From positions 1-32,000 of the forward strand of contig JAJRVL010000005.1 of the NCBI GenBank assembly GCA_024277355.1: a stretch of 32,000 nt of DNA, written 5' to 3'. A program made the position numbers and the translations under genes. The stretch is from an archaeon (GTDB lineage: Archaea; Iainarchaeota; Iainarchaeia; Iainarchaeales; 1-14-0-10-31-34). This document shows, one piece after another, positions 1 to 32,000 of the stretch (positions within the stretch are counted from its first letter, which is position 1; each line of letters begins with the position of its first letter). The notes beneath the pieces are model-generated. The model made no database searches, was not told where the DNA came from, and was given only the letters and a program-made list of their open reading frames with translations.

Positions 1-323
1 AGGACAATGTAGACATTGAGGAATTTTTAAACAATCTTGATGTAGAAGAAGAAACAATGGTTGAAGATGCAGATGCTTATGTTAAACCAGTTTCTTTATT
101 AAACGATGAAGATACAACTATGGCAATAGATGAATTAAGAAAAGGAAACATTCTTTTGTTGAATATTGGAGACATGTCAAAAAGAAATGCAATTAAATTA
201 AGGGAAATGGTTAAGAGCATTAAAGGCGTTGTAGACGAAATTAACGGGGACATTGCAAGAATTTCAACTGAAAGAATTTTAGTTACTCCGTCAAAAGTTA
301 AAATTATTAAAAGAAAAGAATAG
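1..323 (+). CDS. sepF: Cell division protein SepF-like, 5' end truncated by window edge
   Basis: Frame 3 is open from position 3 with no stop before the track Met at 57, so the gene probably starts upstream of the window. The sequence KPVSLLNDEDTTMAIDELRKGNILLLNIGDM...INGDIARISTERILVTPSKVKI fits the SepF/DUF552 C-terminal domain pattern. Stop is TAG at 321-323. Confidence 0.7.
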   Translation, partial: DNVDIEEFLNNLDVEEETMVEDADAYVKPVSLLNDEDTTMAIDELRKGNILLLNIGDMSKRNAIKLREMVKSIKGVVDEINGDIARISTERILVTPSKVKIIKRKE

Positions 324-332
324 TTCTTTTAT

Positions 333-1082
333 ATGAAATTAAAAGAAAAATCCTTTCCTTTATCTTTTTCTTTACAAGAAACAACAGATTTTATTAAAGA
401 TACAATTCAGCAAAAAAACTGGGAAAACTTTGAAGTAATTGAAGTAAAATTAGTTTTTGTGCCTTTTTATTTTTTTTCTTTTGAAGGATTTTTTGAAGAA
501 GAAGGAAAAGTTTCTGAAACAGTAAATGGAAAAACAGCCTTAAATGGAATGACATCTGAATTAGAGGAAGTTTCTGTTCCAGAAGAAAGTGAATTAACTG
601 ATGAAATAAAAGAAATTCCATCTAATATTCCTTTTACTGAATTAAAATTTGAGTTAACTGAAAAAGTAGAACAGATTATTCAAATTAAAGTTGCAGCAAA
701 CTTAAAGACAGCAAAAGATAATGTAATAATTCATTCAATGAAAAAAGTTTTGTTTCCAGTCTGGGTAATTGATTTTGCAGTTGGAGAACAAACCTTCCAG
801 TTTAAGGTTTCTGGAACAGACGGGCAGGTTATTTCAGAAGAAGAAATTCCTGAAAGAGAATTAGGTTTCTGGGAAATTACTTATGAAACATTAAATGAAC
901 TGCAGTCTCCTGATGCTTGGGTAAAATATACTACTTCAATTATTTCTGATACAACAAATTTTGTTGCAGAAAACACAACAAGGAACCTAATTGAAAATTT
1001 TATGAATAACACTCGTTTCCAGATTTTTGTTTTATTAATAATTTTAATTTTAGTTGTATTGTGGAATTACGGAGTAATTTAA
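333..1082 (+). CDS. Hypothetical tail-anchored membrane protein with an internal two-module duplication
   Basis: 249-aa ORF starting 9 nt after the sepF stop on the same strand. It has a single C-terminal hydrophobic helix (FQIFVLLIILILVVLWNYGVI). Two similar modules are visible: ...VKLVFVPFYFFSFEG...VNGKT and ...KKVLFPVWVIDFAVG...VSGTDGQV. I recognise no family. Confidence 0.55.
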   Translation: MKLKEKSFPLSFSLQETTDFIKDTIQQKNWENFEVIEVKLVFVPFYFFSFEGFFEEEGKVSETVNGKTALNGMTSELEEVSVPEESELTDEIKEIPSNIPFTELKFELTEKVEQIIQIKVAANLKTAKDNVIIHSMKKVLFPVWVIDFAVGEQTFQFKVSGTDGQVISEEEIPERELGFWEITYETLNELQSPDAWVKYTTSIISDTTNFVAENTTRNLIENFMNNTRFQIFVLLIILILVVLWNYGVI

Positions 1083-1083
1083 T

Positions 1084-4000
1084 TTACAAATATTCATACA
1101 AAGATTTCTGCTGAACTTTATCATTTTTGAATACAGAATTAATTTCTTTTTCTGCTAACTCAATTCTCTGCTTTAAGTAATCACTTAATTCATATTCATT
1201 AATCATATTTTTTGCTATATTAAGATATTTTTTAACTGAACCTTCAGATATTGTAAGAATTAATTTTCCTTTGCATTTTTTGCAGTTTCCTGTTAATGGA
1301 ACTCTTCGGTATTTTGAACCACAGGAAGTACAACGAAAATTCTGTTTAGAAAAAGCTCTTGTATTTCCAATTATGTCAGGAACAAAATGAGACACAATAA
1401 CTCTTTCTAATGCATCTTTTTCTTCTACTGCTTTAATTTTATGCTGTAATTTTGCTTGTCTTCTTATTTTGTCTTCCATGGTTTTTAATTGAACATACAT
1501 TGATTGTTTTGGTCCTTCATCAAATTGTTCTGTGTCATGAGTAAACATTAAACCTGAATATTGTCCTGTTTTTCCTAATTTATTTTTTGTTATAGGAACA
1601 ATATCTAAATTTGATTCAGAATAATCTAATGTTTTATAATAAAATTCCAAAGGATACTTTGAAACTGTTTCCATTTCATACACTTCGTTGTCTATTTCAG
1701 AAGGGTTTAATATTGTAGTAAAAACTAATGGAGCATCCATTCTTCCGCCTCTTGAACTAGGCAGATAATGTTCAGAAAAATTAAGTAATGCATCCATTAA
1801 CAATACAATTGAATCCTGATCTCCGTCGCAGTTTCTTCTCTTACATGCAACAAAATAAGGATGGCTCCACCCAACTCTTGCTTTGCTGTAACCTAAAATT
1901 CTCCCTACAATTGCAGCTGAAGTGTGAGGAGCTAAACCAATAACTATTTCTCCAATTAATTCTTCTTTTGTTTTAACATTATAAAATGCTTTTAATCCAT
2001 AAAATTTTTCCAGTAATTCATCAATAAACGCAGTAACTTTCAACAGCCAGGTCCCTGCATTTTCATTTACTATTATGTCTTGCGGGAAAATTTCTATTGT
2101 TTGTTTTTCTGAAGTAATTTCTTTCCCATAAATGTCTTTTGCATAACCTAATTCTTTTACTTTTTCAATGCTTAAATTAAGTTCTTTTGGAGTAAAATGA
2201 GTTATTGGTGCATTAAGCAATTCAAATCTTGATGTTGCATCTCTGAAAATATGGACATTATGTTTTGCTCTTAAAATTGCTTTTTCTATTGGTTCCGGCT
2301 CTTTCAAGTCTGAAATTAATCCTTTTACTCCTTTAACTAATTCAGGCATTCTGACATTTAATTTTTTTAATCCTGAATTCACTGTTTCTTCTAAATTAAT
2401 TTCTCTTTCTTCTGATTTAATCATTTTTCCTTTGCATTGCTTGCATTGAATTTCATTTTCTTTTCCTATCCAGGAACATTTAATGCATTTGCTTACTCTT
2501 AAAGTATGCATATTGCATTTATTGCAGCTGGAAAAAGGAATTATTCTGGTGCATTTAGGACAACGAAATAAAGCTAAGTCAGTCTTTAATTTTTTGTTTG
2601 CAGCATTTAATGCAGTTATTGCTTTATTTATGCTTCTGGTATTGCTTCCGTAATTTCCTATTGGAAATAATCCATGCGGGTTTCCTTTCATTTCTCTTTC
2701 TTTAGCTTGTTCTGGTCTTCCCATTCTTGCTCCAACAAATGAAGCGCCTTTATCTTTTATTTTTATTCCTGAAAATTCTGTTAATAAATCCAAAACATTT
2801 TTTTCTTTTAGTTCTTCTTCAATTAATTCTTTTGGACTCAATGCACCTAAAGTTTTAAGCAAAGGATAAGCAGAATTTTCTATTATTATTTTGTTGTTTT
2901 TAATTAAATGAGGCAAACCAATTTTTTCCATTAATTCTTTTGTTTCATTTGTTAACTCAAATTTCGCGCCAATAATTTTATCTTTTTCAAATACTTTTTC
3001 TGCTTTTCTTGCCTGTTTCATTAATTTAATTATTTCTTCTGTGTTTAATGCAGTGTAATAATGCAAATATTTTGGATGCAATGGAACATCTAACTGCATA
3101 CTTAATTCAACAGCCATAAAGCAGTCAATTTTATTTATGTCTGAAATTTCATTTTCTTTTATTCCTTCAATTTTTTTTTCTTTTAAAGCTTTATTTAATT
3201 CTAATTCAAACCATTCTTCAACAAAAGAACTTGGAATTAATGGGTGAGAAGTTTTTCTAAAATCACCCACAGTTACTAAAATATCTCCTAAAAACAAAAT
3301 TTTTTCTATTTGAGGTTTTATTTTTTTTGCTTGTTCAACTGAATTAGGTTTAATTACATCTCCATTTTTTAGTTTAACTATTGGTCCTTCAATTGTCTCA
3401 CAAGGAAACAATTGTGCGGCTTTTCCTGGCCGTTCAATCCTTATATGTGTGCCTACTGCAATAAATTCATCTAATACAACCATTGTTGCAGGATTAATCC
3501 CTTTAGCCATTATTCCAGTGTTTCTTCCTCTTCCATATCTTAACCTAAATCCGCCGTATTTCATTGGATAAGCAAGCAAAGGCCTTCCTGCAGCTAATCT
3601 GTCTAAATACTTATAGTTTGGTTTTATTTCTGTTTTTGTTTCAGAACTTTTTTTTACTTTAATTATTTTTTCCAGCCAACTCCAGTCTAATTCCAGTTTT
3701 TTTGCCCAGTCCATTATTTTCATTGCTTTTAATGCAACTCCTTCAGTTATAACTAAACCCATTCCTCCTCTGATTCTGTTGGAAGGAATTCTTTCTATGT
3801 CTCTGTGAACTGAAACTTCTTTTTCTTCTGTCGGCACTCCATTAATACAAACTGGACATCCCCTTACAATAGTTCTTATTTCATCTTCTGTTATAGTGTA
3901 TTGTCTTGAAAAAATTTCTGTTTGATAAATCATTATTTCTTCAACATATCTTTCAACTTCTTCTTTTGTTGGATTATATCTGTCTAATTCAAGCAATTTT

Positions 4001-4506
4001 CTTGCATAATCTCCTAAAATTAAAGGCAATACAGTAGAAGAACCTCCTGCTGCTCTAATCGGTCCTGCAAAATAAATGTCAATATATTTTGTTCCATCAG
4101 GATTTTTGTTTATTTCAACTTTAGGAACTCCATCTAATGGTGCGACAACAACTCCTTCGGTTTCAATTACTAAACAGGTTTTTATTGCCTGTTCAACTCT
4201 TTTTGCTTCATCTGGAATTTCGCACCATTTTTGTTCAATTATTTCTTTGCATATTTTAAATATTATTTTTAGTCTGTCTCCTTTTAGTTCTTCAACTAAT
4301 TCTCTGTATCTTTTAGCTACTCCTTTTGGGCCTATAATGCTTTCTGCTCTTTCAGCTAAATCTAACACTGGAACACATTCAACTTTATCACTTAAATCTA
4401 ATCCTTTTTCTCTTGCTTTTCTTGCAAGTTCATATCTTTCTTTTACTTTTTCAGTAAGCAATTCAAAGTAATTTTGTATTTCAGGGATTGCTTTTAGTTC
4501 TTTCAT
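1084..4506 (-). CDS. polC: DNA polymerase II (PolD) large subunit DP2
   Basis: 1140 aa. Hallmark DP2 block GLAPHTSAAIVGRILGYSKARVGWSHPYFVACKRRNCDGDQDSIVLLMDALLNFSEHYLPSSRGGRMDAPLVFTT. Several CxxC zinc-finger pairs (CPKC...CNKC, CIKC...CKQC, CTSC...CKKC). No intein-like insertion seen. Confidence 0.97.
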   Translation of the reverse strand: MKELKAIPEIQNYFELLTEKVKERYELARKAREKGLDLSDKVECVPVLDLAERAESIIGPKGVAKRYRELVEELKGDRLKIIFKICKEIIEQKWCEIPDEAKRVEQAIKTCLVIETEGVVVAPLDGVPKVEINKNPDGTKYIDIYFAGPIRAAGGSSTVLPLILGDYARKLLELDRYNPTKEEVERYVEEIMIYQTEIFSRQYTITEDEIRTIVRGCPVCINGVPTEEKEVSVHRDIERIPSNRIRGGMGLVITEGVALKAMKIMDWAKKLELDWSWLEKIIKVKKSSETKTEIKPNYKYLDRLAAGRPLLAYPMKYGGFRLRYGRGRNTGIMAKGINPATMVVLDEFIAVGTHIRIERPGKAAQLFPCETIEGPIVKLKNGDVIKPNSVEQAKKIKPQIEKILFLGDILVTVGDFRKTSHPLIPSSFVEEWFELELNKALKEKKIEGIKENEISDINKIDCFMAVELSMQLDVPLHPKYLHYYTALNTEEIIKLMKQARKAEKVFEKDKIIGAKFELTNETKELMEKIGLPHLIKNNKIIIENSAYPLLKTLGALSPKELIEEELKEKNVLDLLTEFSGIKIKDKGASFVGARMGRPEQAKEREMKGNPHGLFPIGNYGSNTRSINKAITALNAANKKLKTDLALFRCPKCTRIIPFSSCNKCNMHTLRVSKCIKCSWIGKENEIQCKQCKGKMIKSEEREINLEETVNSGLKKLNVRMPELVKGVKGLISDLKEPEPIEKAILRAKHNVHIFRDATSRFELLNAPITHFTPKELNLSIEKVKELGYAKDIYGKEITSEKQTIEIFPQDIIVNENAGTWLLKVTAFIDELLEKFYGLKAFYNVKTKEELIGEIVIGLAPHTSAAIVGRILGYSKARVGWSHPYFVACKRRNCDGDQDSIVLLMDALLNFSEHYLPSSRGGRMDAPLVFTTILNPSEIDNEVYEMETVSKYPLEFYYKTLDYSESNLDIVPITKNKLGKTGQYSGLMFTHDTEQFDEGPKQSMYVQLKTMEDKIRRQAKLQHKIKAVEEKDALERVIVSHFVPDIIGNTRAFSKQNFRCTSCGSKYRRVPLTGNCKKCKGKLILTISEGSVKKYLNIAKNMINEYELSDYLKQRIELAEKEINSVFKNDKVQQKSLYEYL

Positions 4507-4508
4507 TT

Positions 4509-6026
4509 TTATTCACTTTCTTTTTCAGTTATTTTTTCTTCTTTATAGAAATCTTTTTCAAATATTTTTCCTGTTTTTAATTCAACCATTATTGCAATTC
4601 CAGGAGTAGGAATATGTCCTTGCTGAACTTGGAAATCAGTTCTTGCCTGAAAAGTTCCGCAACTAATTATTCTTGTTCCTCTATACATTGCAAAAGAATT
4701 ATTATGCAAGTCTCCGCCTAAATAAATATCAGGAATTTCTTTGATTACCATATAATTATTTTTTTCAGGAATATAAGGTCTTTTTAACCCATAAACAGGC
4801 ATTAAATCTCTTTTTTTAATTAATTCTTCTATTGCTTTAGCTTGATTACTATAACTTAAAAAACTTACACTTGAATATAAGTCGTGCAATGCAGGACCAT
4901 GATAAAACAATACTTTTAATCCTTCTATTTCAGCCCATCCAGGAGAACTTAAAAAATGAAAGTTTTTTTTGTCATATAATTCTTTTACAAATTCTTTTGG
5001 AATAGCAGGCTGAGGGTCAGCATATCTTACTGCATCATGCTGTCCTGGAATAATAAATACTTCAATATAATCAGGTATTTGTTTTACTAATTCAACAAAT
5101 TTTTCATACTGCTTTCTTATGTCTTTAATGCTTAATTCTTTGAATTGAGATGGATAAACTCCAATTCCATCAACATTATCTCCTAAAATACATAAATATT
5201 TAATTTTGTTTATTATTTCTTTTTCTTTTTCATTTTCAGTGTTTCCTTTAAGCCATGAAACAAATTTTTGAAATGAATCCTCTAAAAACAATTTGCTTCC
5301 AACATGCAAATCTGAAATACATGCTATAAACACATCTCTTTCGCTTCCTTTAAATCCTCTTACAGGCAGTTCAGGAAAAATTACTTCTTTGATTATTACC
5401 ATTGATTCATTTCCTTTTACTGCTTTTAATCCAATTACATTATCTAAAAGAATTCTTTCGCTTTCTTTCATTAATTTTATGTCATCTTTAAGGATTATTC
5501 CAATGCAGTCTCCTTCTAAGTCTTCTAATTTAAATGCAATATGCCCGTTTTTGGTTTTCCATTTTTCAGCCACCATTACAATTAATTCAACTTCGTTGTT
5601 TTTTGAAACAGTTTTTAGTTTGCTTAAAGGTTTATTCTGCATTCCTCTTTCTTTAAGCATTTTTTCTATTGAAAAAAATTTATCTCTGAAGAATTCAACA
5701 AAATCTTTTATTTTTCCTTCAGAACAAGACTGATTAGTTACATTTAATTCTTCTAAAATTCTGTAATTGCTTTCTATTTCTTCTGCTTTAGGAGAAAAAT
5801 TTTTTACTTTAATTTCTTCTTTTTTTTCCTGTGGAAGTTTAGTTGACTCTAAAACAATTTTTTCTTCAATTATTTTTTTTGTTATTACAAAAACGTCTTT
5901 TTTCAGTATTTCTTCAATAATTGTTTTGTAGTTAATTTCTTGTTCTATAATTAAGTTAACCGCAGAATATTCTATTACTGCGTTTTTTTCTGATACAAAA
6001 TCAATTATTTCTTTTTTTTCAGGCAT
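4509..6026 (-). CDS. polB: DNA polymerase II (PolD) small subunit DP1 (3'-5' exonuclease, calcineurin-like phosphoesterase fold)
   Basis: 505 aa with phosphoesterase motifs ISDLHVGS, ILGDNVDG, IPGQHD and GGDLHN. Its stop lies 2 nt upstream of the DP2 start. Confidence 0.95.
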   Translation of the reverse strand: MPEKKEIIDFVSEKNAVIEYSAVNLIIEQEINYKTIIEEILKKDVFVITKKIIEEKIVLESTKLPQEKKEEIKVKNFSPKAEEIESNYRILEELNVTNQSCSEGKIKDFVEFFRDKFFSIEKMLKERGMQNKPLSKLKTVSKNNEVELIVMVAEKWKTKNGHIAFKLEDLEGDCIGIILKDDIKLMKESERILLDNVIGLKAVKGNESMVIIKEVIFPELPVRGFKGSERDVFIACISDLHVGSKLFLEDSFQKFVSWLKGNTENEKEKEIINKIKYLCILGDNVDGIGVYPSQFKELSIKDIRKQYEKFVELVKQIPDYIEVFIIPGQHDAVRYADPQPAIPKEFVKELYDKKNFHFLSSPGWAEIEGLKVLFYHGPALHDLYSSVSFLSYSNQAKAIEELIKKRDLMPVYGLKRPYIPEKNNYMVIKEIPDIYLGGDLHNNSFAMYRGTRIISCGTFQARTDFQVQQGHIPTPGIAIMVELKTGKIFEKDFYKEEKITEKESE

Positions 6027-6030
6027 CTAA

Positions 6031-6297
6031 TTACTTTGTTTTTTCTTTTAAGTTTTCTAATTCACTTATTATTGTCCAGATTTCTGTTCTTGCGTGCTGA
6101 GGCATATTAATATCTTTGCTTATGTCGTCCAGCATATAAATTGCAGAACTGACATTTACGCCTAATTCTTCTGTTTTTTCTATTTTAATTTTTGCTTCTT
6201 CTACGACTTTTCTGATGTTTCTTGGAACAGAAGTGTCATGAGCTAATGCATCCATTAATTCAGATAGATAACTTGTGTCTGTTTCTTTTTTTTTCAT
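6031..6297 (-). CDS. UPF0147 family small helical protein
   Basis: The pattern ALAHDTSVPRNIRKVVEEA...AIYMLDDISKDINMPQHARTEIWTIISELE matches the archaeal UPF0147 family as I recall it. The track starts at GTG 6306. I prefer ATG 6297, which has GGAG (6309-6306) 8 nt upstream. The stop is 4 nt from the DP1 start. Confidence 0.7.
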   Translation of the reverse strand: MKKKETDTSYLSELMDALAHDTSVPRNIRKVVEEAKIKIEKTEELGVNVSSAIYMLDDISKDINMPQHARTEIWTIISELENLKEKTK

Positions 6298-6419
6298 GTA
6301 AAACACTCCTAAAAATAGTTTAGCTTATGAATTACATTTGAAGGGAAATTAATTTAAAGTCAATTTCCTGTAAAACCAAAAACCAAACAATTAAAAATTA
6401 AATAATCCTTTCTTATAAA

Positions 6420-7580
6420 ATGAAGAAATTAGTTTTATTTTTGTTTTTTTTGATTGTGTCTGTTTCAACAGTTTTTGCTTATCCTGAATGTTTAGATATA
6501 TCGGCTTTACAGATTAATGCTCCTGCTGATGATTATACTTTAGCTCAGGGAAGTGAATTTGAATTTTCAATAACTATAACTTCTACTGATCCTTTTGGGC
6601 CAGGATACTGCACTACTAATGCAACTTTTGAGCATGACCAAAGAATTGGTTCTTTTATCAGAATAAAAGATCCTTTATTTGATCCGGGAAACAATGATTT
6701 AAACACTGTTTATTCAAGTTTAATTGCTGTTGATGTTAATTCTGTTGCTTATGGTTATGCAACAATTTTTGTTCAATGCAATACAGCAGGAGATTATCAA
6801 TTAAGATTTTCAGTTACAGGCGGAGGAGGAGTACAAAGCACTCCAGTTACAATCCATTGCCTGTCATCTAACACGCCTCCAAACGGAAATTTCATTAAAC
6901 CGTCTTCTCCTTCTTTTGTTTACGGGTATTCTTACAGAGTTGAATGGGATGCATTTGATGCTGAAGGAGATTCTTTAAGTTATGATATTGAATGGAATGG
7001 CCCTACAAGTGGAACAGATACTACAACAAATAAATATTATGATTTAACAGGCTTATCTTTAGGAGATTATACTTTTGATGTAAATATAAGTGACGGAGTT
7101 AATCCTGAAGTTAAAATTTCAAGCAGTACTTTAACAGTAAAAAAACCATTAAACACTCTTTCAGTTTCAGGTTTAAGCATTACTCCTGAAGTAATTTATG
7201 GAGATGAAGCATTAGATGTAAATTTAACTTTAAGAAACAACTCATCAAATGAAGTTGACATTAATGTTTTGTTTTACAATGATGATTTCCTTCCAAATCC
7301 TGCTCCAAGCAGAGTAATAAATATTGCGCCTTATTCTAAAGCAGATTTTTCAGTTCATCAGGATTTTTCTTCTAATAATATTGGTGCAGGAGACTATAAT
7401 GTAAGAATTTATGCAGAAGAATTTTTTTCAGGAACTTCAAATCCAACAGGAAATGTTCTGACTTCTTTTGCAAATTTCACGGTTTTAGCAGACAAAAAAT
7501 CTGTTGCTTTGCCTGAAACAAACTTTTTCTTTGTTTTATTGATTGCTTTGACTGTAATAGGAATAATAAACAGAAAATAA
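6420..7580 (+). CDS. Secreted or surface-anchored protein with PKD/CARDB-like Ig-fold repeats and a C-terminal sorting signal
   Basis: N-terminal signal peptide (MKKLVLFLFFLIVSVSTVFA). PKD-like segment (WDAFDAEGDSLSYDIEWNG...GDYTFDVNISDG). CARDB-like segment (LSVSGLSITPEVIYGDEALDVNLTLRNNSSNEVDINV). The C-terminus is LPETN followed by FFFVLLIALTVIGII and then NRK. Confidence 0.7.
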   Translation: MKKLVLFLFFLIVSVSTVFAYPECLDISALQINAPADDYTLAQGSEFEFSITITSTDPFGPGYCTTNATFEHDQRIGSFIRIKDPLFDPGNNDLNTVYSSLIAVDVNSVAYGYATIFVQCNTAGDYQLRFSVTGGGGVQSTPVTIHCLSSNTPPNGNFIKPSSPSFVYGYSYRVEWDAFDAEGDSLSYDIEWNGPTSGTDTTTNKYYDLTGLSLGDYTFDVNISDGVNPEVKISSSTLTVKKPLNTLSVSGLSITPEVIYGDEALDVNLTLRNNSSNEVDINVLFYNDDFLPNPAPSRVINIAPYSKADFSVHQDFSSNNIGAGDYNVRIYAEEFFSGTSNPTGNVLTSFANFTVLADKKSVALPETNFFFVLLIALTVIGIINRK

Positions 7581-7631
7581 CTTGCCATTAATTTAATTAC
7601 TTTTATTTCAAGTGTTTTTTTAAGTAAAAAA

Positions 7632-8609
7632 CTAAGTCATTTTTTCAATTACTTTTTCTTTTAAGTTTTTGTCTTCTTTTTCTGTAATAATTAATTCAAA
7701 TTCAGAAAATATTTTTTCTCCGTTTTCTGCCTGTTCTTCTGATGCAAGATCTTTTTTATTTAATGCAACAACAATTTTTTTTCCTAATCTTTTTATTTCT
7801 TCAAGTAAATTTTTCTGTTCTTCCAAAGAATAACTTGCTTCGCTTAAATCAACTACAAATAAAATTATTCCTTCTAAATTTTTTAATGCATTAATTGCTT
7901 TTTTTTCAATTAAATTTCTTTCTTCTTCTTTTCTGTCTAATAATCCAGGCGTGTCAATTACCTGCATTTCTTTGTATTTGTCAGTAAAATAACCTAATTC
8001 GATTTTTTTTGTTGTAAAAGGATATGCTGCAATTTCAGGTTTGCTTCCTGTAATTCTTTCCAAAAGAGTTGTTTTGCCTGAATTAGGAAAACCAGCGACA
8101 ATAATTGAAGGAATTATTTTTATTTCAGGAATTTCCCTTAATTTTCTTCCTGTTTCATTTAATTTTTCAACACTTCTTACAACATCTTTTTTCAAAGACA
8201 TCATTCTTCCATAAAAGACTTTTCTTGTTTTTTCAGGGTTGTCGCTTTTTCTCATTGAAGATAAATTCTTTTTTTTCAGGTTTTTCATTACAGTGTTAAG
8301 TTTGTATAAATAACCCAATTCTTTTTTGAATTCTTTTATTTCAATTAAAGCACTTAAAGCTTCTTTTTGGAATTGGTTTAATTGAGATATAACCGGAAAA
8401 GAAGTTATGTAGACTTCTAATTTGTTTGTAATATATTCTCCCATTAAATTTATTTTTGCTTTTTCTTTTGAATAAATTAATCTTTTTTTGTTTCTTATTC
8501 CTGAAATTTTATTTGATTCTTTTCTTGCATAACCCATTGCATTTTCAAATAAATTCTCCGCGTCAAGGAATTTTGGTTTAGGCATCTTCATTTTCTTCAT
8601 TTTTTTCAC
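7632..8609 (-). CDS. NOG1-family GTP-binding protein (ribosome biogenesis GTPase)
   Basis: G1 GFPNSGKTT, G3 DTPGLLDR and G4 NKKD, preceded by an N-terminal helical NOG1-type domain. 325 aa. Confidence 0.85.
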   Translation of the reverse strand: MKKMKKMKMPKPKFLDAENLFENAMGYARKESNKISGIRNKKRLIYSKEKAKINLMGEYITNKLEVYITSFPVISQLNQFQKEALSALIEIKEFKKELGYLYKLNTVMKNLKKKNLSSMRKSDNPEKTRKVFYGRMMSLKKDVVRSVEKLNETGRKLREIPEIKIIPSIIVAGFPNSGKTTLLERITGSKPEIAAYPFTTKKIELGYFTDKYKEMQVIDTPGLLDRKEEERNLIEKKAINALKNLEGIILFVVDLSEASYSLEEQKNLLEEIKRLGKKIVVALNKKDLASEEQAENGEKIFSEFELIITEKEDKNLKEKVIEKMT

Positions 8610-8725
8610 TTTTTTTTCTGTCTTTTATTAATTTGCATTAAGTGCATTTTTTAACCAAACCCTTTTGCTTATGAATTTGTTTTTATTCTTTTCTTTTACT
8701 AATTTTATTTCTTATTGGTGTTTTA

Positions 8726-9778
8726 ATGAAATTATTCTCTGGTAATTATAAATTGTATTTAATTGTGCCTTTTATACTTACATTACTTTTTGCGTTTATT
8801 GTTGGAGTTTCTCCTGGAGTAAAACAGGGAATTGACTTAAAAGGCGGAACACAAATTATTATTCGTTCTAATGTTGCTGTTGATTCAGCTGAATTAAAAT
8901 TATTGCTTGAAGAAGAATTTGAATTCATTGATTTAACTGTTAATTCAATTTCCTCTCCTACAAGCAAAGGAGTTAATATTCAATTTGCAGGAGAAAATAC
9001 TTTAATTAAAGCAAAAAAAGAATTAGATTTAGCTAAAGACTTATTTGATTCTAATCCTTCTCAATCTGAAATTCATGCATTAAATTCAATTTCATTGTCT
9101 TCTAAATTTTCTGAAATAAAAGATGAAGAATTAAAAGGAAAGGATTTAATTGAAAAAGCAGATGTAGTTTATTCCAAAGCAAAAGATGATTTTATTGAAA
9201 AAATTAAATCTATTACTGCAATTAATTTTTCTTTGAATTCAGATTTCTTTTTTTCTACTAAAGAAGTTCCTCCTGTTTTAGGAAAAACTTTTTGGGATAA
9301 TGCATTGTTTGTCAGTATTATTGCTTTTATTGGAATAATTATTGTTATCTTTTTCTTTTTCCGTGAATTTGTTCCTTCAATTGCAGTTATTTTTGCAGGA
9401 TTTTTTGATGTATTGACTGCTTTAGCTTTAATGTCTTTAACAGGAATTGCTTTAGGATTAAATTCTATTCCTGCTTTGCTTTTATTAGTTGGTTATAGTG
9501 TTGACACAGACATTCTTCTTACAACCCGTTTACTTAAAAGAAAAGATAAAACTCCAAGAGAAAGAGCAATTGATTCAATGAAAACAGGATTAACTATGAC
9601 TTTTACTACTATTGCTGCTGTTTGTGTAATGTTAATTATGTCTTATTTTTATCAGATTGAAGTAATGTTTAATATTGCTGCAGTAATTTTATTTGGTTTA
9701 ATTGGAGACTTAATTGTTACATGGATGATGAATGCTCCAATATTATTATGGTATGTTGAAAGGAAGCGAAAAGCATGA
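8726..9778 (+). CDS. secF: Protein-export membrane protein SecF
   Basis: GIDLKGGTQIII near the N-terminus. C-terminal TM bundle with VGYSVDTDILLTTRLLKR...RERAIDSMKTGLTMTFTT. GGTG lies 5 nt upstream of the ATG. Confidence 0.85.
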   Translation: MKLFSGNYKLYLIVPFILTLLFAFIVGVSPGVKQGIDLKGGTQIIIRSNVAVDSAELKLLLEEEFEFIDLTVNSISSPTSKGVNIQFAGENTLIKAKKELDLAKDLFDSNPSQSEIHALNSISLSSKFSEIKDEELKGKDLIEKADVVYSKAKDDFIEKIKSITAINFSLNSDFFFSTKEVPPVLGKTFWDNALFVSIIAFIGIIIVIFFFFREFVPSIAVIFAGFFDVLTALALMSLTGIALGLNSIPALLLLVGYSVDTDILLTTRLLKRKDKTPRERAIDSMKTGLTMTFTTIAAVCVMLIMSYFYQIEVMFNIAAVILFGLIGDLIVTWMMNAPILLWYVERKRKA

Positions 9779-11394
9779 GAGACTTATTTAGAAACTGGAA
9801 AGTAGTTTTATTGGTTGTATTTTTATTTTTAGCATTACTTTCACTTTCATTTAACGGCTTAAAATATGGCATTGACTTTAATGGAGGAACACAATTTCAG
9901 ATTCACTTAGCAAAACCTTTAGAAAATTCAGCTGAAATCGCTCAAGTTACTTCAATTATTTCTCATAGATTAGACTGGACCGGCTTAAAGGATACTAAAG
10001 TTACTGCTTGGGGTAATGAATTTATTATTGCTCAAGTAGCTGAAACTTCTCCTGAACAAGTTGAAAGAATTGAATTATTATTAAAAAAACAAGGAAGATT
10101 TGAAGCAACATTAAATGGAAAAACAATTTTTTCTGGTTCAGATATTTTGCATATTTTTAAGGATACATCTAAAGGTTATGGAATAATTAAACAAGGAGAG
10201 TCTTTTGAATGGCGTTTGCCTTTTTTGTTAAGTGAAGAAGCAGGACAAAGATTTACTGAAATGACTTTTCATCAATGCACTATTTCTGGTTTTGATGCTT
10301 CTCAAGGAAAAACTTATGATTGTGAAAAAACTTATTTTTTCATTGACCGTCCTTCAGCAGTAATTTTAATGCCTTCTTTAATGCATTCAAAAAACAAAGA
10401 TTTATTATTGACTGGAAATTTAACTGAAAATATTCCTCAAGGAACAGACATAGATGAATTACTTTTAAATGCACAGACTCCATTAATTTTAACTGATTCA
10501 AATTTATCTGATTCAGATAAAAATGAATTAATGAATTATTCTAAGACTTTTGAAAATGTAATTATTCCTTCAAATACTTTTTCTGAACAATTTTTGCTTG
10601 ACTTAAATGCTTTTGGATTTAAAGTAACTGAACTGGAACAAGAAAAAAATATTCCTTGGATTTGGAATGCTGTCGGCGTAAGAGAAGTTATTTCTTTAAG
10701 TGAAGACATAACAAACATGAATCCTTATATTGAAGATGTAAAAGATGCAAAAAGATATTCTGAATTAGTTATCAGAGGTTTTGGTTCAGATGAACAAGAT
10801 GCATTAACTAAACTTTCAAATTTAGCTATTTTGCTTGAATCAGGTTCTCTTCCTATTGGTGTAGAATCAATTGGAAAAGAAACAATTTCTCCTAATTTAG
10901 GAGAAGAATTTTTGTTTGTTGTTGCTTTAATGGGAATAATTTCTTTGATTGTAGTTATGTTAGTTTTATTTATCCGATACAAAGAACCAAGATTAATTAT
11001 TCCTATTGGGTTTACTATTTTTTCTGAAGTAGTTTTAATTTTAGGTTTTGCTTCTTTTATTAAATGGAATTTAGATTTAGCATCTCTTGCAGGAATTGTT
11101 GCTGCAGTTGGAACTGGAGTTGACCATCAGATTATTATTTCAGATGAATTATTAAGAAAAGAAGCAGATTATGAAACCTCTTTTGTTAACAGGGTTAAAA
11201 GAGCTTTTTTCATTATTTTTGCTGCTGCTGCCACTTCTTTGGTTACAATGGCTCCAATAATTTTATTTGGTTTTGGTTTAGGAAAACTTGTAGGTTTTGC
11301 AATAACTACTATTTCAGGAGTATTAATTGGTGTTTTTATTACAAGACCTGCTTTTGGAGAAATAGCAAAATACTTGTTAACTAAATCAAAGTAA
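9775..11394 (+). CDS. secD: Protein-export membrane protein SecD
   Basis: GIDFNGGTQFQIHL, a large periplasmic-type loop, then a TM bundle with VGTGVDHQIIISDELLRKE. Its start overlaps the secF stop by 4 nt (ATGA). Confidence 0.85.
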   Translation: MRDLFRNWKVVLLVVFLFLALLSLSFNGLKYGIDFNGGTQFQIHLAKPLENSAEIAQVTSIISHRLDWTGLKDTKVTAWGNEFIIAQVAETSPEQVERIELLLKKQGRFEATLNGKTIFSGSDILHIFKDTSKGYGIIKQGESFEWRLPFLLSEEAGQRFTEMTFHQCTISGFDASQGKTYDCEKTYFFIDRPSAVILMPSLMHSKNKDLLLTGNLTENIPQGTDIDELLLNAQTPLILTDSNLSDSDKNELMNYSKTFENVIIPSNTFSEQFLLDLNAFGFKVTELEQEKNIPWIWNAVGVREVISLSEDITNMNPYIEDVKDAKRYSELVIRGFGSDEQDALTKLSNLAILLESGSLPIGVESIGKETISPNLGEEFLFVVALMGIISLIVVMLVLFIRYKEPRLIIPIGFTIFSEVVLILGFASFIKWNLDLASLAGIVAAVGTGVDHQIIISDELLRKEADYETSFVNRVKRAFFIIFAAAATSLVTMAPIILFGFGLGKLVGFAITTISGVLIGVFITRPAFGEIAKYLLTKSK

Positions 11395-11427
11395 TCTTTT
11401 TTAATTACAAAAAACACTATTTGTTTA

Positions 11428-12024
11428 ATGAAACCCAAAAAAAGACCTGTAATAAAGCCAAGAAAAAGACTTTCAGTAAAAAAACAATTAGAGTCAACTA
11501 AAGGATTAACTAAAAGAGAATTAGTTTGGGCAAAACAAAAAAGAAAAAAACTAAAACAAGTTAAATCAACTGGAAACAAAAAACAAGCATTAATTCAATT
11601 AAAAGATTTTCCCAAGTCCCATTTTTTTATTCATCAACATCTTCCAGTTGAAAAAAGAATTTATTCTACTGGATTGCCTAGTGCAGGAGATATTGCATTC
11701 TTATCTGCTTTAATGCGAAAAGGAAAAGCAAAAACTGGTGTTTTAGCTTCAACTAATAATAAAGGAAAAATAACAGGTTATACTTTTTTTAAATTAAATA
11801 AACCTTTATCAAAAATAGACACTAATTTTTTGTCAATGATTATTGATAATGTTTTTGAAAAAGAAGTTAATGCAAGAACTTTAATTGATTACAGTAAAAC
11901 TCTTAAATCTGTCTTAAAAAAAGGAGGATATATTTTAACTCAAAAAACTGTTGCTATTCAGGGTTATAAATTTAACAAATCAGTAGGTTCTTTTGTAAAA
12001 ACAAGAAAAACTAAATCAAAGTAA
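11428..12024 (+). CDS. Hypothetical protein with a Lys/Arg-rich N-terminal tail
   Basis: 198-aa ORF 33 nt after secD on the same strand. The N-terminal ~55 aa are highly basic (MKPKKRPVIKPRKRLSVKK...). The C-terminal LKSVLKKGGYIL resembles the LKSGGKLLI segment of the ORF at 14060. No family recognised. Confidence 0.5.
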   Translation: MKPKKRPVIKPRKRLSVKKQLESTKGLTKRELVWAKQKRKKLKQVKSTGNKKQALIQLKDFPKSHFFIHQHLPVEKRIYSTGLPSAGDIAFLSALMRKGKAKTGVLASTNNKGKITGYTFFKLNKPLSKIDTNFLSMIIDNVFEKEVNARTLIDYSKTLKSVLKKGGYILTQKTVAIQGYKFNKSVGSFVKTRKTKSK

Positions 12025-12513
12025 CTCGTTGAATTCTTCTACTTTAGCTATCTTTTTTGTAAAGTAATACCATAACATGACAATAAATAATGCAGTAGCC
12101 ATCCATGAAATTTCATGTACAATTGAAATCAAATGAACTCCATAATTAATTCCTACCCATAACACAAAATAAATTCTGATTAAATTTAATACAAACATTA
12201 TTGCTGATGCAGCCAAAAAAATCTTGATTTTTTGTTTGATTTCTGGTTTGCTTAAAGAAAAAATTATTGCAGCAATAATGCTAATACTTACTAATCCAGT
12301 ACAAGAAGGATTAATTAATATTTTTTGGGTTTCAATAAACATTAAGTTTCCTTCAACCGGAAGATTAAATGCATTTGCCTGAATTAATGCAATCCATTTC
12401 TGAATAAAAGTTGTTGGAATAGTCCAAACTAAAAAATGCAAAACAGAAAAAATTAAAGTAAATTTAATTAAAAATAAAAGTGTTTTTTTGTTTCCTTCAA
12501 TGAATTTATGCAT
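12016..12513 (-). CDS. Exosortase/archaeosortase-family transpeptidase, minimal 165-aa form
   Basis: Polytopic membrane protein. It has the family's Cys/Arg/His arrangement in the expected order and context: INPSCTGLVSISI, then NLIRIYFVLW, then VHEISWMATALF. Its ATG is 1 nt after the carS stop. Confidence 0.7.
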   Translation of the reverse strand: MHKFIEGNKKTLLFLIKFTLIFSVLHFLVWTIPTTFIQKWIALIQANAFNLPVEGNLMFIETQKILINPSCTGLVSISIIAAIIFSLSKPEIKQKIKIFLAASAIMFVLNLIRIYFVLWVGINYGVHLISIVHEISWMATALFIVMLWYYFTKKIAKVEEFNELL

Positions 12514-12514
12514 T

Positions 12515-13027
12515 TTACCACGGAACCTTTTTTATTTTAAGTTTAAATGCAAGAAAATTACTTGCTTTATGTGCAATTAACGTAATAAAACAAATTAACA
12601 AAAACATTTCAGCTGAAACAGAATAAATTAAGCTTCCAAATAATATTACTCCGACAACAAAATCTAATTGGTCTAAAAGTAATATTGGCTTGCCTGTTGT
12701 AATGTCAAATCTTCTTTTAACAAAACTTGCAGCCACATCTCCCATTATTGCTCCAAAAGAAAGAAGTATTCCATAAAAAACATACTGAGGAATTATTGGA
12801 ACATTTCCTTGAAAATAAAAATCTAAAATTAAAACTGAAATTATTCCTGAAATAACTCCAAAAAAAGTTCCTTTAATTGATTTTCCTTTTCCAAACAAAG
12901 GTTTTTCATCAAAAAAATTCAAGTTAAAATCCATTTGTGTTTTTCCTGCAAAAAGCATTGCAGAAGAATTAGCAACATATAATGGAATTAAAATTAAAAT
13001 TATTTCAATTAAAAAAGAATAACTCAT
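12515..13027 (-). CDS. carS: CDP-archaeol synthase (CDP-2,3-bis-O-geranylgeranyl-sn-glycerol synthase)
   Basis: 170 aa. LIPLYVANSSAMLF, GKGKSIKGTFFG, GAIMGDVAASFVKRRF, LLLDQLDFVVG and a C-terminal KKVPW match the CarS (DUF46) pattern. Confidence 0.85.
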   Translation of the reverse strand: MSYSFLIEIILILIPLYVANSSAMLFAGKTQMDFNLNFFDEKPLFGKGKSIKGTFFGVISGIISVLILDFYFQGNVPIIPQYVFYGILLSFGAIMGDVAASFVKRRFDITTGKPILLLDQLDFVVGVILFGSLIYSVSAEMFLLICFITLIAHKASNFLAFKLKIKKVPW

Positions 13028-13143
13028 TTCTTCGCCTTTTTTTTATTAAGTGTGTTTGGTTATTTAATATTTATTACTGTTTTTTGTTTAAATAGTTTTC
13101 TTAACTCAATCCTTTTTTATTTTTAACATGTGTTAATTGTTTT

Positions 13144-14031
13144 ATGAATAAAATTTTTATTGCAGTAATTTTAGGATTAATTTTTTTAGTGTTATTAGCT
13201 TTAAGTTTTTCTGCTTTGTTTTCTGGATTAAATGAAGAAATAGCAGTAATTCCAATTAAAGGAGAAATCTCTTCTTCTGGAGATAGTTTTTCTTCTTCTA
13301 TGAGTTCAACTGAAATCGCAGAAAAAATAAAGCAAGCTGATTCAAATCCATTAATTAAAGCAATTTTTTTAGATATTGATTCCGGAGGAGGAAGTGTTGT
13401 TGCAACAAAAGAAATAGTTTATGCTGTAAGAGAAACAGAAAAACCAATTACTGCATATATTGGAGAAATAGGTGCGTCAGGAGCTTATTATATTGCAGCA
13501 TCTTCAGATTTAATTATTGCAGATGAAGATTCTATAACAGGAAGTATTGGGGTAATAAGTGTTTCAGCTAATGTTACTGGTTTATTAGAAAAACTGGGAA
13601 TTAAAGTTACTGTTTTAAAAGAAGGAGAATTCAAAGATATTGGTTCTCCATTTAAAGAATTAAATGAAAAAGAAAAAGAAATTTTAAATGAATTAATTTC
13701 TGAAGTAGCAGTAAACTTCAAAAAAGATATTTTAGATTTCAGAAAAGAAAAAATGCAGGAAGAAAAATTTAATCAAATAGCTGATGGAAGAATTCTTTCA
13801 GGAAGAAAAGCAAAAGAAATAGGTTTAATTGATTTTACTGGAAGTAAAAGTTTTGCAATAAAAAAAACAGCTGAATTAGCAGGCATTAAAGGAAAACCTT
13901 CATTAAAGTATTTTAAAAAAGAACAATCTGATTTATTTTCTTTGTTTTCTAAAATGGGTTATTCTTTTGGTTCTGGTTTTGTTTCTTCACTTAAGGCATC
14001 TAATTCTAATTTCCAGTTATATGCAAAATAA
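13144..14031 (+). CDS. sppA: Signal peptide peptidase SppA (S49 family, 36K type)
   Basis: N-terminal TM anchor, then IDSGGGSV, YIGEIGASGAYYIAASSDLIIADEDSITGSIGVI and a GRILSGRKAKEIGLID motif. Confidence 0.9.
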   Translation: MNKIFIAVILGLIFLVLLALSFSALFSGLNEEIAVIPIKGEISSSGDSFSSSMSSTEIAEKIKQADSNPLIKAIFLDIDSGGGSVVATKEIVYAVRETEKPITAYIGEIGASGAYYIAASSDLIIADEDSITGSIGVISVSANVTGLLEKLGIKVTVLKEGEFKDIGSPFKELNEKEKEILNELISEVAVNFKKDILDFRKEKMQEEKFNQIADGRILSGRKAKEIGLIDFTGSKSFAIKKTAELAGIKGKPSLKYFKKEQSDLFSLFSKMGYSFGSGFVSSLKASNSNFQLYAK

Positions 14032-14059
14032 TTAAATACTTCTATTCCGTGTTTTTTTT

Positions 14060-14740
14060 ATGAAGCCAAAACCAAGAAAACTTTCTTCTGCAATGCTTGC
14101 TAAAAGAAAAAAAACTGATGTTTCTGAAAGCAGATTAAATGCAATAAAAAAAATGGCTAAACCAAGAAAAAAAAGAGTTATAGTTCATTTAGGAAATGTA
14201 GGTTCAGGAAAAACCAAAGTAGGAACCATTAAAATAAATCATTTTCCTGCACAAAAAACTTTTGCTTATGCTAAAAAGTTTCCAAATTTTAAGTTTATTG
14301 GAATTGATGCCTTGCATTTAGGGCTTTATATGCAAATAAAACCAAAAAATATGAATCAAATTAAAGCAGGATTTAAAGGAGGTTTAGGTAAATTAAAGGA
14401 TAATTCAGTTGATTTAATTTCTTCTGAAATGGCTTTAGGTTATTATGGCTCAAAATTTAAGGGAGTAAATAAATCTCAAAAAGGAAATTACAGGGAATAC
14501 ACAAAAAAAGTTACAGAAAGAGCTTACAAAAAACTTAAATCAGGAGGAAAATTATTGATTGCATTAGACTCTGATATAATTGCGTCTGTGTTTGACTCTC
14601 TGGTTTCTGTAGGATTTAAGCCTGAAAATATTAAAGCAAAATTAATGACAAAAAAAGAAAGCCAAAGAACTTATTGGCTTGAAAATTATAAAAAAGAACA
14701 TCAAGGAATTATATTTTATCAGTTAAGTGCAGTAAAATAA
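14060..14740 (+). CDS. Class I SAM-methyltransferase-like protein with a basic N-terminal tail
   Basis: VIVHLGNVGSG (motif I-like), AKKFPNFKFIGIDA (motif II-like), NSVDLISSEMAL and YKKLKSGGKLLIAL (post-motif). The N-terminal ~40 aa are Lys/Arg-rich (MKPKPRK...). The fold assignment is tentative. Confidence 0.5.
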   Translation: MKPKPRKLSSAMLAKRKKTDVSESRLNAIKKMAKPRKKRVIVHLGNVGSGKTKVGTIKINHFPAQKTFAYAKKFPNFKFIGIDALHLGLYMQIKPKNMNQIKAGFKGGLGKLKDNSVDLISSEMALGYYGSKFKGVNKSQKGNYREYTKKVTERAYKKLKSGGKLLIALDSDIIASVFDSLVSVGFKPENIKAKLMTKKESQRTYWLENYKKEHQGIIFYQLSAVK

Positions 14741-14741
14741 T

Positions 14742-15428
14742 TTAACCTGCAATTATAACTGAAATTATTACTGCAATTGAAGTTGCAATAAAATTAACTA
14801 AAGTGTTTGAAAGTTTTCCTTTTCTTTCAAATAAAGCCCCTAAAATGCTGTCAGCAAAACTTCCAATTAATCCTGCGAATAAAATTATTCCTGCAAAAAA
14901 CACGCTTGAATATAATGCATAATACATTAATGCAATTAATCCTGCTCCAATAAAAGCTGAAATACTTCCTAAAACGGTTATTCCTCCGTCTGTTCCTGTT
15001 TCAACTTCCTGAAAATTAGTTATAAGCAAAGGTTTTTTTTTAGATAACATGCCTATTTCTGAACTCATTGTATCAGCTAAAGCAGCTGAAATTACAGCAA
15101 AAAACCCTAAAGGAAAATTTAATCCTAAAGCAATCACTGCAGCTAAAGAATTTCCTAAAACGTTTCCTGTTGTTCTTGTTTCATGTTTTTCTTTTCTTTT
15201 TTTTGCTCCATATTTAGTGCTTAATTCTCCTATTATAAGAAAATAAGTCATAAACAAAAAAGCAGTTAATCCGCCAACTGAAGTCATTAACCCAAAAAAA
15301 ATAGTAATTAATCCAATTAAGATTCCAATTATTATTCCTTTTTTGTCAAAACTTTTTTTTCTTAATGACGTAAAAGAAAATAATGCAAAAACTAGTATTA
15401 TTATAATTATTTCAGGAAAGCTTAACAC
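14742..15428 (-). CDS. DUF92/TMEM19-family integral membrane protein (VTE6-like, possible isoprenoid-phosphate kinase)
   Basis: RTTGNVLGNSLAAV, ALADTMSSEIGMLSKKKPLLI, ETGTDGGITVLGS and GSFADSILGA fit DUF92. Its start lies 2 nt after the rps3ae stop. Confidence 0.7.
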   Translation of the reverse strand: MLSFPEIIIIILVFALFSFTSLRKKSFDKKGIIIGILIGLITIFFGLMTSVGGLTAFLFMTYFLIIGELSTKYGAKKRKEKHETRTTGNVLGNSLAAVIALGLNFPLGFFAVISAALADTMSSEIGMLSKKKPLLITNFQEVETGTDGGITVLGSISAFIGAGLIALMYYALYSSVFFAGIILFAGLIGSFADSILGALFERKGKLSNTLVNFIATSIAVIISVIIAG

Positions 15429-15430
15429 TT

Positions 15431-16051
15431 TTATTTCCCTTCAATTAACTTTGTTTTGATGACTTCAACTCTTTTGATTAAGCCGACTTTTTTTGCGTCA
15501 TTCTGGATTTTTATTGCAATGTTTCCAAAAATCATTTCATTTACAAAATCATCAAAGTCTCTTTTTTTTGAAGCATAAGCAATTTTTTCAAGCATTATTT
15601 TTCTTATTGCTGTTTCTTTTATTTTTGGAAGTTTTCTAAATGAAACTACGACTGTTTTTACTCTTGCTTTTTGTCCTTCTTTTAAATTAACTATCTGGTT
15701 TGTTTCCATTTTGCTTGTTCTTCTTCTAATAATTCTTTTAATGAAATTAGTGTTTATTTCATGCCCTATTAATTTAGTGTAAGCTTTTAATCCCTGAACA
15801 TTAAATATTTTAAAATATAAAGTTACATGCTGTTTTTTTGGATTTCCTGTTAATTCTCTTGCATTTAAGTTAATTACTCTGTTTTCAAGTGTTTCTGGTT
15901 TTTCTGCAACTGTTTCTCCAATTTCTTTTTGGTCAAACATTTTTGGTGCAAAAATAGTAAACCATTTTTTTTTCTTCCATTTATCAGTTGTTCTTCTTGA
16001 ATCAGTTCTTTTTGGTTTTATTTTTTGTTTTTTTTCTTCTTTTTTTGCCAT
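15431..16051 (-). CDS. rps3ae: 30S ribosomal protein S3Ae (eS1)
   Basis: KKKKWFTIFAPKMFDQKEIGETVAEKPETLENRVINLNARELTG is the typical eS1 N-terminal region. 206 aa. Confidence 0.9.
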   Translation of the reverse strand: MAKKEEKKQKIKPKRTDSRRTTDKWKKKKWFTIFAPKMFDQKEIGETVAEKPETLENRVINLNARELTGNPKKQHVTLYFKIFNVQGLKAYTKLIGHEINTNFIKRIIRRRTSKMETNQIVNLKEGQKARVKTVVVSFRKLPKIKETAIRKIMLEKIAYASKKRDFDDFVNEMIFGNIAIKIQNDAKKVGLIKRVEVIKTKLIEGK

Positions 16052-16173
16052 AATTATCCCTATTTGATTTCCTGAATTATTTTTTCTCCTTGTTCAAGCA
16101 TTTTTTTTTAAGTCTTTTCCTTTTGTTTCTTTAGAAAAATTTTTTGATGAAATTTTCATAGTATAATCCACAA

Positions 16174-16632
16174 TTATTTCACCATTAATTCTGCTTCTTT
16201 TTCAGTGTATCTCCATTTTTCTGGAATTCTGTCTTTTTTTGAATAATATTTTGTTAGTCTTCTAATTTTAGATACAGTTAATTGATATCCTCTTTTAGCT
16301 GTTTTATCATGATTGTTTTCTTTCATATGCTTTTTTTCTTTAACTGATTTTCTGATTAAATTAAGCAGGTCTCTTGGAAAGTCTTGTTTTAATCCTTCAG
16401 TGTCATCAATTATTTTCTGAATTTTTAGTTTTGTTGCTGATCTAACTGATGGAACTGCATAAACATCTCTTAAAGTTATTCCTATTTCTGAAGCAGTATG
16501 TCCTTTATGGGTTAATTCAATTATTTTTTCTTTTATTTCTTTTGCACTTAATCCAGTCCATTCAGGATTGTCTTTTTTTATCGGCCTTTTTGATTTGCTT
16601 TTTCCTTTGCTTCTTCCATGCATTTTTGCCAA
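16174..16632 (-). CDS. rps15: 30S ribosomal protein S15 (uS15, S13e type)
   Basis: MAKMHGRSKGKSKSKRP...HTASEIGITLRDVYAVPSV...RRLTKYY. The conserved N-terminus is only obtained with the TTG start at 16632-16630. Confidence 0.92.
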   Translation of the reverse strand: MAKMHGRSKGKSKSKRPIKKDNPEWTGLSAKEIKEKIIELTHKGHTASEIGITLRDVYAVPSVRSATKLKIQKIIDDTEGLKQDFPRDLLNLIRKSVKEKKHMKENNHDKTAKRGYQLTVSKIRRLTKYYSKKDRIPEKWRYTEKEAELMVK

Positions 16633-16755
16633 ATTAATCTACCCCTTTTAATAAAGTCATTTAATATGTGTGTAAAATGAATTCAAAAAATAGCATTAAA
16701 TTAATGCTTAGTAATATTATTTCTGAAACATTAGGTTTTTATAGGTTTTTAAGGG

Positions 16756-17358
16756 CTACAAATACCTTTTCCTTTTCTCAACTTCCTCAATTCTTTTCAG
16801 TACTTCTTTTCCTTTACTGCTTTTTAAGTATCCTTGTTCAATCCAGTTCCATTTTTGTTCTTTTTCAGGATAACTAGACAAAAAAGTTTTCTTAAATCCT
16901 AATAAATCAACTGCAAAATCTTCTATTTTATGTGAATTAAATCCTAATCCAAAATCAATGAAAAAAATTTTTCTTTTTTTAATTAAAATATTATTTGAAG
17001 TTAAGTCTCCGTGAACAATTGAATTTAAATGAAGCAGTGAAATTTGTTTTCCGATTTCAATAAATTCTTTTTTTTCCATTGAATTAATTTTTTCTTTTAT
17101 TTTTTTTGCGTTAAGCCATTCCATTAAAATTGAATTTTTGTTGTAGTCAATTCTGTAAATTATTGGCGTTCTTATTCCGGCTATTTTTGCTTTGTGAAGT
17201 AAATTTACTTCAGCTTTTATTCTTTCTTTTCTTATTTTTTCATCTAATTTTTTTTCTCTGTATTTTTTTGGGATTCTTTCTTTTTCAACAGCTTTTTTTC
17301 CATTAAACTCAACTAAAAAAGTTTTTGCTTCTGCTCCTTCAAAAATAAGTTTTTTCAT
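16756..17358 (-). CDS. bud32: Bud32/PRPK-type atypical kinase (KEOPS subunit)
   Basis: 200 aa with GAEAKTF, catalytic HGDLTSNNILI and FIDFGLG. The small RIO-like size is typical of Bud32. Confidence 0.85.
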   Translation of the reverse strand: MKKLIFEGAEAKTFLVEFNGKKAVEKERIPKKYREKKLDEKIRKERIKAEVNLLHKAKIAGIRTPIIYRIDYNKNSILMEWLNAKKIKEKINSMEKKEFIEIGKQISLLHLNSIVHGDLTSNNILIKKRKIFFIDFGLGFNSHKIEDFAVDLLGFKKTFLSSYPEKEQKWNWIEQGYLKSSKGKEVLKRIEEVEKRKRYL

Positions 17359-17384
17359 ATAAACAAGTATTTAAAAAAAAGATT

Positions 17385-17912
17385 TTAACATCTTTGTTTT
17401 GTTTGTTCTTTTAATTCACTGAAAGAAATTATTGCAGAAGAAGTAGTATCTAATGCATTTTCATTAAATTCAGTTGTTTTTGAAGCAAACAAAGAATAAT
17501 TTGAAATATAATTTTGAATTGAATCTCTTGCAGAAGAAGCTGAAGTTCTGATTGAATCAATTAAGTCAATTTGATCTAAACAATTGCTTGTCTGCTGTAA
17601 TTCAGCTAAATTTAACTGCATTAAAATTAATTCTTTTCTTGTTTTAATTAAAGCTCTTAAGGCTTTAACTGAATCATTCTGTCTTTTTTCATTTAATTCT
17701 GTTTCAAAATCAACTAATTCAGCATTATATTCAGCTAATTTCTGGTGTTCTGTTGGAACAATTCCTATTTTAACAAATTTTTCATCCATTGCATTAATTC
17801 TTTTTATTCCTTCATCAAAAGAAACTGTGTTGAAAACCTGTTCAACAAAAACAAAGTAAAGCATAATTACTGCTACAAGCAACACCAATAATAATTTACT
17901 TTTTGTATTCAT
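17385..17912 (-). CDS. Hypothetical signal-anchored helical protein
   Basis: N-terminal TM or signal anchor (KLLLVLLVAVIMLYFVFV) followed by a predicted helical/coiled region. No family recognised. Confidence 0.45.
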   Translation of the reverse strand: MNTKSKLLLVLLVAVIMLYFVFVEQVFNTVSFDEGIKRINAMDEKFVKIGIVPTEHQKLAEYNAELVDFETELNEKRQNDSVKALRALIKTRKELILMQLNLAELQQTSNCLDQIDLIDSIRTSASSARDSIQNYISNYSLFASKTTEFNENALDTTSSAIISFSELKEQTKQRC

Positions 17913-17934
17913 TTTAATTCACTTTATTTTTTTA

Positions 17935-18507
17935 TTATTGTTTTTTCTTCTTATTAAACTTTCTTATTTCCTGTATTTTTACAATAAAATTTGCAATAAT
18001 GCTTGAAATCATATGGCTTAAAAGCAGTAAATAAACTGTTTCTTTTTCAAATAAACTAATTAAATAAATTGTTTCTGTAATAAAATAAAGTACACTAAAA
18101 ATTAATGCAGTCAATAAAATTTTTTTCTTTGTGAATTTAATATAATGAAATATTGGTATTTCTTCAACTAAAGAAAGCCCTAAAGGAACACTCATTATAA
18201 TAATTAAAAAAAAAGTATAACCCCATCCAGTTAAAACCAAAAAAACAAAAGGAATTCCTAAAATAAATGTAATCTGCTTAAACCTCTGCTTTAATTTTTC
18301 AGGGCTTTTTTTATTCCATTTAACATAATTTTCTGTTAAAGAAGCAAAAACAGTCATTGAAGTAATCATTAAAATAAAATAAATTCTTGAATGAATTGAA
18401 TCAAAAAAAGGACTTTCTTTTATTAATAATAAATAGCTGAATAATACAATTAATCCTAATAAAATAAAACTAATCTTAAATTCTTGCCTGATTTTTTTTG
18501 AAACCAT
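17935..18507 (-). CDS. Hypothetical polytopic membrane protein
   Basis: 190 aa with about five hydrophobic segments and a basic C-terminus (KFNKKKKQ). No family recognised. Confidence 0.45.
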   Translation of the reverse strand: MVSKKIRQEFKISFILLGLIVLFSYLLLIKESPFFDSIHSRIYFILMITSMTVFASLTENYVKWNKKSPEKLKQRFKQITFILGIPFVFLVLTGWGYTFFLIIIMSVPLGLSLVEEIPIFHYIKFTKKKILLTALIFSVLYFITETIYLISLFEKETVYLLLLSHMISSIIANFIVKIQEIRKFNKKKKQ

Positions 18508-18562
18508 AGCTAATACAAAAGAACTTTATTCTATTTATGTTTGTGTTTTAGTTTTTTTAAAG

Positions 18563-19681
18563 CTATTTAAACACTTTTTTGAATTTTTTGAAAAAACCAT
18601 TGTCTTCTTTTTCTTCTTGTTTTATTTCTTCAAACAATTCTTTTTGTTTTCTTGAAAGCTTTTCAGGAGTTCTTACAATTACTTTAATGTATTCATCTCC
18701 AAAACCGCCTCTTTCAATGTCTTTAATTCCTTTTCCTTTTAATCTAAAAATAGTTCCAGTCTGGGTTCCTGCAGGAATCTTTAATTTTCCTTTTTCTTTT
18801 AATGTTGGAATTTCAATTTCTCCTCCTAAAGCTGCAGTTGAAAAATTAATTGGAACTTCTCCATAAATATCTGTCTGGTCTCTTTTGAAAAATTTATGCG
18901 GTTCAATAAAAATAATTACATATAAGTCTCCGTTTCCTGCGCCTCTTTCTCCTGCATTTCCTTCTCCTTGTAATCTTAAATAAGCTCCATTTTGGATTCC
19001 TTCAGGAATTCTTACTTCAATTTTTCTTTTTTTCTTTATTCTTCCTGTTCCATGGCATTTACTGCATGGGTTTTTTACTGTTTTTCCTTCTCCTCCACAT
19101 TTTCTGCAGGTTGTTTTTGTAGTAAAAGTTCCAAAAGGCGTTCTTTGGGCATGAGTCTGCATTCCTGTTCCATTACATTGACTACAGTCAATTAAACCAT
19201 CTTTTTCTTCTGAACCTGTTCCATTGCATTTATCACAGGCTTCAATTCTTTCTATTTCAATTTCTTTTTTTATTCCAAATACTGCTTCTTCAAATCCAAT
19301 ATTTAAATCAAACCTTAAATCAACTCCTTTTCTTGGACCTCTTTTTTTTCCTCTTCCTCCAAAAATATTTCCAAAACCAAAACTTGAAAACAAGTCATCA
19401 AAATCCATATTAGAAAAATCAAATCCTCCTGTTCCTTGTCCTCCAAATCCCTGAAAGCCTTCAGCTGCGTGCCCAAACTGATCATAATTAGATTTTTTTT
19501 GTTCATCGCTTAAAACAGAATAAGCTTCTAATATTTCTTTGAATTTTTCTTCAGCATGTTCTTCTTTAGATATATCTGGATGAAATTTTTTTGCCATTTT
19601 TTTGTAAGCAGATTTAATTTCGTCAGCTGAAGCTCCTTTATTCAACCCTAAAATTTCATAGTAATCTCTTTTTGTGGTCAT
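18563..19681 (-). CDS. dnaJ: Chaperone DnaJ (Hsp40, type I)
   Basis: J domain with KKFHPD, a G/F-rich linker and four CxxCxGxG repeats (CDKCNGTG, CSQCNGTG, CRKCGGEG, CSKCHGTG). Confidence 0.97.
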   Translation of the reverse strand: MTTKRDYYEILGLNKGASADEIKSAYKKMAKKFHPDISKEEHAEEKFKEILEAYSVLSDEQKKSNYDQFGHAAEGFQGFGGQGTGGFDFSNMDFDDLFSSFGFGNIFGGRGKKRGPRKGVDLRFDLNIGFEEAVFGIKKEIEIERIEACDKCNGTGSEEKDGLIDCSQCNGTGMQTHAQRTPFGTFTTKTTCRKCGGEGKTVKNPCSKCHGTGRIKKKRKIEVRIPEGIQNGAYLRLQGEGNAGERGAGNGDLYVIIFIEPHKFFKRDQTDIYGEVPINFSTAALGGEIEIPTLKEKGKLKIPAGTQTGTIFRLKGKGIKDIERGGFGDEYIKVIVRTPEKLSRKQKELFEEIKQEEKEDNGFFKKFKKVFK

Positions 19682-19740
19682 AAACTTTCACACTAAGTTT
19701 GCACTTATGCTGAAAAATAAAGAAGAAAGAAAAGAAATTT

Positions 19741-19763
19741 AAGTTAATTGAATTAATTAACTT
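19741..19763 (-). terminator. AT-only hairpin between dnaK and dnaJ (possible attenuator or terminator)
   Basis: aagttaatt / gaatt / aattaactt is a perfect 9-bp inverted repeat with a 5-nt loop, 21 nt downstream of the dnaK stop. In the transcription direction it is followed by T-rich sequence. The stem is all A/T apart from one G-C pair, so it is weak. Confidence 0.25.
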
Positions 19764-19783
19764 TTTTCTTTTAAATTATTTTT

Positions 19784-21682
19784 TTACTTTTTATCTTCTT
19801 TTTTGTCTTTTTCAACTTTATAGTCTGCGTCAACAACTTTTTCGTCTTTTGATTTATCTTTGTTTTCTGTCTGGTTTGTGCCTGTATTTCCTTGAGTTTC
19901 TGTTTGTCCTTTAGCCTGTTGCTCTTGTGCTGCTTTTTGGTATAATTCAGTTGAAGCTTCCTGAAATAATTTATTTACTTCATCTAATTTTGTTTTGATT
20001 GCTGTAACATCTTTTTGTTCTGGTTCCATTAATTTTTTTAGTTCAGCTGTTTTGTCTTTTATTCCCTGAATTTTTTTTGCATCAACTTTTCCTTCCATTT
20101 CTTTCAAAGTTTTTTCTGTTTGATATACAACTGCGTCTGCCTGGTTTATTATGTCAATTTCTTCTTTTTTCTTTTTGTCTGTTTCAGCAAATTGTTCTGC
20201 TTCTTTTTTCATTTTTTCAATGTCTTCTTCTTTTAATTTTTCTGAAGCAACAATTGAAATTTTCTGGCTTTTTCCTGTTCCCATATCTTTTGCTGTTACA
20301 TGCACTATTCCGTTTGCATCAATATCAAAGGTAACTTCAATTTGAGGTATTCCACGAGGTGCCGGAGGGATTCCAATTAACTGAAATCTTCCTAAAGTTT
20401 TGTTATCTGAAGCCATTGCTCTTTCTCCCTGCAATACATGAATATCAACTGCTGTTTGATTTTCTGCTGCAGTAGAAAAAATCTGGCTTTTTTTTGTTGG
20501 AATAGTTGTATTTCTTTCAATTAATTTAGTAAAAACACTTCCTAAAGTTTCAATTCCTAAACTTAATGGAGTTACATCTAAAAGCAAAATATCTTTTACT
20601 TCTCCTGATAAAACTCCTGCCTGAATTGCTGCACCCATTGCAACACATTCCATTGGGTCAACGCCTCTTTCAACTTTTTTTCCAACAATTTTTTCTACAA
20701 ATTCATGGACTATAGGCATTCTTGTCGGGCCTCCAACTAAAACAACTCTGTGAATGTCATTTGGAGTTAATTTTGCGTCAGCTAAAGCCTGATTAACAGG
20801 CTTTTCACATTTTTCAACAATTGGTTTAACTAATTCTTCAATTTTAGCTCTGTTTAATTTCATTACTAAATGTTTTGGTCCTTCTTTTGTTGCAGTAATA
20901 TAAGGCAGATTAATTTCGGTTTCAATTACATTAGATAATTCAATTTTTGCTTTTTCTGCTGATTCATTTAATCTCTGCAAAGCCATTTTATCTTGAGTTA
21001 AATCTACTCCGTCTGTTTTCTTGAATTCAGCTATAATAAAATCAGTTAACACTTTATCCATGTCTCTTCCGCCTAATTGAGTGTTTCCTGAAGTTGACTT
21101 AACTTCAAATACTCCGTCGCCGAAATCCATTATAGTTACATCTAATGTTCCTCCGCCAAAATCAAAAACCAAAATTTTCTGGTCTTTTTCTTTTTTATCT
21201 AAACCATAAGCTAAGGATGCGGCTGTTGGTTCATTAACTATTCTGATTACATCTAATCCTGCAATTTTTCCTGCGTCTTTTGTTGCCTGTCTTTGATTGT
21301 CATCAAAGTAAGCCGGAACTGTAATCACTGCTTTTTCTACTTTTTCTCCTAAAAAGCTTTCTGCATCTTTTTTTATTTTCTGCAAAATAAAAGCTGAAAT
21401 CTGCTGAGGAGTGTATTCTTTTCCATAAACTTTAAATTTTTCTGTTGTTCCCATTTTTCTTTTTGCACCGGTAATTGTTCCTTCTGGATTGCTTATTGCT
21501 TGTCTTTTTGCTGGTTCTCCAACTAACATTTGCCCGTCTTTAGTAAAAGCTACAATTGAAGGAAATGCTTTTCCATATAAACTTGCTCCTTCAGCTGAAG
21601 AAATTATTTTTGGTTTTCCTCCTTCTAATACTGCTGCTGCAGAATTTGAAGTTCCTAAATCTATTCCGATTATCTTACTCAT
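19784..21682 (-). CDS. dnaK: Chaperone DnaK (Hsp70)
   Basis: [28 protein letters not shown] and a complete substrate-binding domain; 632 aa. GGTGAT lies 4 nt upstream of the ATG. Confidence 0.98.
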
Positions 21683-21696
21683 TTTATCACCTTTTT

Positions 21697-21831
21697 TTAA
21701 TTAGCATAAATTTGCTTTCTTAATCTCTTTTCTTCTTCATTTAAGTTTGGTTTAGCTTTATCTGGGATTTCTTCTGGAAACTCCTCAAAATCTTCTGGGC
21801 CAAATTCTTCATTCAATTTTTTTTCATTCAT
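21697..21831 (-). CDS. Unannotated 44-aa acidic small ORF between grpE and dnaK
   Basis: Hand translation gives [44 protein letters not shown] then TAA. The ATG (21831-21829) lies inside the last codons of grpE. The stop is directly upstream of the dnaK GGTGAT site. It is below the track length cutoff. Confidence 0.45.
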
Positions 21832-22336
21832 TTTTTTCACTCTCTATTGAATTAATTTTAACTTTTGAATGCCTTAACACTTTGTCATTTAACATAAATC
21901 CTTTTTGAAATTCCTCTAAAATAATTTCATCTTGTTTTTCTGAATTATTTTCTTTTAGTAAGCATTCATGGAATTCCGGATTAAATTTTTTTCCAAGTGA
22001 ATTAATTTCTTTTAAACCATATTTTTCTAAAACTTCAGTTAATTGTTTTTTAATTAATTCAAGTCCTTTAATTGTTTCTGGATTCCCGTTTTTTTCAGCA
22101 GAATCAATTGAATCAAGTATTGGAAGCAAGGATTTAATTAATTCAGCATTACTAAATTCAGCAAAATGTTTTCTGTCTTTTTCTTCTCTTTTCTTAAAAT
22201 TTTCAAATTCTGCCTGAATTCTTTTAACTAATTCAGTTAATTCTTCTATTTTAGCTTGTTTTAAGTCTTTATTTGCTGTTTCTTCTTTTTCTTTTCTTTC
22301 TTTTTTTATGTGTTTATGTCCAATCAAATTAATCAC
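21824..22336 (-). CDS. grpE: Nucleotide exchange factor GrpE
   Basis: Coiled-coil N-terminus (LVKRIQAEFENFKKREEKD), LLPILDSIDSA, FNPEFHECL and a C-terminal beta domain ending KVLRHSKVKI. There is no ATG in the first ~140 codons. The start is GTG 22336 or TTG 22327. Confidence 0.9.
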   Translation of the reverse strand: MINLIGHKHIKKERKEKEETANKDLKQAKIEELTELVKRIQAEFENFKKREEKDRKHFAEFSNAELIKSLLPILDSIDSAEKNGNPETIKGLELIKKQLTEVLEKYGLKEINSLGKKFNPEFHECLLKENNSEKQDEIILEEFQKGFMLNDKVLRHSKVKINSIESEKNE

Positions 22337-22347
22337 TGTCTAAAAAG

Positions 22348-22378
22348 TTTTGACTATGACTAAACTCTTTAGTCAAAA
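22348..22378. promoter_or_regulatory. Perfect 9-bp inverted repeat (candidate operator) in the grpE/regulator divergent intergenic region
   Basis: ttttgacta (22348-22356) and tagtcaaaa (22370-22378) are exact reverse complements, separated by 13 nt. The spacer begins with a second tgacta copy, a direct repeat of 22351-22356. Confidence 0.4.
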
Positions 22379-22380
22379 TA

Positions 22381-22389
22381 TTTTTAAAT
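22381..22389. promoter_or_regulatory. TATA-box-like element, possibly bidirectional
   Basis: tttttaaat is centred about 26 nt upstream of the ATG at 22411, which fits a leaderless transcript. The reverse complement also reads as a TATA-like element upstream of grpE. Confidence 0.3.
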
Positions 22390-22410
22390 GTTTTGTTGGA
22401 CTTTTATTTT

Positions 22411-22905
22411 ATGGAAGAAAATGAAAGAAAACTAATTGCATTTAATCATAGATTTCAGTTAACAGGAAAAATTCATATTCCTGCTGCTACTAAGCATAGA
22501 TTTCAGGTTATAATAAGAAAAGTTGAACAGCCTTTTTCAACGCAAGCAGATGAAGAATTTAATTGGTTGTTAGAGTGTTTAGGCTTTTTTGAGCCTATAG
22601 ATAAAGGAAAAACAGCTGCTTTAGTGTTTAAGGAATTAGTTAAAGCCACTGAGAGTGGAAGATTATTAACTTCAACTGAATTAGCTGAAAGAGTCGGTAT
22701 GAGCAGAGGAGCAGTAATTAATCATTTAAATAATCTTCAAAGATCTGGCCTTGTATTAAAGGAAGGAAGCAGATATATGTCCAGAAGCAAGTCAATGTTT
22801 CGCATGATTAAAGAATTACAGGATGAAATTAATTTAGTTTTTAAAAGAATGGAACAAACTGCAAAGGAATTAGACCAAGAAATGGGCTTGTTTTTAAAGG
22901 ATTAA
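22411..22905 (+). CDS. Winged-helix (ArsR/TrmB-like) transcriptional regulator, divergent from grpE-dnaK-dnaJ
   Basis: The HTH segment LTSTELAERVGMSRGAVINHLNNLQRSGLVLKEG is followed by a helical tail. The track starts at TTG 22393. I prefer ATG 22411 (MEENERK...). Confidence 0.6.
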   Translation: MEENERKLIAFNHRFQLTGKIHIPAATKHRFQVIIRKVEQPFSTQADEEFNWLLECLGFFEPIDKGKTAALVFKELVKATESGRLLTSTELAERVGMSRGAVINHLNNLQRSGLVLKEGSRYMSRSKSMFRMIKELQDEINLVFKRMEQTAKELDQEMGLFLKD

Positions 22906-24299
22906 ACTCTTTTAAATTTTGACTGAAAATGCCTTAAGATTGGACTTTCAAATTCAAATTTTAATCCTTTGATTTTGTCTTTTCTTTCCTTTATGTTTTT
23001 CATTGCTTCAATAATATAATCCATATGTTCTTTCAGATAAACTCTTCTTGGAATAGTCAACCTCATTAAATCCATTTCAGGCATTTTATCTTTTCCTGTT
23101 TTTGGATCTCTTCCAGCTAATAATGTTCCTATTTCTACTGCTCTAATTCCTGCTTCAATATAAAGTTCAGTGCAAAGTGTATGTGAAGGAAATTGTTCTT
23201 GCGGAATATGAGCCAAAAATTTTTTGCCGTCAACAAAAACTGCATGACCTCCAATTGGTTTCATTATTGGAATTCCAATTTTATTTAATTCTTCTCCTAA
23301 ATATTTAACTTGTCCAATTCTGTATTTTAAATAGTCTTCTTGTATTCCTTCTTTTAATCCAACTGCAATTGCTTCTAAATCTCTTCCGGCTAATCCTCCA
23401 TAAGTTGGAAAACCTTCAAATAAAATTCCAAAAGGAATGCTTTTTTCATAAAGTTCTTTTTCTTTAAATGCAATTAATCCGCCAATATTAACTATTGCAT
23501 CTTTTTTTGCGCTCATTGTGCATCCATCAGCATAAGAAAACATTTCTAAAACAATTTCTGAAATTGATTTATTTTCAAAACCTTTTTCTCTTTGTTTAAT
23601 GAAAAAAGCATTTTCTGCAAATCTTGCTGCATCAATAAAAAAATAAACTTCAAACTTTTTGCATAACTCGCTTGTTTTTTTTATGTTTTCCATTGAAACC
23701 GGCTGGCCTCCTCCGGAATTACAAGTAATTGTATGCAGAACATAACCTATATTTCCTTTATTTTTTTATAAAACTTCTTCTAATTTTTTTAAATCAATAT
23801 TTCCTTTAAATGGAAGTTCTTTTTCACAGTCAAATGCTTCTTTTATTACACAATTAACAGGAATTCCTTTTTTGTGCTCAATATGGGCTGTTGTTGTGTC
23901 AAAATGAATGTTTCCAGGAATTATGTTTCCTTCTTTTATTAAAACTGCATCTAATATGTGTTCTGCTGCTCTTCCCTGATGTACAGGCAGAACAAAATCA
24001 AATCCAATTACATCTTTAACTGAATTTTTAAAGTTATCAAAACTTTTTGCTCCGGCATAACTTTCATCTGCTTTAATCATTGCAGACCATTGCTCCTGAG
24101 ACATTGCATTTGTTCCTGAATCAGTTAATAAATCAATAAAAATTTCATTTGATTTAAGCAAAAAAATATTTAAGCCTGCTTTTTCTATTGCTTTAATTCT
24201 TTTTTCTTTTGAAATTAGTTTTATTGGTTCAATGCTTTTAATTTTAAAATTCGGAATAATATAATTCAATTTTTCACAACCCTGCTTTTTTTTAAACAT
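22902..24299 (-). pseudogene. Tryptophanase/tyrosine phenol-lyase family (beta-eliminating lyase) gene interrupted by one in-frame TAA
   Basis: Track ORFs 23766-24299 (N-terminal part: FIDLLTDSGTNAMS, PVHQGRAAE) and 22902-23693 (C-terminal part: DAARFAENAFFIKQRE, PLP-lysine motif MSAKKDA, FPTYGGLAG, LRLTIPRRVY) are in the same frame. The 72 nt between them translate as KNKGNIGYVLHTITCNSGGGQPVS, which is the expected conserved segment. The only defect is TAA at 23766-23768. Confidence 0.85.
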
Positions 24300-24368
24300 T
24301 TAAGAATAGGAAAATCTTAAAAAAACATCTAAACAGAAAATAGTTTGTTTTTACTTGAGAGTGGTTAA

Positions 24369-24530
24369 ATGACTAAAGTGTTGGGAATTGTTTTATTGGT
24401 TTTTGGAGTAGTTGCGTTTTTTTCTTCTGTGGGAATGATTGAATGGAGTTTATTGAATGAACAGGCGTTTGTTTTCAATGCAATTCCTGTTTTATTGTTT
24501 TCTTTTGCAGTATTCCATTTATTCAAATAA
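24369..24530 (+). CDS. Unannotated 53-aa two-TM small membrane protein
   Basis: Hand translation gives MTKVLGIVLLVFGVVAFFSSVGMIEWSLLNEQAFVFNAIPVLLFSFAVFHLFK then TAA. It has two hydrophobic helices and is on the same strand as, and 51 nt upstream of, the HExxH membrane protein. Confidence 0.4.
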   Translation: MTKVLGIVLLVFGVVAFFSSVGMIEWSLLNEQAFVFNAIPVLLFSFAVFHLFK

Positions 24531-24581
24531 ATGCTGAATACAGGGTATATTCTTTTATTTTAGTTAATCCTTTTTTATTTA

Positions 24582-25175
24582 ATGAATTATAGTATTATTT
24601 TTTTTCCAGGCATGATTTTTCATGAATTAAGTCATTTAATTGCGTGCCTGCTTGTTGGCGTAAAAGTAAAAAAAGTGAAATTTTTTGGTTTAAGTGAAGC
24701 TTATGTTGTGCATGAAAAAGCTAATGCACTGAAATCAGTGATTATTACTTTAGCTCCTTTTATTTTAGGAAATGCAATTGCATTTTATTTTTTGTCTTTT
24801 TCTTTCAGGCTTTTGTTTTTTTCTGATATTTCAGGATTCTTTTTTTTATGGCTTGGATTAAGTTTTTTGTATTATTGTTTTCCTTCAGATCATGATGCTT
24901 CAAATACTTTTAATGCATTTAAGGAATTTTATTCAAATAATTTAGTTAAAGGAAATTTAATAGTCAAATTACTTTTGGTTATTTCAATTCCTTTTGTTTT
25001 TTTTCCTTTGTTTATTATTTTAGGATTATTAATTTTATTTAATTTTTCGCGTTTAATAAGACTTTTTTGGGTTGTTTTTATTTTTGCTTTAGTTTTTAAT
25101 GAACCAATTGCATTTGAAATCCTTGATTTTTTTGCTTTTTTGTTTAATGGAATAGGAACATTTTTATTTGGCTAA
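24582..25175 (+). CDS. Polytopic membrane protein with an N-terminal HExxH motif (putative intramembrane zinc metalloprotease, M50/DUF3267-like)
   Basis: FHELSHLIACLLVGVKVKKVKFFG resembles the HExxH helix plus following strand of site-2-protease-like enzymes. There are about five further TM segments and a possible third ligand region at PSDHDASN. Confidence 0.45.
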   Translation: MNYSIIFFPGMIFHELSHLIACLLVGVKVKKVKFFGLSEAYVVHEKANALKSVIITLAPFILGNAIAFYFLSFSFRLLFFSDISGFFFLWLGLSFLYYCFPSDHDASNTFNAFKEFYSNNLVKGNLIVKLLLVISIPFVFFPLFIILGLLILFNFSRLIRLFWVVFIFALVFNEPIAFEILDFFAFLFNGIGTFLFG

Positions 25176-25192
25176 ACCTAATTTTATAATAT

Positions 25193-25480
25193 ATGATTAA
25201 AGAAAAGATTTCAAAAGAAAAAACAGAATTGATAAATAAAAAAAACAGGCTTAAAGCAGATTTTGCTGAAGCAAAACAAGATACAAGGCTTTTTGCTATT
25301 TTATTTATTGAGTTTGCTTTGTCAATGGCAGTAGTATTAAGCATTTATCTTTATCTGGATCCGGAAACAAATCTTGTTCCTTTTCCTTTAAATATTATTT
25401 CTTTTGCTTTTCTTATGATTTTGATGTATTTTGTTTTTAACAAAACAAAAGAATTCAGAGAAGAAAGAAAATTGCGTTAA
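25193..25480 (+). CDS. Hypothetical small membrane protein (charged N-terminal helix plus two TM segments)
   Basis: 95-aa ORF 17 nt after the HExxH protein on the same strand. No family recognised. Confidence 0.4.
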   Translation: MIKEKISKEKTELINKKNRLKADFAEAKQDTRLFAILFIEFALSMAVVLSIYLYLDPETNLVPFPLNIISFAFLMILMYFVFNKTKEFREERKLR

Positions 25481-25669
25481 TTAATCTTCTTCCCAGCCCT
25501 GTGAGTCTTCATCTGCTTCTTCAAAGGTTTCAACTACTGTGAATTTTTTGCCTTTTTTTGCAACAAAGACTTCTATTCCGCATGAAGGGCATTCAACTGA
25601 ATCTCCTTCTTCATTTAATTCTACATCCAAATCAAAATTGTTTTGGCATTTAGGACATTGTACTTTCAT
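25481..25669 (-). CDS. LysW-like zinc-ribbon protein with an acidic C-terminal tail
   Basis: MKVQCPKCQ...VECPSCGIEVFV...ETFEEADEDSQGWEED. The CPxC...CPxCG ribbon followed by an acidic tail with a Trp near the C-terminus parallels LysW/ArgW carrier proteins, which end in EDWGE. GGTGA lies upstream of the ATG. Confidence 0.45.
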   Translation of the reverse strand: MKVQCPKCQNNFDLDVELNEEGDSVECPSCGIEVFVAKKGKKFTVVETFEEADEDSQGWEED

Positions 25670-25753
25670 TTTTTCACCTTAAAAAACTAAAATAATTCTA
25701 AAAAAATATTATTTTAAATATTTGTTTTTTGGTTATTTAGATAAAAATAGAAG

Positions 25754-25773
25754 AAAAAGGGAAACCCCTTTTT
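25754..25773 (-). terminator. Short G/C-cored hairpin flanked by T-runs on both strands
   Basis: aaaaaggg / aaac / cccttttt gives an 8-bp stem. It lies 19 nt downstream of the minus-strand small ORF stop. On the minus strand it is followed by cttctattttt. Confidence 0.3.
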
Positions 25774-25792
25774 CTTTTCAAATTTGTTTATT

Positions 25793-25948
25793 TTATTTTG
25801 ATGAAAGTTTGTTTTTCTTAATATATACCCAAATTGCTTTGGTCATTTCACTTGGAGTGATTTTTCCTGAGCCAAATACTTTCTCCACTGTGTCTGTTCT
25901 TCCTTTAAAAGAAATTGTGTATCCACCAAAAGGTTTTTTTGCTACCAT
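25793..25948 (-). CDS. Unannotated 51-aa basic small protein resembling the N-terminal half of a SWIB/MDM2 domain
   Basis: Hand translation gives MVAKKPFGGYTISFKGRTDTVEKVFGSGKITPSEMTKAIWVYIKKNKLSSK then TAA. A perfect GGAGG (25961-25957) lies 8 nt upstream of the ATG. The segment VFGSGKITPSEMTKAIWVYIKKNKL parallels the SWIB signature. It is antisense to track ORF 25722-25964, which I reject. Confidence 0.5.
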   Translation of the reverse strand: MVAKKPFGGYTISFKGRTDTVEKVFGSGKITPSEMTKAIWVYIKKNKLSSK

Positions 25949-26134
25949 ATTTTTTTCCTCCTAAAAATTAAAATTATAAAAGTAATTAAAATTAAGTCAA
26001 TTCTGTATTTAAACCCATACACTTCTTTAGAGGGGGAAAAGAAAAGATTGTTAGAAAAGGAAAAACATTTTTTCTTTAGTTTTTTTTGCTTTCAAAAAGA
26101 AAAAGCCTTTAATCTATTTATTTATTATTTTTTT

Positions 26135-26356
26135 ATGAAAAAGAAAAGAAAAATCAGTTTAATTATTTCAATATTATTCTTTTTTGTTTCATGGTTTGTT
26201 ATTGCTGATTATATTACTTGTACAGATGTTTCAAAACAAGTTTGTTTTTATTCTTCTTTTTTTAATCCTTTATTAATTCTTTTTGTGTTTGTTGATTCAT
26301 TTCTTTTTTTTATTGGAGTTGATCGCTGGGTTATAAATTCAGGTTATTTTGATTAA
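26135..26356 (+). CDS. Hypothetical small membrane protein
   Basis: The track ORF starts at 26048 with a non-ATG codon. ATG at 26135 gives MKKKRKISLIISILFFFVSWFVIADY..., 73 aa with two hydrophobic segments. It overlaps the kae1 stop by 4 nt, convergently. Confidence 0.35.
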   Translation: MKKKRKISLIISILFFFVSWFVIADYITCTDVSKQVCFYSSFFNPLLILFVFVDSFLFFIGVDRWVINSGYFD

Positions 26357-27333
26357 ATCCAGTTAACTTTTATTTGATCAGTTCTTTGTTTTGGAAGAAT
26401 CATGCTTTCATTTAGGTTTGTTTTTTTTCCTGCTTTAAATTCAATTAATCCCTGCCAGCCAATCATTGCTCCGTTATCAACACAAACACTTCTTTCAGGA
26501 ACAAAAAATTTTGCTTTTCGCTGTTTACACATTTTTTTCATTATTTCTCTTAAAGCATTGCTTGAAGCAACTCCTCCTGTCAAAAGCAGTTCTTTTTTTC
26601 CTGTATGGGCTAAGGTTCTTTCAGTTACTTCTGTCAGCATTGCAAAAGCATTATGCATTAAACTACAAACTAAATCTTCTTTTCTTTCTTTTTTAATTTT
26701 TTGTTTGCCTGCTGTAAGTAAACCAGAAAAAGCTAAATCCATTCCTTTAACCGTATAAGGCAGTTCAATGAAATTTTTTCCTTTAAAATATATTTTATCC
26801 ATTACTGGCCCTGCAGGAAAACCTAAATCTATTTCCCTTCCAAACACATCAAGAAAATTTCCTATTCCAATGTCTAATGTTTCGCCATAAATTCTGTATC
26901 TTTTTTTTTCTAAACCAATAATTTGTGTATTAGCTCCGGAAGCATAACAAGTTACAGGGTCTTTTGCTTTAGTTAATTTTTTTCCGATTTCTATATGGGA
27001 GATGCAATGGTTTACTCCAACCAAAGATTTATTATGTAGCAAACTTAAAGTTCTTGCAACTGTTGCCCCTACTTTTAAGCAGTTTCCTAATCCTGGTCCC
27101 TGAGAAAAAGAAATTAAATCAACTTCTTTTATTGAAAGATTTGCTTTTTCTAATGCATTTTCTATTATTTCTTTTGCGTTTTTGTAATGAAAGTCTGCTG
27201 CTTCTCTTGGGTGGATTCCTACTGATTCTTTTTTCACATAAGCTTTTTTTTCGTTTGCAAGAATTCTGCATTTTTCATTTACTATTCCTATTCCAAATGT
27301 GTGTGCTGTTGATTCAATTCCTAATGAAATCAT
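26353..27333 (-). CDS. kae1: tRNA N6-adenosine threonylcarbamoyltransferase Kae1 (KEOPS catalytic subunit)
   Basis: LGIESTAHTFGIGIV, metal-binding VNHCISHIE, SGANTQII and GGVASSNALRE. 326 aa, not fused to Bud32. Confidence 0.95.
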   Translation of the reverse strand: MISLGIESTAHTFGIGIVNEKCRILANEKKAYVKKESVGIHPREAADFHYKNAKEIIENALEKANLSIKEVDLISFSQGPGLGNCLKVGATVARTLSLLHNKSLVGVNHCISHIEIGKKLTKAKDPVTCYASGANTQIIGLEKKRYRIYGETLDIGIGNFLDVFGREIDLGFPAGPVMDKIYFKGKNFIELPYTVKGMDLAFSGLLTAGKQKIKKERKEDLVCSLMHNAFAMLTEVTERTLAHTGKKELLLTGGVASSNALREIMKKMCKQRKAKFFVPERSVCVDNGAMIGWQGLIEFKAGKKTNLNESMILPKQRTDQIKVNWI

Positions 27334-27402
27334 TTTTTTTCCTCTTTTTTTAAGATTTTCTTATGGCTAATTCTTTTATTCTCATTGCTTTAATTTTGTT
27401 GT

Positions 27403-27864
27403 ATGAATAAGGCTCCTTTAATTAAATTAAGTTCTGCAAAAAAACAGAGAATAAGAGATGCAGGAAAAGCCATTGATTTAATGAATAAATCAAAATCAAA
27501 GTTTGTTGTGGTTCCCCGTAATGTAAGGGAATTAATAAGGGACAAAAGAAAATGGTTTTTTATCAGAAATGAAATGGGAGAAAAAATAGGAACCGTCTCA
27601 CTTGACTTAAAAAAAGGAGAAATAGGCGGTTTTTCTGTTCTTCCTAAATATCGTGGATTAAAAAATTCTCTTCCTGCATTAAAAAAAGCAGAAGGAATTA
27701 TGAAAAAAGCAGGTCATAAAAAGGCAATATTACACATTAATATTAATTCTGAAAGAACAATAAAACTTCTTGAAATTTTAGGTTATGCTAAAGGAAAGAA
27801 ACTTTTTGGAGAAAAATATGGAGTTAAATTTAACCTTATTGAACTAGAAAAAAAACTGGATTAG
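27403..27864 (+). CDS. GNAT-like acetyltransferase-fold protein (degenerate motif A)
   Basis: GGFSVLPKYRGLKNSLPALKKAEGIMKKAGHKKAILHININSERTIKLLEILGYAK follows the GNAT beta4-alpha3...beta5-alpha4 layout. RGLKNS stands in place of the usual R/QxxGxG/A. Confidence 0.4.
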   Translation: MNKAPLIKLSSAKKQRIRDAGKAIDLMNKSKSKFVVVPRNVRELIRDKRKWFFIRNEMGEKIGTVSLDLKKGEIGGFSVLPKYRGLKNSLPALKKAEGIMKKAGHKKAILHININSERTIKLLEILGYAKGKKLFGEKYGVKFNLIELEKKLD

Positions 27865-28439
27865 TTTTTTAAAACTTTTTCAATTTCTTTTAAAGTTATT
27901 TTTCCCTGCCTTATAATCTTTTTTTCTTTTACGTAATAAATTGTGCTTGGCTTGTTTTCTTCAAGTATTCCGTCATCAATTATAAAATCAACTTTTTTGC
28001 TTAAAACTTTTACTGCTTTATCAAAAGAATAAATTGGTTTTTTTCCGGACAAATTTGCACTGGTTGAAATTATTGGTTCATTTAATTCTTTTACTATTCC
28101 TAAAGCAGTTTCATTTGAACTAATTCTTAAAGCAATTTTTTCTTTGCTTACTTCTTCAGGAATTTTATTTTTTTTTGGAACAATTAAAGTTAAATGCCCT
28201 TTAAATGCGTTAAGTAATTTTTCTGCTTCAGAATTTATTTCTGCATAATTTTCTGCCATTTTTTTGTCTGCAACAATTATCAAAAAAGGTTTTATTCTAT
28301 CTTGCTTTATTTCTCTGATTCTTTTAATTGAATTAATGTCTGTTAATTTACATCCAATTCCATAACTTGTTTCTGTTGGATAAATTATTACTCCGTTTTT
28401 CTTAAGCACAAATAAAGCCATTTTGATTTTTTTGTTCAT
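27861..28439 (-). CDS. tsaC: L-threonylcarbamoyladenylate synthase, YrdC-domain-only (TsaC/short Sua5 type)
   Basis: VIIYPTETSYGIGC, IKQDRIKPFLIIV, HLTLIV and PIISTSANLSGKKP. At 192 aa it has no Sua5 C-terminal domain. Its start overlaps the CPBP stop (ATGA). Confidence 0.9.
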   Translation of the reverse strand: MNKKIKMALFVLKKNGVIIYPTETSYGIGCKLTDINSIKRIREIKQDRIKPFLIIVADKKMAENYAEINSEAEKLLNAFKGHLTLIVPKKNKIPEEVSKEKIALRISSNETALGIVKELNEPIISTSANLSGKKPIYSFDKAVKVLSKKVDFIIDDGILEENKPSTIYYVKEKKIIRQGKITLKEIEKVLKN

Positions 28440-28999
28440 GACATCATCACTAAAATTACTGCATTATACGCCATATGTCCTATAATATTTGGAATTAAAT
28501 TATTATTTTTTTTGAAATAATATGCTAAAAATAATCCTGCAATAAACGCTCCAATTATTTCTGTTGTTGAACCATAAGCAAAATGAGCTAAAGCAAAAAT
28601 TACTGAAGAAAAAAAGATACCCATTTTTTTCACTAAAAATCCCCTGAAAAAAATTTCTTCTGAAATTACTCTTATAGTAAGAAAATAAAAAAGAAGTAAA
28701 GGGGTTTTAATGCTTATTTTTTTTACTGTTTCAGCTACTTTTGTTAAGTCATTTATTCCAAACAAAGAACTTGAAACTGAAACTAAAAGAGAAATTGCAA
28801 TTAAACCTGCAATAATTAAAACTGATTTTTTTATTAGTTCTTTTCTGTTAATTTTTTTTATTCCTATTTCTGCAAGTGATTTTTTTACTGATTTGTTGTT
28901 ATAGCAATAGTAAATTAAAGGGAGAATAAAAATTAAATCCAATAAAATAATCTGAATTATTTTTGTTCCCCTTTTTGTTTCCATTAAGTGTAAGAACAT
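28436..28999 (-). CDS. CPBP-family intramembrane glutamic endopeptidase (CAAX protease/Abi type)
   Basis: All three CPBP motifs are present: [10 protein letters not shown] (EExxxR), FALAHF (FxxxH) and GHMAYNA (HxxxN). The start is either ATG 28999 or ATG 28984. The latter shares one base with the S27ae stop (TAATG). Confidence 0.85.
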
Positions 29000-29154
29000 T
29001 TTCCACAGGAATGCCTGTCTTTGTGTTCAGCCATAAATACTCCTGAACCGCACTTAGGACAAAATCTGTTTTTCTTTTTTATTTCGTTTCCTGTTATTTC
29101 ATATTTTTCTGATTTTTTTATATTTGGATGTTTTTTTCTTGTTTTTTTTGCCAT
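28984..29154 (-). CDS. rps27ae: 30S ribosomal protein S27ae (eS31), absent from the ORF track
   Basis: Hand translation gives [56 protein letters not shown] then TAA. This is the canonical CPxCG...FMAxHxDRxxCGKC zinc ribbon, located downstream of rps24e as in most archaea. Confidence 0.9.
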
Positions 29155-29206
29155 TAACTCACCTGTTTTCTTTCTAATTAATTTTTTTAATTGTTTTTGT
29201 TGTTTC

Positions 29207-29569
29207 TTATTTTTTCTTTTTCTTACTTTCTAATTTCTTTTTTTCTTTTGCTGTTTTTTTTGCTTCTTTTGCTTTTTTCATTTTTTCTTTTTCTTCTGAA
29301 AAATTTCTTCCTAAAACATAATCTAATTCTGTTTCTTTCATTTTACTTTTTTCTTTGTATGCTCTTGCTTTTCCAGTGCAAAATCGTGTTCCAAATGACT
29401 GCTTTATTTCTGTTATTACTGTTGAATCTGAATCTGATTCAGTTAATGCTGCAACTTTTTCTCTTAAATCTTGTGTTTTTGGTGTTGCATTTATTTCTGT
29501 TACTTTGAATTCTATTTCTTTTCTTGAAAGCAATGGATTTGTTTTTTTGCTTGTTATCTCTATCTTCAT
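29207..29569 (-). CDS. rps24e: 30S ribosomal protein S24e (eS24) with a Lys-rich C-terminal extension
   Basis: [13 protein letters not shown]...[14 protein letters not shown]...[14 protein letters not shown], plus a tail of about 30 aa ([29 protein letters not shown]). Confidence 0.9.
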
Positions 29570-29601
29570 AAGACTACCTCTTTTATTTTTTTTTAATTTG
29601 A

Positions 29602-29796
29602 TTAACGACTTAATCTTAATGCATGTTTTCCTGTTGTGGTTATGCCCATTTTTTTTGCTATTTCTGATTTTTCTGGATTAGTTATTACTACATATCCTCT
29701 CCAGAAGGTTGTAAAGCTTGTACTTCCGCAGTTAGGGCATTTGTCGCCTTCTTCTATTACTTTTCTGCATTCTCGACATGCTTTTCCTTTACTCAT
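29602..29796 (-). CDS. spt4: Transcription elongation factor Spt4 (RNAP subunit E'')
   Basis: KACRECRKV...CPNCGSTSFTTFWRGYVVITNPEKSEIAKKMGI. 64 aa. Confidence 0.9.
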   Translation of the reverse strand: MSKGKACRECRKVIEEGDKCPNCGSTSFTTFWRGYVVITNPEKSEIAKKMGITTTGKHALRLSR

Positions 29797-29808
29797 TCAA
29801 CTACCTCT

Positions 29809-30417
29809 TTATTTTTTTTTCTTTTCAGTTTTTTCTTCTTTTTTTGCTGGTTTTGCTTTTTTGTTTTTGTCTTTTTTCTTTTGGTCTATTGCAAGCCAGT
29901 CTGTTTTTCCTAATCCTGGTTGTCTCATTGTTAATCCTAATTTTGAGTTTGGAATATTTCCTTTTAGACTGCAGGTTGCTATTCTGGCTATTACCTGATC
30001 TTCTAATCCTAATTTTTTATTTGATTCTTTTCCTATAAATCCTGGTCCTTTTGCATCATAATTAATATAGTCGTTCATTATCTGGCTTACGTGGATTAAT
30101 CCTTCTATTGGGCCTGTTCTTACAAATGCACCAAATTCAGTTATTTCTGTTATGGTTCCTTCAACTATTTCTTTCATTTCTGGTTTATAGACTATTGCTT
30201 TGTATTGAGTACTATAATAGGCTGCTCCGTCTCCAGGAATTACTTTTCCTTCTCCAACGTTTTCAACTTCCATTACTGCAACAATAACTCCAATACTTTC
30301 ATCTACTATTCCTTCGTATTCATCTTTTAGTATTTTTAGTATTGCGTCATTTAATTTTCCTCCAAATTCTTTTGGCGGAACTCTTACTGTGTCTTTCATT
30401 GAAATTATTGCATACAT
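29809..30417 (-). CDS. rpoE: DNA-directed RNA polymerase subunit E' (Rpo7) with a Lys-rich C-terminal extension
   Basis: MYAIISMKDTVRVPP...EGKVIPGDGAAYY and an S1 domain (VEGTITEITEFGAFVRTGPIEGLIHVSQI). GGAGG lies 7 nt upstream of the ATG. The tail is KKKDKNKKAKPAKKEEKTEKKKK. Confidence 0.92.
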   Translation of the reverse strand: MYAIISMKDTVRVPPKEFGGKLNDAILKILKDEYEGIVDESIGVIVAVMEVENVGEGKVIPGDGAAYYSTQYKAIVYKPEMKEIVEGTITEITEFGAFVRTGPIEGLIHVSQIMNDYINYDAKGPGFIGKESNKKLGLEDQVIARIATCSLKGNIPNSKLGLTMRQPGLGKTDWLAIDQKKKDKNKKAKPAKKEEKTEKKKK

Positions 30418-30433
30418 TTTTTTTCCTCCTTAT

Positions 30434-30817
30434 TTATTCAATAACAATAACCTTTTTTTGTCTTACGAATGCTGTTTTAAATCCTTTTTTTCTGATTTTT
30501 GTTCTTAATTCTTTGTCGTTTGTTGCTATAATATAATTTTCTTGTGCTAATTCTTCCATTCTTTTATCGGCATTTTCTGTTTTTGCTTTTATAATCATGC
30601 AATTTTTTTTAATTAATTTTTCTGCTATTTCTGCATTTATTTTTTTTGTTTTGTTTTTTTCTTTTAATTTTTTTAATTCTTTTAAAACTTCTTCTGGAAC
30701 AAAAAATTCTGTTTTTCCGTAATTTTTTAGTTCTTCAAAAACATCTATTTTTAGTTCTCCTATTGCCATTAACATATTTGTATCTAAAACTATTTTATTC
30801 AGTTGTTCCATAAGCAA
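30434..30817 (-). CDS. PIN-domain protein (Fcf1/Utp24-like, conserved neighbour of rpoE and eIF2gamma)
   Basis: VLDTNMLMAIGELKIDVFEEL...FVPEEVLKELKKL...YIIATNDKELR is a PIN acidic-residue pattern. Its position matches the conserved archaeal cluster. The start overlaps the eIF2gamma 3' end. Confidence 0.75.
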   Translation of the reverse strand: MLMEQLNKIVLDTNMLMAIGELKIDVFEELKNYGKTEFFVPEEVLKELKKLKEKNKTKKINAEIAEKLIKKNCMIIKAKTENADKRMEELAQENYIIATNDKELRTKIRKKGFKTAFVRQKKVIVIE

Positions 30818-31991
30818 TTAATCTCCATCTTGCACCTTCTTTTTTGCTTATTGCTATTTTTTGGTTTGGTTCTATTGTTATTGGTACTTTAAGCATTACT
30901 TCAATTAAATCTTTTTTTAATGCAATTATGTTTCCTATTGTTGTTGCTGTTCCTGCACTTAAAACTATTATTTCTCCTTGTTTTAAGTCTGTTTTAATTC
31001 CTGTTACTTCTCTTTGAAAGTATTTTATTTTCATTTTAATGTTTGTTACTGCTTCAGGAAGGCTTCCGATTTTCCCTAAAATATTTCCTTTCATTTGATC
31101 ATTTTTAGTTAAATTTGAGTCAATTAATGTTCTTATTGAAATTAGTCCTCCTGGCACTGCTTCTTTTATTTTTCCTTCACTTGTATTTATTTCAATTATT
31201 TTTACTTTGTTTTTTTTATTGTTTATTCCAGGACTTAATTCAAGTTCGTCTCCTGTTTTTATTTTTCCCTGCATTATTGTTCCGCCTAATGCTCCTCCAA
31301 TTAATTCTTTGATTTTTATTCCTGGCTTGTTTATGTCAAAGCTTCTTGCAACATACATTTTCACAGGTTTTTTTTCATCTATTTTTGGTGAAGGAATTTT
31401 TTTTTCTATTGTTTCAATTAATAAATCAATATTTGTTCCGAAATGAGCTGCAGTAGGAATTATTTCTGCTTCAAAATCAAATTCTTTAAGAAATTTTTTT
31501 ATTTGATGGTAGTTTTCTGTTGCTTGTTTTTTGTCAACTAAATCTATTTTGTTTTGTGCTACAATAATGTTTTTTATTCCGCTGACTTTTAATGCCATTA
31601 AATGTTCTTTTGTTCTTGGCTGAGGACAGAATTCATTTGCAGCAATAACTAATATTGCTCCATGCATTAATGCAGCTCCTGAAATCATTGTTGTCATTAA
31701 TGTTTCATGTCCTGGAGCATCAACAAAACTGACTTTTCTTAATCTTTTTGTTTTCTTTTTGCAGTGAGAGCAAGTTTCTTGTGTTGTATATGCTTCTGCG
31801 CCTTTACATGCAGGGCATTTATAAAATACTGCATCAGCATAACCTAATCTAATTGAAATTCCTCTTTTTAGTTCTTCTGAATGTGTGTCAGTCCATTTGC
31901 CGCTTAATGCATGCGTCAGTGAAGTTTTTCCATGGTCTACATGGCCTATTAATCCTATGTTAACTTCTGCCTGACTAATTTCTTTTTTCAT
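30795..31991 (-). CDS. eif2g: Translation initiation factor 2 subunit gamma
   Basis: NIGLIGHVDHGKTSL, zinc ribbon CPACKG...CSHCKKK, DAPGHE and NKIDL. ATG at 31991 gives MKKEISQAEVNIG. The frame stays open to the window edge (the track uses GTG 32000), so the start is not fully certain. Confidence 0.95.
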   Translation of the reverse strand: MKKEISQAEVNIGLIGHVDHGKTSLTHALSGKWTDTHSEELKRGISIRLGYADAVFYKCPACKGAEAYTTQETCSHCKKKTKRLRKVSFVDAPGHETLMTTMISGAALMHGAILVIAANEFCPQPRTKEHLMALKVSGIKNIIVAQNKIDLVDKKQATENYHQIKKFLKEFDFEAEIIPTAAHFGTNIDLLIETIEKKIPSPKIDEKKPVKMYVARSFDINKPGIKIKELIGGALGGTIMQGKIKTGDELELSPGINNKKNKVKIIEINTSEGKIKEAVPGGLISIRTLIDSNLTKNDQMKGNILGKIGSLPEAVTNIKMKIKYFQREVTGIKTDLKQGEIIVLSAGTATTIGNIIALKKDLIEVMLKVPITIEPNQKIAISKKEGARWRLIAYGTTE

Positions 31992-32000
31992 TTTTTTCAC

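Follow-up and report, generated by a model that had tools for sequence, protein, structure and literature searches.

PETN-CTERM, a recurrent C-terminal tail on surface proteins of Iainarchaeales, and its likely archaeosortase

A tailed surface protein and an archaeosortase operon

The DNA analysed here is a stretch of 32,000 nucleotides (positions 1-32000 of contig C3, hereafter the window) from an archaeal genome of 1.13 Mb, which is assembled in 11 contigs, has a G+C content of 28% and is estimated to be 96% complete. An open reading frame on the forward strand (6420-7580) encodes a secreted surface protein of 386 amino acids, a predicted archaeosortase substrate in which a short linker connects three beta-sandwich domains to a C-terminal sorting tail. 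The protein begins with a Sec-type signal peptide that covers about residues 1-20 (6420-6479, forward strand) and consists of MKK, a hydrophobic core and VFA. According to the translation of the open reading frame its C-terminus reads SVA-LPETN-FFFVLLIALTVIGII-NRK-stop, which bears out the tripartite arrangement described in the initial annotation. The LPETN motif (residues 364-368; 7509-7523, forward strand) is the signature of the sorting signal, with Pro-Glu as its core in the alignments; it is followed on the same strand by a hydrophobic, membrane-spanning segment of 15 residues (7524-7568) and by the basic cytoplasmic tail NRK (7569-7577), after which comes the stop codon. Clusters of K/R end all of the tails discussed below.

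An AlphaFold model of this protein, built from a shallow alignment of six sequences (mean pLDDT 74.7), placed a helix at residues 2-19 within the signal peptide, beta-sandwiches at about residues 25-150, 155-241 and 247-356, a stretch of low confidence at 362-366, which is the linker with the motif, and a terminal helix at 366-385 over the hydrophobic segment. A Pfam search with the 386 amino acid protein returned nothing above threshold and Foldseek gave generic matches only (tandem Ig, fn3 and macroglobulin-like), so that the label "PKD/CARDB-like", which had been attached to the protein beforehand, is unconfirmed; the model is one of three generic Ig/fn3-like domains. PKD domains are present in two other LPETN proteins of the same genome. 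The tail is kept in all five of the unnamed homologues of the 386 amino acid protein.

An archaeosortase-family gene had been noted 4.4 kb away, and it is indeed found at 12016-12513 on the reverse strand, where it encodes an enzyme of 165 amino acids (enzyme 1), the proposed cognate enzyme of the tail. Enzyme 1 scores above the cut-offs of both general family models, with 49.7 bits for TIGR04178 (cut-off 23) and 34.1 bits for PF09721 (cut-off 25.7). Assignment to a named archaeosortase subfamily was rejected, as all of the scores fall far below the respective cut-offs: ArtA 29.9 bits (cut-off 75), ArtC 27.3 (100), ArtD 31.4 (125), ArtE 32.0 (95), ArtF 13.4 (150), pacearchaeosortase 30.7 (80) and heimdallarchaeosortase 19.7 (130). 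Enzyme 1 therefore represents an unnamed subfamily. The 14 sequences of the enzyme 1 family that were aligned, i.e., that of the window and 13 homologues, agree without exception in C71 (part of a CTGL motif), N110, R113 and H133, and the Cys and Arg, together with the His, are candidate catalytic residues. Orthologues of enzyme 1 are present in 140 of 151 genomes of the order Iainarchaeales. Its public homologues carry only the generic name "archaeosortase/exosortase family protein" and come from MAGs labelled Diapherotrites, Iainarchaeum or Micrarchaeota; Candidatus Iainarchaeum andersonii is among the relatives.

Directly upstream of enzyme 1 lies the gene for CDP-archaeol synthase (CarS; 12515-13027, reverse strand; NF003114, 164 bits; PF01864, 142.7 bits). 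Genes for a SecF-like protein of 350 amino acids and a SecD-like protein of 539 amino acids (8726-11394, forward strand; PF02355 and PF07549) are convergent with enzyme 1, and a gene for an S49 peptidase, an SppA-like signal-peptide peptidase (13144-14031, forward strand; PF01343, 134.5 bits), is divergent from CarS. This arrangement is conserved: of 30 orthologous loci of the order, 28 have CarS immediately upstream of enzyme 1 in the same orientation, and in the 33 named Iainarchaeota loci it adjoins the archaeosortase in 32, with the two genes on one strand in every case for which the strand was recorded. SecD and SecF are the convergent neighbours in 29-30 of these 33 loci and the S49 peptidase stands beside CarS in 19. 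Enzyme 1 is thus embedded among genes of export and lipid activation. The gene of the 386 amino acid substrate is found near the enzyme only within the genus (four of the 33 loci), and for this reason the proximity of substrate and enzyme in the window is no evidence of pairing.

The tail in the source genome and across the order

When all open reading frames of the genome that end in a hydrophobic stretch followed by K/R were listed irrespective of any motif, a single recurrent tail family emerged. The pentapeptide LPETN occurs eight times among all open reading frames of at least 60 amino acids, where 0.29 occurrences are expected from composition, and seven of the eight are located 21-31 residues from the C-terminus, with a hydrophobic stretch and K/R behind them. 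The seven proteins with this tail are 386-931 amino acids long; six have clear signal peptides, and the reading frame of the seventh begins at the edge of a contig. When the seven tails are aligned, L-P-E-T-N is the sole invariant part. The bodies of the proteins include one paralogous pair, and the rest show either no similarity or a weak one in the last domain. The tag is thus a module that has been retained on bodies which are mostly unrelated. A scan of the genome for LPETN-like tails had been proposed in the initial annotation; the tail proved to be no peculiarity of a single protein, since seven proteins of this genome carry it and proteins of related genomes do so too.

The relatives, 151 genomes of the order, were searched with a profile of the seven tails. 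This search detected 5-8 PETN tails per genome within the genus and 3-4 per genome in two of three other genera sampled from the family, together with weaker matches at the C-termini of large open reading frames in other families of the order. Counted by family (numbered with the prefix f), tails at the ends of large open reading frames (E<=0.01) were found in f1 (8/8), f16 (6/6), f20 (16/16), f27 (11/13) and f28 (2/2). The motif is less uniform in the relatives than in the source genome, with the variants VPETN, IPETN, MPETN, FPETD, APEIN, VPEIN, VPENN, VPEVH and TPELP.

Among 32 unique tails the first position of the motif is V in 11, L in nine, I in five, F, M and A in two each and T in one, the fourth is T in 24, I in four and another residue in four, and the fifth is N in 26, P and D in two each and S and H in one each; G at the fifth position is absent from all 32 tails counted. 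The second position is P and the third is E in every one of the 32, an invariance that is partly built in because the tails were gathered via the LPETN-derived profile and then picked by a P-[ED] pattern, which is not so for the variation seen in L and T. In these 32 proteins the motif begins 22-33 residues before the C-terminus, and the uncharged stretch after it comprises 15-20 residues. The consensus, here named PETN-CTERM, is [V/L/I]-P-E-[T/I]-N, after which come a membrane helix and a basic tail.

Two archaeosortases and two classes of tail

Enzyme 1 is the only sorting enzyme of the window, as had been noted from the outset, but it is not the only one of the genome: a second archaeosortase of 162 amino acids (enzyme 2; G000:C10:91974-92462) is encoded on another contig, C10, and the pairing of enzyme and tail therefore needed a separate argument. 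The two paralogues could not be told apart by the absence of one of them, as all five of the tail-bearing genomes that were closely checked have both, and it is for this reason that enzyme 2 is excluded by distribution and synteny only. Both of these lines of evidence are confounded by the shared ancestry of the genomes.

For the distribution a match at E<=1e-18 was taken as a clear enzyme 1 orthologue and a PETN-type tail at E<1e-3 as tail-positive. With these thresholds a clear enzyme 1 accompanies the tail in 60 of 61 positive genomes, the exception being a fragmented MAG that is 82% complete; the co-occurrence of the tail with the 165 amino acid enzyme, a check advised in the initial annotation, accordingly holds among genomes that are related to each other and tails that were found by profile. 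Where the match to enzyme 1 is weak or missing (31 genomes), one genome is tail-positive, and 22 of the 31 carry enzyme 2. To our knowledge, a motif, helix and basic tail that recur on unrelated bodies in genomes with a matching enzyme are the signature behind every known exosortase or archaeosortase signal.

The tailed proteins might instead be ordinary C-terminally anchored membrane proteins which keep their helix, with P-E-T-N as a juxtamembrane structural or interaction motif. We regard this as unlikely given an invariant pentapeptide placed 22-33 residues from the C-terminus on mostly unrelated bodies, the short helix of 15-20 residues with a basic tail that follows it, and the occurrence of the tail in genomes with a matching enzyme family. 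What speaks for a retained helix is that cleavage of the PETN tails is a prediction only, that a fraction of the S-layer glycoprotein of Haloferax has been discussed as possibly helix-anchored (PMC6098224), and that about half of the enzyme 1 genomes, including those of families f30 and f13, are without a PETN tail at E<1e-3. Family f30 comprises 15 genomes, of which 14 have a divergent homologue of enzyme 1 (25-30% identical) and none is tail-positive. The closed f30 genome G030 was read whole and contains an enzyme 2-type tail and a few singletons; no recurrent tail family that could be a co-varying alternative motif for the divergent enzyme 1 was found in it.

A different tail is found on a protein of 1,508 amino acids, the candidate target of enzyme 2, which shares with its orthologue in G030 the sequence FN[IL]PS[LM]PE[GS], a helix and basic residues. 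A profile built from these two tails matched in 105 of the 151 genomes, with a single match in each except for six genomes with two, and the main match was almost always at the end of an open reading frame of 1,500-1,650 amino acids. Families positive for this second tail include f30 (15/15), f22, f25, f11 and f13, and these same five families have no PETN tail or, in the case of f11, a borderline one at best (E about 0.009). In 28 genomes the second tail lies on the contig of enzyme 2 at a distance of 2-25 kb. A single target of about 1,500 amino acids, with a distinct P-E tail and located near enzyme 2, argues that enzyme 2 is a dedicated system with one substrate; the multi-copy and dispersed PETN class was therefore assigned to enzyme 1.

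This assignment of the PETN tails to enzyme 1 is supported by distribution and by elimination. It can be set against the possibility that the tail is an archaeosortase signal processed by enzyme 2, or by both enzymes interchangeably, which we consider improbable. Cys, Arg and His of enzyme 1 are kept in the second paralogue too, the two enzymes occur side by side in the five tail-bearing genomes mentioned above, and the presumed target of enzyme 2 likewise has a P-E core, all of which would suit a shared or exchanged role; among the 22 genomes which have enzyme 2 and no clear enzyme 1, however, only G054 is tail-positive (E<1e-3), f30 has enzyme 2 in all 15 genomes and PETN tails at this threshold in none, and the synteny of enzyme 2 with one distinct-tailed protein of about 1,500 amino acids in 28 genomes is the pattern of a dedicated system. 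Our preferred reading, which we think probably correct, is that PETN-CTERM is a signal of the exosortase/archaeosortase type that is paired with enzyme 1, with enzyme 2 as a separate one-protein system.

The type of signal, a proposed route and known systems

None of the curated models tested describes the PETN tail. In a six-frame search of the whole genome (E<=10) the models for PEF-CTERM (TIGR03024), PEP-CTERM (TIGR02595) and LPXTG (TIGR01167) did not match any of the seven tails, and an hmmscan of the tails alone against NCBIfam gave nothing significant, with a Loki-CTERM match of 7.4 bits only; an identity as a PEF, PEP, PGF or Loki CTERM tail was thus rejected. The target family of pacearchaeosortase, NF033506, has no member in this genome. 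In the literature that was searched, no paper gives LPETN as a sorting signal and none mentions "pacearchaeosortase".

LPXTG signals are constant in L, P, T and G and leave the third position free, and PEP-CTERM and PEF-CTERM signals have a P-E core. Since only Pro-Glu is invariant across the order, the PETN tag is a relative of the PEP-CTERM and PEF-CTERM tags and not of LPXTG. The motif had initially been read as an LPXTG variant rather than as PGF, PEF or VPXXXP, a description which has to be reversed in that L and T vary, G is absent and the invariant P-E is the PEP/PEF pattern. That the tail could be a true LPXTG-like signal processed by a sortase transpeptidase, as the tripartite layout shared with sortase substrates and the L-P-x-T-x look of the pentapeptide in the source genome might suggest, is effectively refuted by the sortase search, a follow-up named in the initial annotation, which at E<=1 gave no match to PF04203 in this genome (96% complete) and, among the 151 genomes of the order, none that exceeded the cut-off, by the failure of TIGR01167 to match any of the seven tails, and by a pattern of conservation opposite to that of LPXTG, in which L and T vary and G is absent among the 32 tails and the invariant E occupies the free position; sortases belong, moreover, to an unrelated enzyme family. 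The proposal of an undescribed archaeosortase recognition motif stands in so far as the tail is recurrent and conserved, is covered by no curated model and occurs together with enzyme 1 orthologues; its supposed likeness to LPXTG and the idea of a sole enzyme do not. Judged from sequence, the PETN tail is most likely an archaeosortase/exosortase-type sorting signal outside the curated models tested, and its enzyme lies outside the named subfamilies. Archaeosortases with cognate CTERM signals are, as a kind of system, already well known.

We know of no archaeosortase system that has been studied experimentally other than PGF-CTERM/ArtA of Haloferax volcanii. The route that we propose for the PETN proteins begins with export through Sec, for which the N-terminal signal peptide would serve. 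The C-terminal helix would then hold the protein briefly in the membrane, where the inferred topology places the P-E motif on the outer side, and the tail would be recognised by the 165 amino acid archaeosortase encoded beside CarS, as distribution and elimination suggest. In ArtA of H. volcanii the active-site residue is Cys173 (PMC7157517); by analogy, C71 of enzyme 1 may form a thioester and cut at or near the motif. The new C-terminus would subsequently be passed to a membrane lipid derived from CDP-archaeol, a step modelled on ArtA and in keeping with the CarS operon, and the three beta-sandwich domains of the 386 amino acid protein would stay displayed on the cell surface.

With respect to the lipid, processing by ArtA in H. 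volcanii depends on lipid-synthesis enzymes downstream of CDP-archaeol (PMC7157517). A phosphatidylserine decarboxylase (PssD, PF02666) had no match in the genome analysed here, and a PssA-type archaetidylserine synthase was not found, the sole CDP-alcohol phosphatidyltransferase (PF01066) scoring 20 bits against the anchor_synt_A cut-off of 200 and fitting best as an archaetidylinositol-phosphate synthase (137 bits). As PssA and PssD were not found, the acceptor model of Haloferax, archaetidylethanolamine made by these two enzymes, is not directly transferable, and in combination with the CarS operon this makes another lipid chemistry conceivable. The lack of a detected archaetidylserine/archaetidylethanolamine pathway, and the position of CarS in the archaeosortase operon by SecDF and SppA, led us to consider that enzyme 1 may use CDP-archaeol; we put forward as a speculation, and one with the odds against it, that the PETN tails belong with enzyme 1 and CarS to a route of lipid anchoring mechanistically unlike the Haloferax model, in which CDP-archaeol or a derived non-amine lipid would be the donor or acceptor. 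DPANN cells are in general host-dependent and have little lipid synthesis of their own. If the CDP-archaeol route were true and the present cell is of this kind, its archaeol might be supplied by the host.

Little is known about the display of surface proteins by DPANN archaea, which live attached to other cells. For Iainarchaeota the present analysis defines a tag, with 1-8 Ig-like or PKD-like surface proteins in each genome as likely substrates, and the likely enzyme, and it tells apart what are probably two parallel archaeosortase systems within one minimal genome. The motif and its profile could be used to annotate many surface proteins now called "hypothetical", and a minimal enzyme of 165 amino acids with a short and defined tag is attractive for biochemical reconstitution. 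The coupling of the archaeosortase to CarS, SecDF and SppA and the missing PssA and PssD also bear on the question of which lipid archaeosortases use.

In comparison with known systems, the ArtA/PGF-CTERM system of H. volcanii combines Sec export, C-terminal cleavage for which an active-site Cys is required, attachment to a lipid and a connection with enzymes downstream of CDP-archaeol (PMC7157517, PMC6098224). Enzyme 1 resembles ArtA in its conserved Cys and Arg, with cleavage and anchoring of the PETN proteins as predicted counterparts; the PETN system differs in having PETN and not PGF as its tag, in an enzyme that reaches 29.9 bits where the ArtA cut-off is 75, and in that its genomic link is to CarS itself, no enzyme of the PssD or PssA type having been found in the genome. 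ArtD, ArtE and pacearchaeosortase (TIGR04175, TIGR04124 and NF033505) are, like enzyme 1, of about 150-170 amino acids, and enzyme 1 aligns to their models over the full length; its scores of 31.4, 32.0 and 30.7 bits, respectively, set it apart from them (cut-offs 125, 95 and 80). The systems of PEP-CTERM with its exosortase (XrtA/EpsH) and of PEF-CTERM with archaeosortase C share with PETN-CTERM an invariant Pro-Glu core to which a short membrane helix and a basic tail are immediately adjoined, several substrates with signal peptides per genome, and an enzyme of the same family (TIGR04178, PF09721). They are distinguished from it by the residues which follow P-E, where P or F takes the place of T-N, and by their models TIGR02595 and TIGR03024, which the PETN tails leave unmatched; compared with archaeosortase C (27.3 bits, cut-off 100), the PETN enzyme is only 165 amino acids long and is linked in an operon to CarS.

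A second tail type and its probable archaeosortase

Besides the PETN tail (an LPETN-type C-terminal motif followed by a membrane helix and basic residues), the source genome G000 encodes a second tail type, carried by a secreted protein of 1,508 amino acids (G000:C10:76249-80776, minus strand; locus L184). The C-terminus of this protein runs from FN[IL]PS[LM]PE[GS] through a helix into basic residues, and differs from the PETN tail. The FN[IL]PS[LM]PE[GS] tail was found in 105 of the 151 genomes searched in the order, essentially in one copy each, and across this set it almost always forms the terminus of an ORF of about 1,500 amino acids. In 28 genomes it is syntenic with enzyme 2, the second small archaeosortase (G000:C10:91974-92462; locus L009). 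Two 232-aa ORFs, G000:C7:75-774 and G000:C10:75-774, share the same offset from the contig start and have alike C-terminal helix tails; these two contig ends may be copies of one repeat.

The closed relative genome G030 (family f30; loci L097-L149) has a G+C content of 51%, vs. 28% in G000, and encodes a divergent homologue (29% identity) of enzyme 1, the proposed PETN-tail processor. Neither PETN tails nor another recurrent C-terminal tail family was found in this closed genome.

Head-group genes and further ORFs

The sole CDP-alcohol phosphatidyltransferase of G000 (G000:C2:295740-296159, minus strand; locus L183) is archaetidylinositol-phosphate-synthase-like, scoring 137 bits, under the cut-off of 180, and its gene lies about 2 kb away from that of an LPETN protein (C2:298209-301004). 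No PS decarboxylase was detected in the G000 genome.

A 95-aa ORF in the window (25193-25480, plus strand) contains DPETN flanked by two hydrophobic segments; the motif is internal and a signal peptide is absent. This ORF falls outside the C-terminal signal class, and the DPETN is probably a coincidence. Two successive minus-strand ORFs of 177 and 263 amino acids, separated by 72 nt (window 22902-24299), resemble by eye the N- and C-terminal portions of one PLP-dependent lyase, whose gene may have been split or frameshifted.

The archaeosortase neighbourhood

Window positions 8726-14031 hold a conserved neighbourhood in which SecF-SecD is convergent, archaeosortase-CarS forms an operon and an SppA-like S49 peptidase is divergent. 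A very basic 198-aa ORF between SecD and the archaeosortase (window 11428-12024, plus strand) had no Pfam or NCBIfam matches and is kept in just one of 33 related loci. The SecF-SecD / archaeosortase-CarS / S49 arrangement itself is retained in most of the 33 named Iainarchaeota loci, that of Ca. Iainarchaeum andersonii among them.

Follow-up and report, generated by a model that had tools for sequence, protein, structure and literature searches.

How a very small archaeosortase-like enzyme comes to be encoded directly behind a gene of archaeal lipid synthesis, and what the products of the two genes might do together, is the question raised by a locus in the genome of an archaeon of the phylum Iainarchaeota, contained in the 32,000-nucleotide stretch of DNA analysed here (contig JAJRVL010000005.1, positions 1 to 32,000, hereafter the window). 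A preliminary description of this DNA proposed that the two genes form a compact protein-lipidation module. The pair and its surroundings are laid out as follows (positions are those of the window):

12515–13027, minus strand: carS, first gene of the pair, coding for CDP-archaeol synthase (170 aa; PF01864, NF003114)
12016–12513, minus strand: art, small archaeosortase-family gene of an unnamed subfamily (165 aa; PF09721, TIGR04178)
12511–12517, minus strand: carS/art junction, with the stop codon TAA at 12517–12515, the spacer base at 12514 (A) and the start codon ATG at 12513–12511
13028–13143, no strand assigned: divergent intergenic region between carS and sppA, presumably a shared promoter region

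The identity of the first gene is given by curated models, according to which its product is a bona fide CDP-archaeol synthase: it matches the Pfam family PF01864 with 142.7 bits and the NCBIfam equivalog NF003114 with 164.4 bits (cut-off 148) over residues 4–170 of 170. The second gene codes for a protein that matches PF09721 (34.1 bits, cut-off 25.7, profile positions 98–251 of 254) and the NCBIfam exosortase/archaeosortase signature TIGR04178 (49.7 bits, cut-off 23, residues 66–151), and PF09721 is present in all 28 homologues recovered in the first round. These significant profile-HMM matches bear out the relationship to exosortases and archaeosortases that the preliminary description had read from a Cys...Arg...His arrangement in three short motifs (PSCTG, NLIRIY and VHEISW). 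The motifs are present and contain Cys71 (in INPSCTGLV, codon 12303–12301), Arg113 (in LNLIRIYF, codon 12177–12175) and His133 (in IVHEISWM, codon 12117–12115), which are invariant in every homologue examined: together with T72, G73, N110 and W137 in alignments of 22 and 28 family members, and also in two outgroup alignments, distant clades included.

None of the cut-offs of the named NCBIfam subfamilies is reached by this protein. Its best subfamily matches are to the ArtE (32.0 bits, cut-off 95), ArtD (31.4 bits, cut-off 125) and pacearchaeosortase (30.7 bits, cut-off 80) models, followed by ArtA (TIGR04125; 29.9 bits, cut-off 75), ArtC (27.3 bits, cut-off 100), heimdallarchaeosortase (19.7 bits, cut-off 130) and ArtF (13.4 bits, cut-off 150), while for ArtB nothing was matched at E ≤ 1. 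The relatives sampled from further clades likewise fall outside all named archaeosortase subfamilies; small archaeosortases were also encountered in Aenigmarchaeota-type and other unclassified clades. Judged by its sequence, the art product is a genuine and probably active cysteine transpeptidase of the archaeosortase family, belonging to an unnamed subfamily that occurs throughout the DPANN phylum Iainarchaeota (Diapherotrites). Its size, which had been stressed as minimal, proves not to be unusual, as NCBIfam contains several archaeosortase/exosortase models of 150–168 positions; ArtB, ArtD, ArtE, ArtF and pacearchaeosortase (models of 150–167 positions) are of the same size class and share with it the signature region and a similar number of helices. 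The family found in the window differs from these small enzymes in its scores, far below their cut-offs, and in a conserved C-terminal motif of its own (...K(V/I)KxFxELL in the Iainarchaeota subfamily), placed on the cytoplasmic side. We know of no report of a linkage to carS for any of the named small subfamilies.

A confident AF2 model of the 165-residue protein (pLDDT 89.3, pTM 0.79) contains four long helices, predicted to lie in the membrane, and a beta-hairpin (residues 57–66), the helical segments comprising residues 2–31, 35–48, 74–86, 92–124 and 128–156. Because the charge distribution puts the N-terminus, the loop 87–96 and the C-terminus inside, Cys71, Arg113 and His133 would be directed toward the outer face, in the outward-facing half of the membrane. 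The bacterial exosortase EpsH (XrtA) belongs to the same superfamily and follows the same logic of a dedicated enzyme and a tripartite C-terminal signal (PEP-CTERM); EpsH-type exosortases span the membrane with some eight helices and are linked to exopolysaccharide loci, whereas the Art protein of the window corresponds to the C-terminal catalytic half only and accompanies a lipid-activation gene.

The single nucleotide that was said to separate the carS stop codon from the start codon of the 165-aa ORF on the same strand was found again at the same coordinates. CarS ends here in ...KKVPW followed by TAA, and a ...VPW-stop ending is family-wide; in relatives the start of art often lies inside the last codons of carS (CC(A/G)TGGTGA), giving a 7-nt overlap. 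Because the art start abuts or overlaps the carS stop, the two membrane proteins are probably made from one transcript and in linked amounts. Sigma-70 and terminator scans, which are uninformative for an archaeon, gave no terminator-like site on the minus strand between the two genes. The abutment is not special in itself, since spacings of 4 nt or less and overlaps are frequent in this window of a compact genome even between unrelated neighbours (PolD small subunit/UPF0147, DUF92/S3Ae and Sua5/Rce1-like). The signal that exceeds chance is the conservation of the carS–art pair and not its 1-nt spacing.

This conservation is extensive. Of 45 distinct loci from Iainarchaeota (Diapherotrites), 43 have carS immediately upstream of art on the same strand; in 34–36 of these the two genes overlap or no more than 7 nt separate the carS stop from the following start codon. 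An adjacency control, in which carS–art pairs were counted within 300 nt and art–secD pairs within 150 nt, gave retention of 43/45 for carS–art, 39/39 for secD–secF, 34/40 for art–secD and 24/29 for secF–nog1, the pair thus being kept nearly as strictly as secD–secF and more strictly than art–secD or secF–nog1. One lineage (L019 and L039) has an insertion that splits carS from art, and art is retained there. A copy of art that seemed to lack carS (L042) was discarded, being an N-terminally truncated fragment beside a transposase.

Around the pair, Iainarchaeota genomes share a syntenic block composed of genes for ribosomal proteins, RIO kinase, DUF92, sppA, carS, art, secDF, NOG1, UPF0147 and PolD. 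The neighbours in the window that matter for the interpretation of the pair are:

13144–14031, plus strand: sppA, signal peptide peptidase (S49; TIGR00706 with 193 bits, cut-off 155.45; PF01343 with 134.5 bits)
14742–15428, minus strand: DUF92/TIGR00297 membrane protein (PF01940 with 157.9 bits; TIGR00297 with 156 bits, below the cut-off of 205.85)
8726–9778, plus strand: secF, convergent with art, a conserved neighbour in Iainarchaeota
9775–11394, plus strand: secD, convergent with art, a conserved neighbour in Iainarchaeota

The sppA gene, overlooked in the preliminary description, adjoins carS in 25 loci of Iainarchaeota and 9 of a second, Micrarchaeota-type clade, and the divergent sppA/carS arrangement recurs in both; on this comparative evidence it is a conserved third member of the carS–art unit. 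The DUF92 gene is a conserved upstream neighbour in Iainarchaeota only (38 loci) and is absent from the Micrarchaeota-type loci. Two lysine-rich ORFs of the window (11428–12024 and 14060–14740) were considered as paralogues or members of the unit and rejected, as they have no similarity to each other and each is found in only one other locus.

In the second clade carS is directly upstream of art in all 19 loci with upstream sequence, mostly with overlapping reading frames, so that the adjacency noted in the source genome extends far beyond it, to both groups of loci. These Art proteins are only 20–30% identical to the window protein and the CarS proteins roughly 30–39%, and the contigs have a GC content of 48–62%, against 28% on the Iainarchaeota side. 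One member is labelled Candidatus Micrarchaeota, and the high-GC clade is at least partly Micrarchaeota. The synteny with SecDF, NOG1 and DUF92 is lost in it (secDF is found in one locus only, L048), and only the divergent sppA is kept. By its distribution, the carS–art operon is conserved across two DPANN phyla and probably ancient; as Iainarchaeota and Micrarchaeota both belong to DPANN, its occurrence in the two clades may reflect one inherited arrangement. This shared ancestry is also what would be expected if the pair were an ancestral accident, retained in two related phyla by hitch-hiking synteny and with no functional meaning, and the insertion tolerated within the pair in one lineage agrees with such a view. 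Against this view stand the persistence of the adjacency through the divergence in protein sequence and base composition just given, the loss of all neighbours but sppA in the distant clade, and the overlap of stop and start codons retained by most loci of either clade, which would scarcely be expected unless co-expression were under selection; a mere accident is in our view highly improbable.

If the pairing is functional, a link to lipids is suggested by the best studied archaeosortase, ArtA. In Haloferax, processing by ArtA depends on homologues of PssA and PssD (archaetidylserine synthase and decarboxylase), which act downstream of CDP-archaeol, and in Methanosarcina artA adjoins pssA and pssD (PMC7157517). 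The latter synteny is the closest known precedent for the carS–art pairing. ArtA of Haloferax volcanii and Methanosarcina and the Art protein of the window belong to the same superfamily, are polytopic membrane enzymes with conserved Cys, Arg and His residues, and are both encoded by genes associated in the genome with the branch of polar-lipid synthesis that passes through CDP-archaeol; the substrates of ArtA, like those expected here, are secreted proteins with a C-terminal motif, a hydrophobic stretch and a basic tail. The systems differ in the partner gene, which is carS here, one step upstream of PssA, and pssA/pssD for ArtA, in the size of the enzyme (165 aa against about 300 aa, the ArtA model having 271 positions), in the motif (a candidate LPETN and no PGF here, PGF for ArtA) and in the hosts, DPANN archaea in one case and Euryarchaeota in the other. 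Overlapping stop and start codons and the addition of sppA as a conserved neighbour also distinguish the present arrangement from the ArtA system.

By analogy with ArtA, the explanation that we favour, and consider rather probable, is that the carS–art operon provides an archaeosortase that anchors Sec-exported proteins to a polar lipid derived from the CarS product. carS and art would form an operon with art as the second cistron, in which co-transcription is accompanied by translational coupling. The substrates, as for Haloferax ArtA, would be Sec-exported surface proteins carrying a motif, a short hydrophobic helix and basic residues; the Cys nucleophile of Art would cleave them at the motif (possibly LPETN), the cleaved protein would be handed over to an archaeal polar lipid for which CarS provides CDP-archaeol as precursor, and the peptide left in the membrane might be cleared by SppA. 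For Haloferax, both the identity of the lipid donor and the way in which cleavage is coupled to lipidation are still speculative (PMC7157517). CDP-archaeol itself is unlikely to be the direct acceptor, as it has no obvious nucleophile to resolve the thioester, and the CDP-alcohol phosphatidyltransferase motif (DGx2ARx6-10Gx3Dx3D) was found neither in the window nor within about 10 kb in any of 71 loci. Of the compact two-gene lipidation module proposed earlier, the conserved pairing of carS with an archaeosortase stands, while its self-sufficiency is unsupported because there is no archaetidylserine synthase-type gene near carS–art.

As a housekeeping enzyme, CarS supports the synthesis of every polar lipid, and a linkage to its gene is therefore less specific than one to pssA or pssD. 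This opens the way to a more general reading, in which carS, art and sppA (with secDF and DUF92 in Iainarchaeota) would be co-expressed housekeeping genes of membrane and secretion within a generic envelope-biogenesis operon, and the archaeosortase would process or release surface proteins, or join them to a non-lipid acceptor, with no special link to CarS. The synteny of the whole Iainarchaeota block, which includes clearly unrelated genes, fits such an operon, as do the tight or overlapping junctions between unrelated genes of the window, the service of CarS to the whole of polar-lipid synthesis and the lack of a pssA-like gene nearby. We nevertheless regard it as unlikely, since the Micrarchaeota-type clade has lost the wider synteny and yet has carS–art in 19/19 loci, usually accompanied by sppA and joined through the same kind of overlap, since retention of the pair in Iainarchaeota is exceeded, among the neighbouring pairs, by that of secDF alone, and since the precedent of Haloferax and Methanosarcina ties archaeosortases to the same lipid branch (PMC7157517).

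Anchoring of proteins by Art requires substrates, and the window offers one candidate:

6420–7580, plus strand: candidate substrate, a secreted protein of 386 aa with an N-terminal signal peptide and a tripartite C-terminal signal at 7509–7577

The C-terminal signal, already pointed out in the preliminary description, is indeed present at the end of this ORF, whose last residues read ...SVALPETN-FFFVLLIALTVIGII-NRK, that is, LPETN, 15 hydrophobic residues and NRK. The tails of the syntenic orthologues (L001, L002, L008 and L009) have the form [V/S][A/S][L/V][P/N]ET[N/S], followed by a hydrophobic stretch and K/R. No known sorting-signal model, PGF-CTERM included, matched the candidate tails; a weak match of one orthologue's tail to the NPXTG model (14.9 bits) was below the cut-off of 23.5. 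A profile built from the five LPETN-type tails gave 8 word-sharing candidates in a large protein database, none of them at E ≤ 10, and neither the window nor some 650 kb of flanking sequence from other Iainarchaeota yielded a second protein family with an LPETN-type signal. In the closest clade, over the window and these flanks, the signal is carried by one orthologous family only, and conservation of its tail could for this reason be plain orthology. The apparent lack of further substrates is weak evidence, because about 20 kb per genome was covered.

The candidate signal has the same architecture and nearly the same sequence as the LPXTG-type signal of bacterial sortases, and a true sortase encoded elsewhere in the genome may be conceivable. 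Sortase A of Gram-positive bacteria and Art both have catalytic Cys, Arg and His residues, while their folds and families are unrelated, so that the two systems are analogous and not homologous; moreover, the acceptor of Sortase A is a peptidoglycan precursor, and no synthesis of such a precursor is known from these archaea. Another non-homologous analogue of archaeosortase is rhombosortase (PMC7157517). This enzyme of the GlyGly-CTERM system of Vibrio is, as proposed for Art, an intramembrane enzyme that processes a C-terminal signal, and it differs from Art in being a bacterial serine protease of the rhomboid family with an unrelated sequence. Its processing is reportedly coupled to attachment to an ethanolamine-containing lipid moiety.

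With a single candidate family at hand, it may also be asked whether Art acts on proteins at all. It could instead assist or regulate CarS as a subunit, or serve as a Cys-dependent transferase of head groups or lipids, which would account for a pairing with carS that is almost universal in two clades, for the failure to find a sorting signal common to several different proteins in the window and the ~650 kb of flanks, and for the lack of a match to any named archaeosortase subfamily model with defined substrates; the C-terminal motif of the Iainarchaeota proteins could then be a site of interaction. A role of this kind is very unlikely in our view. The invariant residues, Cys, Arg and His among them, are those of the exosortase/archaeosortase signature region, the substrate search was confined to the limited span per genome already mentioned, and we know of no member of the superfamily that acts on lipids alone. 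The catalytic triad known from sortases has its residues conserved in archaeosortases, and ArtA is proteolytically active (reviewed in PMC6098224), which also argues for a protein substrate.

The favoured reading, of proteins anchored to a CarS-derived lipid, can be carried further. CarS and the small archaeosortase might be physically coupled, as an ancestral DPANN machine that lipidates the C-termini of surface proteins (e.g., those of the S-layer) with archaeol activated by CarS, possibly of host origin, dispensing with the route through PssA and PssD and leaving removal of the peptide to SppA. We hold this extended version to be doubtful, and quite improbable as a whole; if it were true, it would represent the most minimal system known in archaea for anchoring proteins to lipids.

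No description of a carS–archaeosortase pairing, nor of archaeosortases in DPANN archaea, was found in the searchable literature, and to our knowledge covalent lipid anchoring dependent on an archaeosortase has been studied experimentally in Haloferax only. The conservation of carS–art constitutes independent comparative evidence, which suggests a tie between the function of archaeosortases and the CDP-archaeol branch of lipid metabolism, and it extends the archaeosortase system to DPANN archaea. With about 160 aa, Art is an attractive target for structural and biochemical work in a superfamily without a solved structure. The preliminary description presumed a reduced genome whose owner scavenges lipids. 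Such a way of life is documented for a cultivated Micrarchaeon, which needs lipids or their precursors from its host and has an S-layer with anchoring marked as unknown (PMC8975820); for Ca. Iainarchaeum andersonii a possibly free-living state has been suggested (PMC6349945). The carS–art pairing offers a testable lead on how surface proteins are anchored in these tiny archaea. If the two enzymes re-activated a lipid of the archaeol type and joined proteins to it, construction of the cell surface would be connected with lipid scavenging.

The CDP-archaeol synthase gene (carS) is followed on the same strand by a small gene of the archaeosortase family (art), and the preliminary description of this layout, with its three quoted motifs, was borne out by ORF coordinates and translation:

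12515-13027, minus strand: carS ORF, 170 aa, ending ...KKVPW-TAA
12514, minus strand: single-base spacer between the carS stop and the art start
12016-12513, minus strand: art ORF, 165 aa, ATG at 12513-12511; motifs PSCTG (Cys71), NLIRIY (Arg113) and VHEISW (His133)

The window is AT-rich (GC ~28%) and its genes are densely packed. Unrelated neighbours, too, overlap or lie no more than 4 nt apart (PolD small subunit/UPF0147, DUF92/S3Ae and Sua5/Rce1-like), so the 1-nt abutment alone is routine for this genome.

The upstream ORF is a CDP-archaeol synthase: its Pfam PF01864 score is 142.7 bits, and it passes the NCBIfam equivalog NF003114 with 164.4 bits (cut-off 148). The downstream product, suspected from its motifs to be a sortase-like enzyme, scored 34.1 bits on Pfam Exosortase_EpsH (cut-off 25.7) and 49.7 bits on TIGR04178, the NCBIfam signature for exosortases and archaeosortases (cut-off 23), and fell far below the cut-off of every named subfamily model; it is therefore a superfamily member belonging to an unnamed subfamily.

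Scores of the art protein against named subfamily models
ArtE: 32.0 bits (cut-off 95)
ArtD: 31.4 bits (cut-off 125)
Pacearchaeosortase: 30.7 bits (cut-off 80)
ArtA: 29.9 bits (cut-off 75)
ArtC: 27.3 bits (cut-off 100)
ArtF: 13.4 bits (cut-off 150)

Its small size, stressed in the preliminary description, is not exceptional, as several curated archaeosortase/exosortase models span just 150-168 positions. The identity of the protein is not new in itself either, because database pipelines already label its homologues "archaeosortase/exosortase family protein".

Searches recovered 28 close homologues and then, with a profile, 223, all of ~160 aa and, where labelled, assigned to Diapherotrites, Iainarchaeum, "Micrarchaeota" or plain "archaeon". 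In both alignments of family members (22 and 28 sequences), C71, T72, G73, N110, R113, H133 and W137 are invariant, so that the proposed Cys/Arg/His arrangement is conserved among homologues. A confident AlphaFold2 model (pLDDT 89.3, pTM 0.79) contains helices 2-31, 35-48, 74-86, 92-124 and 128-156 and a hairpin at 57-66; no resembling solved structure was found by sequence or by fold. From their charge, both basic termini and the loop SKPEIKQKIK would face the cytoplasm; Cys71, Arg113 and His133 would then lie in the half of the membrane facing outward, at the level expected of a motif just outside a substrate helix. In the same alignments, the cytoplasmic C-terminus of the Iainarchaeota subfamily (window 12016-12060) is conserved as WYYFTKK(I/V)xK(V/I)KxFxELL, a motif that outgroup clades lack and that may serve for interaction; other members end in ...DFSGFL.

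The carS gene lies directly upstream of art in all six neighbourhoods inspected (homologues 40-74% identical). Scanning one genome per GTDB species yielded 41 loci, including the complete AR10 genome and Ca. Iainarchaeum andersonii, all apparently of Iainarchaeota/Diapherotrites type, some in records with another or no phylum label. Of 45 distinct Iainarchaeota loci, 43 have carS immediately before art in the same orientation, and in 34-36 of those the two genes overlap or art starts no more than 7 nt from the carS stop, most commonly at a CC(A/G)TGGTGA junction that places the art start codon within the terminal Pro-Trp codons of CarS. The two exceptions (L019, 3555-4606; L039, 1350-2868) represent a single lineage with a 201-aa secreted-protein gene inserted between carS and art; in L039, carS is only a remnant and a HicB/HicA-like (toxin-antitoxin-like) pair is also inserted. 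An apparent carS-less art copy (L042, 3771-4124) was rejected: it encodes an N-terminally truncated fragment of 117 aa, has a transposase-like ORF ~2.7 kb away and shares its MAG with locus L030, and is probably a pseudogene or binning/assembly artefact. In locus L008 (9918-9990) the junction is duplicated, with TAAAATGCAA present twice, 55 nt apart, leaving a 5-codon ORF (ATG CAA TTA AAA AAA, then TAA) between carS and the true start.

Such adjacency could be hitch-hiking synteny, or the pair and its neighbours could form a generic envelope-biogenesis operon, as the phylum shares a syntenic block of ribosomal proteins, RIO kinase, DUF92, sppA (S49 signal peptide peptidase), carS, art, secD, secF, NOG1, UPF0147 and PolD. 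Because the whole region is syntenic, neighbouring gene pairs were used as a control, and carS-art retention came just under that of secD-secF and above the others.

Loci with both genes of a pair within 300 nt
secD-secF: 39 of 39
carS-art: 43 of 45
art-secD: 34 of 40
secF-nog1: 24 of 29

The strongest argument against passive linkage comes from outside Iainarchaeota. When 1.84 billion representative proteins were searched exhaustively with a profile, 645 relatives emerged, forming a continuum of small archaeosortase-like proteins of about 150-190 aa, and ten sampled outgroup members match the general signature model only. One outgroup clade, with a representative annotated as Candidatus Micrarchaeota, carries the motifs DC(S/T)GLVM, FNLxRL and LWFVDS(A/G)VV and is 20-30% identical to the window protein. 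Scanning metagenome contigs with this clade gave 24 loci (GC 48-62%). Of these, 19 extend far enough to show what precedes the archaeosortase gene, and in every one the gene immediately before it is a CarS gene in the same orientation (88-183 bits by hmmsearch; Pfam CarS-like 125-176 bits for two), again overlapping or abutting the archaeosortase gene in most. The pairing is thus not limited to the source genome. Nine loci of this clade carry, next to carS, a divergently transcribed gene for an S49 signal peptide peptidase; DUF92 and NOG1 are absent from the clade's loci, and SecDF occurs in L048 only. The conserved core is thus the divergent sppA beside the carS-art pair, and since it outlasts the decay of the surrounding synteny, the linkage appears to be selected.

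One candidate substrate lies in the window and one possible substrate in the distant clade:

6420-7580: 386-aa ORF with a signal peptide; C-terminus ...SVALPETN-FFFVLLIALTVIGII-NRK
L066 (distant-clade locus) 836-3028, minus strand: protein of at least 730 aa, ending ...PDIVLP-VAAVAALLALYAL-RRK

Judging by sequence, the tail of the 386-aa protein has the classic tripartite architecture of sorting signals, and orthologues at the same place in the four closest genomes keep [V/S][A/S][L/V][P/N]ET[N/S], the hydrophobic stretch and K/R. Its LPETN motif resembles the LPXTG signal of bacterial sortases, although those enzymes are unrelated to archaeosortases. The tail matched no curated sorting-signal model, and a search of the window and of ~650 kb of related loci turned up no second, unrelated protein with an LPETN-type tail. 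The L066 protein has no Pfam hit; its gene is convergent with, and directly downstream of, the Micrarchaeota-type archaeosortase gene.

In the best-supported reading, the minimal archaeosortase would cleave a C-terminal signal via its Cys, the cleaved protein would be transferred to a CDP-archaeol-derived polar lipid, and archaeosortase expression would be coupled to that of CarS. Speculatively, and on the sole basis of conserved gene position, SppA may degrade the membrane-embedded peptide remaining after cleavage. Predicted sortase-like active-site residues proved important in ArtA mutants (PMC6098224). A direct precedent exists: in Methanosarcina artA adjoins pssA and pssD, and in Haloferax the homologues of PssA and PssD are needed for ArtA substrate processing, for which an attack of the archaetidylethanolamine amine on a thioester intermediate has been proposed (PMC7157517). 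CDP-archaeol, in contrast, has no such amine, and no CDP-alcohol phosphatidyltransferase motif occurs within ~10 kb of carS-art in any locus, so the earlier term "two-gene module" was too strong: a head-group-forming enzyme encoded elsewhere would presumably be needed, unless carS-linked archaeosortases use different chemistry. Alternatively, but with low probability, the small archaeosortase-like protein could act on lipids or on CarS itself, rather than on proteins.

Other features of the region include the following:

14742-15428, minus strand: DUF92/TIGR00297 membrane protein, kept upstream of carS in 38 Iainarchaeota loci
11428-12024 and 14060-14740, plus strand: lysine-rich ORFs flanking the sppA-carS-art block, N-termini MKPKKRP... 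and MKPKPRK...

Where sppA is missing in Iainarchaeota loci, DUF92 directly adjoins carS. If DUF92 is COG1836, a group with which the plant phytyl-phosphate kinase VTE6 has been connected (PMC9782597), its place beside carS may point to lipid salvage by a polyprenyl-phosphate kinase/CarS pair. The lysine-rich ORFs have no family match and no similarity to each other, and each was found at the same spot in one related locus only (L007, L008); the first (198 aa) shares 9 nt with the 3' end of art. A beta-eliminating lyase is spread over two adjacent minus-strand ORFs 72 nt apart, 22902-23693 (C-terminal part, Pfam profile positions 148-286) and 23766-24299 (N-terminal part, 1-117), representing a split gene, a pseudogene or a sequencing frameshift. 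Two intramembrane proteases are predicted, one Rce1-like (CPBP family; 28436-28999, minus strand), overlapping Sua5 by 4 nt, and one M50B-like (24582-25175, plus strand) with a weak, sub-threshold match. The chaperone genes grpE-dnaK-dnaJ form a cluster of bacterial type at 18563-22336, and no tRNA gene or Rfam family was detected in the 32-kb window.

In the searchable literature, no paper combining CDP-archaeol synthase with exosortase was found, nor any description of archaeosortases in Diapherotrites, Micrarchaeota or other DPANN lineages; the carS linkage was not found among searchable papers naming both archaeosortase and CDP-archaeol, with a mention in Haft and colleagues 2012 being possible. 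The enzyme family and the theme of archaeosortases linked to polar-lipid genes are already known, and what fits best as new is the partner carS, the unnamed subfamily and the organism group. A cultivated Micrarchaeon relies on host lipids or lipid precursors, and its S-layer anchoring is explicitly marked as unknown (PMC8975820); Ca. Iainarchaeum andersonii has been suggested as possibly free-living (PMC6349945). As independent comparative evidence, the carS-art pairing supports a connection of archaeosortases with lipids, and it provides a concrete candidate for the means by which DPANN archaea anchor surface proteins.

Follow-up and report, generated by a model that had tools for sequence, protein, structure and literature searches.

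A conserved micro-gene between grpE and dnaK in a genus of Iainarchaeales: a possible small partner of the Hsp70 system

We analyzed the grpE–dnaK–dnaJ cluster in a 32,000-nucleotide stretch of DNA (contig JAJRVL010000005.1, positions 1–32,000 of the forward strand; hereafter, the window) from an archaeon of the order Iainarchaeales. The source genome measures 1.13 Mb, has a GC content of 28%, and is 96% complete, and the host genus belongs to the DPANN archaea. The genes and features at the locus are as follows.

18563–19681, minus strand: dnaJ, with a J domain, a CXXCXGXG domain, and a C-terminal domain

19784–21682, minus strand: dnaK (Hsp70; E 5e-227), with its ATG at 21682

21686–21691, minus strand: Shine–Dalgarno (SD) sequence GGTGAT of dnaK, five bases past the stop codon of the micro-ORF

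21697–21831, minus strand: micro-ORF, the micro-protein gene, 44 codons plus TAA (21699–21697), with its ATG at 21831–21829

21700–21738, minus strand: part of the micro-ORF for a basic amphipathic C-terminal helix (residues 32–44) ending in Y-A-N, from a 12-sequence alignment and a helix in the AF2 model

21748–21789, minus strand: part of the micro-ORF for an acidic, proline-rich core (residues 15–28), from the same alignment and extended in the AF2 model

21824–22336, minus strand: grpE (Pfam GrpE, E 9e-38), with its stop codon TGA at 21826–21824

21837–21844, minus strand: SD-like site GAGAGTGA of the micro-ORF, followed by five A's and then the ATG, and including a GTG at 21840

22393–22905, plus strand: gene for a winged-helix regulator, divergent from grpE and kept beside grpE throughout the order

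The ATG of the micro-ORF falls within the final codons of grpE, in the +1 frame relative to that gene, so that its start overlaps the grpE stop, and this overlap sits in A7 and A8 homopolymer runs. At the other end, 5 nt separate the micro-ORF stop from GGTGAT and 14 nt separate it from the ATG of dnaK. Re-reading of the minus strand reproduced the coordinates and the translation given for the 44-codon frame in an earlier note on this DNA. From the upstream GTG at 21840 the frame would comprise 47 codons; because GAGAGTGA stands five bases 5' of the ATG, this GTG is better read as part of a ribosome-binding site than as a start codon. A pattern scan of the grpE–dnaK spacer found no promoter-like or terminator-like site. 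Because the micro-ORF lies inside the grpE–dnaK–dnaJ cluster without such a signal around it, it is most likely carried on the same heat-shock transcript as these three genes. Elsewhere in the window (22902–24299, minus strand), a gene for a beta-eliminating lyase of the tryptophanase type was split into two ORFs, each matching Pfam PF01212.

We then asked how often such a frame would remain open by chance. The stop probability on the A-rich minus strand was 0.091 per codon, corresponding to a P of ~0.011–0.015 for an open frame of 47 or 44 codons, and 99 of 20,000 shuffles of the spacer contained an ORF of 44 aa or more beginning with ATG. For one spacer among ~1000, these figures were suggestive and not decisive. 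Chance opening of a frame in non-coding DNA between two genes would suit the A-rich, low-complexity sequence and single-sequence P values of only ~0.005–0.015. The earlier statement that the frame was unlikely to be accidental proved right, on evidence that came from comparison with relatives rather than from these odds.

A six-frame search recovered homologues of the micro-ORF in four of the five congeneric genomes (E 4e-16 to 1.5e-5; open frames of 38–59 aa), and direct reading of the grpE–dnaK junctions identified it in the fifth, bringing the count to five of five. All congeneric copies were located between grpE and dnaK, differed in length by whole codons, and shared the C-terminus [I/V]-Y-A-N, and the two remaining forward frames were rich in stop codons in every relative. 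The dN/dS values (Nei–Gojobori) of the four closest pairs were 0.25, 0.14, 0.03, and 0.06, and Fisher tests of synonymous versus non-synonymous differences gave p = 0.05, 2e-4, 3e-9, and 3e-7. Variable sites numbered 6, 8, and 21 at codon positions 1, 2, and 3, respectively. The relatives carried their own SD sequences at the same distance (GGTGAT, GGTGAA, GGAGTGAT, or AGGAGAT, 5–6 nt 5' of the ATG), and the stop codon of the micro-ORF differed among copies, being either TAA or TGA.

On this comparative evidence, comprising the open frame, the dN/dS values well below 1, and the codon-position counts, a chance ORF was rejected. The spacer was also considered as an RNA element. Within it, no Rfam covariance model matched at E ≤ 1, the predicted fold was no better than those of shuffles (z = +1.0), and the scan had revealed no terminator or promoter pattern; an RNA element was rejected on these grounds, and we regard a non-coding origin of either kind as scarcely credible. 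The two observations that the earlier note had named beforehand as contrary to a coding sequence, namely, stop codons in this frame in relatives and conservation only at the nucleotide level, were both looked for and neither was found. Because the frame, the whole-codon indels, and the synonymous excess are kept across relatives, we consider the coding status settled, and the comparison of sequences indicates with high confidence that the micro-ORF is a true, separately initiated gene for a 44-residue micro-protein.

The overlap with grpE also admits another origin of the peptide, as the C-terminal tail of GrpE detached by a frameshift in an A run, whether by an assembly error or by programmed +1 frameshifting. 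The micro-ORF is in the frame expected from such an event and crosses the grpE stop within the A7 and A8 runs. In relatives, it was found as a separate cistron 13–140 nt past grpE, with stops in all frames and with its own SD. Moreover, none of ~90 GrpE sequences of the order contained the motif of the micro-protein, in the tail or elsewhere, as an in-frame fusion, and the match to the Pfam GrpE model already extends to position 164 of 165 ahead of the overlap. A frameshifted GrpE tail was therefore rejected as very improbable.

Across relatives, the position of the micro-ORF varied at both ends. Its start fell anywhere between 8 nt ahead of the grpE stop and 140 nt past it, and its end was 14–115 nt from dnaK within the genus, the largest distance being that in contig C46 of genome G002. 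In contig L044, a gene for a 313-aa LAGLIDADG protein was located between the micro-ORF and dnaK, and the micro-ORF was intact across a gap of ~950 nt. The thing conserved is the peptide, not its placement relative to the dnaK start. The micro-ORF had been described as exactly filling the grpE–dnaK gap, which holds for the window but not for the relatives.

Database searches indicated a narrow distribution. A word-indexed search of 5.8 billion proteins returned only the product of the window itself and one ENA protein with 86% identity. A profile search of 1.84 billion representative proteins returned five clusters of 38–48 aa, all ending in [I/V/F]YAN, the sole other match being one unrelated repeat protein. 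Further copies were found on one ENA contig, two 'Candidatus Diapherotrites'/archaeon MAG contigs, and two JGI metagenome contigs; of these, DNA-pattern scans based on a narrower alignment supplied only four loci, two from genomes and two from metagenomes. Within the genome of the window, the strict core motif occurred in this ORF alone. The micro-protein family is rare, nameless, and previously undescribed. The earlier term 'unannotated' was accurate in that the gene has no name, but a large protein collection already listed the identical predicted product, 44 aa long, from this contig.

Several weaker matches were rejected. An ORF resembling small heat-shock proteins on contig C2, which matched the core motif loosely, looks like a coincidence. 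A candidate paralogue in genome G003 (profile match, E 0.002) was an antisense frame within a membrane-protein gene and was attributed to chance. Single-sequence matches outside the genus (E 0.1–2) were weak and corresponded to unrelated genes.

The MAG of G002 contained two grpE/micro-ORF/dnaK junctions, on contigs C28 (L012/L125) and C46 (L003). The two micro-ORFs were ~49% identical and the accompanying dnaK copies slightly different, and this MAG is probably a mix of two related populations.

Next, we examined the peptide product. In the alignment of 12 sequences, P19, I22, Y42, A43, and N44 were invariant, and F15, E21, K27, P28, L37, and R38 were near-invariant, with these residues clustering in the Pro-rich core and at the C-terminal end. 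The acidic, Pro/Phe-containing N-terminal half and the basic C-terminal half noted earlier in the single sequence were thus conserved in the alignment. An AF2 model based on a shallow alignment (pLDDT 82; pTM 0.31) had helices at residues 3–9 and 32–43 and an extended acidic, Pro-rich middle, with L37, I41, and Y42 on one face of the C-terminal helix. The model points to a linear-motif peptide rather than a domain, predicted to be largely disordered and to have no globular fold. Pfam and NCBIfam gave no match to the product, and a PDB sequence search gave nothing meaningful, the matches being to a designed helical bundle that had only a Glu/Lys/Arg-rich helix composition in common with it.

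To place the gene in a broader context, we surveyed the order, in which dnaK was located in 124 of 151 genomes and ~100 grpE–dnaK junctions were read. At most junctions, the two genes overlapped or were separated by a gap of <60 nt. The distribution of the micro-ORF was patchy. The other three genera of the family lacked it, two having a different ORF of 99–120 aa and the third having no gap, as did the large clades f10, f23, f27, and f30, all well supported in the GrpE tree. Given this patchy distribution, the micro-protein is dispensable for Hsp70 function.

Small ORFs in the same slot were found in two further families. All 11 examined loci of family f20 had an ORF of 23–34 aa with its own SD, the core of which was acidic and proline-rich (Pro-x-[D/E]-hydrophobic-Pro-[D/E]-[D/E]-hydrophobic-x-Pro), and three loci of family f8 had similar ORFs. 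These ORFs ended 1–154 nt before dnaK in f20 and as far as 243 nt before it in f8. A combined profile, which contains the genus and the f20/f8 groups by construction, matched five of five congeners and 18 of 23 f20 genomes in a search of all 215 genomes of the phylum, and its matches, set against the mapped dnaK coordinates, were all directly upstream of dnaK except for a few weak chance ones. When a profile built from f20 only was used, the ORF of the window scored −1 bit, a value equalled by 674 of 1000 composition-preserving shuffles, and the forms from G002 and G005 scored 8.6 and 8.1 bits, values that 1 and 0 of 1000 shuffles, respectively, equalled or surpassed. These scores make common descent of the genus and f20 families plausible, and only by way of intermediates. 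The GrpE tree showed no resolution at depth and was compatible with a single origin of the slot ORFs.

At two f8 loci (L033:1938–2212 and L111:683–902), two small ORFs, adjacent or overlapping, took the place of one: the acidic, Pro-rich stretch lay on one of them and the hydrophobic-Ala-Ser ending on the other. The gene is either split there or interrupted by a frameshift.

Beyond the genus, small sense-strand ORFs of the gap frequently ended in a hydrophobic or aromatic residue, Ala, and a small or polar residue. Such endings were found in the 99–120-aa proteins of two sister genera and in families f8, f13, f15, f17, and f32. Ala was the penultimate residue in 11 of 53 small sense gap ORFs outside the genus, as compared with backgrounds of 2.3% for small ORFs of the window's genome and 5.0% at the same loci (binomial P = 4e-8 and 6e-5, respectively), figures to be read with a criterion taken from the genus and with cases that are not all independent. 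Because of this partial non-independence, and because the wider motif was defined after the data had been seen, we treat the shared Ala-X ending as a suggestive lead only.

The slot also housed other genes. In the sister genera, the 99–120-aa ORF (L016:1961–2257 and L017:2042–2401) had a conserved central segment and ended in Y-A-H; it is listed at NCBI as 'hypothetical protein', had no Pfam match, and gave an AF2 pLDDT of 52 for the 120-aa representative P0006. Its last ~18 residues resembled the C-terminal part of the window's micro-protein. Family f23 had a different ORF of 53–62 aa with a strong SD (L101:840–1001 and L117:806–994), unrelated to the gene in the window, and family f32 had an ORF of 119 aa. 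In at least eight of the order's genomes or contigs (L044 [1179–2120], L046, L067, L068, L071, L095, L103, and L110), a free-standing LAGLIDADG-type gene of ~310–330 aa (Pfam LAGLIDADG_3, E 1.5e-15) was located immediately 5' of dnaK, ending at or overlapping the dnaK start. In L044, this gene appeared to use what seems to be the former ribosome-binding site of dnaK. It looks like a mobile gene of the homing-endonuclease type that targets the grpE–dnaK junction.

This variety of occupants, together with the patchy distribution of the micro-ORF, would be expected if the micro-protein were a passenger that is co-expressed on heat shock and has a function unrelated to Hsp70, the gap serving, in reduced genomes, as a permissive site at which small genes settle and come under stress-linked expression. 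Different genes do occupy the same gap in the two sister genera, in f23, and in f32, as does the LAGLIDADG gene, and the slot may merely tolerate passengers. Against this, the gene was found only at this position in the genomes searched and never elsewhere; the weak off-site matches lay in frames too long for this gene, and the one inspected was the antisense frame described above. The gaps of 70–125 nt in clade f10 contained no conserved ORF, and therefore such gaps do not gain ORFs by themselves. Furthermore, if the f20 and f8 ORFs are homologous to the micro-ORF, the association with the slot has held over deep divergence. We give a function unrelated to Hsp70 a fairly low probability.

The proximity to dnaK is also what a cis-acting regulatory upstream ORF (uORF) would require. 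In that case, the micro-ORF would encode an arrest or termination-stalling peptide, or serve as a translational coupler, setting the ribosome starts on dnaK relative to those on grpE, and its conserved residues would act within the ribosome. As in the conserved-peptide uORFs and arrest peptides SecM, MifM, and TnaC, a short ORF is located directly 5' of the gene that would be regulated, and conservation peaks at the extreme C-terminus beside the stop codon. The tight spacing in the window, where the start overlaps the grpE stop and the micro-ORF stop nearly adjoins the dnaK SD, fits this arrangement, as do the richness of the peptides in Pro, Asp, and Glu, the distances to dnaK of mostly <60 nt, and the length of the f20 forms, which at 23–34 aa would be too short to exit the tunnel before termination.

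Other features differ from those of arrest peptides. The spacing to dnaK is unfixed, extending from 14–115 nt in the genus and 1–154 nt in f20 to 243 nt in f8 and ~950 nt in L044, and the spacer has no mRNA structure masking the dnaK SD, its fold being that scored above. Conservation likewise covers residues of the N-terminus and the core, distant from the stop codon; the stop codon itself varies, and dnaK owns a perfect SD. We know of no precedent for control of a chaperone operon by an arrest peptide or uORF. Overall, cis-acting control appears rather unlikely; if it did operate, it would constitute a new kind of translational control for a chaperone gene.

Because the peptide stays intact where the distance to dnaK changes (from 14 to ~950 nt), we prefer action in trans over action in cis. 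Judging from its position in the operon, the micro-protein could be a small Hsp70 ligand or modulator, comparable to DafA or CbpM, a reading that we favor tentatively and hold to be somewhat short of an even chance. The DnaK-binding consensus consists of a hydrophobic core with basic flanks. The tail of the micro-protein, with basic residues, a hydrophobic/aromatic pair, and small residues, appears from its sequence to resemble this consensus and could pass for a DnaK client or pseudo-substrate. The C-terminal segment might then dock on DnaK or a co-chaperone, and the acidic, Pro-rich core would serve to maintain its solubility and might touch a basic surface, for example that of the J domain. 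In this manner, the peptide would cap or tune the idle chaperone until displaced by real substrates. Several arguments run counter to an Hsp70 ligand: the acidic half is opposite to the preference of the peptide cleft of DnaK, the family is patchy and hence dispensable, and other lineages have unrelated small genes or the homing-endonuclease-type gene in the slot.

Short disordered segments with a hydrophobic core are known to occupy the Hsp70 cleft and to control substrate release, as in the N-terminal tail of GrpE and the release domain of Fes1. The composition of the micro-protein tail is similar to that of these pseudo-substrate segments, which are parts of exchange factors, whereas the micro-protein is encoded by a separate cistron and its motif is absent from the ~90 scanned GrpE sequences of the order.

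Bacterial systems provide further precedents. DafA is a protein of ~78 aa, the gene for which follows dnaJ rather than being located between grpE and dnaK. In Thermus thermophilus, DafA binds DnaK and DnaJ in a DnaK3–DnaJ3–DafA3 complex and is expelled by substrate (PMC3727329). Like DafA, which is lineage-restricted and has no other known role, the micro-protein is a small protein encoded in the Hsp70 gene cluster; it differs in being archaeal and in being known here from gene position and sequence. CbpM is a folded protein of ~100 aa with links to the MerR family. In Escherichia coli, it binds reversibly to the J domain of the DnaJ homologue CbpA, thereby inhibiting CbpA (PMC4063869). The likeness lies in small size and in the co-transcription of CbpM with a co-chaperone gene; by contrast, the micro-ORF product has no Pfam or NCBIfam match, a pTM of 0.31, and no compact fold, and hence falls outside the CbpM family. 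The assertion of the earlier note that no such gene was known was overstated, because DafA (PMC3727329) and CbpM (PMC4063869) are encoded with Hsp70-system genes and because other small genes occupy the same gap in related archaea.

Purifying selection keeps this micro-gene in a 1.1-Mb genome from which most accessory genes have been lost. Archaea acquired the Hsp70 system from bacteria, and little is understood of how they control it. Genes of so small a size regularly go unnoticed or unnamed, and those whose context permits a test are few. Binding to DnaK, DnaJ, or GrpE, if it occurs, would make the peptide a natural 44-residue Hsp70 modulator that could be easily synthesized and studied with recombinant chaperones, and binding in trans would extend the idea of operon-encoded chaperone modulators, as in DafA and CbpM, to archaea. 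In these archaea, the grpE–dnaK junction is a recurrent home of micro-genes. A far-reaching reading, which we regard as improbable, would unite the gene of the window, the f20/f8 ORFs, and the slot ORFs ending in hydrophobic-Ala-X in one ancient, fast-evolving, junction-bound family of the Iainarchaeota/Diapherotrites. Its members would then form a novel class of Hsp70 cofactor in archaea, acting either as a pseudo-substrate 'plug' in trans or as the first peptide whose translation reports chaperone status.

Finally, we examined genes neighboring the junction. At 64 loci with or without the micro-ORF, the presence of the winged-helix regulator showed no correlation with that of the micro-ORF, and an association between the two was ruled out, the presence of the regulator being independent. 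This protein of ~170 aa has a conserved N-terminal segment, divergently adjoins grpE throughout the order, and is likely the heat-shock regulator of the locus. Some GrpE proteins of clade f10 (L081, L093, and L098) had long, low-complexity C-terminal tails ending in a V-D-Y-K-V-like motif, which resembles the conserved C-terminal motif of DnaK.

Follow-up and report, generated by a model that had tools for sequence, protein, structure and literature searches.

The solved enzymes with which the gene described here can be compared are tryptophanases (TnaA; 1ax4, 2c44/2oqx, and 8sbg) and tyrosine phenol-lyases (TPL; 2ez1 and 1tpl). TPL carries Thr and Phe at the positions where TnaA has the Asp of the xFDTT motif and the His of the LRHF motif. 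Homologs of TnaA in DPANN archaea have earlier been noted as possible indole producers (PMC7567580). Stop codons that interrupt conserved genes of draft genomes and MAGs have likewise been described, and inflated counts of internal stops were found to track assembly error (Cooley and Wright, 2024; PMC11017572). Artefacts of the C>A/G>T type driven by 8-oxoguanine (8-oxoG) have also been described (Costello et al., 2013; PMC3616734).

The locus studied here lies in a window of 32,000 nucleotides that opens contig C3 of an archaeal genome assembly (G000; 1.13 Mb in 11 contigs, the longest of 527 kb, with 28% G+C). It was compared with five genomes of the same genus (G001–G005, referred to as congeners). 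Many of the tRNA genes of this assembly are intron-bearing. The window contains the complete frame of a gene of the tryptophanase family, tnaA, which is broken at codon 178 by an in-frame TAA (Table 1).

Table 1. Positions in the window of the tnaA frame, its internal landmarks, its neighbors, and the contig-end copy of sepF.
Feature	Position	Strand	Remark
sepF, 3' part, at contig end	1..324	+	Reverse-complement duplicate at C9:1-324, 322/324 identical
dnaJ	18563-19681		Conserved neighborhood of tnaA
dnaK	19784-21682		Conserved neighborhood of tnaA
grpE	21824-22336		Conserved neighborhood of tnaA
Winged-helix (wHTH) regulator, convergent with tnaA	22393..22905	+	Part of the conserved neighborhood
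tnaA, complete frame (tryptophanase-family, TnaA-like, PLP-dependent beta-eliminating lyase)	22902..24299	-	465 codons + TAA terminator
SAKKD motif	23499..23513	-	Aligns with the msakkd stretch of solved tryptophanases
24 sense codons (KNKGNIGYVLHTITCNSGGGQPVS), from the TAA to the first downstream ATG	23694..23765	-	Conserved core segment
In-frame TAA, codon 178	23766..23768	-	GAA (Glu) in 4/4 gene-bearing congeners

A sequence-only reading of the window had proposed that two open reading frames called in this region belong to one gene, and this was confirmed. The frames of 177 aa (23766..24299) and 263 aa (22902..23693) are in phase, with the TAA as the sole break between them, and the codons of the minus strand around it read ...GAA GAA GTT TTA TAA AAA AAT AAA GGA AAT ATA GGT TAT GTT CTG CAT ACA ATT ACT TGT AAT TCC GGA GGA GGC CAG CCG GTT TCA ATG.... 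No frameshift and no second stop were found in the tnaA frame by codon-by-codon reading and full-length alignment, and the 72 nt which appear "intergenic" between the two frames are indeed coding. The SAKKD motif also lies where it had been placed, in the downstream part of the gene (residues 263–267), and the stretch around it, MSAKKDAIVN (residues 262–271), aligns with msakkd of the solved tryptophanases. Its second Lys (23502–23504) is the residue that we take to bind PLP, going by E. coli TnaA. Judged by the starts of the orthologs, the true start of the gene may be the TTG at 24267–24269.

Joined across the TAA, the frame aligns end-to-end with solved tryptophanases and tyrosine phenol-lyases (E 1e-130 to 1e-153) with no gap at the stop, a match which is far above chance. 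For solved tryptophanases, 8sbg and 1ax4 among those matched end-to-end, E was 1e-150 or better. The two pieces cover positions 1–117 and 128–286 of the PF01212 (Beta_elim_lyase) profile with 85.8 and 163.7 bits (cut-off 27). On the tryptophanase profile NF009709 they cover positions 5–169 and 175–461 with 234.6 and 440.2 bits (cut-off 285), scored separately, so that only the C-terminal piece is above the cut-off alone. Sums of separately scored pieces stayed below the equivalog cut-offs, at ~625 for NF053783 (cut-off 750) and 562 for TIGR02617 (826), both TnaA profiles, and at 570 for the TPL profile TIGR02618 (721). The C-terminal 132 aa gave 139–153 bits with seven of the eight solved tryptophanases and 110 bits with the remaining one (8sij), while the scores with TPL (122–128 bits) were below most of those with TnaA. 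Like the solved tryptophanases and TPL, the window frame is alignable over its full length and possesses the SAKKD lysine motif, and its HFDTT and LRHF motifs agree with those of the solved tryptophanases, although its identity to the characterized TnaA/TPL enzymes is only ~50–55%. Judged on these sequence comparisons, the enzyme belongs to the tryptophanase family and is probably TnaA-like. The window copy lacks an uninterrupted frame, which the congener genes possess.

Uninterrupted orthologs of tnaA, 80–85% identical to the window copy, occur in four of the five congeners, and all four share the gene order zinc-ribbon, small ORFs, membrane protein, tnaA, wHTH, grpE, and dnaK. As the gene is intact and syntenic in these four genomes, it is old in the genus and is no recent import. 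The suggestion that it is a horizontally acquired accessory gene therefore stands only in part: its distribution is patchy (13 of 61 genomes of the order), but within the genus it is old and syntenic, with no recent acquisition. It is an ordinary gene that this small, AT-rich archaeon inherited vertically. The best public homolog is 85% identical, the nearest homologs carry the labels Micrarchaeota or Nanoarchaeota, which together with the intron-bearing tRNA genes marks the archaeon as one of the DPANN type, and the nearest relatives outside DPANN are of Clostridia type with ~60% identity. Neither a second copy nor an alternative allele was found in the assembly or in public protein collections, and the two tnaA fragments themselves were found in the public collections searched solely on the window contig.

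The presence of GAA at codon 178 in all four gene-bearing congeners identifies the stop as a single substitution, G-to-T when read along the gene and C-to-A when read along the plus strand of the window. In the ortholog alignment, each of the 13 closest sequences has a sense codon at this site, mostly for Glu, and none has a stop; among the ten closest database orthologs the residue is Glu in nine and Gln in one. It varies among distant homologs (E/Q/K/D/S/R/V), and codon 178 is a tolerant position of surface type. The rest of the gene has the appearance of a maintained one. Where 21 other homologs all agree, the window copy never departs from them, and at genus-invariant columns it has two private changes (0–14 in the sister genes), and its terminal branch in the maximum-likelihood tree is 0.10 (0.03 to 0.19 in the sisters). 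The single lesion, the absence of private changes at invariant sites, and the normal branch length do not fit a classical decaying pseudogene. Such a pseudogene is in fact present in a related DPANN genus, where G008 carries tnaA of the same family and in the same gene order as in the window, with at least four stops and frame breaks; the copy of G057 has also decayed. Segments have been lost from both of these copies, unlike that of the window, which shows one lesion and no acceleration of rate.

The interruption of tnaA is not an isolated event in this assembly. Using a filtered reciprocal tblastn of G000 against the 1.155 Mb of congener G003, it was possible to identify ~18 clean and ~7 probable single in-frame stops in G000 (766 orthologs, 243,000 aligned residues), the counts of each class depending on the filters against antisense shadow ORFs and upstream extensions. 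The reciprocal screen found no clean internal stop among 788 orthologs of G003, and samples of G004 and G005 had none in 227 orthologs (71,000 residues). Genes of G000 with such stops include those for GluRS, ProRS, NrdD, PdxS, PurM, DXR, Dcd, SepF, RtcA, and Ham1 ITPase, the first four of which are single-copy in the assembly, each bearing a stop.

The spectrum of these events is narrow. Relative to the congener codon, at least 11 are GAA to TAA, five are GGA or GGG to TGA, three are TCA to TAA, and three are AAA to TAA, with a few others needing two steps. Changes of the G:C-to-T:A type account for 13 of 14 events in a strict set (p = 8e-7) and 18 of 21 in a broad set (p = 7e-8), where 28% would be expected by codon usage, and there are no G:C-to-A:T transitions among the stop events. 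The stops are distributed uniformly along the genes (KS p = 0.59). Since essential and accessory genes are equally affected, and at any position along the gene, the lesions have not been filtered by selection. Frameshift junctions are also more numerous in G000 (~8, vs. ~2 in G003), and most of these occur at A/T runs of 6–10. When the missense differences between G000 and G003 within conserved blocks were tested for a general G-to-T excess, the counts were 164 vs. 152 and 173 vs. 171, a comparison in which the expected signal of ~15 is below the noise.

For one of these stops, the sense version lies at the beginning of the window itself. The copies of sepF at the ends of contigs C3 and C9 represent a single locus, based on synteny with G003. 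At both sites where they differ, C3 has G and C9 has T, giving GAA vs. TAA and AGG vs. ATG. The corresponding residues in G003 are Glu and Arg. The nonsense event is at the GAA/TAA site, and its sense and stop versions are both present in one assembly. Two further contig ends overlap inexactly, those of C9 and C11 (345 bp), with a C/A difference in tRNA-Phe and a T8/T9 indel, and those of C2 and C7 (339 bp), with an A/G difference and an A8/A9 indel. Three of the four substitutions in contig-end overlaps are thus of the G:C/T:A type. For the C/A difference in tRNA-Phe, the congeners do not show which base is ancestral. Both types of gene-breaking lesion that occur genome-wide are visible here as heterogeneity within the assembly. 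The remaining contig-end overlaps are exact 141-mers, which suggests a de Bruijn assembly with k = 141 in which arms of unresolved bubbles were left.

It is probable, in our assessment, that the TAA of tnaA is an unselected lesion or variant which was carried into the consensus, as one of this genome-wide set. Three options had been offered from the sequence for the stop: that it is a nonsense mutation of very recent date, that it is an artefact of the assembly or of a population variant, or that it is read through in a programmed way. The first two survive, while the third is unsupported. The artefact or variant option gains most, because G-to-T stops are found in ~20–25 genes of G000 and in none of three congeners, and it gains again from sepF being present with and without its stop in one assembly. 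An origin in the data would be more likely than one in the living lineage. If the library was made from little DNA or was strongly amplified, oxidized guanine (damage of the 8-oxoG type), or some other source of G-to-T errors, could have left errors on damaged templates, and amplification of few molecules could have carried these into the consensus. Arms of unresolved variant "bubbles" that the assembler would have kept in its contigs point to an origin in the data too. We infer this origin by damage and amplification, and also that the tnaA site would behave as the sepF site does. In the organism, the enzyme would then probably be made intact, with Glu at position 178.

The likeness of G000 to the described assemblies with spurious stops (PMC11017572) is considerable, with a count far above that of relatives, conserved genes, some of them essential, that are each affected by a single substitution in an otherwise perfect frame, frameshifts mostly at homopolymer runs, and unmerged variant contig ends. 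It differs from them in the unusual purity of its spectrum (~90% G:C-to-T:A) and in the interior position of its stops on long contigs, for which low coverage by itself is a poor explanation. The dominance of G-to-T/C-to-A changes without transitions is shared with the signature of 8-oxoguanine, whether this arises as an artefact of library preparation (PMC3616734) or in vivo from deficient GO repair, in mutators of the MutY/MutM/MutT type. However, library artefacts of this kind are normally low-fraction calls, whereas the stops of G000 are consensus bases. Standing against an origin in the data is the position of the tnaA stop in the interior of a 109-kb contig of a contiguous assembly. As random per-read errors should lose the consensus at decent coverage, T must be the prevailing allele among the reads at this place, and such dominance needs either a jackpot from few amplified templates or a real allele. 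A bias in read orientation is the hallmark of the 8-oxoG library artefact.

A real allele is the core of the main competing explanation, which holds that the tnaA stop is a genuine and very young nonsense mutation. This is possible, if rather unlikely. According to it, many recent G:C-to-T:A mutations would have arisen in the lineage, in a sizeable sub-population, or in some copies of a polyploid genome. Oxidative stress, or poor repair of 8-oxoG, would have caused them while drift was strong, and tnaA would have been hit only lately and be turning into a pseudogene like those of related genera. The gene is dispensable, having truly decayed in G008, where synteny is kept, and in G057, and its T allele is in a contig interior. 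The two linked T alleles of the sepF bubble represent a haplotype abundant enough to escape popping, and 28% G+C fits a long-term G:C-to-A:T/T:A pressure. A glycosylase of the HhH-GPD type which is found in G002, G003, and G004 is moreover absent from the syntenic site in G000. However, this protein is MagIII/EndoIII-like and no 8-oxoG enzyme, and it was not found in G001 and G005 either, where tnaA is intact, leaving a mutator through loss of 8-oxoG repair unsupported. The AGOG profile had no match in any genome, control genomes included, so that its silence in G000 says nothing about repair, and G000 showed no clear loss of any specific gene for 8-oxoG repair. No viable cell could have fixed null alleles of GluRS, ProRS, NrdD, and PdxS, all single-copy, at the same time, the uniform placing of the stops carries no signal of selection, and the homopolymer indels that co-occur with them look technical. 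The broader version, in which all of the stops are real in a living DPANN lineage, would call for a burst of the 8-oxoG type leaving at least two dozen fresh nonsense alleles, some in essential genes, and for survival through heterozygous genome copies (by polyploidy or by complementation across the population) or through leaky termination, and we regard it as improbable. Leaky termination could conceivably be linked to the release factor aRF1, which needs the splicing of a 503-aa intein from inside its catalytic GGQS motif.

That same intein is one of the points which might favor programmed or tolerated readthrough, in which the TAA would be decoded often enough, perhaps through weak termination, for the full-length tryptophanase and other interrupted proteins to be made. 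The tnaA frame is perfectly kept with a fully conserved downstream part, position 178 accepts many residues among homologs, and essential genes bear stops too. Yet the aRF1 intein has no defect and is one of the common self-splicing kind, the stop is conserved in none of 13 close orthologs, and the sepF locus occurs with and without its stop. TAA is the terminator of 66% of long ORFs in G000 (TAA 676, TGA 264, and TAG 84 of 1024) and of tnaA itself. No suppressor tRNA was found among the 37 tRNAs of G000, and the idea of a structured RNA downstream failed, as a stretch of 116 nt that begins a little before the stop folds no better than shuffled sequences (z = -0.93). The stops align to codons for Glu, Gly, Ser, and Lys, as single G-to-T/C-to-A steps predict and a decoding rule would not. 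A change of the genetic code is rejected on the same alignment and on the role of TAA as main terminator. Readthrough in either form is very improbable, and the programmed form at the tnaA TAA is essentially excluded. Least credible of all is a functionally split enzyme, in which activity would come from the association of the 177-aa N-terminal part with a C-terminal part made by a restart. Neither part is damaged, and translation from the nearest in-frame start downstream, the ATG at 23693, would give the 263-aa product with the PLP lysine. The restart would, however, drop 24 codons including the conserved core segment TITCNSGGGQPVS, and it is for this loss that the split enzyme is rejected. 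No in-frame ATG, GTG, or TTG occurs between the stop and 23693, and no relative is split at this point.

The most likely reading of the tnaA stop is therefore an ordinary one, an artefact or an unselected variant, with no mechanism behind it. As a caution, neither the loss of a gene nor readthrough or recoding should be deduced from this "pseudogene". When metabolism is reconstructed from G000, its 20-odd single-stop genes should be treated, those for GluRS, ProRS, NrdD, PdxS, and PurM included, as probably intact, and a nearly pure G:C-to-T:A spectrum of the kind seen here is a useful diagnostic of data damage. If the alleles are real, they would instead show, as is seldom seen, oxidative mutations of an uncultured episymbiotic archaeon before selection has filtered them. 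For the family, the comparison presents the tryptophanase-type lyase as a stable, syntenic component of this genus beside grpE-dnaK-dnaJ, and as a gene which is decaying in neighboring genera.

Single in-frame stops were found genome-wide in the source assembly (G000), with approximately 18–25 conserved genes carrying one each, and approximately 90% of these stops originate from G:C-to-T:A changes. No such single stops were found in three congeners of the same genus, the screen being reciprocal and whole-genome against G003 and confined to samples for G004 and G005. Conserved genes of G000 also contain approximately eight frameshift-like junctions, compared to approximately two in G003, with most of those in G000 situated at A/T homopolymers of 6–10.

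Coordinates of the features discussed, by genome, contig and position
Feature	Location	Strand	Remark
gltX stop	G000 C3:38261
proS stop	G000 C2:246414
nrdD stop	G000 C2:410824
pdxS stop	G000 C2:184470
purM stop	G000 C2:266863
dxr stop	G000 C9:81912
dcd stop	G000 C3:108693
rtcA stop	G000 C11:58238
Frameshift-like junctions	G000 C2:84818, C2:419450, C9:12840, C2:287110, C2:166810, C11:94830, C11:16445		and others
Second HhH-GPD glycosylase	G003:C4:34140-34871		compared with G000 C2:~287,100-287,600
aRF1 gene	G000 C2:439997-442717	+	outside window
aRF1 intein	G000 C2:440528-442036	+	outside window
DXR	G000 C9:~80,900-82,010	+
Decayed tnaA remnant L013	G008:C5:46806-47796
Decayed tnaA remnants L014/L018	G057:C71

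The contig ends provide a further view of the data. The sepF locus is retained twice in G000, at window positions 1–324 (the end of contig C3) and at positions 1–324 of contig C9, also a contig end. These copies are identical at 322 of 324 positions and differ by two G/T substitutions, one of which is GAA vs TAA. The twin ends show that two haplotypes or error arms are present within the data, and C9 and C3 should be merged at sepF in the order rc(C9) to C3. Contig C8 (11,425 bp) carries an identical 141-bp sequence at both its ends, which also terminates contig C11; C8 may be a circular or repeated element, the alternative being a junction formed by repeat collapse.

One gene-content difference concerns a second HhH-GPD glycosylase, MagIII/EndoIII-like and with an Fe-S cysteine cluster at its C-terminal end, which is present in congeners G002, G003 and G004 and absent at the syntenic site in G000. 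The gene adjoining this empty site is also frameshifted, at a T7 run.

The peptide-chain release factor aRF1 of G000 contains an intact intein of 503 aa, with CLSPETL at its start and VHN at its end, followed by Ser, for which Pfam identified Intein_splicing, two LAGLIDADG_3 domains and one HTH_3 domain. It is inserted exactly at the Q/S junction of the catalytic GGQS motif, and aRF1 of G003 is without the insert. A full-text literature search combining "intein" and "aRF1" turned up no publication on this topic. G000 also encodes a full copy of the MEP-pathway enzyme DXP reductoisomerase (DXR), which is conserved within the genus; its presence is unexpected because archaea normally use the mevalonate route.

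For the tryptophanase-family gene tnaA, the annotated ATG (24299; region 24267–24299) adds approximately 10 residues that are absent from orthologues, and the TTG at 24267–24269 is the better match to orthologue starts. Truly decayed remnants of tnaA, with multiple stops, frame breaks and missing segments, occur in G008 and G057, genomes of related genera, with G008 retaining the order memb197 (a membrane-protein gene)–tnaA–wHTH–grpE. From these remnants, tnaA is therefore undergoing loss in the sister genera.
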